Assembly (NCBI RefSeq): GCF_003790525.1
Contig: NZ_CP033635.1
Length of the DNA stretch: 64,000 bases
Strand: one strand, 5' to 3'
DNA from: Escherichia coli
GTDB lineage: Bacteria > Pseudomonadota > Gammaproteobacteria > Enterobacterales > Enterobacteriaceae
How positions within the stretch are numbered: the first letter of the stretch is position 1; each line of letters starts with the position of its first letter. Under the pieces are notes generated by a model. That model made no database searches, was not told the DNA's origin, and saw only the letters and a list, made by a program, of their open reading frames with translations. Made by a program: the position numbers and the translations under genes. Positions 1 through 64,000 of this stretch are shown in pieces.

Positions 1-1
1 A

Positions 2-142
2 GAGAGCTATGAAGATGAGATGTTCAGCATCAGATACTTTAAGAAGGGCTCCGCGCATATCACATTCAGAAAACCAGAACTGGTTGATCGGCTAAATGAC
101 ATCATTGCAAAGCGTTATCCGGGACAATTATCAGCCATCTGA
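2..142 (+). CDS. 3' end of an unidentified protein-coding gene (C-terminus ...FSIRYFKKGSAHITFRKPELVDRLNDIIAKRYPGQLSAI*); N-terminus lies outside the window
   Basis: Open frame running from the window edge to TGA at 140-142; followed by a hairpin and then ileX. Not recognised as the K-12 neighbour of ileX. Confidence 0.3.
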   Translation, partial: ESYEDEMFSIRYFKKGSAHITFRKPELVDRLNDIIAKRYPGQLSAI

Positions 143-190
143 GTCAGATGGAAAAAAGCTTACCTGACCCATTACCTGACCCAATTCAAA

Positions 191-235
191 GGAAAAAGAA
201 AAAGGGTTAGCTGGTTTATTAGCTAACCCTTTGTT
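191..235 (-). terminator. Rho-independent terminator downstream of ileX, probably bidirectional
   Basis: Perfect inverted repeat aagggttagct / agctaaccctt (202-231) with an 8-nt loop; on the minus strand it is followed by a T-rich run (plus-strand ggaaaaagaaa, 191-201). Confidence 0.55.
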
Positions 236-240
236 GTGTA

Positions 241-316
241 TGGTGGCCCCTGTTGGGTTTGAACCAACGACCAAGCGATTATGAGTCGCCTGCTCTAACC
301 ACTGAGCTAAGGGGCC
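241..316 (-). tRNA. ileX: tRNA-Ile2 (anticodon CAU, lysidine-type)
   Basis: Minus-strand sequence ggccccttagctcagtggttagagcaggcgactCATaatcgc...ggggccacca: 76 nt, cloverleaf-compatible, anticodon loop cuCAUaa, encoded 3' CCA. Position next to mug/rpoD matches ileX. Confidence 0.85.
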
Positions 317-440
317 ATGGTAGCGGATTATAAAGTAACTCCGTGTCGCAATCCAGCCATTACCGCGCGCCTGCTGTTTTTATAAACAATGTATTTTCAA
401 TCCGTTATACTTTTCCTGGTGATGTTAGAAAGGAGTAAAT

Positions 441-947
441 ATGGTTGAGGATATTTTGGCTCCAGGGTTACGGGTCGTGTTTTGCGGTATCAACCCTGGG
501 CTTTCATCCGCCGGGACTGGTTTTCCCTTTGCTCATCCGGCAAATCGCTTCTGGAAGGTGATATATCAGGCCGGGTTTACCGACCGTCAGTTGAAGCCGC
601 AGGAGGCACAGCATCTGCTGGATTATCGTTGTGGCGTCACCAAACTGGTAGACCGTCCAACGGTGCAAGCCAATGAAGTTTCAAAGCAGGAGCTGCACGC
701 AGGCGGGCGTAAGCTAATTGAAAAAATAGAAGATTATCAGCCGCAGGCGTTGGCGATTCTGGGCAAACAAGCATATGAACAGGGATTCAGCCAGCGCGGT
801 GCACAGTGGGGGAAACAAACGCTCACCATTGGTTCGACGCAGATTTGGGTGCTGCCAAATCCCAGCGGTTTAAGTCGCGTTTCACTGGAGAAACTGGTTG
901 AAGCGTATCGCGAGCTGGACCAGGCGCTGGTAGTGCGTGGCTTGTGA
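441..947 (+). CDS. mug: G/U mismatch-specific DNA glycosylase
   Basis: 168-aa [23 protein letters not shown]... recognised as Mug; AGGAG Shine-Dalgarno 7 nt upstream. Confidence 0.95.
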
Positions 948-1003
948 AGTACAGTGTAACGAAGTTATGAGCGGGCCAGGCACCGCTCCTCACCGCTACT
1001 GGC

Positions 1004-1567
1004 TTATTCTTCCGCCAAACGGTCTCTGACTACCATAAGCGCAAATCCCAGCAGATTTTTCCCCTTCCAGTGAGATGGCACACCGGCATGGGGATGATCT
1101 TTTGCAAGGCCAATCCCCCAGATTTTATCCACCGGGCTGGCTTCAACCAGAATGCGAGGCTGCGTATTCAGCAGGAATGTTTTTAATGCCGAATGTTGGC
1201 TAAATTTATGGTAGTTCCCTTCGCAGACCAGATCAAAGCAGCAAGCTTGCCAGCATTGCTCGTCAAAGTTTGTCACCTGTCGCCCCAGCTTTTTGGCTTC
1301 TGCCGGGGTCGCCGCCGCCAGAATTCTGGCAAGTGTTTTACTGTCATTAAACAGCCGCGCTTTTCCCGCCATCATCCAGTGTTCTGCGGTGGCATAGGTT
1401 ATACCATCATAGGTAAAAGGCGAACCCTGCCACCACTGGCTAAAGCAAGAGGCGGTAATTTCGTGATTCGCGGCAGGTTGATGGCCCCAGAACCACAGGT
1501 ATTTCACCTTTTTCCCGGCATCGAGAGCGGAAATAAGGGCGGGGAGAGAGTAGTATCCTTGCTGCAT
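1004..1567 (-). CDS. NADAR (DUF1768) / YbiA-like N-glycosidase family protein
   Basis: 187-aa ORF with NADAR-type motifs (TAEHWMMAGKARLF; DKIWGIGL...WKGKNLLGFALMVVRDRL) resembling YbiA; AGGA SD upstream of the ATG at 1567. Not present between rpoD and mug in K-12 as I recall. Confidence 0.8.
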   Translation of the reverse strand: MQQGYYSLPALISALDAGKKVKYLWFWGHQPAANHEITASCFSQWWQGSPFTYDGITYATAEHWMMAGKARLFNDSKTLARILAAATPAEAKKLGRQVTNFDEQCWQACCFDLVCEGNYHKFSQHSALKTFLLNTQPRILVEASPVDKIWGIGLAKDHPHAGVPSHWKGKNLLGFALMVVRDRLAEE

Positions 1568-1581
1568 TGCCAGATTTCCTT

Positions 1582-1612
1582 AAAAAAAAGCCCTCACGAT
1601 GGAGGGCTTATG
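1582..1612 (-). terminator. rpoD rho-independent terminator
   Basis: Minus strand reads agccctc-atcgt-gagggct followed by TTTTTTTT, immediately after the rpoD stop. Confidence 0.75.
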
Positions 1613-1625
1613 CACATCTTTACAA

Positions 1626-3467
1626 TTAATCGTCCAGGAAGCTACGCAGCACTTCAGAACGGCTCGGGTGACGCAGTTTGCGCAGCGCCTTCGCTTCGAT
1701 CTGACGGATACGTTCGCGGGTAACGTCGAACTGTTTACCCACTTCTTCCAGCGTGTGGTCGGTGTTCATATCGATACCGAAACGCATACGCAGAACTTTC
1801 GCTTCACGCGCGGTCAGGCCAGCCAGCACGTCGTGCGTTGCCGCACGCAGGCTTTCGGTGGTCGCAGAATCCAGCGGCAGCTCGAGGGTGGTATCCTCGA
1901 TGAAATCCCCCAGATGCGAATCTTCATCATCACCGATCGGCGTTTCCATGGAGATTGGCTCTTTGGCGATCTTCAGCACTTTGCGGATCTTGTCTTCCGG
2001 CATCAGCATACGTTCAGCCAGTTCTTCCGGCGTCGGTTCACGGCCCATCTCTTGCAGCATCTGGCGAGAAATACGGTTGAGTTTGTTGATAGTCTCAATC
2101 ATATGCACCGGAATACGGATGGTGCGCGCCTGATCCGCGATAGAACGGGTGATCGCCTGACGGATCCACCAGGTTGCGTAGGTGGAGAACTTGTAACCAC
2201 GGCGGTATTCGAATTTATCAACCGCTTTCATCAGGCCGATGTTACCTTCCTGAATCAGGTCAAGGAACTGCAAGCCACGGTTGGTGTATTTCTTGGCGAT
2301 AGAAATAACCAGACGTAAGTTCGCTTCAACCATCTCTTTCTTCGCACGGCGGGCTTTTGCTTCACCGATGGACATACGACGGTTGATATCTTTAACCTGC
2401 TCGATGGTCAGGCCGGTTTCTTCTTCAATCTGCTGCAGTTTCTGCAGGGCGCGATGCACTTCTTCAGAGACATCGTGCAGTTTTTCCGACCACGGCTTGT
2501 TCATCGCAATTGCCGCGTTGAACCAGGTATCGCTGGTTTCGTTGCCGGTAAACAGGGTAATGAAGTTTTTCTTCGGCATTTTGCACTGCTCAACGCAGAG
2601 CTTCATGATCAGACGTTCTTGCGTACGAACGCGGTCCATCATGACGCGCATGCTGTTGACCAGGTAGTCAAACTGCTTCGGCACCAGGCGGAACTGTTTA
2701 AATACTTCAGACAGTTTCAGGATCTCTTCCTGAGCAGCAGCGTGACTGCGACCTTTCGCTTTGATGGTGTCACGCGTTACAACGTACTGAGCGCGCAGTT
2801 CCGCAAATTTTTCGCGAGCCAGTTCCGGGTCGATGCTGTTGTCATCATCGGCGCTGTCGTCATCGCCATCTTCTTCGTCTTCATCTTCGTCATCGTCCAG
2901 ATCTTCCTGGGAAAGCTCAGAACCGACGTGAGTGGCGGTAGGTGCCAGATCTTCTTCTGCGTTCGGGTCAACAAAGCCGGTGATCAGATCGGACAGACGC
3001 GCTTCTTCTGCTTCAACACGATCGTACTGTTCCAGCAGATAGGTGATCGCTTCCGGATATTCAGCAACGGAGCATTGAACCTGGTTGATCCCGTCTTCAA
3101 TACGCTTAGCGATGTCAATTTCGCCTTCGCGGGTCAACAGTTCAACGGTGCCCATTTCACGCATGTACATGCGTACCGGGTCAGTCGTGCGCCCGATTTC
3201 AGATTCCACGCTGGAAAGCACCTGCGCGGCGGCTTCGGCAGCATCTTCGTCCGCGGTGTTTTCAGCCAGCATCAGATCATCGGCATCCGGTGCTTCTTCC
3301 ATCACCTGAATGCCCATGTCGTTGATCATTTGGATGATGTCTTCGATCTGATCTGAATCGACGATATCTTCCGGCAGATGGTCATTGACCTCGGCATAGG
3401 TCAGATAGCCTTGCTCCTTACCACGGGTGACAAGAAGTTTCAGCTGTGACTGCGGGTTTTGCTCCAT
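1626..3467 (-). CDS. rpoD: RNA polymerase sigma-70 factor
   Basis: 613-aa ORF, full-length match to E. coli RpoD (acidic region [14 protein letters not shown]; regions 2-4). Confidence 0.98.
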
Positions 3468-3661
3468 AAGACGGTATCCACACTTATTTCATGAGGTTGG
3501 TGTTGGGCGATTGACCCGATGTCCTTCAGCTGTTAACGCTGAAATCCAACGGTTGTTTACCGCCAACGATAATTACGAGGGCGTACTTATATATTTGCCG
3601 CTGCCTCTCAGTGCGGCTGTCGGGGGCTTCCCGATCGCTCTTCGGCACTTAAGCCGTTAAA

Positions 3662-5407
3662 TCACTTTTTCGCCAGCTCCTGGTTTAATGTCCAGAGCTC
3701 CAGGCGTTCTTCGTTGCTTAAACCATGCGTGCGCTCACGAGCGATTAACTCTTCCTGGCGCAGTTCAAGCAGCGAATCAAACATATGGTTGAGTGAGTCG
3801 GTGAAGGTTTGCTCAGCAATATTCTTATCTGCTATATCGTCCCACATCGACAGTTTTTCAAGGGTGGCAGCATTATTTGTACCACGATAGTGCTCTAAAA
3901 GTTGCCCGGTGGTCAGACCTGGCTGGGAGAGACAAGTGTTGACCAGTTCTCTGAATAAGCCAAGTCCAGGGAGCTTATTTTCATCCAGATTCTCAAGCGG
4001 CGGGACCAACGTCGCTAATTCTGGATTTTGCACCAGCAACCCTATAAGTATACGCATGGTCGTGCGTTTTAGCTGCGGAACAGGGCGAGAAACGCCGCTC
4101 TCTGCCGCTTTTGGCATTAATCGTTCAAGCTGGCTGTCATCAAGTATGCCTAATTTGTTGCCTAATTCCTGACGAAGATATATTCGCAGCGTTTCGCCCG
4201 GCACTTGCGATATCAATGGCAGTGCCAGCGTACTCAAACGTGCGCGCCCGTCAGGGGTACTCAGATCAACTTGCGGCATCAGACTGTTAAACAGAAATGC
4301 GGAGAGTGGCATCGCCTGCTCCATCCGCGCTTCAAACGCTTCTTTACCTTCTTTTCGTACCAGCGTGTCAGGGTCTTCGCCATCAGGCAAAAACATAAAG
4401 CGTAGCTGACGACCGTCTGTCATGTAAGGCAGCGCCGTTTCCAGCGCTCGCCAGGCGGCATCGCGGCCTGCACGGTCGCCGTCATAACAGCAAATGACAT
4501 TGTTGGTCGCGCGGAACAACAGTTGTATGTGATCGGCAGTGGTTGACGTACCTAACGACGCAACGGCGTAATTAATGCCGTATTGCGCCAGCGCCACCAC
4601 GTCCATATAGCCTTCGACCACAAGCAGACGATTGGGTTCAGCGTTATCCTGCTGCGCTTCATAAAGACCGTAAAGCTGGCGGCCTTTATGGAAAATGTCC
4701 GTTTCCGGCGAGTTCAGGTATTTGGGGGTATCGTTGCCCAGCACGCGTCCGCCAAAACCAATCACCCGACCGCGTTTATCACGAATGGGGAACATCACCC
4801 GCTCGCGGAAACGGTCGTAACTGCGCCCCTGATCGTTAGTGACCAACATGCCCGCATCAATCAATGACTGGCGATTTTCTGGATTGCCGCCAAACCGCTT
4901 CAGGACGTTGTCCCAGCCAGGGGGGGCAAAACCAATCGCAAAGCGGGCGATAACCTCGTGGCTTAATCCGCGTTTTTCCAGATACTGGCGCGCAGACGTG
5001 GCAACAGGTTGCTGTAAAGATTGTTGGTAAAACGTATTCAGACCGTCCATCAACTGATAAAGCGTTTGTCGTTGATGGCGCTCGATCTGGCTGGGGCCGC
5101 TACCTGCTTCAAATGGCACTTCAAGATTGTGCATTGCTGCCAGCTCTTCGACCGTTTCGACGAACTCAAGCTTGTCGTAGTTCATCAGGAAGTCGATCGC
5201 GTTGCCGTGCGCGCCACATCCAAAGCAGTGGTAAAACTGTTTCTCACCGTTAACGGTGAATGATGGGGTTTTCTCGTTGTGGAATGGACAACACGCGTGG
5301 AAATTCTTGCCCTGCTTTTTCAGCTTCACACGGGCATCGATCAGATCGACGATGTCAGTGCGTGCCAGCAGATCATTAATGAATACGCGTGGGATTCGTC
5401 CAGCCAT
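3662..5407 (-). CDS. dnaG: DNA primase
   Basis: 581-aa ORF with the zinc-ribbon CCPFHNEKTPSF...CFGCGAHG and a TOPRIM domain; sits in the rpsU-dnaG-rpoD operon. Confidence 0.97.
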   Translation of the reverse strand: MAGRIPRVFINDLLARTDIVDLIDARVKLKKQGKNFHACCPFHNEKTPSFTVNGEKQFYHCFGCGAHGNAIDFLMNYDKLEFVETVEELAAMHNLEVPFEAGSGPSQIERHQRQTLYQLMDGLNTFYQQSLQQPVATSARQYLEKRGLSHEVIARFAIGFAPPGWDNVLKRFGGNPENRQSLIDAGMLVTNDQGRSYDRFRERVMFPIRDKRGRVIGFGGRVLGNDTPKYLNSPETDIFHKGRQLYGLYEAQQDNAEPNRLLVVEGYMDVVALAQYGINYAVASLGTSTTADHIQLLFRATNNVICCYDGDRAGRDAAWRALETALPYMTDGRQLRFMFLPDGEDPDTLVRKEGKEAFEARMEQAMPLSAFLFNSLMPQVDLSTPDGRARLSTLALPLISQVPGETLRIYLRQELGNKLGILDDSQLERLMPKAAESGVSRPVPQLKRTTMRILIGLLVQNPELATLVPPLENLDENKLPGLGLFRELVNTCLSQPGLTTGQLLEHYRGTNNAATLEKLSMWDDIADKNIAEQTFTDSLNHMFDSLLELRQEELIARERTHGLSNEERLELWTLNQELAKK

Positions 5408-5517
5408 AGGCCCCGATTTTTAGCAATTCATAAACGAAAATAAGCCGCGCATTCCTTTCGGAAGCACGGCCTTACAACTACAACTCGGTCTGATCGGAGA
5501 GCAACGCTCTCGGGGAA

Positions 5518-5772
<255 letters not shown>

Positions 5773-5970
5773 TCAACGCCAGCTTATTTCAAAATGGTGC
5801 GGAATTTTACTGCAATTGCTGCTGCTTTGTAAAGCACCGCGGCCTTTTTTGAAAGGGACTTTTATAAGGGTGAGGAGTATACACGAGGCTTTCTCCAGGG
5901 GCGAACAAAGTTTTACATCAACCCGCATTGGTCCTACACTGCGCGGTAATAAAGCGAGGTAAAACAAGTC

Positions 5971-6984
5971 ATGCGTGTACTGGGTATTGAAACTTCCTGC
6001 GATGAAACCGGCATCGCCATTTACGACGATGAAAAAGGTTTGTTAGCCAACCAATTGTATAGTCAGGTGAAATTGCACGCTGACTACGGCGGCGTCGTGC
6101 CTGAACTGGCCTCCCGCGATCACGTGCGTAAAACCGTACCGTTGATCCAGGAGGCGCTGAAAGAGTCTGGTTTAACGGCAAAAGACATTGATGCTGTGGC
6201 CTATACCGCAGGCCCAGGATTAGTCGGCGCACTGCTGGTTGGCGCGACCGTGGGGCGTTCTCTGGCGTTTGCCTGGGACGTTCCGGCAATCCCGGTACAC
6301 CATATGGAAGGGCATCTGTTAGCGCCGATGCTGGAAGATAACCCACCGGCATTTCCGTTTGTGGCGCTGCTGGTTTCCGGCGGTCATACGCAGTTAATCA
6401 GCGTGACTGGCATTGGTCAGTACGAGCTGCTTGGCGAGTCTATCGATGATGCTGCTGGTGAAGCGTTTGATAAAACCGCGAAGCTGCTGGGGCTGGATTA
6501 TCCTGGCGGGCCATTACTGTCGAAAATGGCGGCTCAGGGTACTGCCGGGCGCTTTGTCTTCCCGCGCCCGATGACCGACCGTCCGGGGCTGGATTTCAGC
6601 TTTTCTGGTCTGAAAACCTTCGCGGCGAACACGATTCGTGACAACGGCACCGACGACCAGACGCGTGCTGATATCGCCCGCGCCTTTGAAGATGCGGTGG
6701 TCGATACGTTGATGATTAAGTGTAAGCGAGCACTGGATCAGACGGGCTTTAAGCGACTGGTAATGGCAGGCGGCGTGAGTGCTAACCGCACGTTACGGGC
6801 GAAGCTGGCTGAAATGATGAAAAAACGCCGTGGCGAAGTGTTCTACGCGCGTCCGGAATTTTGTACTGATAACGGCGCGATGATCGCCTATGCCGGAATG
6901 GTGCGGTTTAAAGCAGGCGCGACGGCGGATCTCGGCGTTAGCGTGCGTCCGCGCTGGCCGCTGGCAGAGTTACCGGCCGCGTAA
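5971..6984 (+). CDS. tsaD: tRNA N6-adenosine threonylcarbamoyltransferase (t6A synthesis)
   Basis: 337-aa [23 protein letters not shown]...; divergent from rpsU as in E. coli. Confidence 0.95.
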
Positions 6985-7026
6985 AACTATTAGGTGCCGG
7001 AGAGTCACTTCCGGCACCGTCCTCAC

Positions 7027-8490
7027 TTAAAGCAACACCACGGGCATCCACAGTAAGCCGGTAATCACCAGCAATACGAGGAATATCAGCCCAAAAATTG
7101 CCCCCAGTCGCCAGTAATCCACCGTTGGCAGATAACCACTACCGTAGTAAATCGGGCTGGGTCCGGTGGCGTATGGCGTAAGAATGCTCCCCAGACCAAT
7201 TGCCGCGCCAACCATCAGGCAGAATACCGGCAGCGGGATTTCCGGCATCGCCAGCGCGGCGGCAATCATCATCGGCGCGAGAGCGGAGGTATACGCCGTG
7301 GCGCTGGCGAAAAAGTAGCGCAGTAGATAAAACACCACAATCAACGCCACCATCACTATCGTTGGCGAATAACCGCTTAAGCTGCCTGCTAACAGTTTGC
7401 CAAACCAGCTAATAAAACCGGTGTTGTTGAGTCCGGTAGCGAGGGTGATAAGCGAGGCCAGCCAGAAGAAAACGTTCCACGCGGCTTTATTACTGACAAT
7501 GTCGTCCCAACTGATAATGCGCAGAAGCAGCATCAGCGCCACCACGCTGTAACCGACCATCGCGGCATCGATATAATCACCGCCGAAAATCCACAGCACC
7601 AGCGCGCCTACCATCAGCCCCAGCATCCGTTTTTCACGCGAACAGAGCGGGCCCATTGCCTGCAGTTCCGTCTCTGCCCAGCGCGGCACCTGATCACCAG
7701 ACTTCAGTACCGGCGGGTACAGCACGTAAGCCAGCCAGGGAACCAGCAGAACCAGTAAAATACTGAGCGGCAACATCCCGAGGAACCAGTCGCCCCAACT
7801 CAGTGTGGCGTGAGATGCGCTTTTCATCAGGCCAATTAACAGCAAGTTAGGTGCCATCGCCGTCAGGAAAATGGCGCTGGTCACGCAGTCGGCAACAATC
7901 CCCATCCACATGATGTACGAGCCAATGCTGCGCGAACTGCTGTCGTTTGGTTGTGATTGATAGAGCGGTGGCAGGTTACGGATGATGGGATAGATAATCC
8001 CCGCACCACGCGCCGAGTTGGACGGTGTTACAGGTGCCAGGATAAGCTCGGAGAACATCACCGCATAGCCGAGAAACAGCGTGCGATGCCCCATCTTTTT
8101 CACCAGAATCAGCGCGATACGTCGCCCCAGCCCGGTTTTTTCATAGCCTGTGCCAAACATAAAGGCGGCGAAAATCAGCCAGATAACCGAATTAGAAAAA
8201 CCAGAAACCGCCCAGGAGAGGGATTTGGCGGTGAACTTAAAACCTGGCTGGGCGAGCTGCTCCGGGCTGAACAGCAGCCAGGGAGAGAGAATGGCGATAA
8301 TGGAGATACCCACCATCGCCACCACGGCACCCGGCACGGGTTCGAGGATCAGTCCAACGATCACGCCAGTAAAAACAGCAAAGTAGAGCCAGGTATGACT
8401 CTCCAGCCCTGCGGGAACCGGAATTAGAGCAATAATGGCGATGACCGCCAGCGGCGCAAGGTATCGCCACCATTCAGTGGAAGGTTTCAT
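7027..8490 (-). CDS. ttdT: L-tartrate/succinate antiporter
   Basis: 487-aa polytopic membrane protein (DASS family) immediately downstream of ttdAB. Confidence 0.9.
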   Translation of the reverse strand: MKPSTEWWRYLAPLAVIAIIALIPVPAGLESHTWLYFAVFTGVIVGLILEPVPGAVVAMVGISIIAILSPWLLFSPEQLAQPGFKFTAKSLSWAVSGFSNSVIWLIFAAFMFGTGYEKTGLGRRIALILVKKMGHRTLFLGYAVMFSELILAPVTPSNSARGAGIIYPIIRNLPPLYQSQPNDSSSRSIGSYIMWMGIVADCVTSAIFLTAMAPNLLLIGLMKSASHATLSWGDWFLGMLPLSILLVLLVPWLAYVLYPPVLKSGDQVPRWAETELQAMGPLCSREKRMLGLMVGALVLWIFGGDYIDAAMVGYSVVALMLLLRIISWDDIVSNKAAWNVFFWLASLITLATGLNNTGFISWFGKLLAGSLSGYSPTIVMVALIVVFYLLRYFFASATAYTSALAPMMIAAALAMPEIPLPVFCLMVGAAIGLGSILTPYATGPSPIYYGSGYLPTVDYWRLGAIFGLIFLVLLVITGLLWMPVVLL

Positions 8491-8537
8491 CGTGTTATGC
8501 CTGCGAAAAAGGAGAGGGGCGAGCCTCTCCGGGAGGG

Positions 8538-9143
8538 TTATTTGATGTAATGGACGTGCTCGCAGATCTCTTCCACGATGGGATCGCGGCGTTCGGCGAA
8601 CAGCTTTTTGTTTTCGGCTATCAGGTTGTTGCCGTGGGTATCAATAGAGACAATCAGCGGGCCGAACTCTTTGACCCGGCAGACCCACAGTGACTCCGGC
8701 ATCCCGAGTTCTGTCCAGTGCACTTCTTCAATCTCTTCCACCTGGGTTGCCGCCAGTACTGCGCAGCCTGCCGGGAAAATCACATGTAGCGCCTTGAATT
8801 TCTGGCAGCCTTCTTCGGTCAGCGGCCCCATTCCGCCTTTGCCGACCACCAGTTTCACGCCGGTCTGTTCGATAAATTCACGTTCAAAACTTTCCATACG
8901 CATACTGGTTGTCGGGCCGACGGATACCATCTCCCATTTGTCGCCGTTTTTGCGCACGATGGGGCCAGCGTGGAAAATCGCTTTGCCGTTGAGATCGTAA
9001 GGGATCGGACGTTTGAGTTCGATCAAGCGACGGTGACAAACGTCACGGCAGGTCACCAGCGTACCGGTCAGGTAGATCACATCGCCGACGCGAATATCTT
9101 GCAGATCTTCAGCTTTGATCGGGGTTGTCAGGATCTTTTTCAT
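8538..9143 (-). CDS. ttdB: L(+)-tartrate dehydratase beta subunit
   Basis: 201-aa ORF; its start overlaps the ttdA stop (ATGA at 9140-9143). Confidence 0.9.
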
Positions 9144-10051
9144 AACGCGCTCCGGGTGTGAGACAGATTTTCAAAGGTGAGATCGGCATGAACCAGCAGT
9201 GTGCCGCGACGATGCGCCCAGCAGCCTGTAGAAACAGCAACGCCGATGGTTGACGGATGGCGGGCGGCAGATTCGATATGTACGCCCATCACTGAACTGT
9301 TGCCAGTCAGCCCTTGTGGACCAATCCCCAGACGGTTGAGTCCTTCTTCCAGGCGTAGCTCCAGCTCTGCCGCTTTCGGATTGGGGTGGCGGCTGCCAAT
9401 CGGGCGCAAAATGGCTTTACGCGAGAGCACGGCGGCGGTTTCCACCGAGGTAGCGATGCCAACGCCCACAAGTACCGGCGGACAGGCGTTTACGGCGAGG
9501 GTGGAGATATTTTCGAAGACGAATTTCACTACGCCTTCGTAGCCTTCTGACGGCATTAACACTTTCGAGCGGCCTGGTAGCGTGCAGCCGCCGCCTGCCA
9601 TGTAAACTTCGATTTCCGCATCGTCATTGTCGGGGATGATGTCCCAGGTGACCCACGGTACACCGCTGCCGGTATTTTTGCCGGTGTTTACTTCGTCAAA
9701 AATTTCTACCGCATTGTGACGCAGTGGCGCTTTGACGGTTGCCTCTTCCACGGCTTGTTTGAGTATGCTTTGCAGCTCGCCAAGCAGTGGGAAACGGGAA
9801 CCGACCTTAACAAAAAACATGATTTCGCCGGTGTCCTGACAGGCAGGACGATTCAGGTCGATCGCTTTTTGCATGTTATCGAACATCGTGTGGTAGATGA
9901 TTTTCCCCATCGACGATGTTTCGGCATCCTTTAGCTGTTTTAGTTTGTCCACCACGTCATCGGGCATTCGGGTAGAAATCATGGCGGTAAAGTTAGCGAC
10001 AATCTCCGTCAACTTATTCACTGCCTGTTGCTTATTACTTTCGCTCATCAT
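9140..10051 (-). CDS. ttdA: L(+)-tartrate dehydratase alpha subunit
   Basis: 303-aa ORF of the fumarate-hydratase class I / tartrate-dehydratase alpha family. Confidence 0.9.
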
Positions 10052-10257
10052 GGCAACTCCAGTTTATGTATTTGTCTGGAAAAATTCACCGCCACAAACT
10101 ACCACTAAAAATGTGGTTTTATATTTTTTGCTGCCGTGAATATGTAATTCACAGTTCGTGAATCAACGCGAAAATAAGAATGAATATTGCGCCAGAGCAG
10201 GGAATGGCAATGTTTTACGAAATACACTGCGCTTATCACAACTGCGGATAATTAACG

Positions 10258-11190
10258 ATGCTGAATAGCTGGCCTTTAGCCAAAGATTTGCAGGTACTGG
10301 TAGAAATCGTCCACAGCGGGAGTTTTAGCGCCGCAGCGGCGACGCTTGGGCAGACGCCTGCATTTGTCACCAAGCGGATCCAAATCCTTGAAAATACGCT
10401 GGCAACAACGCTGCTGAACCGCTCCGCTCGCGGCGTGGCGCTGACTGAAAGTGGCCAACGTTGTTACGAGCATGCGCTGGAAATCCTCACCCAATATCAG
10501 CGACTGGTCGATGACGTCACGCAAATCAAAACGCGCCCGGAGGGGATGATTCGTATTGGTTGCAGTTTTGGTTTTGGGCGCAGCCATATTGCGCCAGCCA
10601 TTACCGAACTGATGCGCAATTATCCTGAGTTACAGGTGCATTTTGAATTGTTCGATCGGCAAATTGATTTAGTGCAGGATAATATTGATCTGGATATTCG
10701 TATTAATGACGAAATTCCTGATTATTATATTGCGCATCTGTTAACGAAAAATAAAAGAATATTATGCGCAGCACCTGAGTATCTGCAAAAATATCCGCAG
10801 CCACAATCCTTACAGGAATTAAGTCGTCATGATTGTCTGGTGACCAAAGAGCGCGATATGACCCACGGAATATGGGAGTTGGGGAACGGTCAGGAGAAAA
10901 AATCGGTGAAGGTAAGCGGGCATCTTTCCTCCAATAGCGGCGAGATAGTGTTGCAATGGGCGCTGGAGGGCAAAGGGATTATGTTGCGTTCCGAGTGGGA
11001 TGTGTTGCCGTTTCTGGAGAGTGGCAAACTGGTGCGAGTATTGCCGGAGTATGCACAAAGCGCCAATATCTGGGCTGTTTACCGGGAGCCGCTCTATCGC
11101 AGCATGAAATTACGTGTCTGCGTGGAATTTCTGGCGGCATGGTGCCAGCAACGGCTGGGCAAGCCCGACGAAGGCTATCAGGTCATGTAA
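10258..11190 (+). CDS. ttdR: LysR-family transcriptional activator of ttdAB
   Basis: 310-aa ORF with an N-terminal LysR HTH; divergent from ttdA. Confidence 0.85.
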
Positions 11191-11202
11191 ATCCACCAGA
11201 AA

Positions 11203-11820
11203 TCACTCGGGATCCTTTTCGCGCTTTCTTTTGAATTTCGTCCAGATTTTTGTCTCCTGACGACGCCACAGACGCTGGATGTTGTCATGATGACGCAGCA
11301 GGATCAGGCAAGAGAGCATCGAAACCGGGAAGGTGAATTGTGGCTTAAACCACCAGACATAAAACGGAGCAATCAGTGCACTGACAATCGCTCCCAGCGA
11401 CGAATATCCGCTCAATAGCACGGTCAGTAACCAGGTTCCCGCCATTACTCCGGTGAGATCCCAGCCAATTGGTGCGATGGCACCAAAAGCGGTAGCAACG
11501 CCTTTTCCTCCTTTAAAACCGAAGAAAACGGGCCAGATGTGTCCAAGACAGGCGGCGATGGCAATTAAGCCTAGCCAGAAGGGGCTGACACCTAATTCAT
11601 ACGCGCCCCAGACAGGCAACATTCCTTTCAGAACGTCGAAAATCAGTACTGCTACGGCTGCTCCCTTGCCACCGATACGTAACACATTGGTTGCGCCTGG
11701 ATTGCCGGAGCCGCTGGTTCGCGGATCGGGCAACCCACACAAGCGGCAAACCAGAATGGCACTGGAAATGGAGCCGCAGAGGTACGCGATGAGGATCATT
11801 CCAGGCGCGATTGCACTCAT
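11203..11820 (-). CDS. plsY: Glycerol-3-phosphate acyltransferase (acyl-phosphate dependent)
   Basis: 205-aa membrane protein [45 protein letters not shown]... Confidence 0.9.
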
Positions 11821-11924
11821 AAGCTGTTCCGTTTTGAAAATTCGTGTTCAACGATGAATCTGTGGATAATACGCACATTTCGCCGGAAGTGGTATCCGGT
11901 TAGCCAAAAAGCAGGCAGGACGTG

Positions 11925-12293
11925 ATGGATATTGTATTTATAGAGCAACTTTCGGTAATCACCACTATTGGTGTTTACGACTGGGAACAGACCATCGAAC
12001 AGAAGTTAGTGTTCGATATCGAAATGGCGTGGGATAACCGTAAAGCGGCGAAAAGTGATGATGTGGCGGATTGCCTCAGTTACGCTGACATTGCAGAAAC
12101 GGTGGTCAGCCACGTCGAGGGGGCGCGTTTTGCGCTGGTGGAACGCGTGGCTGAAGAGGTGGCGGAGCTGCTGTTAGCACGCTTCAACTCGCCGTGGGTG
12201 CGCATCAAACTTAGCAAGCCAGGTGCGGTGGCGCGAGCGGCGAATGTCGGCGTCATCATTGAGCGTGGCAATAATCTGAAAGAAAATAATTAA
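11925..12293 (+). CDS. folB: Dihydroneopterin aldolase
   Basis: ORF MDIVFIEQLSVITTIGVYDWEQT...; start placed at the second ATG (122 aa) rather than the track's 11922. Confidence 0.9.
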   Translation: MDIVFIEQLSVITTIGVYDWEQTIEQKLVFDIEMAWDNRKAAKSDDVADCLSYADIAETVVSHVEGARFALVERVAEEVAELLLARFNSPWVRIKLSKPGAVARAANVGVIIERGNNLKENN

Positions 12294-12383
12294 TTTTACA
12301 GCTGTTAAACCAAACGGTTATAACCTGGTCATACTGCAGTAGTTCGGACAAGCGGTACATTTTAATAATTTAGGGGTTTATTG

Positions 12384-13205
12384 ATGAGCGATATGCACTC
12401 GCTGCTGATAGCGGCAATATTGGGTGTGGTCGAAGGATTGACAGAATTTCTGCCGGTATCCAGCACGGGCCATATGATTATTGTCGGTCACTTGTTGGGG
12501 TTTGAGGGCGACACGGCGAAAACCTTTGAAGTCGTGATCCAGTTAGGATCAATTCTGGCAGTGGTTGTCATGTTCTGGCGACGTCTGTTTGGCCTTATTG
12601 GTATTCACTTTGGTCGCCCGTTGCAGCACGAAGGAGAAAGCAAAGGCCGTTTAACGCTGATCCACATTTTGCTGGGGATGATTCCGGCGGTGGTACTGGG
12701 GCTGTTGTTCCACGACACGATTAAATCATTGTTTAACCCGATAAATGTGATGTATGCACTGGTCGTTGGCGGTCTGTTGCTGATTGCCGCTGAATGCCTG
12801 AAGCCGAAAGAGCCGCGTGCGCCGGGTCTTGATGATATGACCTATCGTCAGGCGTTTATGATTGGCTGTTTCCAGTGTCTGGCGCTGTGGCCGGGTTTCT
12901 CTCGCTCCGGGGCGACCATTTCAGGTGGGATGCTGATGGGCGTGAGCCGTTACGCTGCTTCCGAGTTCTCGTTCCTGCTGGCGGTGCCGATGATGATGGG
13001 CGCAACGGCGCTCGATCTCTACAAAAGCTGGGGCTTCCTGACTACCGGCGATATCCCGATGTTTGCCGTTGGGTTTATCACCGCTTTTGTGGTGGCGCTG
13101 ATAGCGATTAAAACCTTCCTGCAATTGATTAAGCGCATTTCGTTTATCCCTTTCGCCATTTATCGCTTTATTGTGGCGGCTGCGGTGTATGTCGTGTTCT
13201 TTTGA
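12384..13205 (+). CDS. uppP: Undecaprenyl-diphosphate phosphatase
   Basis: [36 protein letters not shown]...; start placed at the ATG at 12384 (the track starts on the TTG at 12381). Confidence 0.9.
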
Positions 13206-13215
13206 TTGAGGAATA

Positions 13216-13255
13216 GTGTCGGATATGACGCTTGTGCGTCTTATCCGACCTGGCC
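13216..13255. repeat. REP-like palindromic element
   Basis: gtcggata...tatccgac inverted repeat with a GC-rich flank (cctggccgg) in the uppP-cca intergenic space. Confidence 0.4.
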
Positions 13256-13285
13256 GGTGTTTGCAATAAATTGAAATTCAAGTGC

Positions 13286-14524
13286 TTAATCAGGCTTTGG
13301 ACAACGTTGTTCCTTCCAGCTGGCTACCGCCGCAATCCGCCGTCGGGTCAGCTCCTCGCGAATCTCCACACCTTTAAATCCCGCTTCAACGACGGCTTTT
13401 GTCGGCACTGACTGTGCCACTTCCCAGGCTTCGCGCAACCAGCGGCCTTGCGGGTAGTCGGCTGATTCAAAACCGGTTCTGCCGCGCACATCAGCCTCGC
13501 TGGTCAGCGCCAGTTGCTCGACACGCTGCGGTTTACGCCAGGCGTCGATGGAATCAAATAGTTTGACGATGGTTTTTGGGTTCAGCATTGGGAAGGTGTG
13601 GATGAGATCGTGAAACTCAGCCACCAGTCTGGCTAAATCGCGAATTTCATTTGGCACGCGCAGACGCTGGCATAGTTGTTCCACTAACTTCACACCCGCC
13701 GGGCCATGACCATGATGACGCGGCCAAAGTTCTGGTGGCGTCAGTCCTTTACCGAGATCGTGGCATAACGTTGCGAAACGGACATCGACCTGCGGACTCA
13801 GCATCGCCGCCATTGAGAGCGTCATTAAGGTATGAATACCCGTGTCGATTTCCGGATGCCACCTGGCAGGGGCCGGAACGCCAAACAGGGCGTCAATTTC
13901 CGGGAATAAAACGCGCAGTGCGCCGCAATCGCGCAGTACCTGGAAGAACACCTGGGGATTGCGGGTAGTGAGGGCGCTTTCCGTCTCTTTCCATACCCGT
14001 TCAGGCGTCAGGTGTTCCAGTTCACCCGCGTGGGTCATCTCGCGCATCAGCGCCAGAGTTTCATCGGCAATACGAAAACCGAGGTGGGCATAACGCGCAG
14101 CAAAACGCGCTACGCGCAACACGCGTAACGGATCTTCGCCAAAAGCGGGGGAAACATGGCGCAACAGACGATTTTGCAGATCGCCCAGACCGTTGTACGG
14201 GTCGATAATCTCGCCGTTATCGTCCTGGGCCAGCGCATTAATGGTCAGATCGCGACGCTTAAGATCATCTTCCAGCGTGACATCCGGTGCGGCATAGCAG
14301 GTAAAACCGGTGTAACCGGAACCGGATTTCCGTTCGGTACGTGCCAGTGCATACTCTTCATGCGTTTGCGGATGCAGAAACACAGGAAAATCGCGGCCTA
14401 CCTGCTGGTAGCCCGCGTCGAGCATCTCCTGTGGCGTACTGCCGACCACCACCCAATCTCTGTCTTTGACCGGTAGCCCTAACAATGCATCCCGAACAGC
14501 ACCACCGACCAGATAAATCTTCAC
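13286..14524 (-). CDS. cca: tRNA nucleotidyltransferase (CCA-adding enzyme)
   Basis: 412-aa [31 protein letters not shown]... with a C-terminal HD domain. Confidence 0.92.
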
Positions 14525-14587
14525 GCCATCATCCCTTCGTCAAATACACAATTCCTAATAATAAGACAGTGCAACGAAGAAGGCGAT

Positions 14588-15208
14588 TTAGTTCATCCAG
14601 CGATCTTTGCGTTTGCGGCTTGGGATCAGGTGCGGCAGTACCAGACCGAGCAGCAAGCCAAGCCCCAGCACGCCGCCGCCATACATAAACCATTGCATGA
14701 TGATGGTGCGCTGTTTGTCATCCAGCTGTACGCTGGCGGCATCGACCTTTTTCTGCGCGACAATCAGCTCGTTTTTCAGTTTCTGATTTTCTTCTTTTAA
14801 CCCGTTGATCACGCTGTCGCTCTGCGCCACTTTTTGCTGCATTTCTGCGGTGCGCTGATTCCAGGTGTTATCGATATTGGTGAGTTTATCGGTCAGGGTT
14901 TTGACCTGATTTTCCAGATCTGGCACACGGGAGCGCAGGCTTGGCTCAGTGCTAAGTTGTTTCAACGGGATCCAGGCGGTACGGCCAGAGCTGTCTTTCA
15001 CCTGGGCATAATTGGTGTTGGCGTCAGTTTGTAATAAGGTCACTTCCTCGCCGGCGTTAACCGTGCCTACGAGGCGATAATGATCTCCCGGACCGCTACG
15101 GACCCAGGTATTCAGTTCGTCAGAAACATAGCGCGTTTCTTCAGCGTGTGAGACGGCAGTCGCGCTAAGTGCGAGTAAAGTTAATCCGATCAGGCGTAAT
15201 TTTGGCAT
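14588..15208 (-). CDS. ygiM: SH3-domain membrane protein
   Basis: 206-aa ORF with a signal peptide, SH3-like region, coiled coil and C-terminal TM helix; position between cca and ygiF matches. Confidence 0.85.
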   Translation of the reverse strand: MPKLRLIGLTLLALSATAVSHAEETRYVSDELNTWVRSGPGDHYRLVGTVNAGEEVTLLQTDANTNYAQVKDSSGRTAWIPLKQLSTEPSLRSRVPDLENQVKTLTDKLTNIDNTWNQRTAEMQQKVAQSDSVINGLKEENQKLKNELIVAQKKVDAASVQLDDKQRTIIMQWFMYGGGVLGLGLLLGLVLPHLIPSRKRKDRWMN

Positions 15209-15449
15209 CAGGCTGTCGTTATTGTCATGGAAAGTGGAACGATAGTAGTGGCATCAGTGTCGCTACGCAAAGCATTCGACATCAATCGGAATCCTCTGTG
15301 TCAGGTCTTGCCACTGCTTCAAACTTTTACGCCCGTCAAATTGCCCGTTGCATGGCAATTTGGCGCAAAATACTATCTACTGACAAAAAAGATCGCATTA
15401 AGTTCGCCGTTCATCGTCACTTATGTGACATAACCGATAAGTAAAGGCT

Positions 15450-16751
15450 ATGGCTCAGGAAATCGAATTAAAGTTTATTGTTAATCACAGTGCCGTTGAG
15501 GCGTTGCGTGACCATCTCAATACGCTGGGCGGCGAGCACCATGACCCCGTGCAGTTGCTGAATATTTACTACGAAACGCCGGATAACTGGCTGCGTGGGC
15601 ACGACATGGGCTTGCGTATTCGTGGCGAAAACGGTCGCTATGAGATGACCATGAAAGTTGCAGGAAGAGTGACAGGCGGCTTACACCAGCGCCCGGAATA
15701 TAACGTGGCGTTGAGCGAACCGATGCTCGACCTGGCGCAGTTACCGACGGAAGTCTGGCCGAACGGCGAATTGCCTACCGATCTCGCTTCCCGCGTGCAG
15801 CCGCTGTTTAGCACCGATTTTTATCGCGAAAAGTGGCTGGTAGAGGTTGATGGTAGCCAAATTGAAATCGCCCTCGACCAAGGGGAAGTGAAAGCGGGTG
15901 AATTTGCTGAACCTATCTGCGAGCTGGAACTGGAACTGCTTAGCGGCGACACGCGCGCGGTGCTGAAACTGGCGAACCAACTGGTATCGCAAACCGGATT
16001 ACGCCAGGGCAGCCTGAGCAAAGCGGCGCGTGGCTATCATCTGGCGCAGGGCAATCCGGCGCGTGAAATCAAACCGACCACCATTTTACATGTTGCGGCA
16101 AAAGCGGATGTCGAGCAGGGGCTGGAAGCGGCGCTCGAGCTGGCGTTAGCGCAATGGCAGTATCATGAAGAGCTGTGGGTACGCGGCAACGATGCGGCGA
16201 AAGAGCAGGTGCTGGCAGCCATTGGCCTGGTCCGTCATACGCTGATGCTGTTCGGTGGCATTGTGCCGCGTAAAGCGAGCACTCACTTACGTGATTTGCT
16301 GACCCAATGCGAAGCGACCATCGCTTCAGTGGTTTCTGCCGTGACGGCGGTCTATTCTACCGAAACGGCAATGGCGAAGCTGGCGTTGACCGAATGGCTG
16401 GTAAGCAAAGCCTGGCAGCCGTTTTTAGATGCCAAAGCGCAGAGTAAAATGAGCGATTCCTTCAAACGCTTTGCCGATATCCATCTTTCCCGCCATGCCG
16501 CTGAACTGAAAAGCGTTTTCTGCCAGCCGTTAGGCGATCGCTACCGTGACCAGTTGCCACGTCTGACGCGTGATATTGACTCAATACTGTTGCTGGCGGG
16601 TTACTATGATCCTGTCGTGGCTCAAGCCTGGCTGGAGAACTGGCAGGGGCTGCGTCACGCTATTGTGACCGGGCAACGCATTGAAATTGAACATTTCCGT
16701 AATGAGGCAAACAATCAGGAACCGTTCTGGTTGCACAGCGGAAAACGTTAA
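15450..16751 (+). CDS. ygiF: Inorganic triphosphatase (CYTH domain)
   Basis: 433-aa [26 protein letters not shown]... (CYTH EXEXK motif). Confidence 0.85.
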
Positions 16752-16773
16752 TCAGGCAAGGATAAAATCGCTT

Positions 16774-19614
16774 ATGAAGCCGCTCTCTTCACCGTTACAG
16801 CAGTACTGGCAGACCGTTGTTGAGCGGCTGCCAGAGCCTTTAGCCGACGAATCACTTAGCGCACAGGCGAAGTCGGTACTTACTTTCAGTGATTTTGTGC
16901 AGGACAGCGTGATTGCGCATCCAGAGTGGCTGACGGAACTGGAAAGCCAACCGCCGCAGGCCGACGAATGGCAGCATTACTCTGCATGGTGGCAGGAGGC
17001 GCTCAGTAATGTGAGTGACGAAGCCGGGTTAATGCGCGAGCTGCGGCTATTCCGGCGGCGCATTATGGTGCGCATCGCCTGGGCGCAAACGTTGGCACTG
17101 GTTACTGAAGAGAGCATATTGCTGCAGCTCAGCCATCTGGCGGAGACGCTGATTGTTGCGGCGCGTGACTGGCTGTATGACGCCTGCTGCCGCGAGTGGG
17201 GAACGCCGTGCAATGCGCAGGGCGAAGCGCAACCGCTGCTGATTTTAGGCATGGGTAAGCTGGGCGGAGGGGAACTGAATTTCTCCTCAGATATCGATCT
17301 GATTTTTGCCTGGCCGGAACATGGTTGTACGCAGGGCGGACGCCGGGAACTGGATAACGCCCAGTTTTTTACCCGCATGGGGCAGCGGCTGATTAAAGTG
17401 CTGGATCAACCAACGCAGGATGGCTTCGTCTATCGCGTGGATATGCGACTGCGTCCGTTTGGCGAAAGTGGCCCGCTGGTGCTGAGCTTTGCGGCACTGG
17501 AAGATTATTACCAGGAGCAGGGGCGCGACTGGGAGCGTTACGCGATGGTCAAGGCGCGGATTATGGGCGATAGCGAAGGCGTCTATGCTAACGAGTTGCG
17601 TGCGATGCTGCGCCCGTTTGTTTTCCGTCGTTACATCGATTTCAGCGTGATTCAGTCGCTGCGCAACATGAAAGGGATGATTGCCCGTGAAGTGCGTCGG
17701 CGCGGTTTGACCGACAACATCAAACTTGGCGCGGGTGGCATTCGTGAAATTGAATTTATCGTCCAGGTATTCCAGCTCATTCGCGGCGGGCGCGAACCGT
17801 CGCTGCAATCGCGCTCTTTACTGCCAACGCTCAGCGCCATTGCCGAGCTGCATCTGCTTTCTGAAAACGATGCTGAACAATTGCGAGTGGCGTATCTGTT
17901 CCTGCGGCGTCTGGAAAACCTGCTGCAAAGCATTAACGACGAACAAACCCAGACGCTTCCTTCTGATGAGCTTAACCGTGCGCGGCTGGCGTGGGCGATG
18001 GACTTTGCTGACTGGCAGCAACTGACTGGGGCGCTGATCGGACATATGACCAATGTGCGCCGGGTGTTTAATGAATTGATTGGCGACGACGAAAGTGAAA
18101 CTCAGGAAGAGTCGCTGTCGGAACAGTGGCGTGAGCTGTGGCAGGACGCGTTGCAGGAAGATGACACTACACCAGTGCTGGCGCATCTTAGCGAGGACGA
18201 TCGCAAACAGGTGCTGACGCTGATTGCCGATTTCCGCAAAGAGCTGGATAAGCGCACAATCGGGCCACGCGGACGTCAGGTGCTCGACCATCTGATGCCA
18301 CATCTGCTAAGAGATGTCTGTACACGTGAAGACGCTGCTGTAACGCTGTCGCGCATTACGGCCTTGCTGGTGGGGATTGTTACCCGCACCACCTATTTAG
18401 AATTGCTCAGTGAATTTCCTGCGGCGCTTAAGCATTTGATTTCTCTGTGTGCCGCATCGCCGATGATTGCCAGCCAGCTGGCGCGCTATCCGTTATTGCT
18501 GGATGAACTGCTCGATCCAAACACTCTCTACCAGCCGACGGCGACCGATGCCTACCGTGATGAACTGCGCCAGTATTTGCTGCGCGTGCCGGAAGATGAC
18601 GAAGAACAACAGCTTGAGGCGCTGCGTCAGTTCAAACAGGCGCAACTGTTACGCATTGCGGCAGCGGATATCGCCGGTACGCTACCGGTAATGAAAGTGA
18701 GCGATCACTTAACCTGGCTGGCGGAAGCTATGATAGATGCCGTCGTTCAGCAGGCGTGGGTTCAAATGGTTGCCCGCTACGGTAAACCGAATCACCTGAA
18801 CGAGCGCGAAGGGCGTGGTTTTGCGGTGGTCGGCTACGGCAAGCTGGGCGGCTGGGAGTTAGGCTACAGTTCCGATCTTGACCTGATCTTCCTCCATGAT
18901 TGCCCAATGGATGCGATGACTGACGGCGAGCGGGAAATCGACGGGCGACAGTTTTATCTGCGTCTGGCGCAACGCATTATGCATCTGTTCAGTACGCGAA
19001 CCTCTTCCGGCATTTTGTATGAAGTGGATGCTCGACTGCGTCCATCCGGGGCGGCGGGAATGCTGGTGACATCCGCAGAAGCATTTGCTGATTATCAGAA
19101 AAACGAGGCCTGGACGTGGGAACATCAGGCGCTGGTGCGTGCGCGTGTAGTGTACGGCGATCCGCAGCTCACCGCGCACTTTGACGCGGTGCGTCGCGAG
19201 ATTATGACGCTGCCGCGAGAAGGTAAAACTCTGCAAACGGAAGTGCGGGAAATGCGCGAGAAAATGCGCGCTCATCTCGGTAATAAACATCGCGATCGCT
19301 TTGATATCAAAGCCGATGAAGGCGGAATTACCGATATCGAATTTATTACCCAATATCTGGTGTTGCGCTACGCTCATGAAAAACCGAAGTTAACGCGCTG
19401 GTCAGACAACGTACGTATTCTGGAACTGCTGGCGCAAAACGACATTATGGAAGAGCAGGAAGCGATGGCGCTGACCCGTGCTTACACTACGCTGCGCGAT
19501 GAACTTCATCATCTGGCATTACAGGAATTGCCGGGCCATGTGCCGGAGGATTGCTTCACCGCAGAGCGTGAACAGGTGCGGGTAAGCTGGCAGAAGTGGC
19601 TGGTGGAAGAATGA
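16774..19614 (+). CDS. glnE: Glutamine synthetase adenylyltransferase / adenylyl-removing enzyme
   Basis: 946-aa product starting [13 protein letters not shown]... at the ATG at 16774; the track's 977-aa form starts inside ygiF and is rejected. Confidence 0.95.
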
Positions 19615-19661
19615 AGTATGGTATTATCGCGCGCAAATTTTGAATCTCTCAGGAGACAGGA

Positions 19662-21095
19662 ATGAAAGTAACGCTGCCAGAGTTTGAACGTGCAGGAGTG
19701 ATGGTGGTTGGTGATGTGATGCTGGATCGTTACTGGTACGGTCCCACCAGCCGTATCTCGCCGGAAGCGCCGGTGCCCGTGGTTAAAGTGAATACCATCG
19801 AAGAACGTCCGGGCGGCGCGGCTAACGTGGCGATGAATATCGCTTCTCTCGGTGCTAATGCACGCCTGGTCGGGTTGACGGGCATTGACGATGCAGCGCG
19901 CGCGCTGAGTAAATCTCTGGCCGACGTCAACGTCAAATGCGACTTCGTTTCTGTACCGACGCATCCGACTATCACCAAATTACGGGTGCTTTCCCGCAAC
20001 CAACAGCTGATTCGTCTGGATTTTGAAGAAGGTTTCGAAGGTGTTGATCCGCAACCGCTGCACGAACGGATTAATCAGGCGCTGAGTTCGATTGGCGCGC
20101 TGGTGCTTTCTGACTACGCCAAAGGTGCGCTGGCAAGCGTACAGCAGATGATCCAACTGGCGCGTAAAGCGGGTGTTCCGGTGCTGATTGATCCAAAAGG
20201 TACCGATTTTGAGCGCTACCGCGGCGCTACGCTGTTAACGCCGAATCTCTCGGAATTTGAAGCTGTTGTCGGTAAATGTAAGACCGAAGAAGAGATTGTT
20301 GAGCGCGGCATGAAACTAATTGCCGATTACGAACTCTCGGCTCTGTTAGTGACCCGTTCCGAACAGGGTATGTCGCTGCTGCAACCGGGTAAAGCGCCGC
20401 TGCATATGCCAACCCAGGCGCAGGAAGTGTATGACGTTACCGGTGCGGGCGACACGGTGATTGGCGTCCTGGCGGCAACGCTGGCAGCGGGTAATTCGCT
20501 GGAAGAAGCCTGCTTCTTTGCCAATGCGGCGGCTGGTGTGGTGGTCGGCAAACTGGGGACATCCACGGTTTCGCCGATCGAGCTGGAAAACGCAGTACGT
20601 GGACGTGCAGATACCGGCTTTGGCGTGATGACCGAAGAGGAACTGAAGCTTGCTGTAGCGGCAGCGCGTAAACGCGGTGAAAAAGTGGTGATGACCAATG
20701 GCGTCTTTGACATCCTGCACGCCGGACACGTCTCTTATCTGGCAAATGCCCGCAAACTGGGTGACCGTTTGATTGTCGCCGTCAACAGCGATGCCTCCAC
20801 CAAACGGCTGAAAGGGGATTCCCGCCCCGTTAACCCGCTTGAACAGCGTATGATTGTGCTGGGCGCACTGGAAGCGGTCGACTGGGTGGTGTCGTTTGAA
20901 GAAGACACGCCGCAGCGCTTGATCGCCGGGATCCTGCCAGACCTGCTGGTGAAAGGCGGCGATTATAAACCAGAAGAGATTGCCGGGAGTAAAGAAGTCT
21001 GGGCCAATGGTGGCGAAGTGCTGGTGCTCAACTTTGAAGACGGTTGCTCGACCACTAACATTATCAAGAAGATCCAACAGGATAAAAAAGGCTAA
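19662..21095 (+). CDS. hldE: Bifunctional D-beta-D-heptose 7-phosphate kinase / heptose 1-phosphate adenylyltransferase
   Basis: 477-aa [31 protein letters not shown]... Confidence 0.95.
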
Positions 21096-21139
21096 CCGGA
21101 AAGCGCTTCACAGTTCTCGCGTTGTGCCGGATAGACCTA

Positions 21140-21168
21140 TTGACGCTGTTGTTTTTTCAACCTAAAGT
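21140..21168 (+). promoter_or_regulatory. Sigma-70 promoter of Sib antisense RNA, copy 1
   Basis: TTGACG (21140-21145), 17-bp spacer, TAAAGT (21163-21168). Confidence 0.55.
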
Positions 21169-21174
21169 AAAGGA

Positions 21175-21323
21175 ACAAGGGTAAGGGAGGATTTCTCCCC
21201 CCTCTGATGAGTTGTTAGTAAGTCGGGAAACTTAACAGTAACAACACAACCAGTATGATGACGAACTTCATCATAACCCTTTCCTTCTATAAGGCCCCTT
21301 CCTCGGGAGGGGCTTTCCCGTTT
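21175..21323 (+). ncRNA. sibD: Sib-type antisense RNA (antitoxin of a type I toxin-antitoxin pair), copy 1; ends approximate
   Basis: Plus-strand transcript predicted from the promoter above; fully complementary to the ibs ORF and its RBS; ends at the hairpin ccccttcc-tcgg-gagggg (21295-21312) followed by a U-rich stretch. Confidence 0.5.
21215..21274 (-). CDS. ibsD: Ibs-family type I toxin, 19 aa (MMKFVIILVVLLLLSFPTY)
   Basis: Minus strand: ATGATGAAGTTCGTCATCATACTGGTTGTGTTGTTACTGTTAAGTTTCCCGACTTACTAA, with a GGAAAGGG SD upstream. Confidence 0.7.
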   Translation of the reverse strand: MMKFVIILVVLLLLSFPTY

Positions 21324-21515
21324 CAGCCCCTTGCTGACTCCCCGATTGTTGATGAGCGCCAGACCCCGCGCAATGCTTTCTCTTATGCAGTTTTCTCTTC
21401 CCCGAGTCGGCTCGCAAAACGCTGTAACAACCTGATCATTTGTACTTTTTAGCAGAACGCAGATATAAAAAATCCCCGGCTTTTTGGGCCAGGGATATGT
21501 GTTAATGAAACCTTC

Positions 21516-21544
21516 TTGACGCTGTTGTTTTTTCAACCTAAAGT
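21516..21544 (+). promoter_or_regulatory. Sigma-70 promoter of Sib antisense RNA, copy 2
   Basis: TTGACG (21516-21521), 17-bp spacer, TAAAGT (21539-21544). Confidence 0.55.
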
Positions 21545-21550
21545 AAAGGA

Positions 21551-21700
21551 ACAAGGGTGAGGGAGGATTTCTCCCCCCTCTGATTGGCTGTTAATAAGTG
21601 GCGAAACTTACAAGTAACAACACAATCAGTATGATGACGAGCTTCATCATAACCCTTTCCTTCTGTAAGGCCCCTTCCTCGGGAGGGGCTTTCCCGTTTC
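21551..21700 (+). ncRNA. sibE: Sib-type antisense RNA, copy 2; ends approximate
   Basis: Same architecture as copy 1, with the terminator hairpin at ~21671-21688. Confidence 0.5.
21591..21650 (-). CDS. ibsE: Ibs-family type I toxin, 19 aa (MMKLVIILIVLLLVSFATY)
   Basis: Minus strand: ATGATGAAGCTCGTCATCATACTGATTGTGTTGTTACTTGTAAGTTTCGCCACTTATTAA. Confidence 0.7.
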   Translation of the reverse strand: MMKLVIILIVLLLVSFATY

Positions 21701-21888
21701 AGCCCTTTGCTGACTCCCCGATTGTTGATGAGCGCCGGACCCCGCGCAACGCTTTCCCTGAGGCAGTTTTGCCTTCCCCGAGCGGTCACGCAAAACGTTG
21801 CAACGACCTGATCATTTGCAGTTTTTAGCGGAACGCAGATATAAAAAATCCCCGGCTTTTTGTGCCAGGGATGTTCATAGCTGAAAAT

Positions 21889-23550
21889 TTATTCTACGTT
21901 TTCGGCGACGGGAGTTGTTGAGGTTAAGGGTGAAGTCAATGCAGCCAGTGAGCCGCCTGAAACGCCAATTTCATTGAGCAAGGAGTCAATCAGCGGTGCC
22001 TGTGTGCGGTAAGAAAGGGCGGCAGACAATGCCTGTTCTGCCAGGTTTCCGCCACTAACGCTGCCTGATGCCGCATCCCCCGCAGCACCACCTCGGTTTA
22101 ATCCATCGACCTGAATAATCTTAATGCCGTCAATGGACTTCATCGGCTCAACGGATTTCTCTATTACTGCAGGTAACGACTGTAATAGCGCCAGTTTGAA
22201 TTTAAGGCTGGTTTGCTCGTCAGAAAGTACGTTGATAGCGTCGTTCAGCGCACGTTGCGCTTCTGCTTCCGCCAGGCCTTTTTTGCGTGTTGCTTCGGCT
22301 AACTCAACGATCGCCGCCGCCTGCATCTCTGCGGCTTCTTTCTCTGCTTTCGCCCGCACGGTCAGTTCAACCGCTTTGGTTTCTGCATCCTGCGCGGCAG
22401 CGATTAGGGCAACTTGTTTAGCACGATCGGCTTCTGCGGTCTGGCGAGTGGTTTCTACGTTTTGCTGGGCGCTTACCGCTTCTGCAAGTGCAAGGTTGGC
22501 ACGCGCTTCCGCTTGTGACTGCTGTTCCGATTTGGCGGCAATAGCGATCGATTTCGTCTGGTTGGCGATTTCGGTGACCTGCTGTTGTTCGATCTCTTTA
22601 ATGCGAACTTCACGTTCAGCTTCAACTTTTCTTGAGCGGACGGCCTGTTCGCGGTCGATTTCTGTTTCCTGAATCTGTCGTTCAGCCAGAATTCGCGTCT
22701 GCTCTGCTTCACGACGACGTTCAGCTTCAAAAGCCGCAATTTTCGCATTCTGCTCAGCGGTACGGGTTTTAACCTGCTGCTCCTGCTCAAGCGTCATAAA
22801 CGCTTCTTGTTGTTCAATCTCCAACTTGCGCGAAAGTGCATCACGGTTTTTCTCACGCACCGCAACTTCTACATCCTGTTCAACTTCGTTACGTTCGCGA
22901 CGACGGCGCTCCGTCTCCTGCGTCAGCTTGGTTAAACCTTCGGCGTCAAAGGCGTTGTTAGGATTGAAATGTTCTTTCGACGTCTGGTTAAAGTTGGTAA
23001 GTGAAACGCTTTCCAGTTCCAGGCCGTTTTTCGACAGATCTTCAGCAACGGTATTTTGTACGCCCTGCACGAAGTTCTCGCGGGTATCCTGTAACTCATG
23101 CATGGTCATTTGCGCAGCTGTTGCACGGAGGGCATCGACAAATTTATCTTCAACCAACATACGTAAGTCTTCAGGCGACAGGGTGCGTTGCCCCAGCGTC
23201 TGGGCAGCGGTGGCGATCCCTTCTACTGAAGGTTTTACCCGCACAAAGAAAGCGACAACGACATCGACGCGCATACGATCTTTCGTAATCAGGCTATCAA
23301 TGGTTGAGCGGCTGACTTCCAGCTTCAGAGTATTCATATTGATGGGGATTATTTCATGGAAGATCGGCATCACGATTGCGCCACCGCTCATTACCACTTT
23401 TTGCCCACCTAAACCAGTACGAACAAAAGCTTGCTCTGCCGAAGCGCGACGATAGAGCCTGGCGAAAATAATTCCAATAATAAACAGAATGCATACGGCA
23501 ATAATCGCGGTAAACATCCAGGAGGGCACAGAATTAACAATATCATCCAT
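21889..23550 (-). CDS. yqiK: SPFH/flotillin-like membrane protein
   Basis: 553-aa ORF with an N-terminal TM helix, band-7 domain and long coiled-coil, E/Q/A-rich region. Confidence 0.85.
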   Translation of the reverse strand: MDDIVNSVPSWMFTAIIAVCILFIIGIIFARLYRRASAEQAFVRTGLGGQKVVMSGGAIVMPIFHEIIPINMNTLKLEVSRSTIDSLITKDRMRVDVVVAFFVRVKPSVEGIATAAQTLGQRTLSPEDLRMLVEDKFVDALRATAAQMTMHELQDTRENFVQGVQNTVAEDLSKNGLELESVSLTNFNQTSKEHFNPNNAFDAEGLTKLTQETERRRRERNEVEQDVEVAVREKNRDALSRKLEIEQQEAFMTLEQEQQVKTRTAEQNAKIAAFEAERRREAEQTRILAERQIQETEIDREQAVRSRKVEAEREVRIKEIEQQQVTEIANQTKSIAIAAKSEQQSQAEARANLALAEAVSAQQNVETTRQTAEADRAKQVALIAAAQDAETKAVELTVRAKAEKEAAEMQAAAIVELAEATRKKGLAEAEAQRALNDAINVLSDEQTSLKFKLALLQSLPAVIEKSVEPMKSIDGIKIIQVDGLNRGGAAGDAASGSVSGGNLAEQALSAALSYRTQAPLIDSLLNEIGVSGGSLAALTSPLTSTTPVAENVE

Positions 23551-23576
23551 TATTAAATTTCCTTTTGATTAATAAA

Positions 23577-24206
23577 TTACAATATTTGGGGCCAGGGATT
23601 GTTTTCCGCCAAATATCGAGTTGCAGAAAGTCGGCAAATAATTAACACTTTGTCTCCTTTAGTGAAAATTTTTCCTTCTTCAGGCTCCAGTAGTAAATAA
23701 TGTATTTGGCCAAATTGATCGGTGAGTTTTCCTTCGCAGGGATTACCTGAAGTGGCTTGATGACCGGTAATTAACGCCATGCTACCAATATATTCTTCTT
23801 CTGTAATAGCTGAGCTATGATCGCGTGGAATCCAGGGCGCAACTATTTTACCGGTATAATGCACCGCAATAATCGTAAACAGTAAACTGACAGGAACCAC
23901 AAACAGGTTCGAGAGTGGTGATTGCCAGACCATGATGCAGGTATGCTGCAACAGGATGCCAATAAGACCAAAAAAACCAGCCAGTAAGCAAAGAACGACG
24001 AGAGCTGGCAATCTTCCGATATTGAGATAATGAAGTGCCTGGCTAATATGACCTGTGGTTATGGAATCATAATGGTCAAGATGTGCATCAAGTGCACCGG
24101 AGAGCATGTGACCGCAGATAAGCGCAAAAATTTCTAAAAGGCCGATCAACAGTACAAAGGAAATAGCGAAAAGATAAGGGGTGTTATAGTCGGCGAATAA
24201 AATCAT
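23577..24206 (-). CDS. yqiJ: NfeD-like inner-membrane protein, partner of YqiK
   Basis: 209-aa polytopic ORF directly upstream of yqiK. Confidence 0.85.
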
Positions 24207-24474
24207 ATGTCACTCCAATGTCCATTTAGTGACGCAATATTTACTTTGGGATAGTTTCCTTGCTTACATTTGTCTTTGCTAATAATAACACATGTTGGAG
24301 AAGTTCTGGAAGAGAAAGTCTTTTAATATGGTTTTTTATTTTTCACTAAAAAGTGTGATCGGGGACAATATATTTACGCACGTTATGTTTAAAGGCACTA
24401 CACTGATTGGGGAATACTGAAATCAGAAAAAGCATATGGCCTTAAAAGGTATGCGATAACCGGAGGATGTGCTT

Positions 24475-24675
24475 ATGGATCATAGTCTTAATTCTTTAAA
24501 TAATTTCGATTTCCTGGCGCGTAGTTTTGCCAGAATGCACGCAGAAGGTCGCCCGGTCGATATTCTGGCCGTTACTGGTAACATGGATGAAGAACATAGA
24601 ACCTGGTTTTGCGCACGTTATGCCTGGTATTGCCAACAAATGATGCAAACCAGAGAACTTGAATTAGAACACTGA
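24475..24675 (+). CDS. glgS: GlgS (surface composition regulator)
   Basis: 66-aa product [74 protein letters not shown] at 24463-24468. Confidence 0.85.
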
Positions 24676-24709
24676 TATTACGGGCCGTCTGGCCCGTTTT
24701 TGTGTTGCT

Positions 24710-25009
24710 TTATTCTGCTTTATCAATAGGCGGGATAGCCGGAGGAGATTGAAGATCTGCTACCGAATTATTGCGCGCTTCCAGTTCACTGATGCGCTGC
24801 TCCAGTAACGCCAGTTTTTCACGAGTCCGTAACAGGACTTGCGTCTGAACGTCGAATTCTTCGCGGCTTACCAGATCGAGACGTGTCAGCTGCGCTTGTA
24901 GGGTTTGGCGGATTTTTTTCTCCACATCTTCCCCGAACTCCCTGATTCCTTTAGGCATTGATTCGTGAACCTGGCGAGCGATTTGCTCAATTTTTTTCGG
25001 GTCAATCAT
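24710..25009 (-). CDS. ubiK: Ubiquinone biosynthesis accessory factor UbiK
   Basis: [39 protein letters not shown]... (coiled coil); start chosen at the ATG at 25009 with a GGAA SD. Confidence 0.8.
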
Positions 25010-25124
25010 TGTAGTTTCCCTGTACTGATAGGTGTTGAGTGCCATTGTAGTGCGATAAGAGTAAGTCATAAACCAGAATTATGTGAAGCTATGCGTTGCT
25101 GCCGCTAATCATTAGCGTTATAGT

Positions 25125-25375
25125 GAATCCGCTTATTCTCAGGGCGGGGCGAAATTCCCCACCGGCGGTAAATCAACTCAGTTGAAAGCCCGCGAGCGCT
25201 TTGGGTGCGAACTCAAAGGACAGCAGATCCGGTGTAATTCCGGGGCCGACGGTTAGAGTCCGGATGGGAGAGAGTAACGATTCTGTCGGGCATGGACCCG
25301 CTCACGTTATTTTGGCTATATGCCGCCACTCCTAAGACTGCCCTGATTCTGGTAACCATAATTTTAGTAAGGTTT
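25125..25375 (+). ncRNA. FMN riboswitch (RFN element) in the ribB leader
   Basis: Conserved RFN segments agggcggggcgaaattccccaccggcggta ... ccggggccgacggttagagtccggatgggagaga directly upstream of ribB. Confidence 0.8.
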
Positions 25376-25382
25376 TTTTACC

Positions 25383-26036
25383 ATGAATCAGACGCTACTT
25401 TCCTCTTTTGGTACGCCTTTCGAACGTGTTGAAAATGCACTGGCTGCGCTGCGTGAAGGACGCGGTGTAATGGTGCTTGATGATGAAGACCGTGAAAACG
25501 AAGGCGATATGATCTTCCCGGCAGAAACCATGACCGTTGAGCAGATGGCGCTGACCATTCGCCACGGTAGCGGTATTGTTTGCCTGTGCATTACTGAAGA
25601 TCGCCGTAAACAACTCGATCTGCCAATGATGGTAGAAAATAACACCAGCGCCTATGGCACCGGTTTTACCGTGACCATTGAAGCGGCTGAAGGTGTGACT
25701 ACCGGTGTTTCTGCCGCTGACCGTATTACGACCGTTCGCGCAGCGATTGCCGATGACGCAAAACCTTCTGATCTGAATCGCCCGGGCCACGTTTTCCCAC
25801 TTCGCGCGCAGGCAGGTGGAGTACTGACGCGTGGCGGCCATACTGAAGCAACTATTGATCTAATGACGCTGGCAGGCTTTAAACCGGCTGGTGTGCTGTG
25901 TGAGCTGACTAATGACGATGGCACGATGGCGCGTGCACCAGAGTGCATTGAGTTTGCCAATAAACACAATATGGCGCTCGTGACTATTGAAGACCTGGTG
26001 GCATACCGTCAGGCACATGAGCGTAAAGCCAGCTGA
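25383..26036 (+). CDS. ribB: 3,4-dihydroxy-2-butanone 4-phosphate synthase
   Basis: 217-aa [45 protein letters not shown]... Confidence 0.95.
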
Positions 26037-26068
26037 AAACCGCTGCTTAATTTACTGCCTTAATCAAG

Positions 26069-26105
26069 AAACCGAAGTTGTAGCAGGCTTCGGTTTTTAT
26101 TTTTC
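26069..26105 (+). terminator. ribB rho-independent terminator
   Basis: gaaaccgaag-(loop)-cttcggttt followed by a T run. Confidence 0.6.
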
Positions 26106-26297
26106 CCTGCTATGCAAGATGTTAATTCCGCTTCTCTTTCTATGAGAAAATTTCATTAATATCAGGCATTCTTTTTCATTATGATCAAAATCATATAATT
26201 GTTCCGTTATTATGCGACCATATGAATATATCCGAAAAAGGATATGTGAAATTTATGCGCTAAATGTTTAGTATTGTTAAATATTAAGGGTAAAAGG

Positions 26298-26468
26298 ATG
26301 TTTATCGCCTGGTACTGGATTGTATTGATTGCTCTTGTTGTTGTGGGTTATTTCCTGCATTTGAAACGTTATTGTCGGGCGTTTCGCCAGGACAGAGACG
26401 CACTGCTTGAAGCGCGGAACAAATACTTAAACAGTACGAGAGAAGAGACAGCCGAAAAGGTAGAATAA
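26298..26468 (+). CDS. Small single-pass membrane protein (56 aa), function unknown
   Basis: ORF MFIAWYWIVLIALVVVGYFLHLKRYCRAFRQDRDALLEARNKYLNSTREETAEKVE with an AAGGG SD about 8 nt upstream. Confidence 0.4.
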   Translation: MFIAWYWIVLIALVVVGYFLHLKRYCRAFRQDRDALLEARNKYLNSTREETAEKVE

Positions 26469-26525
26469 GGCTTTAGTGAAGCTGGCAGAAGTTGTCCATG
26501 CGCTGGACAACTTCTGATGTTGCTT

Positions 26526-27299
26526 TTAACCAATTCCCGCCGTTTGTAGCAGCACTAAACTGAATCCCATCACTGACATTCCACATAGTACGCCATAGCT
26601 GGGGTTATTATTAGGGTCAATCTCTTTGGCGAGCGGCATTAATTCATCAACCGAGAGCGCTACCATAATTCCTGCAACCGCCGCCATGATTGCCGCCATG
26701 ACCACCGGGGAAATCATGCTACCGAGGATTAACCACGCCAGCACACCACCAAGAATTTCTGCCAGTCCAGAAATCCCCGCCCAAAGAATCGCGGTGCGTT
26801 TAGACCCCGTTGCCGCGTAAACCGGGCCTGCAACCGCCAGACCTTCAGGAATATTGTGTAACGCAACGGCCAGTGCGATGCCAAAGCCCAGCTCCAGGTT
26901 GCTGCTCGCCGTGACAAAGGTGGCAATCCCTTCCGGGAAGTTATGCAGACTGATGCCGAGAGTGAGCAGAATGGCTGTGCGCTTGATCGATTTTGGCAAC
27001 GGCTGCACCGATTTTTGCATTAAATCCTGCGGATGCGCATGTGGCAACATGCGGTCCAGGCCAAAATAGCCAAGCAGACCGAAGATAAACATTCCATAAC
27101 CCAACACAGGTGACATTCCTTCGGCGGCTAATGCGGCAGGAAGCATTTCCATTAATGAGATGAGCAACATGATCCCCGCCGCAAATCCTAGCGAAAACGC
27201 CAGTAAGCGGTTCGAGGGTTTTTGCCCGAGAACGCCGAGAAACGCGCCAATAAACGTGGCTGCCCCCGCCAGTATGGTCAGAATGAGAGGTACTGACAT
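26526..27299 (-). CDS. zupT: Zinc transporter, ZIP family
   Basis: 257-aa product starting [22 protein letters not shown]... (track ORF is 14 codons longer). Confidence 0.9.
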
Positions 27300-27414
27300 C
27301 GACAACTCCTTATAAATCTTCACCTTCAGGCAGATCGTCAAAATAACTGATGATCATCATCATTGTTATCCGGGTTCTTACTCCGCCGAACAAGCGTATT
27401 GTGAGGATATCAAA

Positions 27415-28230
27415 ATGACACCTTTAGTTAAGGATATCATCATGTCTTCAACACGTATGCCAGCATTGTTTTTAGGTCACGGTAGTCCGATGAACGTGCT
27501 GGAAGATAATTTGTATACCCGCAGCTGGCAGACGTTGGGGATGACATTGCCACGCCCGCAAGCAATAGTGGTGGTTTCGGCTCACTGGTTTACCCGTGGA
27601 ACAGGAGTGACCGCGATGGAGACGCCGCCCACGATTCATGACTTTGGTGGCTTCCCGCAGGCGCTGTACGATACGCATTATCCTGCTCCGGGTTCACCTG
27701 CGCTGGCACAGCATCTGGTTGAGCTGTTAGCGCCGGTCCCTGTGACGCTGGATAAAGAAGCCTGGGGCTTCGACCACGGCTCGTGGGGCGTACTGATTAA
27801 GATGTATCCTGACGCCGATATCCCGATGGTGCAGTTGAGTATCGACAGTAGCAAACCTGCCGCCTGGCATTTCGAAATGGGGCGCAAACTCGCGGCGCTG
27901 CGTGATGAAGGGATAATGTTGGTCGCCAGTGGCAACGTGGTGCATAACCTGCGTACAGTGAAGTGGCACGGTGATAGTTCACCGTATCCGTGGGCGACGT
28001 CGTTTAATGAGTATGTGAAAGCGAATCTGACGTGGCAAGGGCCGGTGGAACAACATCCTCTGGTGAATTATCTCGACCATGAAGGTGGCGCGTTATCGAA
28101 CCCAACGCCAGAGCACTATCTGCCGTTGTTGTATGTCTTAGGTGCGTGGGATGGGCAGGAGCCAATTACCATTCCGGTCGATGGTATAGAAATGGGCAGT
28201 TTAAGTATGCTGTCGGTGCAGATAGGTTAA
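27415..28230 (+). CDS. ygiD: Extradiol ring-cleavage dioxygenase (4,5-DOPA dioxygenase-like)
   Basis: 271-aa ORF ...LFLGHGSPMNVLEDN...; an alternative start at MSSTRMPAL (27442) is possible. Confidence 0.85.
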   Translation: MTPLVKDIIMSSTRMPALFLGHGSPMNVLEDNLYTRSWQTLGMTLPRPQAIVVVSAHWFTRGTGVTAMETPPTIHDFGGFPQALYDTHYPAPGSPALAQHLVELLAPVPVTLDKEAWGFDHGSWGVLIKMYPDADIPMVQLSIDSSKPAAWHFEMGRKLAALRDEGIMLVASGNVVHNLRTVKWHGDSSPYPWATSFNEYVKANLTWQGPVEQHPLVNYLDHEGGALSNPTPEHYLPLLYVLGAWDGQEPITIPVDGIEMGSLSMLSVQIG

Positions 28231-28237
28231 TAAAAGA

Positions 28238-28266
28238 ACCCGAAGCCAGAATGACTGGCTTCGGGT
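28238..28266. terminator. Bidirectional hairpin terminator between ygiD and dsbI
   Basis: acccgaagccag-aatgac-tggcttcgggt. Confidence 0.5.
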
Positions 28267-28275
28267 GTTGCTGAG

Positions 28276-28947
28276 TTAGCCTCTGATGATTTTAAGTGCC
28301 CATGCGCCACTCATAATGACCAGCAGCACCAGACACATACCAAAAGCCAGCATACAAGCCTGAGCCATATTCATAAAATGCCATGGTGGTAGCAGATACC
28401 AGCCTTCAGATTGCTGATACATTTCCACAAACCACTGTTGCGTGCTGCTCAGTGTGACGCCATCAGGAACGATTGGTGCGTCATAGCCACAATCCCCGGT
28501 AGGCTTGAACCAATTTGGTGCCCACTGTGCCAGCGGCAGGTTAAAGGGAAAAGTTGGATCGGTAGAGCAACCCTGTACGCCAAACAGTGAATCGGGATCC
28601 GGATTATGTACTGCATGGTGGATATCGTTCAGTTTGAGCGAAAACTTCAGTCCCAAAATGCTGCCGTAAAATGCCATCACGCAGCCAATTAGCTTTAGGA
28701 TGATGTTCTTTGGGTTGATCGCTGCAACCAATCCTCCAATAACCATCACAAACATGGCGTAGCGAATGTATACACATTGCTCACAGGGTGCCATGTAGAG
28801 ATAGATCTGGAAGAAAGAGTGCGCCAGGATAATTAACGCGCCCATCGCAACGGCCATTAACAACCACAACAAGCGTTGCTCCTGCCATCTGACCAGTGTG
28901 TCAACTGGTGATGTGCGAAGATCTTTCCACATTCCCTTAATACCCAT
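28276..28947 (-). CDS. dsbI: DsbB-like membrane disulfide oxidoreductase
   Basis: 223-aa polytopic ORF with paired cysteines (CEQC; C...C in the periplasmic loop); last gene of the assT operon. Confidence 0.85.
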
Positions 28948-28961
28948 AGCCTGTTTCCCTG

Positions 28962-29630
28962 TTATTTGCTTGCTAACTCACGGATAAGGTCTGCCATCGC
29001 GTCGATGGATTTGATGCTCTTGGTGTAGATCAAGTACTTACCATTAACGACATAGGCTGGAACCCCCTGGATTTTGGCGACATCATAAGAGGCTTTCCAT
29101 TTTTCCAGTGTTTCTTGAACCGCTGGTTCTTTCAGTGCCGCTTCAAAATCCGCCTGACTCATACCTGCGGCATCCAGACCGGTTTTGATAAAAGCAGCCG
29201 GATCTTTACCGTCAGACCAGCGTTCTTTTTTGTCGTGATAAGCCACGTAGTAGGCAAACTTGGCTTTCTTAAACTGAGAGTTAGCATCAAATAAGGAAAT
29301 GCCTGCTGCTTTATCTTTATTGATCAAGACCGCAAAGACTTCGCTTGCTTGTTTGCCGTATTCACCTTTGGTTTCCAGATGGAACGGCGTGAAAGCAACG
29401 ATATCTTTCACTTTTTCCGATACCGGACCGGTAACCGCTTTGTCGTACTTGTAACAGAACGGGCAGGCGTAGCTGAATACCTTAATCAGCGTTTTGTCTG
29501 CATTCGGAATAGGTTTTTCCAGAACCATGTAATCCGTGCCTTCGGTAAATGCAGAAGCGGTAAATGAAACAGCCAAAGCTGCGGTAAGCAGTATGCTTTT
29601 AAATAGTGATGAGATCCCTAATTTCGACAT
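28962..29630 (-). CDS. dsbL: DsbA-like periplasmic thiol:disulfide oxidoreductase
   Basis: 222-aa ORF with a signal peptide and CPFC active site ([10 protein letters not shown]). Confidence 0.85.
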
Positions 29631-29647
29631 TTTTATTCCCTTCTTAA

Positions 29648-31444
29648 TTATTTGAACATCTGTTGTGGACGGACTAACAATGCACGATAGTGAGTCTGAT
29701 TGGGTTTATCTGACAGCACGTCGATTTCCACTTTCACTTCTTTGGTTTTGTAATCGATTTCGTTCAACTTACCGACGGTTGGCTGCCCGACATCGAACAA
29801 ATGAATAGAACCACCGAAGCCAAACATGGTGTTACGGTCGGCTTGATATTCAATGATGGAGGTGATTGGGCTATAGAAATCGTAGCCACGTTCTTTACCG
29901 TATTCCCACACTTGCTGAACGGTGCCTTTCTTCTCATCAATCTTATATTCCACAAAGCGGGAATATTTCATGGTTGGTAAGGCAGGTTGTTCCAGATGAC
30001 GACCATCGCCATTATCAAAAATGGTGAGCGTTCCTTTGCTGGAAATCCAGGCGGTATGCTGGGTGTAGGTAAAGTCGAAGTCTGAGTTTTCGCACAGGCC
30101 ATTTTCGTTACAGGTAATTGGCTTACCGTTAGCATCAACCGGTTTCAGCAGCTTGCTGGCCAGCGGTTTTTCCCAACCTTTAGAGGGTGCAAGGATCCAT
30201 TTCACTTGCTTATCACGACCAATCTTCACAACACCCTGGTGACGAGAAGAGAGAATAATTGAGTCATCTTTTGCGTCATAAGCGATGGAATTAACGTGCG
30301 CCCAGTTACGGCCTGGCCCTACACCCAGAGCGTCGCCGAACGGTGTATCTGGTTCCAGTTTTGCCTGTTGTCCTGCATGGGCAAGGTCAACGTTAACGCA
30401 AACTGCACCTGCATCCAGCGCGCCGAGCAGTGCATCGCGTTTCGGATCGAGGATCTTCGTCAGATCCCATACATCTACAACGCGACCAGATTTATCGACT
30501 TCGAGGATATGGTCACGAATGGTGGTGACGTGTACGCCGTCATCGCGACGATAGTTACTCTTACCTACGCGCAACAGTACCGTGCCATTTGGCGTCTCAA
30601 TGGATTCATGAGTAGCGTCAGCAAATCCGCGCGGTAGTTTGTGATCTTCGAGCACCTGCCCCATCATGTCGAACTCGTACCAGTGCTGACCTTGTACAGC
30701 GGTAAAGGTGCCGCGTGGCGTTTCGCGGATACCCATCAGATAACCACGTTTGTTAATGTTGCGGTCACGACCATCGTAGAAGGTGTTTTGATCCAACCAC
30801 CAGCGGTATTCGCCTTCCGTATCGACGATAAAGGTGAATGGCGCGATATCAAAAGGGAGTGCGCCAGTTGCCGGACCCGCATCAAGGATACCGGCATTTT
30901 TATCTTTCTCACCATGCCAGTGGAGATCGGAACCTTGGGCGGTAAAGGTGTGGGTATTAACCAGATAGAGGCGATCTTCAAAACCCGGTGCGACTTTAAT
31001 AACTTTGGTCTGTTGTAAATCGGAGATAGAGCGGTTATCCATGTAATTATTGACGATGGCCGAAGTGTGCACCACATAATCATCTTTCATGACCTTGCCG
31101 TTTTCTTTCCACTCAACGGTCACTTTGTTAGCAAATTTCTGATAAAGACCAAAAATCGGTACACCATCGTAAGTTTTTAGTGATTCCTGACCCACGGGAT
31201 AGCTGATTTCTACGCCTTTTTCGCCCTTCCCATGGACGGTAACTCTGACGTCAGAAATAACATGGCTATCTAAGTCAACCAAAGCGGTCAGTGGTGCATT
31301 GCCGTAGGGATCGACAATGACCGCACCCAGTTGCCCGGCAGGCGGCGCTGGTTTAAAACCCGCAGCCATCACCCCCGATGCTGACAAACCCAGGGTTATC
31401 GCCACAGTTCCGGCTACGAGTGTTTTTCTATATTTATCAAACAT
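29648..31444 (-). CDS. assT: Periplasmic arylsulfate sulfotransferase
   Basis: 598-aa ORF with a signal peptide; recognised as AssT by family resemblance and by the dsbL-dsbI partners. Confidence 0.88.
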   Translation of the reverse strand: MFDKYRKTLVAGTVAITLGLSASGVMAAGFKPAPPAGQLGAVIVDPYGNAPLTALVDLDSHVISDVRVTVHGKGEKGVEISYPVGQESLKTYDGVPIFGLYQKFANKVTVEWKENGKVMKDDYVVHTSAIVNNYMDNRSISDLQQTKVIKVAPGFEDRLYLVNTHTFTAQGSDLHWHGEKDKNAGILDAGPATGALPFDIAPFTFIVDTEGEYRWWLDQNTFYDGRDRNINKRGYLMGIRETPRGTFTAVQGQHWYEFDMMGQVLEDHKLPRGFADATHESIETPNGTVLLRVGKSNYRRDDGVHVTTIRDHILEVDKSGRVVDVWDLTKILDPKRDALLGALDAGAVCVNVDLAHAGQQAKLEPDTPFGDALGVGPGRNWAHVNSIAYDAKDDSIILSSRHQGVVKIGRDKQVKWILAPSKGWEKPLASKLLKPVDANGKPITCNENGLCENSDFDFTYTQHTAWISSKGTLTIFDNGDGRHLEQPALPTMKYSRFVEYKIDEKKGTVQQVWEYGKERGYDFYSPITSIIEYQADRNTMFGFGGSIHLFDVGQPTVGKLNEIDYKTKEVKVEIDVLSDKPNQTHYRALLVRPQQMFK

Positions 31445-31894
31445 GGATATATCTCCTTATATAACGCAAATATATAATAATGATGAATATCGACTGTTGA
31501 GAGGGTGCTAATAAATTCGTTACGTGAATATGAATATTAATTCAATAAAGAGTGAGAATGCTTTTGTGTTTCTTTTAAATATGTTGTTATTCGGTGAAAC
31601 AAATATTTATGTTTAATGGATAGTAGGGGGGCAATATATCAATCACAATGTTCAATACTGTGTAGTGTGATCCCTGCAACATTGTTTTTTAATTATTAAA
31701 TTTAAATCTGGTGAGATAAAAGTAAAGTATTTAAATAATATCAAATAGTTATGTTGTGATGTATTCACTTACTTTAATTACAATATCGCTTGCATATGAC
31801 GATTTAACATTAAATTGAGTATTAATGTTAAATAAAGGTTGGATATGTATGTGTTTATATATTGATGGGAATTATGAATGGTGGATTATAAGAG
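31445..31894 (-). promoter_or_regulatory. AT-rich upstream/promoter region of the assT operon
   Basis: About 450 bp of strongly AT-rich non-coding DNA with no ORF of 60 codons or more; typical of a horizontally acquired, nucleoid-protein-silenced promoter. Confidence 0.4.
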
Positions 31895-31917
31895 ATTGCC
31901 CCGCTTATCGGGGCAAT
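31895..31917 (-). terminator. Hairpin downstream of ygiC (possible terminator, weak U tract)
   Basis: attgccccg-cttat-cggggcaat perfect stem. Confidence 0.4.
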
Positions 31918-31928
31918 ATTAAGCTGTA

Positions 31929-33089
31929 TTACTCAACAAAAATATGCGGATAAAACCGAGACATATCCTGGGTGATCAATGCACGGTCTTCACGAATGCC
32001 AATTCCGGCAGGTTGATCGTTCACCAGCCAGCTACCAATCAGCATATAGCTGTCGCCGAATTTCGGTAACGGGTGGAATTGCTGAACAATCATCCCTTCT
32101 TCGCCATACGGACCTTCCGCTGCTTCAATGGTTTTGCCGTTCTCAATGATCGACACGTTTGCGCCTTCACGGGAGAAGATCGGTTTAACCACATATTTTT
32201 CCATTTGCGGATGATCATCTTCCGCAAAATAAGCGGGCAGCAGGTTCGGGTGATTCGGGAACATCTCCCACAGTAGCGGTAGAAGCGCTTTGTTGGAGAT
32301 AATGCTCTTCCACGCCGGTTCCAGCCAGCGTACGCCTGCATCCTCCAGCTTGGTGGAGAACATCTCACGCAACATAAATTCCCACGGATACAGCTTGAAC
32401 AGGTTGGAAATCACCTGATCCTGTAAATCCGTGAACTGACCTTTTTCACCTAACCCGATATCGTCGATGTAGAGGAACTCGGTAGCGATTTCAGCTTCCG
32501 TCGCGCAGTCCTGCAAATACTGAATGGTTCCGCGATCTTCCACCGTGTCGCGACAGCAGGTGAGATGCAGCAACTGGAAGCCATACTGTTCACGCAGCTC
32601 AACGAAGCGATCGATCAGCTTTTCTTGCAAACTGTTAAACTGGTCGCTGCCCTCCGGCAAGTTACCGGCGTTAAGCTGATCTTCCAGCCAGATCCACTGA
32701 AAGAACGCCGCCTCGTATAGTGACGTTGGCGTATCGGCGTTATTTTCCAGAAGCTTAGGTTCGCCAGTGCCATCCCACGCCAGATCAAGACGCGAATAAA
32801 GCGATGGCTGGTGCGTCAGCCATGACTGGCGCACAAAACTCCAGGTGTGTTTTGGTATGCGGAATTTGGTCATCAGCTCATCGCTGGCGATCACTTTTTC
32901 CACCACTTTCAGGCACATCTGGTGCAGTTCGGCGGTGACTTCTTCCAGCTTTTCAACCTGAGCGAGGGTCAACTTGTAGTAAGCATCTTCACACCAGTAC
33001 GGCTCGCCGTACATGGTGTGAAAATTGAAACCGTATTCGTGGGCTTTTTCGCGCCAGTCCGGGCGCTCGGTAATACTGACTCTTTCCAT
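31929..33089 (-). CDS. ygiC: Glutathionylspermidine-synthase-like ATP-grasp protein
   Basis: 386-aa [35 protein letters not shown]... Confidence 0.9.
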
Positions 33090-33094
33090 CGGTA

Positions 33095-33766
33095 TCAGCC
33101 ACCCATTGAACGAGAAGAGGTGCCGGTTGCGCTACGCTGCATAGTGCTTTGTTTGGCAACAGATTCACCAAAACCGCCACGGGTAACGGTAGTGGTGGTC
33201 GCCGGTTTTGGTGCCATTGCCGTCTTCGGTACGGTCATGGTGCGGCCTGGCTGGGCTGCGCCATAGTTTTTACCCGTCGCGTCGGTATATTTACCGTAAG
33301 CCGGGCTGGCCGGGTTTTTCGAGGAGAACAGCGGCTGCTGTGCAAATCCCGCGCCGCCGCCCATCAGACGCCCCATCATGTAACCGGCCATCAGCGGCAT
33401 CCAGAAACTTCCGCTGGATTGCTGGGCCTGCGCCTGGTTTTCTGGTGCCATACCAGCCTGGGCTGGTGCCTGCTGGCACTGACCTTCACCAAATTCAGCA
33501 ACACAGTCTTCACGGGTGGCGTATTTCGGCGCAGTACGTTCGGCTTCTTTCAGCGCATTGTTGTACGCGGTGGTACATTCGGCGCTTTTGCCTGGGTTTG
33601 CAGCTGAACAGTCGTCAGCATTTTGATAGAGAGACACTGTTTCATCACTCTTTTCACAGCCAGCCAGCATAAAAACAGTGGCAACCGCGAGAGCGACTGG
33701 TGTCAGATGGCGTGCGCTCCAGTTTTTGCGGAACGATGCGTGGCGTATGGATTTTGTCCGTTTCAT
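33095..33766 (-). CDS. ygiB: DUF1190 lipoprotein-like protein
   Basis: Product starting [37 protein letters not shown]...; part of the tolC-ygiBC operon. Confidence 0.85.
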
Positions 33767-33913
33767 TTTTGTCTTCCGGGACCAGTGGTAAATACCCATC
33801 AGAATAGAGGATGGCTGGTCGAAATTGAAGCGAGAAGGGGGAAGAATGCGGCAGATAACCCGTATCTTTACGTTGCCTTACGTTCAGACGGGGCCGAAGC
33901 CCCGTCGTCGTCA

Positions 33914-35395
33914 TCAGTTACGGAAAGGGTTATGACCGTTACTGGTGGTAGTGCGTGCGGATGTTTGCTGAACGACGGGTGCCGGGCTATCAGGCGCATA
34001 ACCATCAGCAATAGCATTCTGTTCCGGCGTTTGCGGGGCAACGTTTTCCGGATTAGTGGAAACCGGTTTGCTCAGCGCATTGTTCAGTGCCAGAAGATCC
34101 TGCTCGTTCAACGTACCCAGAGCTGATTTAATATTCAACTGGTTAATCAGGTAGTTATAACGCGCATTTGCCAGCTCTTGCTTGGCGTTGTACAGCGTGG
34201 TGGTCGCATCCAACACATCAACAATGGTACGCGTACCGACCGAGTAACCCGCTTCCATCGCGTCTAATGAGCTTTGAGCGGAAACTACGGCTTGTTTGTA
34301 GGCGTTAATGCTACTGATAGAAGCATTAATGTTGTTGAAGGAGGAACGTACGGTTTGTACGACGCTACGATGCGCGCTTTCCAGTTGCTCGCTGGCACCA
34401 ACAAAGTTGTACTGGGCCTGTTTCACCTGCGAGTTAACCATTCCGCCCTGATAAATCGGCAGCGAGAAGCTCAGGCCAACTTTGTTCTGGCCCATATTGC
34501 TATCGTCATACTGGGTACCAGCGGCACCACGGGTTTTCGAACCGCTATAAGAGGTGTCAGAAATCCCGGTAGAAGCCGTTAAATCCAGAGTCGGTAAGTG
34601 ACCATCCTGCGCCTGGCGAATTTGCTCGCGCGCCAGGTCCTGGCTCAAGCGCGCCTGTAACAACGACAGGTTGCGTTTTTCGGCTTCTTTCAGCAGCGTG
34701 TTAACCGGCTGTGGTTTGTCGGTTTTAAAGTTTTCGACATTCAGCGCCGCCAGTTCCGGATAGTAGTTACCGGTGATCTGGCGCAGCTGCTCTACCGCGT
34801 TATCAAGGTTATTACGTGCGGTCACTTCGTTCGCCAGCACGGTATCGTACTGTGCGCGGGCGTTCTGCACGTCAGTGATCGCTACCAGGCCCACGTTAAA
34901 ACGTTGGGTGGTTTGATCTAATTGACGGTAGATCGCTTCTTTTTGCGCCTGTGTATAGGAAAGAACGTCAATAGCATTCAACACGTTGAAATAAGCGGTC
35001 GCGGTGTTGAGGATCAAAGTTTGTTGATCGGTCTGATACGTGACGTCCTGAATCCCAGCTGCTTTTTCCTGCAGCGTTAACGCACGCCATTTCGACATAT
35101 CAAAAATGGATTGAGTTAACTGCAGGGACGCACTGGTCGCGTTAGAGTTGATGCCGTTCGCGTCGCGGTAGCCGTTGCTATAGGTGTAATCTGCACCTAA
35201 ACCTAGCTGTGGCAGTAATGGACTGCGCGCTTCATTAATTTTTTCAAAGGCAGCATCACGATCGGCGGCAGACTTACGCAATTCCGGGTTACTAAGGCGT
35301 GCTTGCTGATAAACTTGCATCAGGTTCTCGGCCTGGCTCAACGAACTGAAACCAGAAAGGCTCAGGCCGATAAGAATGGGGAGCAATTTCTTCAT
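33914..35395 (-). CDS. tolC: Outer-membrane efflux channel
   Basis: 493-aa product MKKLLPILIGLSLSGFSSLSQAENLMQVYQQARLSNPELRKS...; start at the ATG at 35395. Confidence 0.95.
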   Translation of the reverse strand: MKKLLPILIGLSLSGFSSLSQAENLMQVYQQARLSNPELRKSAADRDAAFEKINEARSPLLPQLGLGADYTYSNGYRDANGINSNATSASLQLTQSIFDMSKWRALTLQEKAAGIQDVTYQTDQQTLILNTATAYFNVLNAIDVLSYTQAQKEAIYRQLDQTTQRFNVGLVAITDVQNARAQYDTVLANEVTARNNLDNAVEQLRQITGNYYPELAALNVENFKTDKPQPVNTLLKEAEKRNLSLLQARLSQDLAREQIRQAQDGHLPTLDLTASTGISDTSYSGSKTRGAAGTQYDDSNMGQNKVGLSFSLPIYQGGMVNSQVKQAQYNFVGASEQLESAHRSVVQTVRSSFNNINASISSINAYKQAVVSAQSSLDAMEAGYSVGTRTIVDVLDATTTLYNAKQELANARYNYLINQLNIKSALGTLNEQDLLALNNALSKPVSTNPENVAPQTPEQNAIADGYAPDSPAPVVQQTSARTTTSNGHNPFRN

Positions 35396-35599
35396 TTGCA
35401 TTCCTTGTGGTGAAGCAGTATTTAGCGCGATCAAACTGTAAAATTATTGCGGATTCTAGCAGAAGCCGCTACCGCAAAAGGTTGGCGTTACGTGCCATAG
35501 GGCGTTAATGTGCCTCAATTTAACACATGACTGCTCAAACGGCAGTCAAACGTCGCTGAAATTCACATTTAATTCACTATTAGTGCCAGGACATTAACA

Positions 35600-36229
35600 A
35601 TGCTTAAGCCAGACAACCTGCCCGTTACATTTGGCAAAAACGATGTAGAAATTATTGCACGAGAAACACTTTATCGCGGCTTTTTTTCATTAGATCTTTA
35701 TAGATTTCGTCATCGTCTATTCAACGGGCAAATGAGTCATGAGGTACGGCGGGAAATTTTTGAGCGCGGTCACGCCGCAGTCTTGCTACCCTTTGACCCA
35801 GTACGTGATGAAGTTGTGCTGATTGAGCAGATTCGAATTGCCGCGTACGACACTAGCGAAACCCCCTGGCTACTGGAGATGGTTGCCGGGATGATTGAAG
35901 AGGGTGAAAGTGTGGAAGATGTTGCCCGTCGCGAAGCGATTGAAGAGGCGGGGCTGATAGTCAAACGGACCAAACCGGTGTTAAGTTTCCTGGCAAGCCC
36001 GGGGGGCACCAGTGAGCGTTCGTCAATTATGGTGGGCGAAGTGGACGCCACGACCGCAAGCGGTATTCACGGTCTGGCTGATGAAAACGAAGATATTCGC
36101 GTTCATGTGGTAAGCCGGGAACAGGCATACCAGTGGGTAGAAGAGGGGAAAATCGACAACGCAGCGTCGGTCATCGCTTTGCAATGGCTGCAGCTGCATC
36201 ATCAAGCGTTAAAAAATGAGTGGGCATAA
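35600..36229 (+). CDS. nudF: ADP-ribose pyrophosphatase (Nudix)
   Basis: 209-aa ORF with the Nudix box [22 protein letters not shown]. Confidence 0.9.
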
Positions 36230-36652
36230 ATGAAGCGTTACACACCTGACTTTCCTGAAATGATGCGCCTGTGCGAGATGAACTTTTCACAATTGCGCCG
36301 TTTGTTACCGCGCAATGACGCACCCGGCGAAACTGTAAGCTATCAGGTGGCAAACGCACAATATCGGCTGACGATTGTGGAATCGACCCGATACACTACC
36401 CTGGTGACAATAGAACAGACTGCGCCCGCGATCAGTTACTGGAGCCTTCCGTCAATGACGGTGCGTCTGTATCATGACGCGATGGTGGCTGAAGTGTGTT
36501 CAAGCCAGCAGATTTTTCGCTTCAAAGCGCGGTATGATTATCCTAATAAAAAGTTGCATCAACGCGACGAAAAGCATCAAATTAATCAGTTTTTAGCGGA
36601 CTGGTTGCGATACTGTTTAGCACATGGAGCGATGGCGATTCCGGTTTATTAG
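36230..36652 (+). CDS. yqiB: DUF1249 protein
   Basis: 140-aa ORF starting immediately after the nudF stop (coupled). Confidence 0.8.
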
Positions 36653-36676
36653 CGTCGTGAAACCTAAGGACACCAT

Positions 36677-37504
36677 TTGGAAAGCCTGTTAACCCTTCCT
36701 CTGGCTGGTGAGGCCAGAGTCAGGATTTTACAAATTACCGACACTCACCTGTTTGCACAAAAGCACGAAGCCCTGTTAGGGGTAAACACCTGGGAAAGCT
36801 ACCAGGCGGTGCTGGAGGCGATTCGGCCACACCAGCACGAATTCGACCTGATTGTCGCGACAGGTGATTTAGCGCAGGATCAATCCTCTGCGGCCTATCA
36901 GCATTTCGCTGAAGGCATCGCAAGTTTTCGTGCGCCCTGCGTCTGGCTGCCGGGCAACCACGATTTCCAGCCCGCGATGTACAGCGCGTTACAGGATGCG
37001 GGTATCTCCCCGGCGAAGCGGGTGTTTATTGGTGAGCAATGGCAAATCCTGTTGCTGGATAGCCAGGTGTTTGGCGTGCCGCACGGTGAGCTGAGCGAGT
37101 TTCAGCTTGAGTGGCTGGAACGTAAACTGGCCGATGCGCCAGAACGCCATACGTTGCTGCTGCTGCATCATCATCCGCTACCTGCGGGTTGTAGTTGGCT
37201 TGATCAACACAGCCTGCGTAACGCGGGCGAACTGGATACCGTGCTGGCGAAGTTTCCGCACGTCAAATACTTGCTGTGCGGTCATATTCATCAGGAGCTG
37301 GATCTCGACTGGAACGGTCGCCGCTTGCTGGCAACGCCGTCGACCTGTGTGCAGTTTAAGCCGCACTGTTCTAACTTTACGCTGGACACCATCGCGCCCG
37401 GCTGGCGTACTCTCGAGTTACATGCTGATGGCACGCTGACCACCGAGGTGCATCGCCTGGCGGACGCACGCTTCCAACCTGATACCGCTTCAGAAGGCTA
37501 CTGA
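36677..37504 (+). CDS. cpdA: 3',5'-cyclic AMP phosphodiesterase
   Basis: 275-aa ORF with metallophosphatase motifs (GDLAQD, GNHD); TTG start. Confidence 0.9.
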
Positions 37505-38085
37505 TGTCTACGCTTCTTTATTTACACGGTTTCAACAGCTCGCCGCGCTCTGCAAAAGCGAGCTTGTTAAAAAACTGGTTGGCGGAACATCACCCTGACG
37601 TAGAGATGATCATTCCGCAGTTGCCGCCGTATCCTTCCGATGCGGCAGAACTGCTGGAATCCATTGTCCTGGAACATGGCGGCGATTCGCTGGGTATTGT
37701 CGGTTCGTCACTGGGGGGATATTACGCCACCTGGTTGTCGCAATGTTTTATGCTGCCCGCAGTGGTGGTAAACCCGGCGGTGCGCCCGTTTGAACTGCTG
37801 ACGGACTATCTCGGTCAGAACGAGAACCCCTACACCGGGCAGCAATATGTGCTAGAGTCACGCCATATTTACGATCTCAAAGTCATGCAGATTGACCCGC
37901 TGGAAGCGCCGGATTTGATCTGGCTGCTGCAACAGACGGGAGATGAAGTGCTGGATTACCGCCAGGCGGTGGCGTACTACGCTTCCTGCCGCCAGACTGT
38001 CATAGAAGGCGGCAACCACGCATTCACGGGCTTCGAAGATTATTTCAACCCGATCGTCGATTTTCTTGGTCTGCACCATCTCTGA
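37504..38085 (+). CDS. yqiA: Esterase YqiA
   Basis: 193-aa [22 protein letters not shown]... (alpha/beta hydrolase). Confidence 0.85.
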
Positions 38086-38110
38086 CGATCAACTCGAATT
38101 GCTAACTTAA

Positions 38111-40006
<1,896 letters not shown>

Positions 40007-40024
40007 TAATCCTCCCGCCAGAAG

Positions 40025-40058
40025 AATAAAACATAGCCCGGTATACAAGTGTATACCG
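40025..40058 (+). terminator. parE rho-independent terminator
   Basis: agcccggtatac-aagt-gtataccgggct followed by TTTTTT. Confidence 0.75.
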
Positions 40059-40069
40059 GGCTTTTTTGA

Positions 40070-42211
40070 TCAAAATTCCATTTTCACCGTGAATTGCACT
40101 TCACGAGGATCGCCAATCTGGTTGCCCAGATTATTTGTGGCGATGGAAGAGGTGTAATACGTTTTATCAAACAGGTTTTTGACGTTTAATTGCAGTGTGA
40201 CCGGATACTGCAATTTCATTTTGTATGCGGCGAAGGCATCGGCAACGAAATAGCCTGGCAGATAATAGTCAGCCCCATTGGTTGCCGAACGACGGCTTAC
40301 GCCATGTCCACCACCGCCAAACGTCAGTGTGTTATTGCCAGGCATGTTATGAATGTCATAAGTCAGGAATAGCGAACCGGTATGACGAGGAACATTCGGC
40401 AATGGTTTCCCTGCATAATCAGGATCCTCCAGAACCTTAGCATCGGTATAGCCGTAGCTGGCAATGATATTAATGTTTTCAGTTAATGCTCCCGCAAGGT
40501 CGACTTCTACCCCTCTTGAACGAACACGGCCTGCCGTTTTGGCAATGGTTTCATCACCAACACTTTCGGTATACAACACATTACGTTTATGGATATCAAA
40601 CAGCGCAATATCTGCGGTGATACCATCGAATAGCTCGAATTTTGCCCCGACTTCGTAAGCATTAGATGATTCCGGTGGAAGATCGCCAATGTAGCTGGCA
40701 ATTGACGACTGCGGCATAAATGTTTGCGAATAATTGGCAAATAAGGATACCGATGGCGTCAGTTTGTAGACTAACCCCAGTTTGGGAGTCCATTGTTCAT
40801 CGCGGCTGTCAGTATTGACATTAAAAGGACGGCCTTTACCCGCATACTGCGTGTAATACTGATAGCGGATCCCGGCGACGGCAATCCAGTTATCGGTCAG
40901 ATAGAGTGCGTCCTGTGCATACGCTGAGTAGCTCTCCTGTTTGATCGTCTGATCACTGTCCGACGCCGAAACCGTTGTACATTTGCTGGTATTACCATAA
41001 ACAGGGTTGTAGATATTGAAATCTTTAGCTTTTTTACAGCGAATCATATCTGTACGCAGAAGATCATAATATTCATATGACACCCCACCCAGAATCTCAT
41101 TATAGAATCCGGCAATATCAACATTCCCTTGCAGATCCGCACGAGTAGCATGCATACGCTGGGTAGATCCCTGAGTTGCATCAACACGCCGTGTCAGTGT
41201 TCCTGTCGTTGCATCATACGCGGTAACACGCGCCTGATTATCGCTGTATTTATCCTGGCTGTAGCTGTAATCAAAGCGCGCTGTCCACTGGCTATTGAGA
41301 TGATATTCTGCGTTGAGTTGCGCCAGATCGGACTTTCCATCTGTAATATTAAACGGTTCGTCAAAACGTATTTTTCGATCAACGTTTACGGGCTGTTTCG
41401 TCGTAAGGTCGAAAATCGTTCCACGATCGAACGGAGTTTTATAGTCCCGATGGGAATAGAGCATAGTTACTGTTGCATTATCACCAAACCAGGTGAGTGA
41501 CGGGGCAATAAATGTACTGCGCTCTTTACCGAAGTTTCGCCAGTAATCTTCATCCTGCACTTCCCCGGTAAGGCGATACGCCAGCTGAGTGCCTTCAATG
41601 GGACCTGTGATATCAAGTTGCCCAGTGCCGCCACCAAAACTGGAGGAGGTGGCTGAAACCGAACCATGGAATGTTTTTTCCGGGCGCTTGGTCACGACGT
41701 TAATCAGTCCACCAGGATCGAGAATGCCATACAGCGTGGAGGCCGGACCTTTTAGCACTTCCACACGTTCTGTGGCGGCGTTGAAACTGCGAGGAAGTAC
41801 AGTTCGCAGGCCGTTGGTCATGATGGAGCCATCCCGGTTAGCACCAAACCCACGACGTACAAAGGCGTCCTGAGTTCCGCCTAATGTATTGGTCTGTACC
41901 ACGTTACTGACGTTATAAAGCGCTTCATCCAGCGTCGTCGCATTCTGATTTTCCAGAACCTGATCGCTAACAGTATTGACCACCTGCGGGATATCCAGCA
42001 TCGGCATATCGGTTAATGTCGCCGTGGAAGTGCTCAGAGGTTGATAACCATCGGTTGCCTCAGTTGCGGTATTTGCATCTGCTGTAACAGTGATTGTTTC
42101 GCCATCTTTGGTCGTTACAGAGTCTGTTGCATGAATCATCGGTGCCGCAAAAAGCAGTGAAAAGAGCGCCCGACCTTTGAGTCCTGAGAATGAAGGTGTG
42201 AACATAGCCAT
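40070..42211 (-). CDS. TonB-dependent outer-membrane siderophore receptor (accessory)
   Basis: 713-aa ORF with a signal peptide, TonB box ETITVTA, plug and beta-barrel, and a C-terminal aromatic residue (MEF). Confidence 0.85.
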   Translation of the reverse strand: MAMFTPSFSGLKGRALFSLLFAAPMIHATDSVTTKDGETITVTADANTATEATDGYQPLSTSTATLTDMPMLDIPQVVNTVSDQVLENQNATTLDEALYNVSNVVQTNTLGGTQDAFVRRGFGANRDGSIMTNGLRTVLPRSFNAATERVEVLKGPASTLYGILDPGGLINVVTKRPEKTFHGSVSATSSSFGGGTGQLDITGPIEGTQLAYRLTGEVQDEDYWRNFGKERSTFIAPSLTWFGDNATVTMLYSHRDYKTPFDRGTIFDLTTKQPVNVDRKIRFDEPFNITDGKSDLAQLNAEYHLNSQWTARFDYSYSQDKYSDNQARVTAYDATTGTLTRRVDATQGSTQRMHATRADLQGNVDIAGFYNEILGGVSYEYYDLLRTDMIRCKKAKDFNIYNPVYGNTSKCTTVSASDSDQTIKQESYSAYAQDALYLTDNWIAVAGIRYQYYTQYAGKGRPFNVNTDSRDEQWTPKLGLVYKLTPSVSLFANYSQTFMPQSSIASYIGDLPPESSNAYEVGAKFELFDGITADIALFDIHKRNVLYTESVGDETIAKTAGRVRSRGVEVDLAGALTENINIIASYGYTDAKVLEDPDYAGKPLPNVPRHTGSLFLTYDIHNMPGNNTLTFGGGGHGVSRRSATNGADYYLPGYFVADAFAAYKMKLQYPVTLQLNVKNLFDKTYYTSSIATNNLGNQIGDPREVQFTVKMEF

Positions 42212-42311
42212 TTAGTCTGTTATCCCAAAAACTCGCGGATTGTCGCGAGTGAAAATTGTTTCTTATTGCTCACTAAGCACTATCCGTTTGTTATTTCGCC
42301 ATCGGATATGT

Positions 42312-42330
42312 AATTGAGAATCATTCAATC
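42312..42330. promoter_or_regulatory. Candidate Fur box in the divergent receptor/ABC promoter region
   Basis: aattGAGAATCATTCaatc partially matches the GATAATGATAATCATTATC consensus (about 12 of 19). Confidence 0.25.
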
Positions 42331-42584
42331 ACGCAGTAATGTAGTAGTAAATGAGAAATAACAAAAAATTGCTACATGTGTTTTTATGAAAAGTTTATAC
42401 AATTTGATTGCTTTTAATTTATTGATATTTAATGGTTTTGTTTTTATGTGCAAAAATATTTTACCTGTTATTTACCTTGTTTTTGTGTGGCTTTTAACTG
42501 CTTGACTACTACATTTTGTGGCGTCAAACTCTCAAAGGAGAATGAGTTTTATTTTTGTTTGTCTTTGATTAAGTTGGCGTACAC

Positions 42585-43394
42585 GTGGCACATAACGCAA
42601 AAGGGCAGGGGCTGATCCTCGACAATGTTTCTGCCGGGTATCACAAGAAAATCATTGTTGATGGTGTTTCTTTCTCCGTTCCCACAGAAAAAATGACCGT
42701 TCTGGTTGGGGCAAACGGCTGTGGAAAGTCGACGCTGCTCAGCACCATTGCTCGTATCTTGCAACCCATGGGCGGTTCGATATTGCTGGATGGTAAAGCG
42801 ATTCACGAGCAACCAACGAAAGCGTTATCCCGTAGACTTGGGATCTTGCCGCAGTCGCCATTATTGCCGGAGGGCTTAACCGTTTATGAACTGGTGTCGC
42901 GTGGGCGTTTTCCCTGGCAGAATTTCATTCGTCAATGGAGCGACGCCGATGAGCTGGCGGTAGAAGAGGCCCTGAAATTAACGGGTACGCAGGAGTTTGC
43001 ACATTTACCTGTTGAAAAACTCTCTGGTGGGCAGCGCCAGCGTTGCTGGATTGCGATGGTGTTGGCGCAAAAGACGCCTTATATCCTGCTGGATGAACCC
43101 ACAACCTGGCTTGATTTACGTTATCAGGTTGAAATTCTTGAGTTATTACATGATTTAACGCGTCATCACGGGCGTACAGTCGTCGTGGTGTTGCATGATC
43201 TGAATTTTGCCGTCAATTATGGCGATACGTTGATATTTTTACGCCAGGGGAAAGTGGTGCGTGTGTTGAATGAGGGGGAGCATTGCACGCCTGAGCTGGT
43301 AAAAGCGGTCTTTGACGTTGATGTTCACGCATCAATAAATCCTCTGACGGGAAAGCCGTTCTTCATGCCGTTTCGTGGTGTAGAAAAAGTATGA
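42585..43394 (+). CDS. ABC transporter ATP-binding protein (FecE/FepC-like)
   Basis: Walker A GANGCGKST, signature LSGGQRQR, Walker B ILLDEP; GTG start with a weak SD. Confidence 0.85.
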   Translation: MAHNAKGQGLILDNVSAGYHKKIIVDGVSFSVPTEKMTVLVGANGCGKSTLLSTIARILQPMGGSILLDGKAIHEQPTKALSRRLGILPQSPLLPEGLTVYELVSRGRFPWQNFIRQWSDADELAVEEALKLTGTQEFAHLPVEKLSGGQRQRCWIAMVLAQKTPYILLDEPTTWLDLRYQVEILELLHDLTRHHGRTVVVVLHDLNFAVNYGDTLIFLRQGKVVRVLNEGEHCTPELVKAVFDVDVHASINPLTGKPFFMPFRGVEKV

Positions 43395-44374
43395 TGCGCA
43401 CAGGGCTGGTTACTGTAATTTTCCTCGCCTTACTGCTGGTGGGATGCGTGGTATATCCAGGGATTGGTGCCCGATTTATTGCACCACAAACGGTGTTGCA
43501 GGCATTTCTTCATTTTGATCCGCAAAACTTCGATCACAACGTAATTGTAAGACTCCGTTTGCCGCGTTTAGCGGCAGCATTGCTTACCGGTGCTTCTCTT
43601 GGAGTTGCTGGTGCTTTGTTGCAGGCTGTCATTCGTAACCCATTGGGGGAGCCACATATTTTAGGCTTAAATGCCGGAGCCGCTCTTGCTGTCGTTGCTG
43701 CCAGTGCGCTTGGGCTGGCCTTTCCGGTTGGACGCCCACTGCTGGCATCTACGGGCGGCGCGTTATTGTTCCTGTTGATATTGCTGCTTTCCTCCGCAGG
43801 GCGTTCAGGGTTAACGCCAATGAAAGTTACTTTATGCGGCGTGGCGCTATCGGCGTTCGTGTCCTCAATAACGGCTGCAATCCTGATTCTTGACGAACAA
43901 ACACTGCTGGCGATGCGGACATGGCTAGCAGGTGATTTAGCGGGGCAGGATTGGGCGACGCTGGGTACGTCCGCCTGGTTTTCTCTGGGGGGATTTGTGT
44001 TAGCCCTTTACCTTGCACCCTCCCTTAACATGTTGGCACTGGGCGATCGCATGGCGCAGGGGCTGGGCGTCTCTGTATTCCGCACGCGAACATTCACCCT
44101 GCTTGCGATCGCGTTGCTCTGTGGCGCAGCCGTATCGATTGCTGGCCCCATTGGTTTTGTCGGCCTGCTAGTACCGCAGATTGTCCGGCGTCTGGTATCA
44201 GCGGATCTGCGCGTTCTGCTCCCTCTTTCAGCTTGTGTCGGCGCACTTTTGTTATTACTGGCAGATATTATTGCCCGTACGCTTTTCACACCCCATGAGT
44301 TAGCGACCGGTGTCATGACGGCGTTAGTTGGTGCGCCTGTTTTTGTCATTATGGCGACGAGGATGTTCAAATGA
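43391..44374 (+). CDS. ABC transporter permease, FecCD family
   Basis: 327-aa polytopic ORF; start overlaps the ATPase stop. Confidence 0.85.
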   Translation: MMRTGLVTVIFLALLLVGCVVYPGIGARFIAPQTVLQAFLHFDPQNFDHNVIVRLRLPRLAAALLTGASLGVAGALLQAVIRNPLGEPHILGLNAGAALAVVAASALGLAFPVGRPLLASTGGALLFLLILLLSSAGRSGLTPMKVTLCGVALSAFVSSITAAILILDEQTLLAMRTWLAGDLAGQDWATLGTSAWFSLGGFVLALYLAPSLNMLALGDRMAQGLGVSVFRTRTFTLLAIALLCGAAVSIAGPIGFVGLLVPQIVRRLVSADLRVLLPLSACVGALLLLLADIIARTLFTPHELATGVMTALVGAPVFVIMATRMFK

Positions 44375-45420
44375 GTCGGATAATGAACGTCGGGCTACGC
44401 CCACTACGTGTTGGTAAGTTTTCGACACTGGTACGCCCTAAAAATCTGCTGTTGCTTGGTGGGCTGTTCCTGCTTGCGGTTGGAATACTGATATTCGGTC
44501 TGATGCAGGGTTCTTTCTCTGTTCCGGCATCGGAAGTAGGACGAGCGTTGTTTGCTCCAGAAAACGTAAGCACAGACGCACGTTATATTGTGCAGGATAT
44601 TCGCTTGCCGAGAGTCATCATGGCATTGCTATGCGGGGCCATGTTAGGTATGGCAGGGGCCGCAATGCAATCCATTGCACGTAACGGCCTTGCCGATCCT
44701 GGTTTAATCGGCGTCAAAGAAGGATGTAGCGTGGCTGTGCTGTGGCTGATTTTCCAGTTTCCAATGCTGGGAATGTTCTGGCGTCCAGTGGCTGGTCTTG
44801 CTGGTGGCCTGTTGGTGGCTTTAATCGTGATTTTTTGTGCGCGCGATATTTCCCGCCCGCGATTTGTTCTGATTGGTATTGGTGTTTCCTGGTTTTTCGC
44901 CGCCGGTATCGGTGTATTTATGACCACTGCAGATGTTCGAGATGTACAAACTGCATTGATGTGGTTATCGGGAAGCCTGCATGCAGCTAACTGGATGTTA
45001 GTCGCTATTTCAGCCTGTTGGATGTTGCCAGCCGCTCTTTTATTGCTGTTCACCGCCAGGACGGCGGATATCGCTCTGCTTGGTCATCAGGTTGCAACCG
45101 GGTTAGGGGTGAATAGTTCTCGTCTGGCGTTGTTACGTGTCGCTGCACCCATAATCCTGACAGCCGTCTGCGTTTCGTGTGTTGGTAACATCGGTTTTGT
45201 CGGATTGATAGCACCCCATATATCACGTTTTATTCTACGTGGCGGGCAGACGACATTACTGCTGGGGAGCGCGGTATCGGGGGCGTTGTTAGTTATTCTG
45301 GCGGATAGCATTGGTCGTTTGGCTTTTTTGCCTTTGCAACTGCCTGCCGGAATCATTATCTCACTGATTGGTGGACCATTTTTTTTGCTACTGCTCTGGC
45401 AGCGCAGGAACAGTTTTTAA
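44371..45420 (+). CDS. ABC transporter permease, FecCD family
   Basis: 349-aa polytopic ORF; overlaps the upstream permease by 4 nt. Confidence 0.85.
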   Translation: MSRIMNVGLRPLRVGKFSTLVRPKNLLLLGGLFLLAVGILIFGLMQGSFSVPASEVGRALFAPENVSTDARYIVQDIRLPRVIMALLCGAMLGMAGAAMQSIARNGLADPGLIGVKEGCSVAVLWLIFQFPMLGMFWRPVAGLAGGLLVALIVIFCARDISRPRFVLIGIGVSWFFAAGIGVFMTTADVRDVQTALMWLSGSLHAANWMLVAISACWMLPAALLLLFTARTADIALLGHQVATGLGVNSSRLALLRVAAPIILTAVCVSCVGNIGFVGLIAPHISRFILRGGQTTLLLGSAVSGALLVILADSIGRLAFLPLQLPAGIIISLIGGPFFLLLLWQRRNSF

Positions 45421-45430
45421 CGGGAGTTAT

Positions 45431-46378
45431 ATGCGTTTATTTTTTTCTCTGCTGATACTGTTGTCATTTTTTTCCCGTGCAACAGAACCTGTTCAGGTAT
45501 TTACTGATGATTTAGGGCGCAAAGTCACTGTTCCTGCTCATCCAAAGAGAATTGTCTCTTTACACGATCTTGATATCACTATTCCTCTGATTGAGCTCGG
45601 TGTACCTCCTGTCGCCAGCCACGGGCGAACTCGGCCTGACGGTAGCCATTTCATTCGATCTGGCGCGTTATTGACAGGTGTCGACTTTGATAATTCATCG
45701 ATCGCCTTTATTGGTACCGCTGATATTGATATTGAAGCGATTGTGGCGGCAAAGCCTGACCTGATCATCACAGAACCGACCCGTAATACGCCCATTGAAC
45801 AACTTGAAAAAATTGCGCCCACGGTGAGCATTGATCATCTCAAAGGGGGCGCGCCAGAAATCTATCGCAAGCTGGCAGAACTTACAGGAACGCAGTCGCA
45901 GCTGGCGATACTTGAACGCCGCTATCAGGCACAAATCAATGCGCTGAAGGCGACGCTGGACAGCCAAAAAATAACGGTATCGGTGATTCAGGCAAACCAG
46001 GGAAAAATTAATGTGATGCATAGCTATCATTCGCTGGGGCGGGTATTACGCGATGCTGGTTTTCGTTTTCCGCCGCTGATTGAGAGCATTCCTGAAGGTG
46101 GGCGAATGGATGTGAGCGCGGAGCGTTTACCTGAACTGGATGCCGATTTTGTTTTTGCAACCTGGCGCGGTGACACCGGTGGTAAACCTCAGGATGAGCT
46201 GGCAGCAATGGAAAAAGTCATGCCGGGATGGTGTCAGTTTCTGACTGCCTGTCGTTCCGGGCGTTATGTGCTGATTTCTCGTGAAGAGGCGATTTCTAAC
46301 TCCTTTGCATCTCTGGGGCTGATGGCTGCGCAGATACAATCACAAATTGCAGGGCGACCTCTACCGGAGGATAAATGA
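45431..46378 (+). CDS. Periplasmic substrate-binding protein (FecB/FepB-like, cluster A)
   Basis: Product starting MRLFFSLLILLSFFSRA (signal peptide) at the ATG at 45431, with a GGGAG SD. Confidence 0.8.
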   Translation: MRLFFSLLILLSFFSRATEPVQVFTDDLGRKVTVPAHPKRIVSLHDLDITIPLIELGVPPVASHGRTRPDGSHFIRSGALLTGVDFDNSSIAFIGTADIDIEAIVAAKPDLIITEPTRNTPIEQLEKIAPTVSIDHLKGGAPEIYRKLAELTGTQSQLAILERRYQAQINALKATLDSQKITVSVIQANQGKINVMHSYHSLGRVLRDAGFRFPPLIESIPEGGRMDVSAERLPELDADFVFATWRGDTGGKPQDELAAMEKVMPGWCQFLTACRSGRYVLISREEAISNSFASLGLMAAQIQSQIAGRPLPEDK

Positions 46379-47262
46379 TCCAGAAAGATAAAGCGCGGGT
46401 TGATATTTTTGGTGAGCGTTTTCGCACTCGCGCGAGTCAGTTAACGCCTGGGTTAAGAGTTGTCGCCAGCTACATTAATGAGCATCGTGAAGTGGTACTC
46501 GAGCAAACGGCGATGGAAATTGCGGCCACGTTGAACACTTCCGATGCCACAGTTATCAGGGCTATACAGGCCCTGGGGTTTGCCGGGCTGCGTGATCTGA
46601 AACGCACTCTGGAACAGTGGCTTGGTCCAGCCCTTAGTTCCAGCGAAAAGATGTCTACGACGGTGAGTAACTTGACGAGCGATGTTAACACCGCAATCGA
46701 CTTTGTTCTTGAAGGGCATTTGTATACCTGTAATGTCCTGTCAGAGCCTGAAAACCGCCACGCGCTTGCGCAAGCTGTAGCGTTGTTGGTGCAGGCACGG
46801 CAAGTCGCTATTTTTGGCATTGGCGCTTCGGGTATCCTGGCGGACTATACCGCACGACTATTCAACCGCATAGGTTTGCCTGCCACGGCACTAAACCGTA
46901 CGGGTATTGGCCTTGCCGAGCAACTGATCGCGCTTCAACGTGGCGATGTTCTGATCATGATGGCGCAAAAATCTGCGCACCGGGAAGGGCTGACAACGCT
47001 TCGTGAGGCGAGGCGGCTGGGGATCCCTGTTATTTTGCTGACAAACGCGCTGGATTCACGTTTTAGCAAAGACGCCAGTATCGTGATTCATGTTCCGCGC
47101 GGGGATGAAAAAGGGAAAACGCCGCTACATGGTACGGTATTGTTGTGTCTGGAAATGATTGTCTGGTCGGTAGCTTCCGCAGTGCCGCAGCGTGCGGTTA
47201 AAACCATTAAGCGAATTAACGATTTCCATCGAGGACTGAAAACGGGAAGAAAGAATGGCTAA
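46375..47262 (+). CDS. RpiR/MurR-family transcriptional regulator (HTH plus SIS domain)
   Basis: 295-aa ORF with an N-terminal HTH (TAMEIAATLNTSDATVIRAIQALGFAGLRDLK) and a SIS phosphosugar-binding fold (IFGIGASGILA); overlaps the binding-protein stop. Confidence 0.8.
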   Translation: MIQKDKARVDIFGERFRTRASQLTPGLRVVASYINEHREVVLEQTAMEIAATLNTSDATVIRAIQALGFAGLRDLKRTLEQWLGPALSSSEKMSTTVSNLTSDVNTAIDFVLEGHLYTCNVLSEPENRHALAQAVALLVQARQVAIFGIGASGILADYTARLFNRIGLPATALNRTGIGLAEQLIALQRGDVLIMMAQKSAHREGLTTLREARRLGIPVILLTNALDSRFSKDASIVIHVPRGDEKGKTPLHGTVLLCLEMIVWSVASAVPQRAVKTIKRINDFHRGLKTGRKNG

Positions 47263-47306
47263 TCTGGGCTGAGACCGGTAGCAACACCGGCCTCTTTTCA
47301 GGAATG

Positions 47307-47621
47307 TTAAATCCCCGGTTGCAGGATGCGGATATTCATCTCCAGCACATCGCCTTTTACGGCCTCGCTGTACGCTTTCATGTGCGGGGTCTGCAAGTGC
47401 GCTTCAAGATGCGCGATGCTTTCCCACTGCTCAATCATCACGATAGAATCCGGTGCCATAGACTGGAAACTCACGCCAGCAGCGCAATCCACCATTGGCG
47501 CATAGCCGTGGCAACCTTCTTCTTTCAGTACGGTTGGAACGATTTTAGCAAACTGATCCAACACTGCCTGACGGTGATGTTGACCAGGACGAGTACGGAT
47601 TTCTGCGATTACTGTAATCAT
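47307..47621 (-). CDS. ygiN: Quinol monooxygenase
   Basis: 104-aa ORF MITVIAEIRTRPGQHHRQAVLDQF... (ABM domain). Confidence 0.9.
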   Translation of the reverse strand: MITVIAEIRTRPGQHHRQAVLDQFAKIVPTVLKEEGCHGYAPMVDCAAGVSFQSMAPDSIVMIEQWESIAHLEAHLQTPHMKAYSEAVKGDVLEMNIRILQPGI

Positions 47622-47651
47622 GGTTAACTCCTTCTAAAGCCAGAGCTCTAG

Positions 47652-48233
47652 TTAACCAAAAATTTCCACAAGATGCTTGCGATATTCTTCAGTATAGCGG
47701 GGAACATCAGGCATTTTTATCACGTCATTAGCGATAAATGTCGGCAGCGGTTCCATGCCAAGGAATTGGTTTGCTTTATGAAACGGCAGGTACACACCGT
47801 CAACACCAACGCCGTGGAAGAACTGATCTTTTTCGGTGAAGGCTTCCATTGGTGCGTTCCAGGTCAGAGAAAGCATATATTTTTTGCCCTGTACCAGGCC
47901 GCCGGAGCCGTATTTTTTCGACGGATCTTTGCGGGTACGACCATCGCTGGCATACAGCGTCCCGTGACCTTCGGTGAATACATCATCAATGTATTTTTTC
48001 ACTGTCCACGGCGCGCCCATCCACCAGCCTGGCATCTGCCAGATCACCACATCAGCCCAGAGAAAGTTTTGTACTTCCGCTTTGACATCGTAGTCGCTGT
48101 CGGCGCGAACGATGCGGACATCATGCCCGAGGTCGCGCAGTGTGCCATCCGCGACTTCGGTCAGGGTGTCGTTCAGTTGACCATTGGAGTGGGCGAATTT
48201 TTTCGCGCCGTTGATAATCAGGATGTTGCTCAT
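47652..48233 (-). CDS. mdaB: NADPH:quinone oxidoreductase
   Basis: 193-aa ORF MSNILIINGAKKFAHSNGQLNDTL... Confidence 0.9.
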   Translation of the reverse strand: MSNILIINGAKKFAHSNGQLNDTLTEVADGTLRDLGHDVRIVRADSDYDVKAEVQNFLWADVVIWQMPGWWMGAPWTVKKYIDDVFTEGHGTLYASDGRTRKDPSKKYGSGGLVQGKKYMLSLTWNAPMEAFTEKDQFFHGVGVDGVYLPFHKANQFLGMEPLPTFIANDVIKMPDVPRYTEEYRKHLVEIFG

Positions 48234-48342
48234 TTTTTAACCTTAAGGTGAGACGTTTGCCGACTATAGTACGTCACAGAGCGGTACGGTGAAATTAGCA
48301 AAATGTGCAAAGTCTTTTGCGAATTTAGCAAAAGTCTTACCC

Positions 48343-49692
48343 TTACCAGCTTACTTTCGCCTCAAATCCACCTTGTTCCGCATTCCCAAACTCAACATTC
48401 ATGTCATGCAGCTTGGCGATTCGCTGGACAATTGAAAGCCCAAGTCCACTGCCGGTAGCGGTTTGTCCGGGTGGGCGATAGAAGCGTTCGCCAATTCTCG
48501 CCAGTGCCTCTGGCGTCACACCGGGGCCGTTATCCTTCACGATGAAATTATCGGCATTCAGCGTGACGTCCACCACGCAGCCCTGTGGACTGTAGCGCAC
48601 GGCGTTATCCAGAAGGTTTCGTACCAACAAACTTAGCAACAGCGGTTGTCCGGTGCGTTTGATGCCGTGGGCATTGAGTGTCAGTCGCACGTCAATTTTC
48701 GCCTGCTGCGCCGTGTGGTAAATATCCATCACCGACGATTGCAGGAGATCTTCAAGCGGGATCTCCGCGACGTCCTGAAGGTTATCCAGTGAGTCCAGCC
48801 GCGATAGCGTGAGCAGTTGATCAACCAGACGAGTAGCGCGATCGATCCCGGAATGTAATTGGAGCAGCGCTTTTTTCCGCGCCTGCGGATCATCGTCAGA
48901 GAGCTGAGCAACTTCGGTTTGCACTTTCAGCGCCGTTAACGGGCTACGAAGTTCGTGAGCTGCGTCGGAGGTAAAGCGTCGTTCACGAACCATCATCGCA
49001 TGTGTGCGGGCGAACAGTTGATTCAACGACTCAACCAGTGGGCGCACTTCGCTGGGTACGCCCGTCGCGTTTAGTGGTTTTTCCGAGTCTGGGTCACGCA
49101 TACGTAGTGCCAGCGCCAGTTTGTTCAGCGGCGCGAGTTCACGACCCAGTAGTACCATCATGATGATTAACATAATCGGCAGTGCGACCAGCCACGGGAT
49201 CAATTGTCCGGCAACAATCGCCAGCGCCATGTCTTCACGGTATTCCCATTCCTGACCAACAACAATGCGATATTTGCCATCAGGTGAGGTCATCCAGACA
49301 AAACGCCATTGATCTTTATCGCCCACCAGTTGCCCGTCAGCAAAACCTTCTCGTTGATAGCTATAAGGAATATCTTCTCCATTATCGCCATCGTTAAGGA
49401 CCATTCTGCCGTCGTGGGTAAAGATGGCAAAGGTCAGCGCATCGTCATCAACATGACCGTGTTTTAATTTATTTGGCGTCTGTGCCATGCGATCCGCCGC
49501 GTTGATTTCGTTGAGATCGAGCGTACTTAACCGTTTGGCAAACAGCATCAGTTGGGTGTCGAACAACTCATCGACGTTATCCGTTGTTTGTTTCCAGGCG
49601 ACAAAGCTGGAAAGCAGCCAGGTCACCGAGGCCAGAATTAAAAAGATTAGCGTTAGCCTGACTCGCAGACTAAGACGTTGGGTAAATTTCAT
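48343..49692 (-). CDS. qseC: Sensor histidine kinase QseC
   Basis: 449-aa ORF with two TM helices, an H-box ([12 protein letters not shown]) and an ATPase domain. Confidence 0.9.
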
Positions 49693-50348
49693 TTCTCACC
49701 TAATGTGTAGCCAATACCATGAACGGTACGAATAAAATCACTGCCGAGTTTGCGTCGCAGATGATGCACATGCACTTCAACGGCATTACTGGTGACCTCT
49801 TCGTCCCAGGTATACAGTTTCTCTTCAATCAGTTTGCGCGGCAGTACCCGACCAGCGTTACGCATCAGTAATTCCAGCAGGGCAAATTCTTTTGGCTTCA
49901 GCGTTAAGGGTTCGCCAGCCAGCGTGGCGATACGTTTGCCGGGGTCGAGCATGACGTTGCCGTGGCGCAGCTCGTTGCTGGCCTGGCCGTTGGTTCGGCG
50001 CATCAGAGCTTCCAGCCTGGCGGCGACTTCTATCAACGCAAAAGGTTTACACAGATAATCGTCAGCTCCCAGACGCAGCCCTTCTACACGTTCCGCCAGC
50101 GCATCGCGCGCGGTCAGGATCAAAACCGGCTCACGCTGACCTTTTTCTCGCCATTCGCGCAAAATATCGCGACCATCCATGCCCGGTAAGGTTAAATCCA
50201 GGATCACCGCATCATAAGGTGCGCTATATAGCGCCTCTTTTCCCTGACGACCTTGTGTAAACCAGTCGACGCTAAAACCCATTTTACTAAGGCCCGTTTT
50301 GATGCCGTCGCCAATCAGCATGTCATCTTCTATCAGTAAAATTCGCAT
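49689..50348 (-). CDS. qseB: Response regulator QseB (OmpR family)
   Basis: 219-aa [18 protein letters not shown]...; overlaps the qseC start. Confidence 0.9.
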
Positions 50349-50499
50349 TTTTTCATCCCTGCGATAACCGTATTTGCTGCCAGTAAACCGTGTTGTAACG
50401 CGCTCTGTACAGCATTAAATTTTATTTTTTTCCCTTAAGAAGTTGTTAAGGACTATCTTGTTAAATGCTCGGAAACAGACATTAAAGGGAGTAATAAAC

Positions 50500-50892
50500 A
50501 TGAAAAAATACGCAGCAGTAATCGCAGTAATGGCCCTGTGCAGTGCACCGGTTATGGCAGCAGAGCAGGGAGGTTTTTCTGGCCCATCGGCAACGCAAAG
50601 TCAGGCCGGAGGATTCCAGGGGCCGAATGGCAGCGTAACGACTATAGAAAGCGCAAAATCCCTGCGTGACGACACCTGGGTAACCCTGCGCGGCAATATC
50701 GTTGAACGCATCTCTGACGATCTCTACGTGTTCAAAGATGCCAGCGGTACTATCAATGTTGATATCGACCACAAACGCTGGAACGGCATGACGGTGACGC
50801 CGAAAGATACGGTTGAGATTCAGGGTGAAGTCGATAAAGACTGGAATTCTGTTGAAATTGACGTCAAACAGATCCGCAAAGTAAATCCGTAA
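50500..50892 (+). CDS. ygiW: OB-fold periplasmic stress protein (BOF family)
   Basis: 130-aa product MKKYAAVIAVMALCSAPVMA...; ATG at 50500 with an AAGGGA SD. Confidence 0.85.
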   Translation: MKKYAAVIAVMALCSAPVMAAEQGGFSGPSATQSQAGGFQGPNGSVTTIESAKSLRDDTWVTLRGNIVERISDDLYVFKDASGTINVDIDHKRWNGMTVTPKDTVEIQGEVDKDWNSVEIDVKQIRKVNP

Positions 50893-50944
50893 TTGTTACC
50901 GCTCCCGGGACACGTTCCCGGGAATAATTTCGCAGGGAGGCAAA

Positions 50945-51427
50945 ATGACAAACCTGACACTGGATGTAAATATTATCGATTTCCCATCAATCCCTGTGGC
51001 GATGTTGCCGCACCGCTGTAGCCCTGAGTTGCTCAACTACAGTGTGGCGAAATTTATCATGTGGCGTAAAGAGACGGGGCTTTCTCCTGTTAACCAAAGC
51101 CAGACTTTTGGCGTCGCCTGGGACGACCCTGCCACCACCGCACCAGAAGCGTTTCGCTTTGATATCTGCGGCAGCGTTAGCGAACCGATCCCCGATAATC
51201 GTTATGGCGTAAGTAATGGTGAACTTACCGGTGGACGTTATGCTGTGGCCCGCCATGTTGGCGAGCTGGACGATATTTCACACACGATATGGGGCATCAT
51301 TCGCCACTGGCTTCCGGCAAGCGGCGAAAAAATGCGCAAGGCCCCGATCCTGTTTCACTACACCAATCTTGCCGAAGGGATGACAGAGCAGCGACTGGAA
51401 ACAGATGTTTATGTGCCGTTGGCGTGA
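50945..51427 (+). CDS. ygiV: GyrI-like domain protein
   Basis: 160-aa ORF MTNLTLDVNIIDFPSIPVAML... Confidence 0.8.
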   Translation: MTNLTLDVNIIDFPSIPVAMLPHRCSPELLNYSVAKFIMWRKETGLSPVNQSQTFGVAWDDPATTAPEAFRFDICGSVSEPIPDNRYGVSNGELTGGRYAVARHVGELDDISHTIWGIIRHWLPASGEKMRKAPILFHYTNLAEGMTEQRLETDVYVPLA

Positions 51428-51535
51428 TGAAGAATCTTTACCGGAGTGTGAGCCAAATCACTCGCGATAAGTTTGAGCGAACAATGCCACAGGCGTATTG
51501 TTGTTGGGCTTATAATTTCTCCGGTAAGGAATACC

Positions 51536-53143
51536 ATGTATACGCGAAATTTATTATGGCTGGTCAGCCTGGTAAGTGCGGCTCCTCTCTACGCTGCTGA
51601 CGTTCCCGCCAACACACCGCTCGCCCCGCAACAAGTCTTTCGTTACAACAATCATAGCGACCCAGGCACGCTCGACCCGCAAAAGGTGGAGGAGAATACT
51701 GCCGCGCAGATTGTGCTGGATCTGTTTGAAGGTCTGGTATGGATGGACGGTGAAGGCCAGGTGCAGCCCGCTCAGGCTGAACGCTGGGAGATACTGGACG
51801 GCGGCAAGCGCTATATTTTCCATCTGCGTAGCGGTTTGCAGTGGTCAGACGGTCAGCCTCTGACGGCAGAGGATTTTGTCCTCGGCTGGCAGCGCGCGGT
51901 TGACCCGAAAACGGCAAGCCCTTTTGCTGGCTATCTGGCACAGGCGCACATTAACAATGCCGCGGCTATTGTTGCGGGTAAAGCAGATGTTACATCGCTG
52001 GGTGTCAAAGCGACGGATGATCGTACTCTTGAAGTTACGCTTGAGCAGCCAGTTCCTTGGTTCACGACGATGCTCGCCTGGCCGACGCTGTTCCCGGTTC
52101 CTCATCATGTCATCGCTAAACATGGCGATAGCTGGAGTAAGCCAGAGAACATGGTTTACAACGGTGCCTTTGTGCTTGATCAGTGGGTAGTTAACGAAAA
52201 GATTACTGCACGCAAAAATCCAAAGTACCGCGATGCGCAACATACAGTATTGCAACAGGTTGAGTATCTGGCGCTGGATAATTCGGTCACCGGCTATAAC
52301 CGCTATCGCGCGGGAGAGGTCGATCTCACCTGGGTTCCGGCGCAGCAAATTCCCGCCATTGAAAAATCACTGCCTGGCGAGCTACGAATTATTCCGCGTC
52401 TGAACAGCGAATATTACAACTTCAACCTTGAGAAACCGCCATTTAACGATGTGCGGGTGCGTCGGGCGCTATATCTTACGGTTGATCGACAGCTTATTGC
52501 GCAAAAGGTACTGGGGTTGAGAACGCCCGCAACTACGCTGACGCCGCCAGAGGTAAAAGGCTTTAGCGCGACGACGTTCGATGAACTGCAAAAGCCGCTG
52601 AGTGAGCGCGTCGCGATGGCAAAAGCCTTGTTGAAACAGGCGGGATACGACGCCTCTCATCCGCTTCGCTTTGAGCTGTTCTACAACAAGTACGATCTGC
52701 ATGAAAAGACCGCGATAGCGTTGTCTTCCGAATGGAAAAAATGGCTGGGTGCACAGGTGACGCTGCGCACAATGGAGTGGAAAACTTATCTTGATGCCCG
52801 ACGAGCCGGTGATTTCATGTTGTCTCGGCAGTCGTGGGATGCGACGTACAATGATGCCTCCACCTTTCTGAACACGCTTAAGAGCGATAGCGAGGAAAAT
52901 GTCGGCCACTGGAAAAACGCGCAGTATGACGCCTTACTAAACCAGGCGGCACAAACGGCTGATGCAACAAAGCGTAATGCGTTGTATCAGCAGGCAGAAG
53001 TGATCATCAACCAGCAGGCACCGCTCATTCCTGTCTATTATCAGCCGTTAATCAAACTGCTTAAACCCTACGTTGGCGGTTTTCCGCTGCATAATCCCCA
53101 GGATTATGTCTACAGCAAAGAGTTGTATATCAAGGCACATTGA
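51536..53143 (+). CDS. ygiS: Periplasmic solute-binding protein, family 5 (OppA-like)
   Basis: Product starting MYTRNLLWLVSLVSAAPLYA at the ATG at 51536, with a TAAGGA SD. Confidence 0.85.
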   Translation: MYTRNLLWLVSLVSAAPLYAADVPANTPLAPQQVFRYNNHSDPGTLDPQKVEENTAAQIVLDLFEGLVWMDGEGQVQPAQAERWEILDGGKRYIFHLRSGLQWSDGQPLTAEDFVLGWQRAVDPKTASPFAGYLAQAHINNAAAIVAGKADVTSLGVKATDDRTLEVTLEQPVPWFTTMLAWPTLFPVPHHVIAKHGDSWSKPENMVYNGAFVLDQWVVNEKITARKNPKYRDAQHTVLQQVEYLALDNSVTGYNRYRAGEVDLTWVPAQQIPAIEKSLPGELRIIPRLNSEYYNFNLEKPPFNDVRVRRALYLTVDRQLIAQKVLGLRTPATTLTPPEVKGFSATTFDELQKPLSERVAMAKALLKQAGYDASHPLRFELFYNKYDLHEKTAIALSSEWKKWLGAQVTLRTMEWKTYLDARRAGDFMLSRQSWDATYNDASTFLNTLKSDSEENVGHWKNAQYDALLNQAAQTADATKRNALYQQAEVIINQQAPLIPVYYQPLIKLLKPYVGGFPLHNPQDYVYSKELYIKAH

Positions 53144-53280
53144 TGTCTTTATCGCCGTCGGAGCACGTCCGGCGGCGCTATTCACGCTGATCTCCTGTGA
53201 CTCGACGCGGCAGATAATGTAGTATCTCCGGCAATATTGCCCCTTTGAAGGCTGGCGAATAAGTTGAGGAATCAGAATTA

Positions 53281-55539
53281 ATGAGCGATATGGCAGAGCG
53301 CCTTGCGCTACATGAATTTACGGAAAACGCCTACTTAAACTACTCCATGTACGTGATCATGGACCGTGCGTTGCCGTTTATTGGTGATGGTCTGAAACCC
53401 GTTCAGCGGCGCATTGTGTATGCGATGTCTGAACTGGGTCTGAATGCCAGTGCCAAATTTAAAAAATCGGCCCGTACCGTCGGTGACGTACTGGGTAAAT
53501 ACCATCCGCACGGCGATATTGCCTGTTATGGAGCGATGGTCCTGATGGCGCAGCCGTTCTCTTACCGTTATCCGCTGGTTGATGGTCAGGGGAACTGGGG
53601 CGCGCCGGACGATCCGAAATCGTTCGCGGCAATGCGTTACACCGAATCCCGGTTATCGAAATATTCTGAGTTGCTATTAAGCGAGCTTGGACAGGGGACG
53701 GCTGACTGGGTGCCAAACTTCGACGGCACCTTACAGGAGCCGAAAATGCTGCCAGCCCGCCTGCCGAACATTTTGCTTAACGGCACCACCGGTATTGCCG
53801 TCGGCATGGCGACCGATATTCCACCGCATAACCTGCGTGAAGTGGCTCAGGCGGCAATCGCATTAATCGACCAGCCGAAAACCACGCTCGATCAGCTGCT
53901 GGATATCGTGCAGGGGCCGGATTATCCGACTGAAGCGGAAATTATCACTTCGCGCGCCGAGATTCGTAAAATCTACGAGAACGGACGTGGTTCAGTGCGT
54001 ATGCGCGCGGTTTGGAAGAAAGAAGATGGCGCGGTGGTTATTAGCGCATTGCCGCATCAGGTTTCAGGTGCGCGCGTACTGGAGCAAATTGCTGCGCAAA
54101 TGCGCAACAAAAAGCTGCCGATGGTTGACGATCTGCGCGATGAATCTGACCACGAGAACCCGACCCGTCTGGTGATTGTGCCGCGTTCCAACCGCGTGGA
54201 TATGGATCAGGTGATGAACCACCTCTTCGCTACCACCGATCTGGAAAAGAGCTATCGCATTAACCTCAATATGATCGGTCTGGATGGTCGTCCGGCGGTG
54301 AAAAACCTGCTGGAAATCCTCTCCGAATGGCTGGTGTTCCGCCGCGATACCGTGCGCCGCCGACTGAACTATCGTCTGGAGAAAGTCCTCAAGCGCCTGC
54401 ATATCCTCGAAGGTTTGCTGGTGGCGTTTCTCAATATCGACGAAGTGATTGAGATCATTCGTAATGAAGATGAACCGAAACCGGCGCTGATGTCGCGGTT
54501 TGGCCTTACGGAAACCCAGGCGGAAGCGATCCTCGAACTGAAACTGCGTCATCTTGCCAAACTGGAAGAGATGAAGATTCGCGGTGAGCAGAGTGAGCTG
54601 GAAAAAGAGCGCGACCAGTTGCAGGGCATTTTGGCTTCCGAGCGTAAAATGAATAACCTGCTGAAGAAAGAACTGCAGGCAGACGCGCAAGCCTACGGTG
54701 ACGAACGTCGTTCGCCGTTGCAGGAACGCGAAGAAGCGAAAGCGATGAGCGAGCACGACATGCTGCCGTCTGAACCTGTCACCATTGTGCTGTCGCAGAT
54801 GGGCTGGGTACGCAGCGCTAAAGGCCATGATATCGACGCGCCGGGCCTGAATTATAAAGCGGGCGATAGCTTCAAAGCGGCGGTGAAAGGTAAGAGCAAC
54901 CAACCGGTAGTGTTTGTTGATTCCACCGGTCGTAGCTATGCCATCGACCCGATTACGCTGCCGTCGGCGCGTGGTCAGGGCGAACCGCTCACCGGCAAAT
55001 TAACGTTGCCGCCTGGAGCGACCGTTGACCATATGCTGATGGAAAGCGACGATCAGAAACTGCTGATGGCTTCCGATGCGGGTTACGGTTTCGTCTGCAC
55101 CTTTAACGATCTGGTGGCGCGTAACCGTGCAGGTAAGGCTTTGATCACCTTACCGGAAAATGCCCATGTTATGCCGCCGGTGGTGATTGAGGATGCTTCC
55201 GATATGCTGCTGGCAATCACTCAGGCAGGCCGTATGTTGATGTTCCCGGTAAGCGATCTGCCGCAGTTGTCGAAGGGCAAAGGCAATAAGATTATCAACA
55301 TTCCGTCGGCAGAAGCCGCGCGTGGCGAGGATGGTCTGGCGCAACTGTACGTTCTACCACCGCAAAGCACGCTGACCATTCATGTTGGGAAACGCAAAAT
55401 TAAACTGCGTCCGGAAGAGCTACAGAAAGTCACTGGCGAACGTGGACGCCGCGGTACGTTGATGCGCGGTTTGCAGCGTATCGATCGTGTTGAGATCGAC
55501 TCTCCTCGCCGTGCCAGCAGCGGTGATAGCGAAGAGTAA
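53281..55539 (+). CDS. parC: DNA topoisomerase IV subunit A, carrying S80I and E84G in the QRDR
   Basis: 752-aa ORF; codon 80 is ATT (53518-53520) and codon 84 is GGA (53530-53532), giving [13 protein letters not shown]. Confidence 0.97.
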
Positions 55540-55545
55540 TATGCC

Positions 55546-55610
55546 GGGGAGGGCGCTGTTTCCTCCCGCTTGCAAGGAACGCCGGATGAAACGTTAAGTC
55601 GTCATCCGGC
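55546..55610. repeat. Two hairpins after parC (terminator and/or REP-like element)
   Basis: gggagg...cctccc, then gccggatga-(12-nt loop)-tcatccggc. Confidence 0.35.
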
Positions 55611-55772
55611 AGCGTATTCAACCCCCGGAAACGATAAAAATTCCCTTGAAACCGTTGTTTATTCATGCGTTGCGATTAACAATACGCTTTTCCAGAGAGC
55701 TGCTTTTAACAATGCCCTAACCTGATTTCAGGTGACGTACAATGCCAGTCTCTCAGACCTTCAGAGGGTGTT

Positions 55773-56510
55773 ATGCTATATATCTTTCGTCTTATTATTA
55801 CCGTGATTTACAGCATTTTAGTCTGTGTATTCGGCTCCATTTACTGCCTTTTCAGCCCGCGTAATCCGAAACATGTGGCCACCTTTGGGCATATGTTTGG
55901 CCGTCTTGCGCCGCTGTTCGGCCTGAAAGTGGAGTGCCGCAAACCTGCAGACGCTGAAAGTTACGGCAATGCTATCTATATCGCTAACCACCAGAACAAC
56001 TATGACATGGTGACAGCATCGAACATTGTGCAACCGCCGACGGTAACGGTAGGTAAAAAGAGCTTGCTGTGGATCCCCTTCTTCGGGCAGTTGTACTGGT
56101 TAACCGGTAACTTATTGATCGACAGAAACAATCGCACTAAAGCTCACGGCACTATTGCGGAAGTCGTGAATCACTTCAAAAAACGCCGTATTTCCATCTG
56201 GATGTTCCCGGAAGGAACCCGCAGCCGTGGTCGCGGCCTGCTACCGTTCAAGACCGGGGCATTTCACGCGGCAATTGCGGCGGGCGTCCCGATTATTCCC
56301 GTGTGCGTCTCTACAACTTCGAATAAGATTAATCTTAATCGGCTACACAACGGTCTGGTGATTGTCGAAATGCTGCCGCCAATTGACGTCAGTCAGTATG
56401 GCAAAGATCAGGTTCGCGAGTTGGCTGCCCATTGTCGTTCGATAATGGAACAAAAAATCGCTGAGCTCGATAAAGAAGTCGCAGAGCGCGAAGCCGCCGG
56501 AAAAGTTTAA
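55773..56510 (+). CDS. plsC: 1-acyl-sn-glycerol-3-phosphate acyltransferase
   Basis: 245-aa ORF with the acyltransferase motifs NHQNNYD and FPEGTRS. Confidence 0.9.
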   Translation: MLYIFRLIITVIYSILVCVFGSIYCLFSPRNPKHVATFGHMFGRLAPLFGLKVECRKPADAESYGNAIYIANHQNNYDMVTASNIVQPPTVTVGKKSLLWIPFFGQLYWLTGNLLIDRNNRTKAHGTIAEVVNHFKKRRISIWMFPEGTRSRGRGLLPFKTGAFHAAIAAGVPIIPVCVSTTSNKINLNRLHNGLVIVEMLPPIDVSQYGKDQVRELAAHCRSIMEQKIAELDKEVAEREAAGKV

Positions 56511-56584
56511 GTCGGCAATCTGTATTTTTGCGGGGAACACTTTCCTGCACGGTATTACTTTAGCCAGTTTTACATGGAGCAAAT

Positions 56585-57997
56585 ATGTCACTCAGTCGGC
56601 GTCAGTTCATTCAGGCATCGGGGATTGCACTTTGTGCAGGCGCTGTTCCCCTGAAGGCCAGCGCAGCCGGGCAACAGCAACCGCTACCCGTTCCGCCGCT
56701 GCTTGAATCTCGCCGTGGGCAACCGCTGTTTATGACTGTACAACGTGCGCACTGGTCATTTACGCCAGGGACACGCGCGTCGGTTTGGGGAATCAATGGT
56801 CGTTACCTGGGGCCGACTATCCGCGTCTGGAAGGGCGACGATGTTAAGCTTATTTACAGCAACCGCCTGACAGAAAATGTCTCAATGACGGTGGCCGGGC
56901 TACAGGTACCTGGCCCGCTGATGGGCGGTCCGGCACGGATGATGTCGCCAAACGCTGACTGGGCACCCGTACTGCCTATTCGCCAGAACGCAGCTACTCT
57001 GTGGTATCACGCCAATACTCCCAACCGCACGGCTCAGCAGGTCTATAACGGCCTTGCCGGAATGTGGCTGGTGGAAGATGAAGTCAGCAAGTCGCTGCCT
57101 ATCCCCAACCATTATGGTGTGGATGATTTTCCGGTCATTATTCAGGATAAACGGCTGGATAACTTTGGTACGCCAGAATACAACGAACCGGGAAGCGGCG
57201 GCTTTGTTGGCGATACGCTGCTGGTTAACGGTGTACAAAGCCCGTACGTTGAAGTCTCGCGTGGCTGGGTGCGCTTGCGTCTGTTGAACGCGTCGAACTC
57301 TCGTCGCTATCAACTACAGATGAGCGATGGTCGCCCGTTACATGTGATTTCTGGCGATCAGGGATTCCTGCCCGCTCCTGTATCGGTGAAGCAACTTTCG
57401 CTGGCACCGGGCGAGCGTCGTGAGATTCTGGTGGATATGAGCAACGGTGATGAAGTGTCGATCACCTGTGGTGAAGCGGCGAGCATTGTTGATCGTATTC
57501 GCGGCTTCTTTGAGCCATCCAGTATTCTGGTTTCTACCCTGGTGCTAACGCTGCGCCCAACCGGCCTTCTGCCGCTGGTCACAGACAGTCTTCCGATGCG
57601 CTTGCTGCCAACTGAAATTATGGCCGGTTCGCCGATTCGAAGTCGTGATATCAGTCTGGGTGATGACCCGGGGATTAATGGGCAGTTGTGGGACGTCAAC
57701 CGTATTGATGTTACTGCGCAGCAAGGAACGTGGGAACGCTGGACGGTACGCGCGGACGAGCCGCAAGCGTTCCATATTGAAGGCGTGATGTTCCAGATCC
57801 GTAACGTGAATGGTGCGATGCCGTTCCCGGAAGACAGAGGCTGGAAAGATACCGTTTGGGTTGACGGACAAGTGGAGCTGCTGGTTTATTTCGGTCAGCC
57901 TTCCTGGGCGCACTTCCCGTTCTACTTCAACAGTCAGACGCTGGAAATGGCGGACCGTGGTTCGATTGGGCAACTGTTGGTCAATCCGGTACCGTAA
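56585..57997 (+). CDS. ftsP: Cell division protein FtsP (multicopper-oxidase fold, Tat-exported)
   Basis: 470-aa ORF MSLSRRQFIQASGIALCAGAVPLKASA... (twin-arginine signal). Confidence 0.92.
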   Translation: MSLSRRQFIQASGIALCAGAVPLKASAAGQQQPLPVPPLLESRRGQPLFMTVQRAHWSFTPGTRASVWGINGRYLGPTIRVWKGDDVKLIYSNRLTENVSMTVAGLQVPGPLMGGPARMMSPNADWAPVLPIRQNAATLWYHANTPNRTAQQVYNGLAGMWLVEDEVSKSLPIPNHYGVDDFPVIIQDKRLDNFGTPEYNEPGSGGFVGDTLLVNGVQSPYVEVSRGWVRLRLLNASNSRRYQLQMSDGRPLHVISGDQGFLPAPVSVKQLSLAPGERREILVDMSNGDEVSITCGEAASIVDRIRGFFEPSSILVSTLVLTLRPTGLLPLVTDSLPMRLLPTEIMAGSPIRSRDISLGDDPGINGQLWDVNRIDVTAQQGTWERWTVRADEPQAFHIEGVMFQIRNVNGAMPFPEDRGWKDTVWVDGQVELLVYFGQPSWAHFPFYFNSQTLEMADRGSIGQLLVNPVP

Positions 57998-58005
57998 TGG
58001 ACCAA

Positions 58006-58037
58006 TTCAATGCCCCACAGAGTGGTGGGGCATTGAA
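58006..58037. terminator. Bidirectional hairpin between ftsP and the TRAP operon
   Basis: caatgccccac-(loop)-gtggggcattg, an 11-bp perfect stem. Confidence 0.45.
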
Positions 58038-58067
58038 AATTACTCAGTATGCAGTCTTCATTGTGTA

Positions 58068-59414
58068 TCAGGTCGAAAATAATCCTGGCAGCATCAGACT
58101 AAGCTGCGGGAAATAACAAATAATTGCCATTACTACAAACAATGCCAGAAACATCGGCAGTAATGGTTTTATTGCCCTGTCGATACTGACCTTACCAATG
58201 CTGCAACCAACAAACAGAATGGTGCCAACGGGTGGTGTACAAAGGCCAATGGTCAAGTTGAACACCATAATAATACCGAAGTGGATGGGATCTATTCCCA
58301 GATGCTGAGCGATCGGCAGGAAAATAGGCGTAAATATCAGGATCGCCGGTGTGATATCCATAAAGGTACCGACGATCAACAGAATGATATTGATGATAAA
58401 CAGAATAACCCATTTGTTATCCGAAACACTGGTAATCAGTTCGTTGATCAACTCAGGAACATCAGCATTCGTCATGGCCCATGACATCCCCATCGAGCAG
58501 CCTACCAGTAACAGAACAATTGAACTGGTTACTACCGAATCTAACAGAATATCATTGAGCTTCTTAAAAGTGATTTCCCGGTAAATCATCGCCAGGGCTA
58601 AACTATAAATTACCGCAATTGCCGATGCTTCCGTGGGCGTGAATACCCCTGCGATAATACCGCCAATAATGATAAAAATAAGCATCAGGCTGGGAATTGA
58701 TTCGCGGAATACCTGCAAAAATTGATGAAAATTGATACGTTCGGCCACCGGATAATGGTTACGTCGCGCATAAAGTGCCGCCACAAACATTAAAGCAGCA
58801 GCGGTGAGAATGCCTGGCAAGTATCCGGCTAAGAACAACGCAGCAACAGAAGTCCCGCCACTGGCGAGGGAATAAACAATCAACACATTGCTCGGTGGGA
58901 TCATCAGGCCAATGGGGGCAGAGGCAATATTAACCGCTGCTGAAAACGCCGGATCATAGCCCTCTTTTTCTTGCAGTGGTGACATAATTCCACCTACCGC
59001 GGCGGCTGACGCAACGGCTGAACCTGAAATCGCACCAAACAGCGTATTCGCGAGGATATTACAATGAGCCAGTGAGCCAGGAAGACGCCCAACTAATGCT
59101 TGCGCTAGGTTAACCAGTCGTCTGGCTATACCACCGGTATTCATAATGTTTCCGGCTAACACGAAGAAGGGAATGGCTAATAGCGTAAAGCCATCCAGCC
59201 CCACAGTCATCTTTTGCGAAATCACAGAAATGGCGGCATCGGGTGGTAAGGCAGTAATAATAGATAACAGCGAAGAAAGACCAATCGCAAAAGTAATTGG
59301 CACACCGATTGCCAGCATGACGGCAAAACTGCCAAATAAAATTAAGACGGGGTAGATATATTCAAAGTCCATATTTCCCTCGTTAATGAAAATTCCGTTT
59401 ACGATAGTTGTCAA
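58068..59414 (-). CDS. TRAP transporter large permease (DctM family)
   Basis: 448-aa polytopic ORF; the true start may be the internal MDFEYIYP. Confidence 0.85.
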   Translation of the reverse strand: MTTIVNGIFINEGNMDFEYIYPVLILFGSFAVMLAIGVPITFAIGLSSLLSIITALPPDAAISVISQKMTVGLDGFTLLAIPFFVLAGNIMNTGGIARRLVNLAQALVGRLPGSLAHCNILANTLFGAISGSAVASAAAVGGIMSPLQEKEGYDPAFSAAVNIASAPIGLMIPPSNVLIVYSLASGGTSVAALFLAGYLPGILTAAALMFVAALYARRNHYPVAERINFHQFLQVFRESIPSLMLIFIIIGGIIAGVFTPTEASAIAVIYSLALAMIYREITFKKLNDILLDSVVTSSIVLLLVGCSMGMSWAMTNADVPELINELITSVSDNKWVILFIINIILLIVGTFMDITPAILIFTPIFLPIAQHLGIDPIHFGIIMVFNLTIGLCTPPVGTILFVGCSIGKVSIDRAIKPLLPMFLALFVVMAIICYFPQLSLMLPGLFST

Positions 59415-59865
59415 TAATATTCATTACTGAATACCAGACCAGAATAAGTCCACTGACAGGCATAACCCAATATACTTTATCCATTGGCCATTTTAATACT
59501 GGAGAGATTTGTCCAACATGTTGTGCTTTTTCAACAACAATATTCCCGCCATAGATCATGAAAATAACCGCAAAGACCGTAATAATAATTTGGATAAAAC
59601 TGTCAAGCGTCAGAACAGATGCAGCCGGAAGTTTTTGAGCCAACAAATCAATGGCCAGATGTTTTTTTAACCCCGCAGTATATACACCGCCAAGTAAAAT
59701 CATCCACATAAATAAAATCTGGGTGAACTCATCAAGCACAGTGCTGGGAGCGTTAAAAATAAAACGTGCAATAACTTGCTAGGTTACGCAGAACACCATA
59801 ATGGCGAGAATAATGCAGCAACATCCGGCAAGGATCTTATTAAGAATATGAGTGAGTGTTCGCAT
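59383..59865 (-). pseudogene. TRAP transporter small permease (DctQ family) interrupted by an in-frame TAG at codon 29
   Basis: ATG at 59865 with a GGAAG SD, giving MRTLTHILNKILAGCCCIILAIMVFCVT, then TAG (59781-59779), then the frame continues QVIARFIFNAPSTVLDEFTQILFMWMILLGG... to 59383. Confidence 0.6.
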
Positions 59866-59906
59866 AAGTCTTCCATGAAAAGGCAGGAATTACCTGCCCA
59901 TTAGGG

Positions 59907-60890
59907 TTACATACTTTCTACTAGCTCAAGGTTTTTGGCTGATTGTGCATCTTTCGCCTTGAATTCATCGTATAACGGTTTGACGCGTTCTTTGAAAGCG
60001 GATTTATCAACATCAACAACTGTTGCGTTCATCCCTTTCATTTTGTCGTAGGCTTCTTTTTCAGCCGCAGGCCAGATGACGTCCTTCATCTGCATCATGG
60101 ACTCATCGGCTGCTTTTAATAATGCCGTGCGCTCTTTATCACCAAGTTTATTCAACACGTTGGTGCTGATAATTAACACATCAGGTACCATGGTGTGTTC
60201 ATCACGTGAATAGACTTTTGCGACTTCGGCGTGACGCATATCGGAATAGACAACGGTATTGTTCTCTCCGCCATCAACCACTCCTTGCTGAAGTGCGGTG
60301 TAGAGTTCGCCTTGCGCCATCGGGGTAGCGACACCACCGAGTGCTTTCATCATTGCAATGGCGCTGGGGCTTTGTTGAACCCTGATTTTCATTCCCGCTA
60401 AATCTTCAGGTTTTGTAATCGGTTTATTGGAATAAAAACTTCTCGCACCGCCGTCATAGTACGTAATACCAACAAAACCTTTGCTTTCTGATGAATTAAG
60501 TATTTTTTTACCTAAATCACTTTGCAGAACACGATAATAGTGATCACGGTCGCGGAATAAGAACGGCAGACTGAAAAGGCTGTAATCTGGAGCAAATGAT
60601 TCTAGTGATGCGGCATTAACCTTAACCATCTGTAATGCACCGGAGTTCATTAATTCCAGTGATTCACGCTCATTACCTAATGTTGCATTTGGGTAAATGC
60701 GAATAACTAATTCACCATTAGAATACTCTTTGGTTTTATCCGCTAAATAGCTTAATGCTTTATGGACAGCATGGCTTTTATCCTGATTATGACTCAGTTT
60801 TAATGTTGTTTTTGCCAGTGTGGTATTAGATATTAATAAACAACTGGTTAACAGCATAAGCGATGCCGTCAGAGGACGAAGTGCTTTCAT
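59907..60890 (-). CDS. TRAP transporter periplasmic solute-binding protein (DctP family)
   Basis: 327-aa ORF with a signal peptide and DctP-type fold. Confidence 0.85.
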   Translation of the reverse strand: MKALRPLTASLMLLTSCLLISNTTLAKTTLKLSHNQDKSHAVHKALSYLADKTKEYSNGELVIRIYPNATLGNERESLELMNSGALQMVKVNAASLESFAPDYSLFSLPFLFRDRDHYYRVLQSDLGKKILNSSESKGFVGITYYDGGARSFYSNKPITKPEDLAGMKIRVQQSPSAIAMMKALGGVATPMAQGELYTALQQGVVDGGENNTVVYSDMRHAEVAKVYSRDEHTMVPDVLIISTNVLNKLGDKERTALLKAADESMMQMKDVIWPAAEKEAYDKMKGMNATVVDVDKSAFKERVKPLYDEFKAKDAQSAKNLELVESM

Positions 60891-60962
60891 ATCCTGCTCC
60901 TGGTTAATATAACAGAAACGATAAATACAGCGCTTTTCTATCGTTATAATAAAAAGTAGTGA

Positions 60963-61973
60963 TTAATTCTCTGCCAGATAATGGAATATTCCTGCCGGAA
61001 CCGGAATACCTTCCTGTTGGCATTTTTCTTTGTAGTGTATTTGCGGATCGTTCGGCGCTAACACTTTTTCGACACCGGGAGCCGGTTTAACGGCATGCAG
61101 CTCCGTGACCATTTTCGCCATGGTTTTTGCAAAAACAGGATTGCCGAGCTTTTTCGGATCGATGGCAATAACCAAACTTGCCAGCTTACGCATCTTGTCA
61201 TAATCACCATACATGCGAACAATATGGTTGCCAAAATTCGCATTCATCAGCACGCCAGTCAGTGCATCAATAGCCAGTGCAATGCCTGAACCTTTGTGTT
61301 GGCCGAAAGGTAGCAGGTTTTCAATCTTATACGGATCAGTGGTGCCATAACCGTTTTTATCTATCGCCAGCCCTTCACCAATATGTTTTCCGGTTTCCTT
61401 TGCATGAAGTATTTTGCCGAAAGCCGTGGCACTGGTCGCCATATCAACAATCATCGGATGGCTGTTTTCCACCGGGAAACCAAAGGCGATGGGGTTAGTT
61501 CCCAAAAAGCGCTCGGCGCCGCCATGGGGAGCCACACAGGTATCGGTTTGCGTCATTACGATAGCAACCAACCCTTTGTTGGTGATCATCTCTGCAAAAT
61601 AAGATAACGCACCACAGTGAGACGTGTTTTTAACGCTAACAAAACCGAGGCCCTCTTGCTGGGCCAGTTTAATAGCGTGCTCAGTGGCGCTAATTAATGC
61701 GGAATGCCCCATTCCGTCGTCAGAGTCGAGAATGGCCACTGACGGTGAAATTTGCTCAATGCTAAACTGCGGGGCTTTATTTAACCCTCCGGCAGCAAGG
61801 CGGGTGCAATAATGTTCGACACGCATAACACCATGTGAATGCACACCTGTAATATCGGCATGTACTAAAACATCTGTCACCTGTTGTGTGGTGTCGGTAT
61901 CCAGCCCGGCGGTATGTAATTTGTGGTGCACCAGTGATTTTAAATTTTCTTCACTGACATAAACAGTTGTCAT
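60963..61973 (-). CDS. Ldh_2-family (malate/L-lactate/sulfolactate type) NAD(P)-dependent dehydrogenase, YiaK-like
   Basis: 336-aa ORF ...HGVMRVEHY...GHSA...HKGSGIA... Confidence 0.8.
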   Translation of the reverse strand: MTTVYVSEENLKSLVHHKLHTAGLDTDTTQQVTDVLVHADITGVHSHGVMRVEHYCTRLAAGGLNKAPQFSIEQISPSVAILDSDDGMGHSALISATEHAIKLAQQEGLGFVSVKNTSHCGALSYFAEMITNKGLVAIVMTQTDTCVAPHGGAERFLGTNPIAFGFPVENSHPMIVDMATSATAFGKILHAKETGKHIGEGLAIDKNGYGTTDPYKIENLLPFGQHKGSGIALAIDALTGVLMNANFGNHIVRMYGDYDKMRKLASLVIAIDPKKLGNPVFAKTMAKMVTELHAVKPAPGVEKVLAPNDPQIHYKEKCQQEGIPVPAGIFHYLAEN

Positions 61974-61983
61974 ATTTGTTCCC

Positions 61984-63000
61984 TTAAAAAGTGATCACAC
62001 CCTTGACCATATTTTTATTTTCTACAACGTTACGCTGGTAATCTTCGCCAACACTAAAGAAATTGAACGCCTGGTTTTTCATTAAATTTTCGTGAATTTT
62101 ATTGCTGCGCATCAGTTCAATCACCAACGCAAAATCTTCCCGTGTGGCATTGCGGCTGCTGAGTAACGTTGTCTCTTTTTTATGGAAGGTCGGATCGTCA
62201 ATAACAAGTTCACCAATGTACAAACCGATGAAAACAATTTTGCCGCCATGACGAATAAGATTTACATCATGACTCATTGAAGCTTTATTTCCCGTCGCAT
62301 CCAGTACTACGCAAGCCAGTTCGCCTCCAAATACTTCACTAAGCGCGGCAATAAAACCTTCCTGTGTTGGGTCGAAGACATTAATTGCCAGATGATCCAC
62401 AACGTGCTGGCGACGTTGACAGTCAATATCAGCAACAACAACATGCGCCCCTTTAGCCCTGGCGATGGCTGCGGTAGCCAAACCGATTGGCCCAGCACCA
62501 ATCACCAGTACGTTTTGTTCAGCCTTGATCTCTGCCCGACGAACGGCATGTGCACCAATGGCGAAACATTCAACCAATGCTCCGGCACTGTCGCTGACCT
62601 CGTCAGGGAGAGGCACAAGGTTGTCTTCACGTACCGCAAGGTACTCACTAAAACCCCCATCCTGATGCACGCCATACAGCGAAACACGTTCGCAGCAGTT
62701 CGTTTTCTCTTCCCGACAGGCTGCGCACTCGCCACACGGAATGCATGGGATGACGGAATAGCGCTGGCCTGATTGTGCTGTTTGGCACTGGCTGCCTCGC
62801 GAAACCGCTTCGGCGCATATTTCATGACCTAATACACGTGGGTAGCTAAAAAAAGGCTGTCTGCCGGCAAAAGCGTGAATATCAGTACCACAAATACCCA
62901 CAGCTTTGATTTTTAACAGCACTTCATTATCTGCTGGTGTGGGAATATCCTTTTCCACATATTCCATAACGCCAGGCTGCTGACAAATTAATGTTTTCAT
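61984..63000 (-). CDS. Zinc-dependent medium-chain alcohol/polyol dehydrogenase
   Basis: 338-aa ORF with GHE, CxxC...C zinc sites and a GAGPIG NAD-binding motif. Confidence 0.8.
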   Translation of the reverse strand: MKTLICQQPGVMEYVEKDIPTPADNEVLLKIKAVGICGTDIHAFAGRQPFFSYPRVLGHEICAEAVSRGSQCQTAQSGQRYSVIPCIPCGECAACREEKTNCCERVSLYGVHQDGGFSEYLAVREDNLVPLPDEVSDSAGALVECFAIGAHAVRRAEIKAEQNVLVIGAGPIGLATAAIARAKGAHVVVADIDCQRRQHVVDHLAINVFDPTQEGFIAALSEVFGGELACVVLDATGNKASMSHDVNLIRHGGKIVFIGLYIGELVIDDPTFHKKETTLLSSRNATREDFALVIELMRSNKIHENLMKNQAFNFFSVGEDYQRNVVENKNMVKGVITF

Positions 63001-64000
63001 TTCTGCTCATCCGATAATAATTGGCTGATGGTGGCCTTGATGCCTTTGTTTTTTATATTCGCAAAGGCGATTTTTATTTCATTTATAAATGGCTGATGGT
63101 TGCTTAAATCACCAAATATGGCGCTAAGGTGCAGTAATGCGAGCGCCTGTTGCCATGCGTCTTGTTGTTCCTTTATTAGCGCCTGAAATTGGTCATTCAT
63201 TGGATCAGCGGCAGACTGGCTTTTCTCAACAGCATCAATGACATAATGCAACCAACCAGCAATGAGCAGTGACAGAACAGCATTGTTTTGCTTTTGCTGA
63301 TGCAATTTCAGCCAGGGCGTCAGCGCTCGCTGGGGAAGCTTTTGTGAACCGTCCATGGCTATTTGCCCGGTACGGTGTGCAACGTTACGGTTGCTAAAGC
63401 GTTCAATTAACAGGTCGGCGTATTCCTGGATGTTGATATTTAAGTCTGGATTAAGTGTTCGGGCTTGTTCATTAATCATCAGTTGGTGGGTAATGGAACG
63501 AAAATTAGCGTCTTCCATGCATTGCCAGATAAACTCATAGCCTGCCAGCGAGCCGTTATAAGCCAGAAATGAATGGCTACCATTTAACATGCGTAACTTC
63601 ATCTCTTCATAAGGCTGAACATTGCTGACAAACATCGCGCCGGCTTTATCCCATTGTGGTCGTCCGCGCACAAAATTATCTTCGATCACCCACTGACGAA
63701 ATGATTCGCAGACGATCCCGCAGGGATCGGCATAACCGGTTTTCGTTTCCAGTAAGGCGAATTGCGATTCAGTCATTGCCGGAACAATGCGATCTACCAT
63801 CGTGCCTGGAAATGAGACATTTTCTTCGATCCACTGAGCCAGGGGCTGGTCCAGTTGTCGGGCAAAACCGAGAACGGCATTGCGCGTCAGATGCCCATTG
63901 TCTGGCAAGTTGTCACAGGAGAGCACACTAAAAGCGGCGAGTCCTGTCGCTTTACGTTGTTGCAAAGCACAGACGATCACGCCAATAGCTGACAGAGGCG
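62997..64000 (-). CDS. Mannitol-dehydrogenase-family oxidoreductase (mannonate/fructuronate reductase-like), N-terminus outside the window
   Basis: The frame stays open to the window edge; the C-terminal 330 or so residues are of mannitol-DH type; overlaps the Zn-ADH start by 4 nt. Confidence 0.75.
   Translation of the reverse strand, partial: PLSAIGVIVCALQQRKATGLAAFSVLSCDNLPDNGHLTRNAVLGFARQLDQPLAQWIEENVSFPGTMVDRIVPAMTESQFALLETKTGYADPCGIVCESFRQWVIEDNFVRGRPQWDKAGAMFVSNVQPYEEMKLRMLNGSHSFLAYNGSLAGYEFIWQCMEDANFRSITHQLMINEQARTLNPDLNINIQEYADLLIERFSNRNVAHRTGQIAMDGSQKLPQRALTPWLKLHQQKQNNAVLSLLIAGWLHYVIDAVEKSQSAADPMNDQFQALIKEQQDAWQQALALLHLSAIFGDLSNHQPFINEIKIAFANIKNKGIKATISQLLSDEQK

Follow-up and report, generated by a model that had tools for sequence, protein, structure and literature searches.

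The closest described relative of the locus analyzed here is the operon of astA/assT, dsbL, and dsbI in uropathogenic Escherichia coli CFT073, which is tricistronic and in which AssT is oxidized by DsbL and DsbI (PMC7810732, PMC13426309, PMC6067686). For the operon and for the DsbL-DsbI-AssT relationship, these papers cite Grimshaw et al. 2008 and Malojcic et al. 2014, and the essential disulfide of AssT and its sulfo-His436 mechanism have been described in the same papers (PMC7810732, PMC13426309, PMC6067686). DsbA and DsbB are also able to fold AssT (PMC7810732), so DsbL and DsbI are dedicated but not indispensable, and AssT was reported to be dispensable for colonization of the mouse bladder (PMC7810732). 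The operon is a model for sulfuryl transfer that is independent of PAPS and an example of a dedicated oxidative-folding pair encoded together with a single client, and screens for DsbA inhibitors make use of the AssT system as a reporter. The CFT073 operon is reportedly covered by Grimshaw et al. 2008 (J Mol Biol) and Malojcic et al. 2008 and 2014, with PDB entries 3ELQ, 3ETS, 3ETT, and 3C7M.

We examined a window of 64,000 nucleotides of E. coli DNA (GCF_003790525.1, NZ_CP033635.1), the whole stretch that was analyzed, in which the segment between ygiD and ygiC is almost certainly an intact assT-dsbL-dsbI operon of the same system. Compared with the CFT073 operon, the genes, their order and strand, the insertion site between ygiC and ygiD, the spacers, and the terminator are all the same; the module DNA is 98.5% identical and the regulatory region 99.4% identical, and the differences are allelic substitutions, none of them at the catalytic or redox residues that were checked. 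The identification rests on the integrity of the genes, their near-identity to the CFT073 counterparts, the checked residues, the operon-like spacing, the terminator, and the linkage of the three genes across genera, all of which were observed, and on the literature for the enzymology and for the dependence of AssT on DsbL/DsbI. No sequence evidence against the operon identity was found. The operon is well characterized, already known, and ordinary for this lineage. The additions made here, namely its carriage by 28% of complete genomes, a difference in chromosomal slot, and a dimorphic regulatory region, may be of use to workers on Dsb proteins and to E. coli population genomics, and they leave the identity of the system unchanged.

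The operon and its three proteins

Three intact, full-length open reading frames on the minus strand occupy the interval: assT (also astA) at 29648-31444, dsbL directly downstream of it at 28962-29630, and dsbI further downstream at 28276-28947. The gaps are 17 bp between assT and dsbL and 14 bp between dsbL and dsbI, and a spacer of 45 bp (28231-28275) separates dsbI from ygiD. Outside the module on the left is ygiD (27415-28230, plus strand), encoding a 4,5-DOPA extradiol dioxygenase (NCBIfam NF007914, 533 bits versus a cutoff of 233), in agreement with the RefSeq annotation of strain SC516. Outside it on the right is ygiC (31929-33089, minus strand), of the glutathionylspermidine-synthase family and annotated in MG1655 as a peptide--spermidine ligase; RefSeq annotations give one and the same YgiC protein, WP_000442860.1, for SC516, CFT073, and a K-12-type strain. 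The two flanking genes are convergent around the module. Over 5.7 kb, the module locus is 100% identical to that of SC516, a chicken-liver isolate.

The 598-amino-acid product of assT, with a mature form of 571 amino acids, is a periplasmic, PAPS-independent aryl-sulfate sulfotransferase by homology. Residues 28 to 598 match residues 1 to 571 of PDB 3ELQ, the CFT073 AssT, from end to end (E = 0), with 568 of the 571 mature residues identical, and the precursors differ at 3 of 598 residues (K67R, D220N, and D229N). The protein combines an N-terminal Ig-like beta-sandwich domain (PF17425 at 42-127, E = 7e-28) with a C-terminal ASST beta-propeller domain (PF05935 at 146-587, covering positions 2-374 of the 374 in the model, E = 1e-135). 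The catalytic His436, which carries the sulfo group, and the sulfuryl-binding residues His252, His356, Asn358, Arg374, and Thr501 (residue list from PMC13426309) are at the expected positions of the mature protein. Cys418 and Cys424 are both present, within PITCNENGLCENS, and are predicted to form the single essential disulfide. The N terminus reads MFDKYRKTLVAGTVAITLGLSASGVMA followed by AGF, and the mature PDB chain begins at residue 28, which points to a signal for periplasmic export. The profile search returned zero NCBIfam matches for AssT because NCBIfam has no HMM for it; Pfam and PDB settle its identity.

DsbL, a predicted periplasmic DsbA-like dithiol oxidase of 222 amino acids with an N-terminal signal sequence, matches PDB 3C7M (E = 8e-127) with 194 of 195 residues identical, the one mismatch lying in the mature protein, and differs from CFT073 DsbL at 2 of 222 residues only (T12S and A129V). 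It has the thioredoxin-fold DSBA domain (Pfam PF01323, E = 2e-11) with a CPFC active site at precursor residues 56 to 59 (Cys56 and Cys59). RefSeq names it DsbA/DsbL; it is distinct from housekeeping DsbA, its 77 bits falling short of the cutoff of 279 for the NCBIfam DsbA equivalog. DsbI (223 amino acids), a predicted inner-membrane, quinone-linked oxidase for DsbL and a paralog of DsbB, shows no difference from its CFT073 counterpart and, over residues 3 to 222, scores above the cutoff of the NCBIfam DsbI equivalog NF003304 (417.7 bits versus 212). It has the DsbB fold (Pfam PF02600, E = 4e-23), its two predicted periplasmic-loop cysteine pairs, Cys55/Cys58 and Cys127/Cys153, align with Cys41/44 and Cys104/130 of DsbB, and a crude Kyte-Doolittle scan placed hydrophobic segments at about 23-55, 57-104, and 190-223. 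We take it to be the DsbB-paralog type of E. coli and Salmonella, as opposed to the protein that bears this name in Campylobacter and Helicobacter. The coding regions are under purifying selection; two E. coli alleles of dsbL are 93.9% identical as DNA, and their proteins differ at just 4 of 222 residues.

These results bear out most of an original prediction made from the DNA alone, which had described a three-gene block on the minus strand between ygiD and ygiC encoding an arylsulfate sulfotransferase, a DsbA-like oxidoreductase with a CPFC active site, and a DsbB-like membrane partner, with a short hairpin between dsbI and ygiD. The proposed comparison with the uropathogenic assT, dsbL, and dsbI genes gave proteins differing by 3, 2, and 0 residues, and this near-identity supports its interpretation of the block as an accessory assT-dsbL-dsbI operon. 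Its right boundary was misplaced. The segment that differs from K-12 was put as ending at 31444 but extends to 31928 (28231-31928, 3,698 bp), the part omitted being the 484-bp AT-rich region upstream of assT.

By extension from CFT073, a Sec-type signal peptide (residues 1 to 27) would export AssT to the periplasm, where the enzyme would take sulfuryl from a phenolic sulfate ester and pass it to a second phenol, independently of PAPS, in a ping-pong mechanism through a sulfo-His436 intermediate; such PAPS-free transfer between phenolic compounds is expected given that the enzyme assayed from CFT073 is 99.5% identical. Activity would require the single Cys418-Cys424 disulfide, which DsbL would introduce, and DsbI, in the inner membrane, would then reoxidize DsbL and pass the electrons to quinones, as its identity to the CFT073 protein and the literature suggest. 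That DsbL and DsbI oxidize AssT, as had been predicted, agrees with the literature on the near-identical CFT073 proteins (PMC7810732, PMC13426309, PMC6067686). The further statement that the sulfotransferase has its own disulfide-forming pair stands in the sense that the pair is dedicated, but not in the sense that it is strictly required, since DsbA/DsbB can fold AssT (PMC7810732).

Transcription signals and the upstream region

The three genes would be transcribed as one minus-strand message, starting in the 484-bp AT-rich region and ending at a hairpin 3' of dsbI. A terminator scan found this hairpin, a strong intrinsic terminator, at 28238-28266 on the minus strand, with a 12-bp stem and a 5-nucleotide loop followed by UUCUUUUAUUA (fold energy, -23.5 kcal/mol; z = -7.4 versus shuffles). 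It is equally foldable on the plus strand, but the U-tail is missing there and the T-rich tail belongs to the minus strand. An orthologous hairpin, CCGAAGCC...GGCTTCGG, is found 3' of dsbI in other Escherichia and in the Citrobacter and Salmonella enterica clusters, S. enterica arizonae among them. At the other end of the interval, a second hairpin (31895-31917, minus strand; 9-bp stem, 5-nucleotide loop; -15.4 kcal/mol, z = -3.4) terminates ygiC and separates its transcription from the assT regulatory region. Its stem is kept, via different stem sequences, in Escherichia sp. MOD1-EC7003 and E. albertii.

The assT upstream regulatory region (31445-31928, minus strand, 484 bp, about 30 to 37% GC) is missing from K-12. 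An alignment of seven Escherichia copies showed it to be hypervariable except for a few conserved islands. The Shine-Dalgarno sequence AAGGAG, read from the sequence at 31453-31458 (minus strand), 8 nucleotides before the ATG, is invariant in 7 of 7 aligned Escherichia sequences. An island of about 85 bp (31606-31690, minus strand) is kept across the Escherichia copies while its surroundings diverge, and portions of it are found again about as far from assT in two Citrobacter loci (L016 and L011) and in Pseudocitrobacter (L009). It holds a candidate sigma-70 promoter on the minus strand (TTGTGA at 31643-31648, a 17-nucleotide spacer, and TACTAT at 31620-31625), about 180 nucleotides before the assT ATG. 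Conservation is the ground for this putative assignment; the hexamers agree with consensus at 8 of 12 positions, and a promoter scan of the minus strand upstream of assT gave none at a threshold of 9 of 12. A repeat search found a perfect 12-bp inverted repeat at 31802-31833 (ATTTAACATTAA, 8 nucleotides, TTAATGTTAAAT), possibly a binding site for a regulator; all seven Escherichia sequences have its arm at 31822-31833 unchanged. An Rfam scan of 26000-34000 (E ≤ 1) detected no known RNA family within the module or upstream of it; its four hits, to snoRNA and STnc240 models, were sub-threshold chance matches that fell far short of the gathering scores. Small open reading frames of 20 to 42 amino acids in the 484-bp region were set aside as chance frames in AT-rich DNA, none being YqiD-like or bearing a sign of conservation.

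Within E. coli, the regulatory region exists as two discrete alleles that are about 76 to 78% identical, with nothing in between; among carriers, they were counted in 1,246 and 262 genomes. The adjoining coding DNA is 94 to 98% identical, and the minor allele is nearer to that of E. whittamii (88%) than to the other E. coli allele. This dimorphism points to a trans-species polymorphism in regulation or to a promoter swap by recombination. In Salmonella Typhi, the cluster is described as repressed by H-NS and activated by LeuO (Gallego-Hernandez et al. 2012, as cited in PMC4264507). By analogy, H-NS silencing with LeuO antagonism would apply to the present operon, and the two alleles may possibly differ in this control. 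Expression of the operon in this strain is presumed; the chromosomal assT gene of CFT073 was reported to be unexpressed in laboratory assays (PMC7810732).

Distribution and origin of the locus

In MG1655, ygiC and ygiD are adjacent and convergent across a 37-bp spacer, with none of the three genes and no trace of the module, as had been anticipated for K-12. The module is carried by 1,508 of 5,426 complete E. coli genomes (28%), always whole, chromosomal, and at the ygiC/ygiD site; two apparent plasmid matches were mislabeled 4.9-Mb chromosomes, so plasmid carriage was rejected. Carriers include CFT073, 536, S88, ST131, and 042, of which we take the first four to be phylogroup B2 and 042 to be phylogroup D. 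They also include SCU-109, a rectal isolate from a healthy student, and EPEC O127:H6, 042 being an EAEC strain, and because strains of healthy carriage, EPEC, and EAEC have it, the module marks lineages rather than ExPEC. A literature search on the phylogroup distribution of assT and dsbL gave nothing relevant. The label of an ExPEC/Salmonella-type module holds, with qualifications. The near-identity to CFT073 and the same three genes in Salmonella support it, but the module is not ExPEC specific, given its carriage by 28% of complete genomes and by other Escherichia, and the S. enterica arizonae copy lies in another slot.

The order assT-dsbL-dsbI is kept in Escherichia, Pseudocitrobacter, Citrobacter, Salmonella arizonae, Intestinirhabdus, Budvicia, Leminorella, Limnobaculum, and Edwardsiella, and it is the same in all 21 Enterobacterales loci with an intact three-gene module. 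In the S. enterica and Citrobacter clusters, AssT is 85 to 88%, DsbL 86 to 88%, and DsbI 83 to 88% identical to the proteins described here. The roughly 20 bp next to the ribosome binding site are conserved and the upstream island is partly kept in some Citrobacter, but little else upstream of assT can be aligned with ours. PDB 3L9U is the structure of the Salmonella DsbL. The chromosomal slot of the module is yqiD/ribB in Citrobacter, S. enterica arizonae, and Intestinirhabdus but ygiC/ygiD in Escherichia; the blocks assT-dsbL-dsbI and ygiD-zupT-yqiD are therefore swapped.

On the origin of the locus, we favor the reading that the module was probably ancestral at the ygiC/ygiD site in the genus Escherichia and was lost by K-12-type E. 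coli, as opposed to being an islet that ExPEC acquired. The same site is used in E. coli, E. whittamii (L026), Escherichia sp. MOD1-EC7003 (L007), and Pseudocitrobacter, and in E. albertii (L008) the module is bordered by ygiC and ygiD fragments. Loss from K-12 is suggested because the other Escherichia share the site and the Citrobacter and S. arizonae copy is two slots away. A 12-kb region is collinear with Escherichia sp. MOD1-EC7003 as a single block of 91.6% identity, and divergence of the module between species is of the same order as that of its flanks, somewhat higher for assT and dsbL in that strain and in E. albertii. The boundaries are free of direct or inverted repeats, integrase, and tRNA, and within E. 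coli the module is all or none, at one site, and chromosomal only; its carriers include strains of phylogroups B2 and D. Against ancestry, the 37-bp K-12 spacer shares no sequence with either module end and shows no deletion scar; Citrobacter and Salmonella are collinear with K-12 over the ygiC-ygiD stretch, such that the empty site could be the older one; and E. fergusonii was not recovered by the scan.

That same empty arrangement, common to Citrobacter and Salmonella, fits a history in which K-12 has the original state and the module is a fitness or virulence islet that entered some E. coli lineages horizontally, by way of homologous recombination within the core genes on either side. DsbL/DsbI have been described as lacking from commensal and enteric pathotypes (PMC6067686), polymorphisms at the ygiD 3' end are linked to the presence or absence of the module, and the affinity of one regulatory allele for that of E. 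whittamii (88%) implies some exchange or a very old polymorphism. Such transfer is nevertheless unlikely in our view. Four Escherichia species share the insertion site and orientation, mobility signatures are missing, the module is never on real plasmids, and the GC content of its coding part, 42 to 53%, is unremarkable for E. coli. A mobile element or genomic island was rejected, there being no boundary repeats and no integrase, transposase, or other mobility genes in the block.

Returning to ancestry of the module, we regard as evenly balanced a history in which the operon is old in the tolC-ribB neighborhood of the Enterobacteriaceae, changed slot, and was cleanly lost from K-12-type strains, with the regulatory dimorphism being a trans-species polymorphism or a promoter swap. 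The change would have run from yqiD/ribB to ygiC/ygiD, on the Escherichia/Pseudocitrobacter side. No yqiD remnant was detectable by tblastn at the E. coli site. If this history is true, the textbook extra Dsb system specific to UPEC would be an ancestral trait that the A/B1/E lineages have lost. Separately, the terminator of E. coli ribB (AAAAACCGAAGCC...CTTCGGTTT) is similar to those of dsbI, a suggestive match that is too short to prove homology.

Relation to other Dsb systems

The K-12 proteins DsbA and DsbB share fold families and chemistry with DsbL and DsbI, a thioredoxin-fold CXXC oxidase with a four-cysteine membrane partner in each case, but they are distant paralogs. DsbL matches DsbA with an E value of about 1e-12, DsbI scores 83 bits against a DsbB cutoff of 157, and the active site is CPFC in DsbL versus CPHC in DsbA. 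DsbL and DsbI are encoded with a single client, unlike the general pair of K-12. A CFT073 dsbA dsbL double mutant has been described as immotile (PMC7810732), which indicates overlapping capacity of the two Dsb systems and would fit a broader role for DsbL/DsbI, mainly as a second general route of oxidative folding that serves several envelope or virulence proteins and has AssT as just one client. We consider this very improbable: the three genes are strictly linked in more than 20 species and in varying genomic contexts, specificity of DsbL/DsbI for AssT has been reported (PMC7810732, PMC13426309), and, as a weak additional point from loci that were found by an AssT query, no recovered Enterobacterales locus has dsbL-dsbI without an adjacent assT.

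Campylobacter loci likewise place an aryl-sulfate sulfotransferase beside its own DsbA-like and DsbB-like genes, and the C. jejuni Dsb system has been discussed previously (PMC8708908). In metagenome-assembled genomes of oral and gut Campylobacter, AssT homologs adjoin homologs of DsbL (up to 65% identity) and DsbI (52 to 57%). These loci differ from ours in gene order, in orientation, and in having two AssT paralogs; we take the Campylobacter order to be dsbA2-dsbB-astA-dsbA1. The Campylobacter AssT proteins are 39 to 47% identical over the full length, less similar than DsbL.

Gene layout and protein identity

As the original prediction had it, three minus-strand genes with intact reading frames lie between ygiD (27415-28230, plus strand), which matches the NCBIfam 4,5-DOPA dioxygenase equivalog at 533 bits, and ygiC (31929-33089, minus strand). 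The co-directional genes are assT (29648-31444; 598 amino acids), dsbL (28962-29630; 222 amino acids), and dsbI (28276-28947; 223 amino acids), separated by only 17 and 14 bp. The short terminator expected between the module and ygiD was also found. The 45-bp spacer separating the ygiD and dsbI stop codons contains a single strong hairpin (28238-28266, minus strand; 12-bp stem, 5-nt loop, -23.5 kcal/mol, z = -7.4), which is primarily the terminator of the operon because a U-rich tail is present on the minus strand only.

Database comparison bore out the proposed homology to the uropathogenic proteins, showing near-identity to those of strain CFT073 and to the structures PDB 3ELQ (AssT) and 3C7M (DsbL). 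AssT residues 28 to 598 align end to end with residues 1 to 571 of 3ELQ (E = 0), and three substitutions (K67R, D220N, and D229N) set the protein apart from the one encoded in the CFT073 genome. It contains the Ig-like N-terminal domain PF17425 and a complete ASST domain, PF05935 (E = 1e-135). DsbL is identical to 3C7M at 194 of 195 positions and has a DSBA Pfam domain with the anticipated CPFC active site, and its score against the DsbA equivalog model, 77 bits, is far under the 279-bit cutoff. DsbI passes the NCBIfam DsbI equivalog (417.7 bits; cutoff, 212), carries a DsbB Pfam domain, and is the same RefSeq protein as the CFT073 DsbI; its Cys55/58 and Cys127/153 align to both catalytic cysteine pairs of DsbB.

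The module is a system already known in detail: its structures, its enzymology, its redox partners, and, for Salmonella, its regulation have been described, and the window copy departs in nothing from the CFT073 prototype; the mildly new material is limited to the comparative and population-level description of the locus. The mechanism was taken from the literature and carried over by the near-identity of the proteins. AssT is a homodimer with a beta-sandwich and a six-bladed propeller that follows a ping-pong mechanism via sulfo-His436, and its active-site residues are His436 (the sulfo-histidine intermediate), His252, His356, Asn358, Arg374, and Thr501 (PMC13426309). All six are kept at the expected positions in the window protein, which would work by the same route, and Cys418 and Cys424, the pair of the single essential disulfide, are likewise present. 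Besides DsbL/DsbI, DsbA/DsbB are able to fold ASST (PMC7810732). The chromosomal ASST gene showed no expression under the conditions of that study's assays; an upregulation of ASST was seen in urine from infected mice, and bladder colonization did not require it (PMC7810732).

Distribution in E. coli and the K-12 junction

In K-12 MG1655, ygiC (3180421-3181581, plus strand) and ygiD (3181619-3182434, minus strand) are adjacent and convergent, as the original prediction had stated, with a 37-bp spacer that contains an unrelated hairpin and none of the three genes. Because homology between the haplotypes ends exactly at both stop codons, the variable block spans 28231-31928, a length of 3,698 bp where K-12 has 37 bp. 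The predicted extent, 28231-31444, stops short of the regulatory region and of the ygiC terminator hairpin. Neither direct nor inverted repeats were found at the block boundaries, and the K-12 spacer shares no sequence with either block end.

The block is carried by 1,508 (28%) of the 5,426 complete genomes of E. coli. In all carriers the match spans at least 80% of its length and occupies one and the same chromosomal position, the median copy number being one; the remaining genomes have the K-12-type junction. Two hits in the plasmid collection were rejected as mislabelled chromosomes because the records are 4.9 Mb. Across 5.7 kb the window shows 100% identity to SC516, an isolate from chicken liver. 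Carriers include CFT073, 536, NU14, S88, ST131, and ATCC 25922, and also EPEC O127:H6, EAEC 042, and a healthy student's rectal isolate; the block is missing from O157:H7, O145, O111:H8, ETEC, and laboratory strains. The reading as an ExPEC/Salmonella-type module is supported, but the module is not confined to ExPEC, and its presence in EPEC, EAEC, and healthy carriage indicates that it is a marker of lineage and not of the ExPEC pathotype.

Position in other genera and origin

A scan of species-representative genomes for AssT gave 52 loci, whose synteny was determined by tblastn. The module lies between ygiC and ygiD in E. coli, Escherichia whittamii, Escherichia sp. MOD1-EC7003, and Pseudocitrobacter, and on a short Escherichia albertii contig it is flanked on both sides by ygiC and ygiD fragments. 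Seven Citrobacter species, Salmonella enterica arizonae, and Intestinirhabdus have it in the same orientation about 2 kb away, between yqiD and ribB. K-12, which has the module in neither slot, is collinear with these latter genomes across ygiC-ygiD-zupT-yqiD. In a comparison of window positions 28231-31928 with the scanned loci L009-L017, L022, L025, L026, and L007, the slot difference is equivalent to an exchange of assT-dsbL-dsbI with ygiD-zupT-yqiD. The assT of Pseudocitrobacter is accompanied by a divergent yqiD-like open reading frame (41 to 56% identity).

The absence from K-12 could reflect gain by ExPEC or loss elsewhere. Four Escherichia species share one site, so loss in K-12-type lineages is likelier, and we consider it the probable history, although no deletion scar was seen at the K-12 ygiC-ygiD junction.

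Budvicia, Leminorella, Limnobaculum, and Edwardsiella retain the three-gene module in unrelated genomic contexts, and AssT homologs in Campylobacter metagenome-assembled genomes (39 to 47% identity across the entire protein) adjoin homologs of DsbL (up to 65%) and DsbI (52 to 57%). This persistence of linkage across backgrounds gives independent support for functional coupling. The Campylobacter DsbL and DsbI homologs are nearer to the E. coli proteins than the Campylobacter AssT is, a contrast that may point to different histories of the enzyme and of the pair that folds it. Human-associated Campylobacter metagenome-assembled genomes (loci L027-L056) have two AssT paralogs beside the DsbL/DsbI homologs.

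A hairpin just 3' of E. coli ribB (window positions ~26040-26090; AAAAACCGAAGCC...CTTCGGTTTCTT) is similar to the terminators that follow dsbI in E. coli (28238-28266), Citrobacter, and Salmonella arizonae (AAACCGAAGCCAG...GGCTTCGGTTT), and Citrobacter has one such hairpin between dsbI and ribB. The likeness could be a trace of an earlier module position, or chance. Separately, the GTDB E. coli representative, strain SCPM-O-B-8794 (L006), is only 90 to 95% identical to the window over ygiB-zupT, about the level of E. whittamii, versus 96 to 99% for K-12, CFT073, and the rectal isolate SCU-109; the strain may represent a cryptic clade of Escherichia.

The assT regulatory region and other differences from K-12

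Alignment of seven Escherichia copies showed that the region upstream of assT is an AT-rich, variable background with conserved islands. These comprise the ygiC terminator hairpin (31895-31917), whose stem is preserved by differing stem sequences; the invariant TTATTTAACATTAA block, which forms one arm of a perfect 12-bp inverted repeat (31802-31833); an island of about 85 bp (31606-31690); and about 75 bp before the assT ATG, including an AAGGAG ribosome-binding site. The 85-bp island carries TTGTGA, a 17-nt spacer, and TACTAT about 180 nt 5' of the ATG, which we propose as a candidate assT promoter; the assignment is only inferred, as the two hexamers agree with the consensus at 8 of 12 positions. 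Segments of this island are present at about the same distance from assT in two Citrobacter loci and Pseudocitrobacter.

The regulatory region (31445-31928) occurs as two discrete types in E. coli: 1,246 genomes share 95% identity or more with the window and 262 share about 78%, with no intermediates among the 1,508 carriers. The adjoining coding DNA is 94 to 98% identical between types, and the proteins differ by two to six residues. The minor allele, the type seen in SCU-109, is 88% identical to that of E. whittamii versus 76% to that of the window. In Salmonella Typhi, the cluster is repressed by H-NS and activated by LeuO (PMC4264507), and the 484 bp 5' of assT (~30 to 37% GC) would fit control of that type.

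Elsewhere in the window, ygiN and parE are separated by a 7.3-kb block (40003-47306) that K-12 lacks and that encodes a MurR/RpiR regulator, an iron-siderophore ABC transporter, and a TonB-dependent receptor, with one FecCD permease annotated as frameshifted in SC516; the block may resemble the ExPEC 'fit' iron-uptake locus. A 684-bp block between rpoD and mug (941-1624), also missing from K-12, holds what the SC516 annotation gives as a gene for a NADAR-family protein. Conversely, the K-12 ygiL-yqiGHI fimbrial operon and IS2 (3185071-3191707; 6.6 kb) are missing between ubiK and glgS, where the flanks are 72 bp apart (24707-24778). Also missing are ygiZ (a 592-bp block) between qseC and mdaB (48338-48342) and the mqsR-mqsA toxin-antitoxin pair (927 bp) between ygiS and ygiV (51430-51434), the latter at an almost seamless junction. 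Past ftsP (57999-64000) the window diverges from K-12, where ygiQ stands, and contains a TRAP transporter, whose small permease has an internal stop in the SC516 annotation, and three dehydrogenase/oxidoreductase genes.

Follow-up and report, generated by a model that had tools for sequence, protein, structure and literature searches.

The AT-rich DNA between ygiC and assT in this Escherichia coli genome is a control region that is real and functional, though of an ordinary type, and it is the counterpart of the Salmonella promoter region that is already known to be under H-NS/LeuO control. We regard it as probable that it controls the transcription of the accessory assT-dsbL-dsbI operon, with the anatomy and the interplay of H-NS, LeuO and an activator that are proposed here. 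The operon is a marker of extraintestinal pathogenic E. coli and serves as a reporter substrate in DsbA-inhibitor screens. The chromosomal assT gene is silent in the laboratory. Two natural alleles, a predicted start and candidates for the activator site and the LeuO dyads now make up an explicit map, by which the trigger of the operon becomes directly testable. No study of the E. coli assT promoter was found in the literature searched.

In the direction of assT, the region would consist of a hairpin, a G-poor tract, a leftover of the DNA upstream of yqiD, a promoter module, a leader of about 169 nt and the ribosome-binding site. The hairpin would end the tolC-ygiB-ygiC transcript, and the G-poor tract may load Rho on read-through RNA. 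The promoter module would comprise TTGTGA, a spacer of 17 bp and TACTAT, preceded by a CRP-like site at a distance of about 61 bp from the predicted start. The leader would be unstructured and AT-rich and would carry two LeuO-like dyads. A TpA-rich tract of 480 bp (27–28% G+C) would be coated by H-NS (and StpA), so that the operon is off in laboratory culture. LeuO acting in the leader and an activator at the upstream site, for which CRP is the leading guess, would lift the silencing, e.g., in minimal medium or urine.

Composition, genomic setting and origin of the region

The window, i.e., the whole stretch of DNA that was analysed, comprises 64,000 nt (64 kb). An earlier note on this DNA had described 450 bp (31445–31894) as strongly AT-rich compared to the surroundings, as lying upstream of assT and as lacking any ORF of 60 codons or more, and all three statements were confirmed. 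A sliding G+C profile gave 26.7% G+C for the block, about 4.9 sd below the mean of the 450-bp stretches of the window (50.8%, sd 5.0). The 450-bp minimum of the whole 64 kb begins at 31423 (25.8%), and there was no second locus with less than 33%. The longest internal ORFs had 42, 38, 31 and 30 codons. A 64-codon ORF on the plus strand (31317–31511) covers the first 67 bases of the block and lies mostly antisense within assT. Gene calls were taken from the RefSeq annotation of the identical E. coli locus and shifted to window coordinates; they place AssT, DsbL and DsbI on the minus strand. The whole ygiC-assT gap of 484 bp forms the natural unit; it is slightly wider than the 450 bp noted before and is limited by the assT start codon at 31444 and the ygiC stop codon at 31929. 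The region and its neighbours are:

31445..31928, minus strand: whole ygiC-assT intergenic region, 484 bp, 28.1% G+C, right end of the 3698-bp insertion 28231–31928
29648..31444, minus strand: assT (aryl-sulfate sulfotransferase, 598 aa), first gene downstream of the region
28962–29630, minus strand: dsbL, after assT
28276–28947, minus strand: dsbI, after dsbL
31929–33089, minus strand: ygiC, then ygiB and tolC, both also on the minus strand
beyond dsbI, plus strand: ygiD (RefSeq annotation)

The assT gene is thus co-directional with tolC-ygiB-ygiC. The intergenic region is 100% identical to that of strain SC516 and 99.6% identical to that of ST131 and avian pathogenic strains.

In E. coli K-12, the convergent genes ygiC and ygiD are separated by 37 bp with one hairpin. 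Alignment to K-12 showed that homology ends exactly at the stop codons of ygiC and ygiD, so that 3698 bp (28231–31928) stand in place of these 37 bp. The two ends of the insertion carry a different, unrelated hairpin each, and no shared repeat was seen at the borders by inspection. The insertion consists of the three genes assT-dsbL-dsbI; neither a mobility gene nor a regulator gene is among them. The site was matched in 5425 of the 5426 complete E. coli genomes, with a clean split into empty and filled sites: the AT-rich region was present in 1508 genomes (28%) and the 37-bp junction of the K-12 type in 3917. The three inserted genes themselves show only a mild AT-richness (assT 48.6%, dsbL 44.8%, dsbI 48.2% G+C), which means that the extreme composition is a property of the control region and not of the whole insertion. 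The earlier assumption of horizontal acquisition was therefore supported only in part. The patchy distribution with an intact empty site speaks for it, whereas the G+C content of the genes (44.8–48.6%), the lack of mobility genes and a shared neighbourhood in four genera speak against it. Escherichia, Pseudocitrobacter, Citrobacter and Salmonella all have the assT cluster within one and the same neighbourhood of 5 kb.

A scan for AssT with one genome per species yielded 23 enterobacterial loci. At all 23 loci the 450 bp upstream of assT had 23–40% G+C, compared to 46–57% for the gene, and AT-rich DNA upstream of assT was common to three families and to three genomic contexts. In Escherichia species and Pseudocitrobacter, ygiC is followed by assT, and Pseudocitrobacter has a yqiD-like gene (56% identical) between the two. 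Salmonella, Citrobacter and Intestinirhabdus show the order ygiC, ygiD, zupT, yqiD (divergent) and assT, with ribB beyond dsbI. In Budviciaceae and Edwardsiella, gltD and a divergent gene for a LysR-type regulator precede assT.

One segment of the E. coli region connects it to the second of these contexts:

31801..31838, plus strand: segment of about 40 bp homologous to the DNA immediately upstream of yqiD (alignment and cross-genus alignment)

The homology was seen with Salmonella, Citrobacter and also with E. coli's own yqiD. No significant match to YqiD was found by tblastn in the Escherichia region, so that a remnant of YqiD-like coding sequence was not detectable there. The block is probably a former divergent yqiD-assT intergenic region, which reached the ygiC/ygiD gap of some Escherichia lineages together with the operon. 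A relocation of old divergent yqiD-assT intergenic DNA together with the operon would be the simplest history.

The conserved promoter block and its candidate activator site

The earlier note had expected regulatory binding sites in the AT-rich block, and conserved candidate sites were indeed found by cross-genus alignment. The features on the promoter side of the region are:

31619..31688, minus strand: cross-genus block AAAACAATGTyG-nnnn-GATCACACT-...-ATTGTk-N17-TACTATC, 70 bp with fixed internal spacing
31666..31681, minus strand: CRP-like site TGTTG-N6-TCACA, centre at 31673/31674, about −60.5 to −61.5 from the predicted start
31643..31648, minus strand: predicted −35 element TTGTGA, kept as TTGTnn across genera
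31620..31625, minus strand: predicted −10 element TACTAT, near-invariant in 15 sequences, behind a 17-bp spacer of constant length
31453..31458, minus strand: Shine-Dalgarno sequence AAGGAG of assT, part of a proximal stretch in which the two E. coli alleles have 100% identity and which other genera conserve as well

The 70-bp block is kept in Escherichia, Pseudocitrobacter, Citrobacter, Salmonella enterica (arizonae type) and Intestinirhabdus. The block lies 188–229 nt from the ATG of assT, with about 150 nt more where a repeat element has been inserted. The column entropy by codon position was 0.74/0.67/0.76. Since there was no three-base periodicity, we took the block for a signal in the DNA itself rather than for a small gene.

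On the assT strand, TTGTGA-17-TACTAT came out as the best sigma-70-like pair (9.35 versus 6.98 for the next pair) when a composition-corrected scan was made with a matrix of base frequencies; these scores are heuristic. A scan with a 9-of-12 rule overlooks this conserved pair, which matches at 8 of 12 positions; it gave a single promoter-like site, on the plus strand, and no terminator, which is fewer than in shuffled sequences. From the position of the pair, transcription is predicted to start near 31612–31614, which would result in a leader of about 169 nt. Other promoter types were also considered. A proximal sigma-70 promoter at −46 to −15 was rejected for lack of a convincing −35/−10 pair, and readings of the block as a sigma-54 promoter, a sigma-32 promoter or a TyrR box were rejected by eye, because required bases vary in Citrobacter or Salmonella.

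The half-sites of the CRP-like site are conserved while its central bases vary across genera, a pattern that fits a site for a dimer. The right half, GATCACA, is a perfect match to the extended CRP half-site. The left half is conserved as TGTyG and is never TGTGA, and AACAATGTyG is fixed in 15 sequences. The site matches 8 of the 10 core bases. Such matches were no commoner than expected by chance in the window (18 versus 27 expected), and a sequence match alone was therefore rejected as evidence for CRP. The region resembles class I CRP promoters (lac type, site at −61.5) in its conserved halves, its variable centre and the predicted position of this centre, about −60.5 to −61.5 from the predicted start. 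It departs from them by a left half that reads TGTyG in all species, by a match no better than chance and by a start that is a predicted one. No paper that links assT to CRP was found in the literature searched. Because the match is at chance level and the left half never takes the consensus form, we hold the chance that CRP is the protein at the conserved upstream site to be roughly one in three.

The block could instead be bound by a dedicated or other regulator and respond to a specific signal, e.g., a phenolic substrate, and not to cAMP. We consider this possible but less likely than not. A left half that is fixed over 15 sequences without drift to the CRP consensus would be in line with such a regulator, as would the chance-level match to the CRP pattern, and the divergent LysR-type regulator next to assT in Budviciaceae and Edwardsiella demonstrates that dedicated control exists in the wider family. 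However, the E. coli insertion brings no regulator gene with it, and both the perfect right half and the class I geometry point to CRP.

LeuO-like sites and the possible role of H-NS

The LeuO core at the cas promoter is a 19-bp palindrome with two 7-bp halves and a 5-bp gap, and a near-identical copy is present at leuO (Fragel et al. 2019, PMC6698644). We recovered the core ATATTCA-N5-TGAATAT by a search for a palindrome shared by the cas3-casA and leuL-leuO gaps of K-12, where ATATTCA-TACTG-TGAATAT and ATATTGA-TTTGG-TGAATAT were found. Two dyads in the assT leader resemble this core:

31531–31513, minus strand: LeuO-like dyad ATATTCA-CGTAA-CGAATTT, 12/14 matches to the LeuO core
31472..31490, minus strand: LeuO-like dyad ATATTCA-TCATT-ATTATAT, 11/14 matches to the LeuO core, at −46 from the ATG

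Two overlapping ATATTCA half-sites lie within 31513..31537 (minus strand). Altogether, the leader contains three exact ATATTCA half-sites, while 0.31 were expected from composition-matched shuffles (P = 0.008). For the best dyad score, P was about 0.02–0.04 in the allele of the window and 0.2 in other alleles. Across Escherichia and several Citrobacter, the dyad at −46 stays in place and retains both halves around variable central bases; in Salmonella arizonae the dyad is weak (9/14). Taken together, the half-sites and dyads are suggestive of LeuO binding but are not proof of it.

Like the LeuO/H-NS-controlled promoters of the cas operon and of leuO in K-12 (PMC6698644), the assT region is AT-rich, silent in the laboratory and equipped with candidate dyads of the ATATTCA-N5-TGAATAT type. 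In contrast to the cas and leuO promoters, neither candidate dyad at assT is a full palindrome, and both are located downstream and not upstream of the predicted start.

The closest known system is the assT-dsbL-dsbI operon of Salmonella Typhi (PMC4264507), to which the E. coli operon is orthologous, with the same gene order and an AT-rich upstream region. For this operon, that review, citing Gallego-Hernandez et al. 2012, describes repression by H-NS and activation by LeuO in dependence on growth conditions. The Salmonella sequences in our comparison were of the arizonae type only and not of serovar Typhi: AssT is 86% identical to the protein of Salmonella enterica (arizonae type), and the core and proximal blocks align to the Salmonella enterica loci L012 and L056–L058. 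Several features differ between the two genera. The cluster is located between ygiC and ygiD in E. coli, but between yqiD and ribB in Salmonella, with yqiD divergent to assT. The distal half of the E. coli region could not be aligned except for the short yqiD-upstream segment, and Salmonella arizonae has weaker LeuO-like dyads than E. coli.

H-NS prefers TpA-rich, flexible DNA, as known from protein-binding-array work. TpA steps accounted for 13.4% of the dinucleotides in the region, compared to 4.5% in the window. The high-affinity 10-mer of H-NS was not enriched in the region (7 matches versus 11.7 expected from composition). Only 4 A-tracts of at least 4 bases were present, while 10.2 ± 2.8 were expected, and no phasing with 10–11 bp was seen; since A-tracts are depleted and unphased, a curvature plot would probably be flat. 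The sequence signs of H-NS preference were hence limited to extreme AT and TpA richness. The earlier note had taken the block for an H-NS/StpA-silenced promoter by its look. The part concerning a promoter and regulatory region of an accessory operon with conserved candidate sites held up, while H-NS motif enrichment and phased A-tracts were absent.

Chromosomal assT of uropathogenic E. coli (UPEC) is not expressed under standard conditions and has been reported as up-regulated in the urine of infected mice (PMC7810732). No paper that links E. coli assT to H-NS was found in the literature searched. From the composition, the silence of UPEC assT in the laboratory and the H-NS/LeuO control in Salmonella Typhi, we infer that silencing of the E. 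coli region by H-NS is plausible. Short and long H-NS regions have been distinguished (Kahramanoglou et al., PMC3064808). As the AT-rich tract is short and the genes have 45–49% G+C, any H-NS region at this locus is expected to be a short, promoter-centred one and not a long silencing filament.

An unlikely, though by no means negligible, explanation would be that the AT-richness is passive, i.e., that non-coding DNA decays here under AT-biased mutation, that only the block of about 70 bp and the ribosome-binding region are functional and that H-NS has no special role. Between the two E. coli alleles, identity is just 70–77% per 100 bp outside the blocks, with indels, the distal part is probably a decayed yqiD flank, and the missing enrichment of the H-NS motif would also be compatible with passive decay. 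Decay does not easily account for the maintenance of AT-rich DNA upstream of assT over three families and three genomic contexts, nor for the reported H-NS repression of the Salmonella ortholog (PMC4264507). It is also at variance with the rate of evolution. Between Escherichia species the distance in the region and the synonymous distance of assT were 0.18 versus 0.49, 0.24 versus 0.41 and 0.49 versus 1.12. The whole region thus evolves at about 0.4–0.6 of the synonymous rate, which indicates overall constraint.

The ygiC side of the region and the two alleles of E. coli

The half of the region next to ygiC contains the following features:

31895..31917, minus strand: hairpin AUUGCCCCG-AUAAG-CGGGGCAAU, directly after the ygiC stop codon
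31795..31894, minus strand: G-poor, C-containing tract, 23 C versus 2 G in 100 nt on the assT-sense strand
31857..31865, plus strand: invariant ATATATTGA (TCAATATAT on the assT strand), identical in all six Escherichia alleles
31802–31813 and 31822–31833, plus strand: 12-bp inverted repeat ATTTAACATTAA / TTAATGTTAAAT, inside the yqiD-upstream homology

The hairpin at 31895–31917 showed clear covariation among the six Escherichia alleles: four of its nine pairs change on both sides, and 98% of the cells of the alignment are paired. The loop differs between E. coli alleles. A canonical U-run is missing, and the terminator scan did not call the hairpin. The covariation suggests that it is probably the terminator of ygiC or a stabiliser of the 3' end. 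We discarded the idea that the 12-bp AU repeat forms a hairpin in RNA or DNA. It had no compensatory changes, 10 of its 12 pairs vary only by breaking, and only the left arm is conserved.

The tract behind the hairpin keeps its skew in all six Escherichia alleles (21–25 C versus 2–5 G) despite sequence divergence. Rho favours such a rut-like composition with C in excess of G. The tract may therefore load Rho and stop read-through from tolC-ygiB-ygiC, as far as composition can indicate this. The skew could equally be explained as a legacy of the decayed yqiD flank.

These features raise the question of whether the region is mainly a termination or insulation zone for the tolC-ygiB-ygiC transcript, with assT expressed largely by regulated read-through and not from a promoter of its own. 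We regard this as quite improbable. The co-directionality of all genes, a hairpin that has no U-run and did not register in the scan for intrinsic terminators, and the skewed tract that follows it in every Escherichia allele would fit such an arrangement. However, the same promoter block is present in Salmonella and Citrobacter, where the upstream neighbour yqiD is divergent and read-through from upstream is impossible, and the skew itself may have been inherited from the decayed coding strand of yqiD.

Finally, it is very improbable that the region encodes an unannotated small RNA, as the earlier note had suggested, or a small protein. Rfam at permissive E-values gave only sub-threshold chance matches over the region and nothing near the threshold, and no terminator was found besides the ygiC hairpin. 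Neither the leader (z = −0.18) nor the whole plus strand (z = −0.44) folded better than shuffled sequences. The distal half did so (z = −3.9), but this excess is due to the ygiC hairpin and the 12-bp AU repeat, the right arm of which decays in relatives without compensation. On the plus strand, the promoter-like pair GTGATG-17-TACAAT (31756–31784) ranked second of all pairs by score, and four alleles retain its T-A-...-T positions; antisense transcription from this pair is conceivable. None of the internal small ORFs was conserved among the Escherichia alleles. A 31-codon ORF over the conserved block (31682–31587, minus strand) was rejected, because its length varies between 19 and 31 codons, its ATG is lost in one Citrobacter and it has no excess of third-position changes. 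A 42-codon ORF on the plus strand is missing from most alleles. A 22-codon ORF on the plus strand (31443–31511), antisense to the assT start, is conserved only through the underlying conserved DNA.

The region occurs in E. coli as two alleles that are about 21% diverged and lie between near-identical flanks. Identity per 100 bp was 70–85% in the region, with islands of near identity inside, and 96–100% in the flanks. The second allele was found in 262 genomes, with strain ECSC054 as an example of its carriers, and is about 79% identical to that of the window. The two alleles differ at the −10 element (TACTAT/TAGTAT), the −35 element (TTGTGA/TTGTTA), the CRP-like half (TGTTG/TGTCG) and the dyad at −87 (12 versus 9 of 14 matches). 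This pair is the exception among the rates given above: the distance was 0.261 in the region, but only 0.140 for dS of assT and 0.124 for dS of ygiC. The region of the second allele is closer to that of E. whittamii (0.124). The distances would fit a swap of the control region by recombination with a sharp breakpoint at the ygiC stop codon.

A more far-reaching scenario is tentative and, as a whole, rather unlikely. The assT promoter would be an old portable module, consisting of a CRP-type site, TTGTnn, 17 bp and TACTAT together with a LeuO-responsive leader, that moved with the divergent yqiD-assT region between sites about 2 kb apart. The control of assT by LeuO in Enterobacteriaceae would descend from a dedicated LeuO-like LysR regulator that Budviciaceae and Edwardsiella still carry divergently next to assT. 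The two E. coli alleles, which differ at the −10 and −35 elements, the CRP-like half and the upstream LeuO-like dyad, would confer lineage-specific expression on a putatively urovirulence-associated operon.

Alternative intergenic alleles between conserved E. coli genes were reportedly described as 'regulatory switching' by Oren et al. in 2014. The assT region is similar in having two alleles of about 21% divergence between flanks of 96–100% identity, and divergence sets in abruptly at the ygiC stop codon. It differs in that its alleles are homologous to each other and have the core promoter and the proximal blocks in common, which corresponds to divergence and recombination and not to replacement by unrelated DNA.

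Alleles and mosaic structure of the E. coli cluster

The ygiC-assT intergenic region occurs as two alleles in E. coli, that of the window (allele 1, window 31445-31928) and a diverged version (allele 2, 8001-8484 of the retrieved locus L002). At least 95% identity to the window was found in 1246 genomes, and an identity of about 79% in 262 genomes. Both alleles are flanked by DNA that is 96-100% identical, and the boundary is abrupt and coincides with the stop codon of ygiC. The corresponding region of E. whittamii is nearer to allele 2 than allele 1 is. Brief patches of only 86-91% identity, within surroundings of 97-100%, were also seen in dsbI/dsbL and assT when L002 was compared with L001, the RefSeq locus identical to that of the window:

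locus 5401-5700 (window about 28845-29144), low-identity patch in dsbI/dsbL
locus 7301-7400 (window about 30745-30844), low-identity patch in assT

This mosaic pattern suggests repeated recombination inside the assT-dsbL-dsbI insertion.

The predicted -10 element of assT is directly preceded by a C (CTACTAT, window 31620-31626), which is retained in the orthologues of most species. A C at -13 is linked with dependence on sigma-S, so the assT promoter could conceivably be under stationary-phase control.

Position of the cluster and the ribB-yqiD gap

Comparison of window positions 26298-31928 with the Salmonella and Citrobacter loci (L012, L056-L058, L009-L015) revealed two distinct sites of the assT-dsbL-dsbI cluster within one shared neighbourhood. 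Escherichia and Pseudocitrobacter carry the cluster between ygiC and ygiD; Salmonella and Citrobacter carry it between yqiD and ribB, and there assT and yqiD are divergent. The ribB-yqiD gap of the window (26037-26297), the location of the cluster in Salmonella, ranks second in AT-richness near the intergenic region (G+C 28.5% at 26100-26299). The FNR/CRP-like palindrome TATGATCAAAATCATA is present at window 26180-26195, upstream of the actual yqiD of E. coli. Salmonella and Citrobacter retain this palindrome between yqiD and assT as ATATGAT-N4-ATCATAT, and it is absent from the assT region of E. coli. An FMN riboswitch is annotated 5' of ribB (window about 25131-25279, from L001 1687-1835).

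The assT leader and a divergent LysR-type regulator in relatives

In Citrobacter amalonaticus and Intestinirhabdus, about 150 bp of GC-rich DNA are inserted in the leader of assT, which we take to resemble an ERIC repeat; the conserved promoter block remains upstream of it.

L013, about 3790-3930, GC-rich leader insertion
L020, about 3845-3975, GC-rich leader insertion

Limnobaculum and Edwardsiella share a conserved TTCCCCTTTTGGGA element in the leader of assT, about 60-90 nt upstream of the gene (L016, L019, L021, L022, L052).

The divergent neighbour of assT in Budviciaceae and Edwardsiella is a LysR-type regulator gene:

L016, 2605-3630, minus strand, LysR-type regulator
L017, 2595-3548, minus strand, LysR-type regulator
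L018, 2494-3477, minus strand, LysR-type regulator
L019, 2632-3621, minus strand, LysR-type regulator

Its top named matches were BsrA and LeuO, and its score against the LeuO model was 95-105 bits, under the cut-off of that model. This gene could represent the ancestral dedicated regulator from which LeuO control of assT stems. Its start is adjoined by the palindrome TTATCTCT-N4-AGAGATAA, the motif CCTACTATC and a cGTGA-N6-TCAAA site.

Follow-up and report, generated by a model that had tools for sequence, protein, structure and literature searches.

The parE-ygiN Island of an Escherichia coli Genome Is the fit Iron-Uptake Locus and Carries an Invariant 12-mer, a Candidate FitR Operator

We analyzed a 64,000-nt stretch of Escherichia coli DNA (contig NZ_CP033635.1, assembly GCF_003790525.1; hereafter the window) and, by sequence comparison, identify the block at 40070-47262, between parE and ygiN, as the published fit iron-uptake gene cluster (fitA, fitBCDE, and fitR). 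As a whole, the locus is very probably an uptake-only, TonB-dependent importer of iron-siderophores that is repressed by both Fur and FitR. Reportedly, the fit system of strain i484 was described by Ouyang and Isaacson in 2006 (Infect Immun), and the name dates from that year. The system is therefore already known, and gene functions by homology, experimentally shown repression by Fur and FitR, binding of FitR to the fitA/fitB spacer (PMC2593036), and a FitE crystal structure are all in the literature. What is added here is the identity with the published locus, its prevalence, a three-state insertion site, long residence at that site, and wide conservation of the module. The sole new detail is an invariant 12-mer, TT(T/G)ACTACTACA, as a candidate FitR operator.

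Identity of the Locus

A sequence-only reading of the window had pointed to a resemblance to fit, and this proved to be identity. All 16 published primers for the fit system (fitA-E and fitR) of strain i484 (Ouyang and Isaacson, 2008, Open Microbiol J, PMC2593036) map with 0-1 mismatch and with genes, order, and orientation all correct; the control primers, directed at fepA, gst, and polA, have no match in the window. The fitA qPCR primers lie at 41391-41410 and 41448-41467, those for fitB at 42742-42828, and the promoter primers at 42233-42254 and 42568-42591, within or at the edge of the control region. FitE is identical to the E. coli FitE crystal sequence (PDB 3BE5/3BE6) at 294 of 297 residues, with three substitutions in the mature protein. 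These two structures, named E. coli FitE in PMC2966073 and PMC10553834, represent a class III periplasmic binding protein in open and closed forms and were described there without an identified siderophore ligand. Furthermore, a 2026 study (PMC12928451) lists "GR22 ygiN..parE, 7193 bp, fit operon," and our block measures 7193 bp as well. Relative to fit of i484, the six genes, their order and orientation, the divergent promoter fragment, and the chromosomal site are all alike, and differences occur only at the allele level. E. coli CREC-544, in which RefSeq annotates the same six genes, matches the window at 100% identity, and the window allele is 97-99% identical to those of most other fit-positive genomes.

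Gene Organization

The gene set that had been described between parE and ygiN is entirely present, with six intact genes in the ORF list and RefSeq annotation (Table 1), and the AT-rich divergent control region has exactly the length claimed for it. The hairpin attributed to parE is real but lies at 40035-40062 rather than 40025-40058, and the one ahead of ygiN is at 47271-47294. The former, a stem of 12 bp closed by a loop of 4 nt, is followed by TTTTTT on the plus strand, with the T-run reaching ~40068. The latter, GAGACCGGT-agcaac-ACCGGCCTC followed by TTTTC, is likely the fitR terminator. The statement that the genes downstream of the control region are all translationally coupled was slightly overstated; it holds for fitB/fitC and fitE/fitR, which share ATGA overlaps, but fitD and fitE are separated by a 10-nt gap containing a GGGAG Shine-Dalgarno sequence. 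The fitC/fitD junction is either an 8-nt gap or an ATGA overlap, the latter if fitD starts at an alternative ATG at 44371 that would overlap the fitC stop codon.

Table 1. Features of the fit locus and its flanks in the window.
Feature	Position	Strand	Description and evidence
parE	38114-40006	+	Left flank
parE/fitA hairpin	40035-40062	.	Bidirectional terminator common to convergent parE and fitA; terminator scan, inverted repeat I5
fitA	40070-42211	-	TonB-dependent outer-membrane siderophore receptor, 713 aa; ORF, WP_001240661.1
fitA/fitB control region	42212-42584	.	373 bp, 31% GC
Putative P_fitA -10 / Fur-like block	42309-42331	-	Plus strand 42309-42328 reads TGTAATTGAGAATCATTCAA; (near-)invariant in Enterobacterales
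O_A, candidate FitR operator	42340-42351	-	TGTAGTAGTAAA on plus strand, TTTACTACTACA in fitA direction
O_B, candidate FitR operator	42502-42513	+	TTGACTACTACA; overlaps predicted P_fitB -35 TTGACT
Second Fur-like box	42538-42556	+	GAGAATGAGTTTTATTTTT; just downstream of predicted fitB -10
fitB	42585-43394	+	ABC transporter ATPase, 269 aa, GTG start; ORF/RefSeq
fitC	43391-44374	+	FecCD-family permease, 327 aa; ORF/RefSeq, profile models, primers
fitD	44383-45420	+	Second FecCD-family permease, 345 aa; RefSeq start, profile models, primers
fitE	45431-46378	+	Periplasmic class III siderophore-binding protein, 315 aa; 3BE5/3BE6 identity, fitE primers
fitR	46375-47262	+	MurR/RpiR-family repressor, 295 aa; Pfam scan, four fitR primer pairs
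fitR-end hairpin	47271-47294	+	Core 47275-47290; terminator scan; adjoins ygiN stop codon
ygiN	47307-47621	-	Right flank

The Divergent Control Region

Repression of fit by Fur and FitR, including autorepression by FitR, has been shown experimentally in E. coli, where expression is iron-repressed and FitR shifted a fitA/fitB spacer fragment, to which the control region at 42212-42584 corresponds, in a gel-shift assay (PMC2593036). We footprinted the spacer across ~70 species, using an alignment of 18 genera or species and a set of ~70 promoters. The 12-mer was invariant and overlapped the -35 at each of the two divergent promoters. As a sigma-70 consensus scan at a threshold of 9/12 called neither of these promoters, we inferred their elements. 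On the fitA side, the predicted -35 TTTACT (42351-42346) overlaps O_A and lies 17 nt upstream of the -10, and TGaTTGAAT at 42331-42323 on the minus strand is the putative extended -10, overlapped by a Fur-like box. On the fitB side, the predicted -10 is CAAACT at 42525-42530. The second Fur-like box is kept as AAAGAGAATGAG.TTTATTT in Enterobacterales. Matches to the Fur consensus are 12/19 for the block at 42309-42331 and 12-13/19 for the box at 42538-42556, neither significant alone, as 156 19-mers with such a score occur in the window by chance.

Copies of the 9-mer core of the 12-mer number 128 in 1.5 Mb of loci, compared with an expectation of ~11, and ~115 of them sit in receptor/fitB or receptor/fitR spacers. 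O_A, which an independent repeat listing gives as arm 1 of inverted repeat I20, is invariant in the alignment and adjoins nearly every FitR orthologue, including those of Xanthobacter and of loci with other receptors. In 25 loci, the receptor shows no more than 35-38% identity to FitA; of these, 23 have an exact receptor-side 12-mer and one has a single mismatch. The remaining locus (L038) also has an exact copy on the receptor side, at 9373, slightly outside the scanned interval (9401-10010). We therefore propose that FitR binds the 12-mer overlapping each -35, while Fur would bind the conserved boxes located at each -10 or immediately downstream of it; such an arrangement would explain the independent action of the two repressors. 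A looping model is unsupported, as the distance between the two 12-mer copies ranges from ~155 to 264 bp and shows no helical phasing.

Alternatively, the 12-mer may be merely a conserved -35/spacer element or the site of another factor, with FitR binding elsewhere, for example at the TGTAAT...ATTCAA block that we assigned to Fur. Some operators of the RpiR family, such as that of HexR, carry TGTAAT-type half-sites, and one such half-site is found at 42309-42314. In addition, a good -35 (TTGACT or TTTACT) forms the start of the 12-mer, and conservation of the 12-mer could be due in part to this -35 role. The 12-mer also lacks the palindromic symmetry usual for the site of an HTH dimer. However, -35 hexamers usually drift between genera, whereas the 12-mer is unchanged at every position from Enterobacterales to an alphaproteobacterium, and it accompanies FitR whatever the receptor type. 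In the ~70-promoter comparison, moreover, both Fur-like blocks, and with them the TGTAAT block, are missing in the alphaproteobacterium Xanthobacter (locus L075) and in a metagenome-assembled locus (L070) despite the presence of FitR, and in Xanthobacter the core is retained at both promoters. We thus regard this alternative as rather unlikely, though worth keeping in view, and favor the 12-mer as the FitR operator.

Transport Function and Cargo

FitA carries a signal peptide and, close to its N-terminus, the TonB-box-like sequence ETITVTA. It passed the model for TonB-dependent siderophore receptors (TIGR01783; 375 bits, cut-off 223.5) and none of the heme, B12, zinc-piracy, or PQQ models. 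The permeases and ATPase match FecCD/FecE, FhuB/FhuC, and FepC-type models, the best being FecE for FitB (282 bits, below the 375 cut-off) and FecC for FitC. FitR comprises HTH_6 (residues 15-81) and SIS (138-247) domains in the Pfam scan. According to the proposed mechanism, FitA would use TonB energy to bring a ferric chelate through the outer membrane, FitE would ferry it across the periplasm, and FitC and FitD, driven by FitB, would pump it into the cytoplasm. Each of the two divergent promoters in the spacer would be silenced by two independent repressors, Fur-Fe2+ providing iron control and FitR, the cluster's own RpiR/SIS-type repressor, being released by a small-molecule ligand of its SIS domain.

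Known systems share parts of this design. The Fhu/Fox/FhuE systems (FhuA, FoxA, FhuE, FhuBCD) are likewise Fur-controlled and consist of a TonB-dependent receptor, a binding protein, and an ABC importer of the FecCD type, but FhuB is fused where Fit has two separate permeases, Pseudomonas FoxA has an N-terminal signalling domain that FitA lacks, and Fit has its own cytoplasmic repressor. FitA scored far below the equivalog cut-offs for FhuA (231 vs. 803 bits), FoxA (167 vs. 1300), and FhuE (161 vs. 666). Fec (FecA, FecBCDE, FecIR) has, like Fit and few other E. coli iron transporters, a regulator of its own, although that regulator is a surface-signalling sigma/anti-sigma pair rather than an RpiR/SIS repressor; FitA reached 102 bits against FecA (cut-off 1100) and FitE 37 bits against FecB (cut-off 320). 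FitR shares its HTH_6 + SIS repressor architecture with MurR, HexR, AlsR, and RpiR, but known members respond to phosphosugars and regulate sugar or phosphosugar metabolism rather than a siderophore transporter, and every FitR score against the equivalog models of the family was under cut-off.

In a comparison of 75 loci, FitR is recurrently accompanied only by genes for a TonB-dependent receptor, binding protein, permeases, and ATPase, and by no biosynthesis genes, which indicates an uptake-only module. The receptors of known specificity closest to FitA are FoxA, FhuA, and FhuE, and the closest solved relatives of FitE, besides the FitE structures, are YfiY and B. subtilis FhuD. The cargo is thus most likely a siderophore of other organisms, of the hydroxamate or citrate-hydroxamate kind, a suggestion drawn from weak similarity (~25-35%) because no Fit protein passed a substrate-specific NCBIfam equivalog model. 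The earlier statement that the substrate is unknown agrees with a 2018 Klebsiella study, which excluded enterobactin (PMC5907654), and with a 2022 study that identified FitA among outer-membrane proteins of AIEC strains and found no functional data on it beyond ferrichrome-receptor-like domains (PMC9409007). One could also consider a metallophore or non-iron cargo (cobalt, cadmium, zinc, or a cofactor), as PMC12928451 describes the operon as "related to Fe2+, Co2+ and Cd2+ uptake," some top PDB matches bear the depositor name "metal-pseudopaline receptor CntO," and a SIS-domain regulator is atypical among iron systems. However, that description cites only the 2006 iron-transport paper, and the CntO-named sequences are also labelled as the ferrioxamine receptor FoxA. 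The iron/Fur repression in E. coli, the induction of the Klebsiella orthologue on iron depletion (PMC5907654), the Fur-like boxes conserved in both promoters, and the receptor-model results given above likewise speak for iron, and we consider a non-iron cargo very improbable.

Distribution and Age of the Island

The island is present in 1,870 of 5,426 complete E. coli genomes (34%) and absent from K-12 (XL1-Blue), in which parE and ygiN are, as the earlier reading stated, convergent neighbors, with a 47-bp spacer. In 405 genomes, the site holds an alternative island of 8.2 kb. parE-ygiN is therefore a three-state site, and fit is an old resident of it. Checks of ORFs, tRNAs, and repeats revealed neither an integrase nor an IS ORF, and neither a tRNA nor a direct repeat spanning the junctions, bearing out the view of an accessory, non-mobile island. 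The proposal of an "old insertion or replacement" is likewise supported, by the alternative island and by the divergence of fit described below. The module is conserved across many Enterobacterales and one alphaproteobacterium.

A recent horizontal gain by pathogenic lineages, with the K-12 arrangement ancestral, would fit the limited prevalence, the report of fit nearly only in phylogroup B2 AIEC strains (PMC9409007), the occurrence of the module in many other genera and on Pantoea megaplasmids, and the lack of a locus in records titled E. albertii, E. fergusonii, or Salmonella in a scan of species-representative genomes. We nevertheless find it improbable. Apart from the missing mobility signature, the island has a GC content (49.1%) near that of the window (50.7%), and the right half of the hairpin at 47271-47294 and the following nucleotides (~26 nt) are common to the right junction of the alternative island and missing from the K-12 spacer. 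Enterobacter chuandaensis fit also adjoins parE. E. whittamii, Escherichia sp. MOD1-EC7003, and a divergent "E. coli" species representative carry these genes at the parE-ygiN site too, with divergence about equal to that of the flanks; at loci L004 and L005, nucleotide identity is 91.5-96.3% for the fit genes and 92.4-95.5% for parE, ygiN, and mdaB, indicating long residence. The protein identities are 96-98%, which points to purifying selection.

Identity and Organization of the Locus

The island between parE and ygiN is the fit locus itself and not merely a fit-like one, as judged by gene content and order, sequence identity, and position at ygiN-parE with a length of about 7.2 kb. All 16 primers published for fitA, fitB, fitC, fitD, fitE, fitR and the fit promoter by Ouyang & Isaacson (PMC2593036) match the window with 0-1 mismatch, and each pair has the gene, order and orientation expected of it; the fepA, gst and polA primers of the same paper have no match in the window. 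The binding protein is identical at 294 of 297 residues to PDB 3BE5/3BE6, which are named E. coli FitE (PMC2966073, PMC10553834). A 2026 genome paper (PMC12928451) has the entry "GR22, ygiN..parE, 7193 bp, fit operon", and window 40070-47262 is likewise 7193 bp long. E. coli CREC-544 is 100% identical to the window over 8.3 kb, and its RefSeq annotation carries the same six genes under generic names; the published names are fitA for the receptor, fitB for the ATPase, fitC and fitD for the permeases, fitE for the binding protein and fitR for the regulator. The resemblance to fit that the sequence-only reading had suggested is therefore borne out by the primers, FitE, and the shared site and length. 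Its view of the locus as a candidate for a poorly characterized system is not upheld, since fit has been named and partly characterized since 2006. This accessory iron-uptake system is also found in Klebsiella and, within E. coli, is enriched in extraintestinal and adherent-invasive strains. Its rediscovery here brings nothing new in kind. The sole new element is the candidate FitR operator together with a two-layer promoter layout.

Coordinates of the fit locus, its flanks and its predicted control elements in the window
Feature	Coordinates	Strand	Remarks
parE	38114-40006	+	left flank
Terminator hairpin, parE side	40035-40062		12-bp stem, then T-run
fitA, TonB-dependent receptor	40070-42211	-	713 aa; ORFs and RefSeq annotation
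fitA/fitB spacer	42212-42584		373 bp, 31% GC
Fur-like box, fitA side	42309-42331		conserved block
12-mer, fitA side	42340-42351		candidate FitR operator
12-mer, fitB side	42502-42513		candidate FitR operator
Fur-like box, fitB side	42538-42556		conserved block
fitB, ABC ATPase	42585-43394	+	ORFs and RefSeq annotation
fitC, FecCD permease	43391-44374	+	ORFs and RefSeq annotation
fitD, FecCD permease	44383 or 44371 to 45420	+	ORFs and RefSeq annotation
fitE, periplasmic binding protein	45431-46378	+	ORFs and RefSeq annotation
fitR, regulator	46375-47262	+	ORFs and RefSeq annotation
Hairpin ahead of ygiN	47271-47294		
ygiN	47307-47621	-	right flank

The six long ORFs of the uptake island are all intact and lie in the order and on the strands that had been described. 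The hairpin ahead of ygiN is likewise present, as is the terminator after parE, although the latter lies slightly to the right of where it had been placed. Translational coupling, which had been proposed throughout, is slightly overstated but close to correct: ATGA overlaps join fitB/fitC and fitE/fitR, fitC/fitD either overlap or are 8 nt apart according to the start codon chosen, and fitD/fitE are separated by 10 nt that include a GGGAG Shine-Dalgarno sequence. A 51-nt direct repeat of 73% identity (44131-44181 and 45171-45221) links fitC and fitD, and reflects a conserved FecCD motif common to the paralogous permeases, not a mobile repeat.

The parE-ygiN Site in Escherichia

The fit island is present in 1870 of 5426 complete E. 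coli genomes. Among the matching places in the E. coli search, 1 of 5838 was on a plasmid. In K-12 (XL1-Blue) the distance between parE and ygiN is 47 bp, in agreement with the proposal that the island is accessory and missing from K-12, and in both fit-negative genomes inspected (XL1-Blue and AR437) the two genes adjoin with this same spacer. A further 405 of the 5426 genomes carry an alternative island of 8.2 kb at the same site (window 40007-47306; represented by the compared loci L079:741-8984 and L080:9552-17793), encoding a DUF2608 protein, a porin, a phytase-like esterase, a carbohydrate kinase, a SIS-domain protein, an ADP-ribosylglycohydrolase, a GntR regulator and an MFS transporter. 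Both island-bearing states have in common the first ~8 nt past the parE stop codon and ~26 nt ahead of the ygiN stop codon, and the K-12 spacer differs from them at those junction nucleotides. This three-state site offers a tidy case of cassette replacement without mobility genes.

We considered whether fit should be viewed as a mobile genomic island. The sequence-only reading had seen no integrase, IS element or direct repeat at the junctions, and searches for ORFs, tRNAs and repeats revealed no integrase, transposase or IS ORF, no tRNA and no junction-spanning direct repeat, and the GC content of the island (49.1%, vs 50.7% for the window) is unremarkable. With no integrase, tRNA or attachment target, flanking repeats or deviant composition, this classification was rejected. 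The suggestion of an old insertion or replacement fared better. Same-site fit loci occur in other Escherichia, namely MOD1-EC7003 (L004), a divergent "E. coli" species representative (L005), and E. whittamii, whose fetched sequence begins inside fitE and extends away from the parE side. The fit genes of L004 and L005 are 91.5-96.3% identical to those of the window, which is the same range as for parE, ygiN and mdaB (92.4-95.5%); at the protein level, identities are 96-98%. The similar divergence of fit and its flanks, together with the alternative island, supports the view that parE-ygiN is a long-standing polymorphic cassette position at which fit has long been inherited with its flanks. Right beside the fit site is a second small presence/absence difference: ygiZ (DUF2645), which is present between mdaB and qseC in K-12 and strain IBS28, is absent from the window, where the mdaB-qseC gap (48234-48342) is only 109 bp.

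Protein Families, Transport and Substrate

FitA scores 375.2 bits against the TonB-dependent siderophore receptor model TIGR01783 (residues 73-713, E = 7e-112), above the curated cut-off of 223.5, and has the plug, barrel and TonB box of such receptors; the TonB-box-like ETITVTA was read directly from the sequence after the signal peptide. FitB, FitC and FitD have family-level matches with E-values of 1e-55 to 1e-84, and the system is a FecCD/BtuCD-type (type II) ABC importer, made up of two FecCD permeases, a single ATPase and the class III binding protein FitE, whose structure has been solved. By homology, the transport route would be the standard one for such systems, in which FitA would take a chelate across the outer membrane via TonB, FitE would carry it through the periplasm, and FitCD-FitB would import it. 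FitR has the MurR/RpiR architecture, with an N-terminal HTH_6 domain (Pfam; 15-81, E = 1.9e-9) and a C-terminal SIS domain (138-247, E = 1.3e-13), the latter suggesting a small-molecule effector.

The substrate had been called unknown, and the most recent literature that we found is of the same opinion. A 2018 Klebsiella paper reported it as unknown and ruled out enterobactin (PMC5907654), no functional data for FitA were found in a 2022 AIEC paper (PMC9409007), and for the Fit substrate or FitE ligand the literature went no further than this. FitA falls far below the equivalog cut-offs for FhuA (231 vs 803), FoxA (167 vs 1300), FhuE (161 vs 666), FecA (102 vs 1100), Fiu, FepA, CirA, IreA, FauA and BtuB, which places Fit outside the Fhu, Fox, FhuE, Fec and Fep equivalog families, and none of the Fit proteins reaches the cut-off of a substrate-specific NCBIfam model. 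The receptors of known specificity nearest to FitA are the hydroxamate receptors FoxA, FhuA and FhuE, and the nearest solved relatives of FitE are YfiY and Bacillus FhuD; on these grounds we lean, with low confidence, toward a hydroxamate or citrate-hydroxamate xenosiderophore as the cargo. Genomic neighborhoods were surveyed with FitR as query and one genome per species, which gave 75 loci. Across these, only transport genes recur with fitR, with no co-conserved biosynthesis or catabolic genes and no recurring sugar-metabolism genes beside it. Since no biosynthetic genes recur, Fit appears to serve uptake alone, of a siderophore that other organisms produce.

Proposed Promoter Layout and a Candidate FitR Operator

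In strain i484, fit was reported to be repressed by Fur and FitR, with FitR binding the fitA-fitB spacer: fitA and fitB fusions were each repressed ~3-5-fold by FitR, a spacer fragment was gel-shifted by FitR, and the authors expressly did not map the sites of binding (PMC2593036). The window carries the same spacer as i484, with conserved candidate sites. When the spacer was footprinted by alignment of 18 species and then of ~70 promoters, nearly all of its sequence was found to have diverged, leaving four blocks. Those in the receptor direction read TTTACTACTACA, N9, (A/G)TG(A/T)TTGAATGATTCTCAATTACA, and those in the fitB direction TTGACTACTACA, ~N11, a -10-like CA(A/T)(A/G)(A/C)T, then AAAGAGAATGAG.TTTATTT. 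We infer that fitA has TTTACT as its -35 element and TGaTTGAAT as an extended -10, and that fitB has TTGACT as its -35 and CAAACT as its -10, with spacers of 17 nt each; these assignments are based on conservation, and a sigma-70 consensus scan of the spacer called no promoter at its threshold. The invariant ACTACTACA plus the -35 would then form a putative 12-nt FitR operator, and the blocks containing GAATGA would be Fur boxes at or just past the -10. Such separate sites, at the -35 and the -10, would explain independent action of the two repressors.

Copies of the 9-mer core number 128 in the 1.5 Mb of loci, vs ~11 expected, and ~115 of them are in short control regions. The 12-mer pair was also found independently in a repeat search, as an inverted repeat (42338-42351 and 42502-42515). 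The 12-mer itself is non-palindromic, which is a caveat to the operator reading. Where FitR accompanies a different receptor, the exact receptor-side 12-mer was detected in 23 of 25 loci and with a single mismatch in one more; the 25th (L038) has it at 9373, just outside the scanned 9401-10010. In Xanthobacter and a related MAG, the 12-mer is kept at both promoters and the Fur-like blocks are missing. The two elements thus come apart in the way one would predict if FitR uses one of them and enterobacterial Fur the other. Consensus matching was dropped as statistical support for the Fur boxes; they match at 12-13 of 19 positions, a level common by chance, as 156 19-mers of the window reach at least 12. 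DNA looping between the 12-mers was likewise rejected as a necessary feature: their spacing varies (~155-158, 164-166, 178, 181, 184, 186-189, 255 and 264 bp) and shows no helical periodicity, and the different-receptor FitR loci mostly have a single copy. The only Rfam match in 39800-47700 was to a plant miRNA family; its score of 27.6 bits falls short of the gathering score of 65, and we attribute it to chance.

The candidate operator and two-layer layout make FitR binding directly testable, and could help define a FitR regulon across Enterobacterales. A broader possibility, which we put forward tentatively and consider somewhat less likely to be right than wrong, is that FitR defines a class of SIS-domain repressors, widespread in ~70 Enterobacterales species and present in at least one alphaproteobacterium, whose dedicated targets are TonB-dependent xenosiderophore receptors. 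Each member would have an invariant non-palindromic operator TT(T/G)ACTACTACA overlying the -35 of its receptor promoter, and its effector would be a small molecule that is sugar-like or phosphorylated and is perhaps derived from the siderophore or a part of it. In that case, the Fit substrate could be approached through the FitR ligand and the 12-mer regulon.

Distribution Beyond E. coli

Complete fitA/fitBCDER loci, with 58-89% protein identity, were found in Kosakonia, Citrobacter, Klebsiella, Raoultella, Kluyvera, Enterobacter, Erwinia and Acerihabitans, and a complete module at 51-66% identity in the alphaproteobacterium Xanthobacter. Rosenbergiella has fitBCDER (45-64%) beside a receptor that shares only 36-37% identity with FitA. 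Pantoea, Serratia, Rahnella, Tatumella, some Erwinia and some Enterobacter have a second layout, in which a FitR orthologue (63-73% identical) accompanies a different receptor, with only 34-38% identity to FitA (30% for a single truncated match); 24 of these loci also encode a 367-380 aa binding protein that resembles a ferrichrome/ferrioxamine binding-protein model at a score below its cut-off.

In Enterobacter chuandaensis, fit adjoins parE and is followed by another module of 6 kb ahead of ygiN. Cassettes seem to accumulate between parE and ygiN in more than one genus. Between fitR and ygiN of this species (L006:10909-16706), translations assigned by eye correspond to an AraC-like regulator, a 628-aa protein, an MFS transporter, a 417-aa glycoside-hydrolase-like protein and a LysM/BON-like protein. 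An insert of ~3 kb between fitE and fitR is restricted to Erwinia sp. JUb26 (L018:6926-9992) and Pantoea coffeiphila (L021), and encodes two PstS-like binding-domain proteins and a 379-aa membrane protein that has no NCBIfam match, looks PepSY-type, and is possibly a ferric-siderophore reductase. Loci with FitR and a receptor were also present on three records labelled as large plasmids: Pantoea ananatis pPANA1 (L051), Pantoea sp. SOD02 pSOD02 (L056) and Pseudomonas sp. T1-3-2 plasmid p1 (L076).

Follow-up and report, generated by a model that had tools for sequence, protein, structure and literature searches.

Described Bidirectional Iron-Uptake Promoters

The fit system of Escherichia coli is said to have been first described by Ouyang and Isaacson in 2006, in Infect Immun 74:6949. 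The fit promoter fragment directs transcription both ways and is repressed independently by iron, by Fur, and by FitR, which binds to it (PMC2593036). A fur mutation raises fitA expression 23-fold, a fitR mutation 2.2-fold, and the two together 52-fold (PMC2593036). A fitB reporter (lacZ) fusion gives 168 units with iron and 525 without, and the fitA fusion was reported to behave similarly (PMC2593036). In gel shifts, FitR retards the whole 359-bp fit fragment with specific competition (PMC2593036). According to that 2008 paper, the precise sites of Fur and FitR were yet to be identified (Open Microbiol J 2:94, PMC2593036), and a literature search for later mapping of these sites in the fit region found nothing relevant. 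A homologous system in K. pneumoniae is induced by iron limitation (PMC5907654).

Similar arrangements can be found in the enterobactin cluster, in the regions fepA-fes, fepD-entS, and fepB-entC. Like the fit promoter, these are AT-rich and bidirectional, set a receptor or transport gene against a partner operon, and carry 19-bp Fur boxes that overlap the promoter cores. They also supplied sites for training the Fur matrix used here.

Structured leaders are known from several outer-membrane protein mRNAs, such as the two-hairpin leader of ompA and the cirA and shiA leaders, which are controlled by RyhB and Hfq. Leaders of this type are long: one hairpin stands close to the 5' end, a single-stranded linker follows, and a further hairpin lies by a U-rich tract, with a weak ribosome-binding site.

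Among regulators, the nearest described counterpart of FitR is RccR of Pseudomonas (structure 8JU9). It binds TGTAGT/ACTACA half-sites with variable spacers (PMC5489143), and two of its arginines, R53 and R56, are essential for DNA binding. RccR is autoregulated, and its repression is modulated by a sugar-acid phosphate ligand (PMC5489143, PMC11014249).

The fit Intergenic Region

The window analyzed here is a stretch of 64,000 nucleotides from E. coli (contig NZ_CP033635.1). [quoted passage not shown] They are limited by the ATG of the receptor gene at 42211 (minus strand) and the GTG of the ATPase gene at 42585.

40070-42211, minus strand: fitA, a TonB-dependent siderophore receptor of 713 aa (NCBIfam TIGR01783, 375 bits; Pfam Plug plus beta-barrel; RefSeq agrees)
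42380-42500, no strand: AT-rich centre separating the two promoter modules; it varies more among E. coli alleles than any other part and is not alignable between genera
42585-43394, plus strand: fitB, an ABC-transporter ATPase with a GTG start (NCBIfam FecE-like, 282 bits, aligned from residue 10; RefSeq has the same start)
46375-47262, plus strand: fitR, an RpiR/MurR-family repressor acting on the fitA-fitB region (Pfam HTH_6 plus SIS; published primer match)

The first-pass annotation of this DNA had recognized a divergent control region of an uptake island. The region is in fact the already published bidirectional fit promoter/operator. Exact matches to the two published "fit promoter" primers lie at 42233-42254 and 42568-42591; the published fitR primer aligns at 46375 with a single mismatch, in the start codon. 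Identity at the sequence level is joined by identity of content: open reading frames and family matches give all six genes, with fitA divergent from the fitB ATPase gene, followed by the permeases fitC and fitD, the binding protein fitE, and fitR with its HTH and SIS domains. The island has the order fitA, then fitBCDE-fitR on the opposite strand, and lies between parE and ygiN. The same annotation was right to describe the 373 bp as AT-rich, at 31.1% G+C against 50.7% in the whole window.

The present region thus shares with the published one (PMC2593036) its DNA, primers, gene order, two-way promoter, repression by Fur and FitR, and FitR gel shift. It differs in its allele, which is SMS-3-5-like here and i484 there. 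Many strains, E. coli SMS-3-5 among them, have a 100% identical sequence. The exact FitA sequence is absent from the protein collection searched, and the clusters containing FitR all bear generic "MurR/RpiR family" labels.

The region was found in 1,870 of 5,426 complete E. coli genomes. The island, present in about one third of them, also occurs in many species of Klebsiella, Enterobacter, Citrobacter, Kluyvera, and Kosakonia, and a role as a marker of extra-intestinal and adherent-invasive E. coli has been suggested for it. The basic picture, a Fur-repressed siderophore-uptake locus, is unchanged by this analysis; it is ordinary biology with useful new detail. Beyond the published work, what is added are predictions of sites, start sites, and leader assignments. 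With a base-level map of two Fur boxes, two candidate FitR motifs over the -35 hexamers, predicted start sites, and a structured leader, specific experiments can be derived from the published results on the whole fragment.

The fit region differs from the enterobactin-cluster regions in three ways. It has one Fur box per promoter, at or after the start site; it has an additional, pathway-specific RpiR-type repressor predicted over both -35 elements; and it belongs to an accessory island that about one E. coli genome in three possesses.

Two Predicted Mirrored Promoters

When about 100,000 genomes were scanned for the core element, 110 hits were obtained, 106 of them flanked by a fitA-like receptor gene and/or by fitB or fitR. 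The remainder are three chance hits in unrelated phyla and one locus too short to judge. A base-level model was built from 106 related loci in more than 100 related species, with conservation calculated over 104 distinct sequences.

What emerges is a pair of mirrored promoter modules. In each, a -35 hexamer lies inside an invariant ACTACTACA and is followed by 17 bp, a weak -10 hexamer, and a Fur box. The spacing of the promoter elements is the same in all loci compared. TG, TTGAAT, and TTTACT are invariant in the 104 sequences at positions that the search pattern did not fix.

42351-42346, minus strand: -35 hexamer of fitA, TTTACT
42323-42331, minus strand: extended -10 element of fitA, TGaTTGAAT (TG 42331-42330, hexamer 42328-42323), with TG and hexamer invariant at 2.0 bits each in unforced positions
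42314-42316, minus strand: predicted fitA transcription start, placed from the -10 hexamer and giving a leader of ~104 nt
42502-42507, plus strand: -35 hexamer of fitB, TTGACT
42525-42530, plus strand: predicted -10 hexamer of fitB, CAAACT, after a 17-nt spacer, where a cross-genus alignment has CA(A/T)(A/G)AT at the same place
~42536-42538, plus strand: predicted fitB start

Both -10 hexamers are weak, which is why a generic sigma-70 promoter scan of 42100-42700 gave no site at its thresholds, and the promoters were therefore derived from conservation. They would be two back-to-back sigma-70 promoters firing outward; the fitA start is predicted near 42315 (minus strand) and the fitB start near 42537 (plus strand), a separation of about 221 bp. 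We infer the exact start sites, and likewise the assignment of Fur and FitR to particular blocks and the role of the leader hairpin discussed below.

The model as a whole, with dual sigma-70 promoters, Fur boxes, FitR motifs on the -35 elements, and a structured fitA leader, is in our judgment probably correct. Across the related loci, one promoter cassette drives receptors that are only ~37% identical.

Candidate Fur Boxes

Across Enterobacterales, two candidate Fur boxes keep constant positions with respect to the promoter elements.

42309-42328, no strand: candidate Fur box 1, TGTAATTGAGAATCATTCAA, whose 19-bp register 42310-42328 is GTAATTGAGAATCATTCAA (12/19 consensus, 9.3 bits, invariant in 104 sequences)
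42538-42556, no strand: Fur box 2, GAGAATGAGTTTTATTTTT (17.1 bits, the best Fur match in the 64-kb window)

The first-pass annotation had reported a partial Fur box at 42312-42330. A candidate is indeed present there, but the register is 2 nt off: 42310-42328 matches the consensus GATAATGATAATCATTATC at 12 of 19 positions and the register first given at fewer than 10, and of the two boxes this is the weaker. The scan with a Fur weight matrix that had been proposed as a check was carried out. With a small matrix trained in this analysis on 11 sites from nine E. coli K-12 Fur promoters, box 1 scores 9.3 bits, in the top 0.04% of window positions, yet below every training site (11.3-21.5 bits). 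Box 2, at 17.1 bits, falls inside the training range, at the level of known sites. It had been overlooked in that annotation, as had the mirrored ACTACTACA motifs, the second leader hairpin, and FitR with its likely operator.

Counting consensus matches does not raise box 1 above chance, as 156 window positions on the two strands score at least 12/19. Its significance comes from conservation instead: all 20 bp of the block 42309-42328 are invariant in the 104 distinct sequences, unforced positions included. Of 64 fitB-class loci, 59 have box 2 as their top-scoring Fur match (11-20 bits) in the stretch from the core element to fitB, and in these loci it stands ~28-30 nt after ACTACA.

Box 1 overlaps the predicted -10 element and start of fitA, and box 2 spans +1 to +20 of the predicted fitB transcript. 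When iron is plentiful, Fur-Fe2+ on both boxes would block open-complex formation or promoter escape, and this would be the dominant control.

It is rather unlikely, in our estimate, that the conservation of block 42309-42328 reflects nothing but the fitA promoter core or the site of some other factor, with Fur acting directly at box 2 alone or indirectly on fitA. The low score of the block, below all training sites, would fit such a reading, as would the fitA -10 hexamer that it contains and its left end, TGTAAT, which resembles an RpiR-type half-site. Against this, the fusion in the fitA direction reportedly shows the same kind of iron response as the fitB fusion, and fitA mRNA is 23-fold up in the fur mutant (PMC2593036). 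The core of box 1, GAGAATCATTC, is close to the ryhB, fhuA, and fecI training sites of K-12 (AATAATCATTCTC, AACCATTCTC), a likeness to known Fur sites that likewise argues for Fur. Ordinary promoters do not keep 20 consecutive bases across bacterial families, and in Rhizobium the block is replaced where the FitR motif persists. Direct action of Fur at both boxes is the reading followed here.

Other strong matches to the Fur matrix in the window, at 58665 and 59410, lie inside AT-rich TRAP-transporter genes and are probably chance.

FitR and Its Candidate Operators

FitR is an RpiR-type regulator with the Pfam domains HTH_6 (PF01418) and SIS (PF01380). Its best solved relatives are 8K3B and PaRccR, 8JU9 (E ~3e-15). 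In the DNA region, two motifs are candidate operators for it, and a third is an inverted partner.

42340-42351, no strand: candidate FitR operator 1, TGTAGTAGTAAA, reading TTTACTACTACA on the minus strand and holding the fitA -35 hexamer TTTACT (42351-42346); invariant, with the half-site of RccR
42371-42377, no strand: GCTACAT, an inverted partner of TGTAG at 32 bp centre to centre (~1 bit per position and fixed distance in 104 sequences)
42502-42514, plus strand: candidate FitR operator 2, TTGACTACTACAT, holding the fitB -35 hexamer TTGACT (42502-42507); an inverted repeat with 42338-42351, conserved in fitB-class loci and Rhizobium

Half-sites of the RpiR/RccR type are found as TGTAGTAGT at 42340, GCTACA at 42371, and ACTACTACA at 42505; the last includes the TGTAGT/ACTACA half-site of RccR. 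The operator 1 motif is invariant and always stands exactly 13 nt from the Fur-box core. The GCTACAT partner is absent in the subgroup formed by Klebsiella, Raoultella, and Kluyvera. Operator 2 forms its inverted repeat with 42338-42351 over 13 of 14 nt, and an equally good repeat arises in 4% of shuffles.

The motif occurs together with the regulator across taxa, as seen in the 106 of 110 hits with a fit context and in Rhizobium. Loci selected only by similarity to the FitR protein have the core element in four of four cases. In Pantoea-type loci, ACTACA is also found upstream of fitR, mostly without a Fur box there. On a Rhizobium plasmid with a FitR that is 47% identical and the same gene order, AATGTAGTAGTCAA and TTGACTACTACA are mirrored in the same way, and a search of this fit-type locus for GAGAAT-type Fur boxes found none.

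FitR and RccR share HTH_6 plus SIS. The TGTAGT/ACTACA half-sites of RccR tolerate variable spacers (8JU9; PMC5489143, PMC11014249), and the candidate FitR motifs contain half-sites of this type. FitR is nonetheless a distant relative (E ~3e-15); of the two DNA-binding arginines, R53 is conserved and the position of R56 holds a glutamine. FitR governs iron uptake, whereas RccR governs carbon metabolism, and the candidate motif of FitR is an extended TGTAGTAGT with partners 7 to ~40 bp away.

From this comparison of sequences, motifs of the ACTACTACA type are candidates for the FitR operator. FitR on TGTAGT/ACTACA-type motifs over both -35 elements would produce a few-fold, iron-independent autorepression, presumably relieved by a ligand of its SIS domain. 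The RpiR-type half-site TGTAGT/ACTACA appears to be common to regulators of carbon metabolism and iron uptake, which is of modest general interest.

Alternatively, ACTACTACA may be just an extended preference of the -35 element and spacer, with FitR bound elsewhere, for instance in the AT-rich centre. The motif does overlap both -35 hexamers, and the placement of FitR on it is a prediction. We consider this explanation improbable, as the AT-rich centre is the least conserved part of the region, while ACTACTACA follows FitR across gamma- and alpha-proteobacteria and precedes fitR itself where fitR is the divergent gene. It also carries the half-site proven for the related regulator RccR. ACTACTACA is accordingly kept as the candidate operator.

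The fitA Leader and Its Hairpins

From its predicted start, the fitA transcript would have a leader of ~104 nt with two conserved stem-loops; a U-run and a weak ribosome-binding site come after the second of them, H2.

42281-42308, minus strand: leader hairpin H1, UAUCCG, a 16-nt loop, and CGGAUA (RNAalifold, fitted alignment)
42265-42273, minus strand: single-stranded box between H1 and H2, GUGAGCAAU in the mRNA of this strain (columns conserved in alignments A2 and A3)
42231-42250, minus strand: leader hairpin H2, in the mRNA ACUCGCG-ACAAUC-CGCGAGU and then UUUU (sequence; covariation)
42223-42226, minus strand: GGGA, 11 nt before the AUG and the sole Shine-Dalgarno-like element of fitA, within a conserved GGGA(A/U)AACAGA tract (leader comparison)

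H2 is the hairpin to which the first-pass annotation had drawn attention as a perfect 6-bp stem in the receptor 5' UTR. CTCGCG-GATTGT-CGCGAG lies exactly at 42232-42249, and an additional A-T pair extends the stem to 7 bp (42231-42250). The placement also holds: H2 occupies about +66 to +85 of the predicted leader, and the 3' end of its stem is 19 nt upstream of the fitA AUG.

Perfect 6-bp hairpins are expected by chance, with a mean of 1.05 in shuffles of the region. A G+C-rich one (at least 5/6) appeared in 0 of 300 shuffles. The local fold at H2 is more stable than expected (z = -3.0, p = 0.007); the fold energy of the whole fitA leader is not exceptional (z = -1.29). Across leaders, the mean fold z is -2.25 for H2 and -2.0 for H1.

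Compensatory changes point to a conserved structure. Within E. coli, the alleles of O157:H7 and LR14 have both G>A (42235) and C>U (42246) in H2. Among 59 leaders, the hairpin at this position has 46 different 5' arms. H2 is too variable to align by sequence, so that RNAalifold on a plain MAFFT alignment recovered only four pairs, all of H1, and a covariance model was used for H2 instead. In the seed alignment (A3), 10 pairs have double-sided changes, compared with 4.0 ± 1.4 in shuffles, none of 500 being as high. In the model-fitted alignment (A4), which leans towards the modelled structure, the share of paired cells is 89.6%, whereas shuffles reach 70.6% and slid controls 27-47%. Double-sided changes there number 150 against 43, all nine H2 pairs have them, and for H1 the share of paired cells is 95.6%. 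By RNAalifold, H1 has four pairs with 14, 5, 9, and 5 double-sided changes, and in most other genera it has an additional inner GCC/GGC stem. The fitA leader thus shows compensatory changes beyond controls, as a conserved cis-regulatory RNA does.

This covariation speaks against the idea that CTCGCG-N6-CGCGAG is a DNA operator for a dimeric regulator, be it FitR or another protein. The sequence is a perfect inverted repeat, G+C-rich within an AT-rich region, and it lies partly inside the fragment shifted by FitR. However, 46 distinct arms that differ in almost every genus while keeping their pairing are the signature of an RNA structure and not of a recognition sequence. The hairpin is absent from Pantoea-type and Rhizobium loci that keep FitR, and the published fragment begins at 42233, one base into the left arm of the palindrome. 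A DNA operator here is hardly credible; the hairpin is not a protein-binding palindrome. Most likely, H2 acts at the RNA level, on leader stability, on translation, or in the docking of Hfq and small RNAs.

Within RNA-level roles, H2 and its U-run could be an attenuator, an intrinsic terminator that stops most fitA transcripts after ~85-90 nt unless a signal intervenes, possibly releasing a small leader RNA. On the mRNA strand, a 7-bp G+C-rich stem is directly followed by UUUU(U)GGG. At least four U occur in the 8 nt after the stem in 61% of the 59 leaders, and Kluyvera and Citrobacter have five to seven. Nevertheless, a terminator scan did not call H2, leaders of Klebsiella, Raoultella, and Erwinia keep the hairpin but have no U-run, and no alternative anti-terminator pairing is seen in the fitA leader. 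The fixed distance from H2 to the AUG (17-25 nt) points rather to a role linked to translation or stability. Attenuation is therefore fairly unlikely, and a role of H2 in the stability or translation of the leader is the reading carried forward.

A larger proposal is that the whole leader, with H1, the GGGCAAUGA/GUGAGCAAU box, H2 and its U-run, and a weak ribosome-binding site, is a previously undescribed cis-regulatory RNA of Enterobacteriaceae that adds a post-transcriptional iron check. We rate it as quite unlikely. The box at 42265-42273 reads GGGCAAUGA in most other genera and is complementary to the core of RyhB (RyhB sequence from K-12). If the proposal were true, Fur-repressed RyhB, with Hfq at the U-tract of H2, would pair with the box and raise the translation or stability of fitA; alternatively, RyhB and Hfq would counteract premature termination at H2. 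Either would make a feed-forward loop like those described for cirA and shiA. In a test of the leader as a RyhB target, complementarity of 8-9 bp was found, and duplex energies were not beyond those of shuffled leaders (mean z -0.55). The link of the box to RyhB is speculative, and the resemblance to the ompA, cirA, and shiA leaders is architectural only.

An Rfam search of 41900-42900 at a permissive E-value found no family at its gathering score. Its only hit, to a plant microRNA family, was rejected as chance (27.6 bits against a cut-off of 65).

The Start of fitB

An 8-codon leader mini-ORF, MSFIFVCL, was considered as coupled to fitB (AAGGAG at 42535-42540, ATG at 42542) and rejected. A G of its ribosome-binding sequence is lost (AAAGAG) in O157:H7, LR14, and Klebsiella, LR14 has in addition lost the stop codon of the mini-ORF, and the sequence concerned is that of Fur box 2.

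The first-pass annotation had noted that the ATPase gene has no good Shine-Dalgarno sequence and had taken its start to be uncertain. The former is correct, as none is found upstream of the GTG at 42585, but the doubt about the start does not persist. An in-frame TAA at 42570-42572 makes this GTG the first possible start of fitB. The GTG does not vary among five E. coli alleles, and in Klebsiella-type homologues an ATG stands in its place in the alignment; comparative sequence evidence of this kind supports it as the likely start. The Klebsiella-type fitB homologues do carry AGGAG.

Identity of the promoter region

The region 42212-42584 lies in the fit system of Ouyang and Isaacson. Its identity is settled because their own primers match the window: the "fit promoter" primers match exactly at 42233-42254 and 42568-42591, and, with a single mismatch, the fitR cloning primer also matches at the start codon of that gene. 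The island (40070-47262) is inserted between parE and ygiN.

40070-42211, minus strand: fitA, TonB-dependent siderophore receptor
From the GTG at 42585, strand opposite fitA: fitB, ABC ATPase, followed by genes for two FecCD-type permeases and a substrate-binding protein
46375-47262: fitR, RpiR/MurR regulator with HTH_6 and SIS domains

The longest open reading frames of fitD and fitE begin upstream of their RefSeq starts, by 12 nt (44371, RefSeq 44383) and 63 nt (45368, RefSeq 45431) respectively.

The stretch 42100-42700 is 100% identical to E. coli SMS-3-5 and many other strains. Among 5,426 complete E. coli genomes, 1,870 contain this stretch, and about 34% the island. Alleles of the intergenic region group by identity as at least 99%, 95-99% or 90-95%; that of O157:H7 belongs to the divergent class. 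Variation among the alleles is greatest in the centre (about 42380-42500).

The region is an already published, experimentally characterised bidirectional promoter, repressed by Fur and FitR. Placed before lacZ in either orientation, the fit fragment gives expression that is repressed by iron (168 versus 525 units for the fitB fusion, with similar results reported for fitA), and purified FitR shifts it in gels with specific competition; according to the authors, the exact Fur and FitR sites are still to be identified (PMC2593036). In K. pneumoniae, RNA-seq shows that iron limitation induces the fit homologue (PMC5907654). A literature search, which did not extend to the 2006 fit paper, found no later mapping of either protein's sites. 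Because the published fragment starts at 42233, its reverse primer (42233-42254) sitting on the hairpin discussed below, the fusions and gel shifts included both predicted Fur boxes and both ACTACTACA motifs; the hairpin lacked its first base, and neither the U-run nor the ribosome-binding site was included. What is new here consists of predictions: precise Fur boxes, a likely FitR operator in common with RccR, the geometry of the promoters, and a conserved two-hairpin leader.

Fur boxes

The first-pass annotation had described an AT-rich region of 373 bp with a partial Fur box at 42312-42330. The region has 31% G+C, against 51% in the window. The Fur-box match is real, but its best register is 2 nt away, at 42310-42328, where 12 of 19 positions agree, a count that is unremarkable within the window. 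The weight-matrix scan proposed in that annotation was made with a symmetrised 19-bp matrix, trained on the best sites at nine promoters that Fur controls in K-12 (fepA-fes, fepD-entS, fepB-entC, ryhB, fhuA, cirA, fiu, fecI and fecA). The site at 42310-42328 scores 9.3 bits, within the top 0.04% of positions yet under every training site. A stronger box nearby, which had gone unreported, is the top site of the whole 64-kb window at 17.1 bits (42538-42556, GAGAATGAGTTTTATTTTT). The original observation is confirmed and its cautious interpretation supported.

The next-best matches, 58665-58683 (15.2 bits) and 59410-59428 (14.7 bits), lie within AT-rich genes for TRAP-transporter membrane subunits and are probably due to chance.

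A conserved promoter cassette

In a sensitive DNA search of plasmids, about 55 bp of the region (42297-42361) is 85-93% identical in Klebsiella and Pantoea replicons. Each match examined precedes a TonB-dependent receptor gene, if one is annotated, and has a fitB- or fitR-like gene on its other side. In four loci selected solely for encoding a FitR orthologue (P. agglomerans, P. ananatis, P. dispersa and Rahnella), AATTGA(G/T)AATCATTC-N13-TGTAGTAGTAAA is present in all four with identical spacing. A pattern scan of about 100,000 genomes, one per species, gave 110 matches; in 106 of these, a fitA-like receptor and/or fitB or fitR adjoins the match. Chance accounts for three, in Flavobacterium, Bacteroides and Planctomycetes metagenome-assembled genomes (MAGs), against about two expected; the last, in Erwinia, is on a locus too short to judge.

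Two types of locus can be distinguished. In the fit type, FitA is 67-99% identical and fitBCDER adjoins it; this type occurs in Escherichia, Enterobacter, Klebsiella, Raoultella, Kluyvera, Citrobacter, Kosakonia, Lelliottia, Yokenella, Phytobacter and some Erwinia. In the Pantoea type (comparison loci L021, L031, L035, L043, L055, L066, L072, L087 and others), the receptor is just 35-38% identical to FitA; a binding-protein gene usually follows it, and in most loci the directly divergent gene is fitR. The same 40-bp cassette, consisting of a Fur box, 13 nt and TGTAGTAGTAAA, precedes the receptor in both types. Judged by sequence, the control element of the Pantoea-type loci is better conserved than the gene that it would control.

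Pantoea-type loci also occur on plasmids labelled 'Acinetobacter venetianus' (L004, CP060162) and 'Pseudomonas sp.' (L033, CP093281), the former with the replicon type of Pantoea megaplasmids (rep_cluster_1232). Probably the organism labels are wrong or the plasmids were recently acquired.

Among 104 distinct sequences, several bases are invariant although the pattern did not fix them: TGTAA before the box, CAA after it, CA at +16/+17, and TAAA after TGTAGTAG. Conservation suggests the following fitA elements, and comparison of 69 loci on the fitB side gives (C/A)TTGACTACTACA(T/G), 11-12 nt, CA(A/T)(A/G)AT, about 6 nt, GAGAATGAG(A/T)TTTATTTTT.

42351-42346, fitA strand: predicted -35, TTTACT
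42331-42323, fitA strand: predicted extended -10, TGnTTGAAT, after a 17-nt spacer
Near 42314-42316, fitA strand: predicted fitA start
42502-42507, fitB side: predicted -35, TTGACT
42525-42530, fitB side: predicted -10, CAAACT
Near 42537, fitB side: predicted fitB start

With these positions, the Fur box on the fitA side (42309-42328) would extend from the -10 element to about +7, and that on the fitB side would lie at +1 to +20. The two promoter modules are mirror images. A repeat finder returns the inverted repeats 42338-42351/42502-42515, equalled or bettered in 4% of shuffles, and 42312-42326/42540-42554.

Which protein probably binds where

Fur boxes are found at the receptor and fitB promoters. 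Upstream of fitR, Pantoea-type loci mostly lack them but retain an ACTACA motif at a distance of 45-95 nt. A plasmid of the alpha-proteobacterium Rhizobium rhododendri (L129, 1700-1940) has the full fit gene order, a FitR 47% identical, and AATGTAGTAGTCAA and TTGACTACTACA at the same mirrored positions; enterobacterial GAGAAT-type Fur boxes are absent from this locus. Rhizobiales control iron through regulators other than Fur, which this absence fits.

The closest solved relatives of FitR are 8K3B and P. aeruginosa RccR (8JU9, E about 3e-15). RccR binds the palindrome TGTAGT/ACTACA with a spacer of varying length, as established by ChIP-seq, SPR, footprinting and gel shifts (PMC5489143, PMC11014249). 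The fit motif holds the exact RccR half-site, with inverted partners at varying distances (for example GCTACA at 42371-42376). Of the two arginines essential in RccR, one is kept in FitR, whereas the other is glutamine. Because of the distribution of the blocks across loci, the Rhizobium case, the kinship with RccR and the shared half-site, we infer that ACTACTACA is the predicted site of FitR and the GAGAAT blocks are those of Fur.

The fitA leader

The hairpin noted at 42232-42249 in the predicted 5' UTR of the receptor is found exactly there, at about +66 to +85 of the predicted 104-nt fitA leader. Its 3' end is 19 nt upstream of the AUG, and a U-run and GGGAUAACAGA follow. Perfect 6-bp hairpins are frequent in shuffles of the region (mean 1.05); a G+C-rich one appears in 0 of 300. 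The local fold has a z of -3.0.

Several lines of comparative evidence support a conserved RNA structure. In the O157:H7 and LR14 alleles, G>A at 42235 accompanies C>T at 42246, so that a G-C pair becomes A-U; the 100-nt stretch holds just three non-coding differences, including these two. Of 59 distinct leaders of the fit type, roughly 48 have a largest hairpin whose end lies 17-25 nt upstream of the AUG, and a 38-nt hairpin window has a mean z of -2.25, with p <= 0.05 in 58% of leaders. A second hairpin near the 5' end (42281-42308) likewise covaries. The hand-checked seed alignment has double-sided changes at 10 pairs, against 4.0 ± 1.4 in shuffles. Its covariance model found 51 leaders, and none in the Pantoea-type and Rhizobium loci. 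In the fitted alignment 89.6% of cells are paired (70.6% in shuffles, 27-47% in slid controls), a figure somewhat inflated since fitting favours structure.

The stem sequences are so diverse, with 46 different 5' arms among the 59 leaders, that a protein-binding palindrome is ruled out. In E. coli and Kluyvera the U-run gives the hairpin a terminator-like form, but Klebsiella and Erwinia leaders have no U-run and a terminator scan does not call the hairpin. The conserved structure is accompanied by a single-stranded GGGCAAUGA box (GUGAGCAAU in the window), likewise conserved, which could form 8-9 bp with the CAUUGCU(C/U) repeats of RyhB; predicted RyhB duplexes are no better with the leaders than with shuffled ones.

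In the K. pneumoniae plasmid pCMC432M_P3 (L002, 3822-3903), an upstream ATG at 3903 would give MTQPHVACRTLPGRALFSLLFLASPGLMA|ADN and a leader of about 110 nt, as in E. coli. The annotated start of this fitA homologue probably truncates the signal peptide.

The fitB translation start

The first-pass annotation considered the fitB start uncertain for want of a good Shine-Dalgarno sequence. That sequence is genuinely absent before GTG 42585, but the start itself is supported by homology and RefSeq, which uses the same codon. Because of an in-frame stop at 42570-42572, it is the first possible start. It is invariant across five E. coli alleles, and in Klebsiella-type genes the aligned codon is an ATG with an AGGAG.

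An AAGGAG followed by an 8-codon reading frame (MSFIFVCL) occupies 42535-42568, 16 nt before the GTG. As a mini-ORF with its own Shine-Dalgarno it was rejected, neither part being conserved and the stretch overlapping the fitB-side Fur box.

Among the sequences inspected, those of Escherichia, Enterobacter-MAG and Lelliottia have the fitB GTG after GTTGGCGT(A/T)CAC and no Shine-Dalgarno sequence (42568-42587 in the window); in one MAG, GTTGGCAT takes the place of this motif. Klebsiella, Kosakonia, Citrobacter and Erwinia have an ATG with AGGAG and a longer leader.
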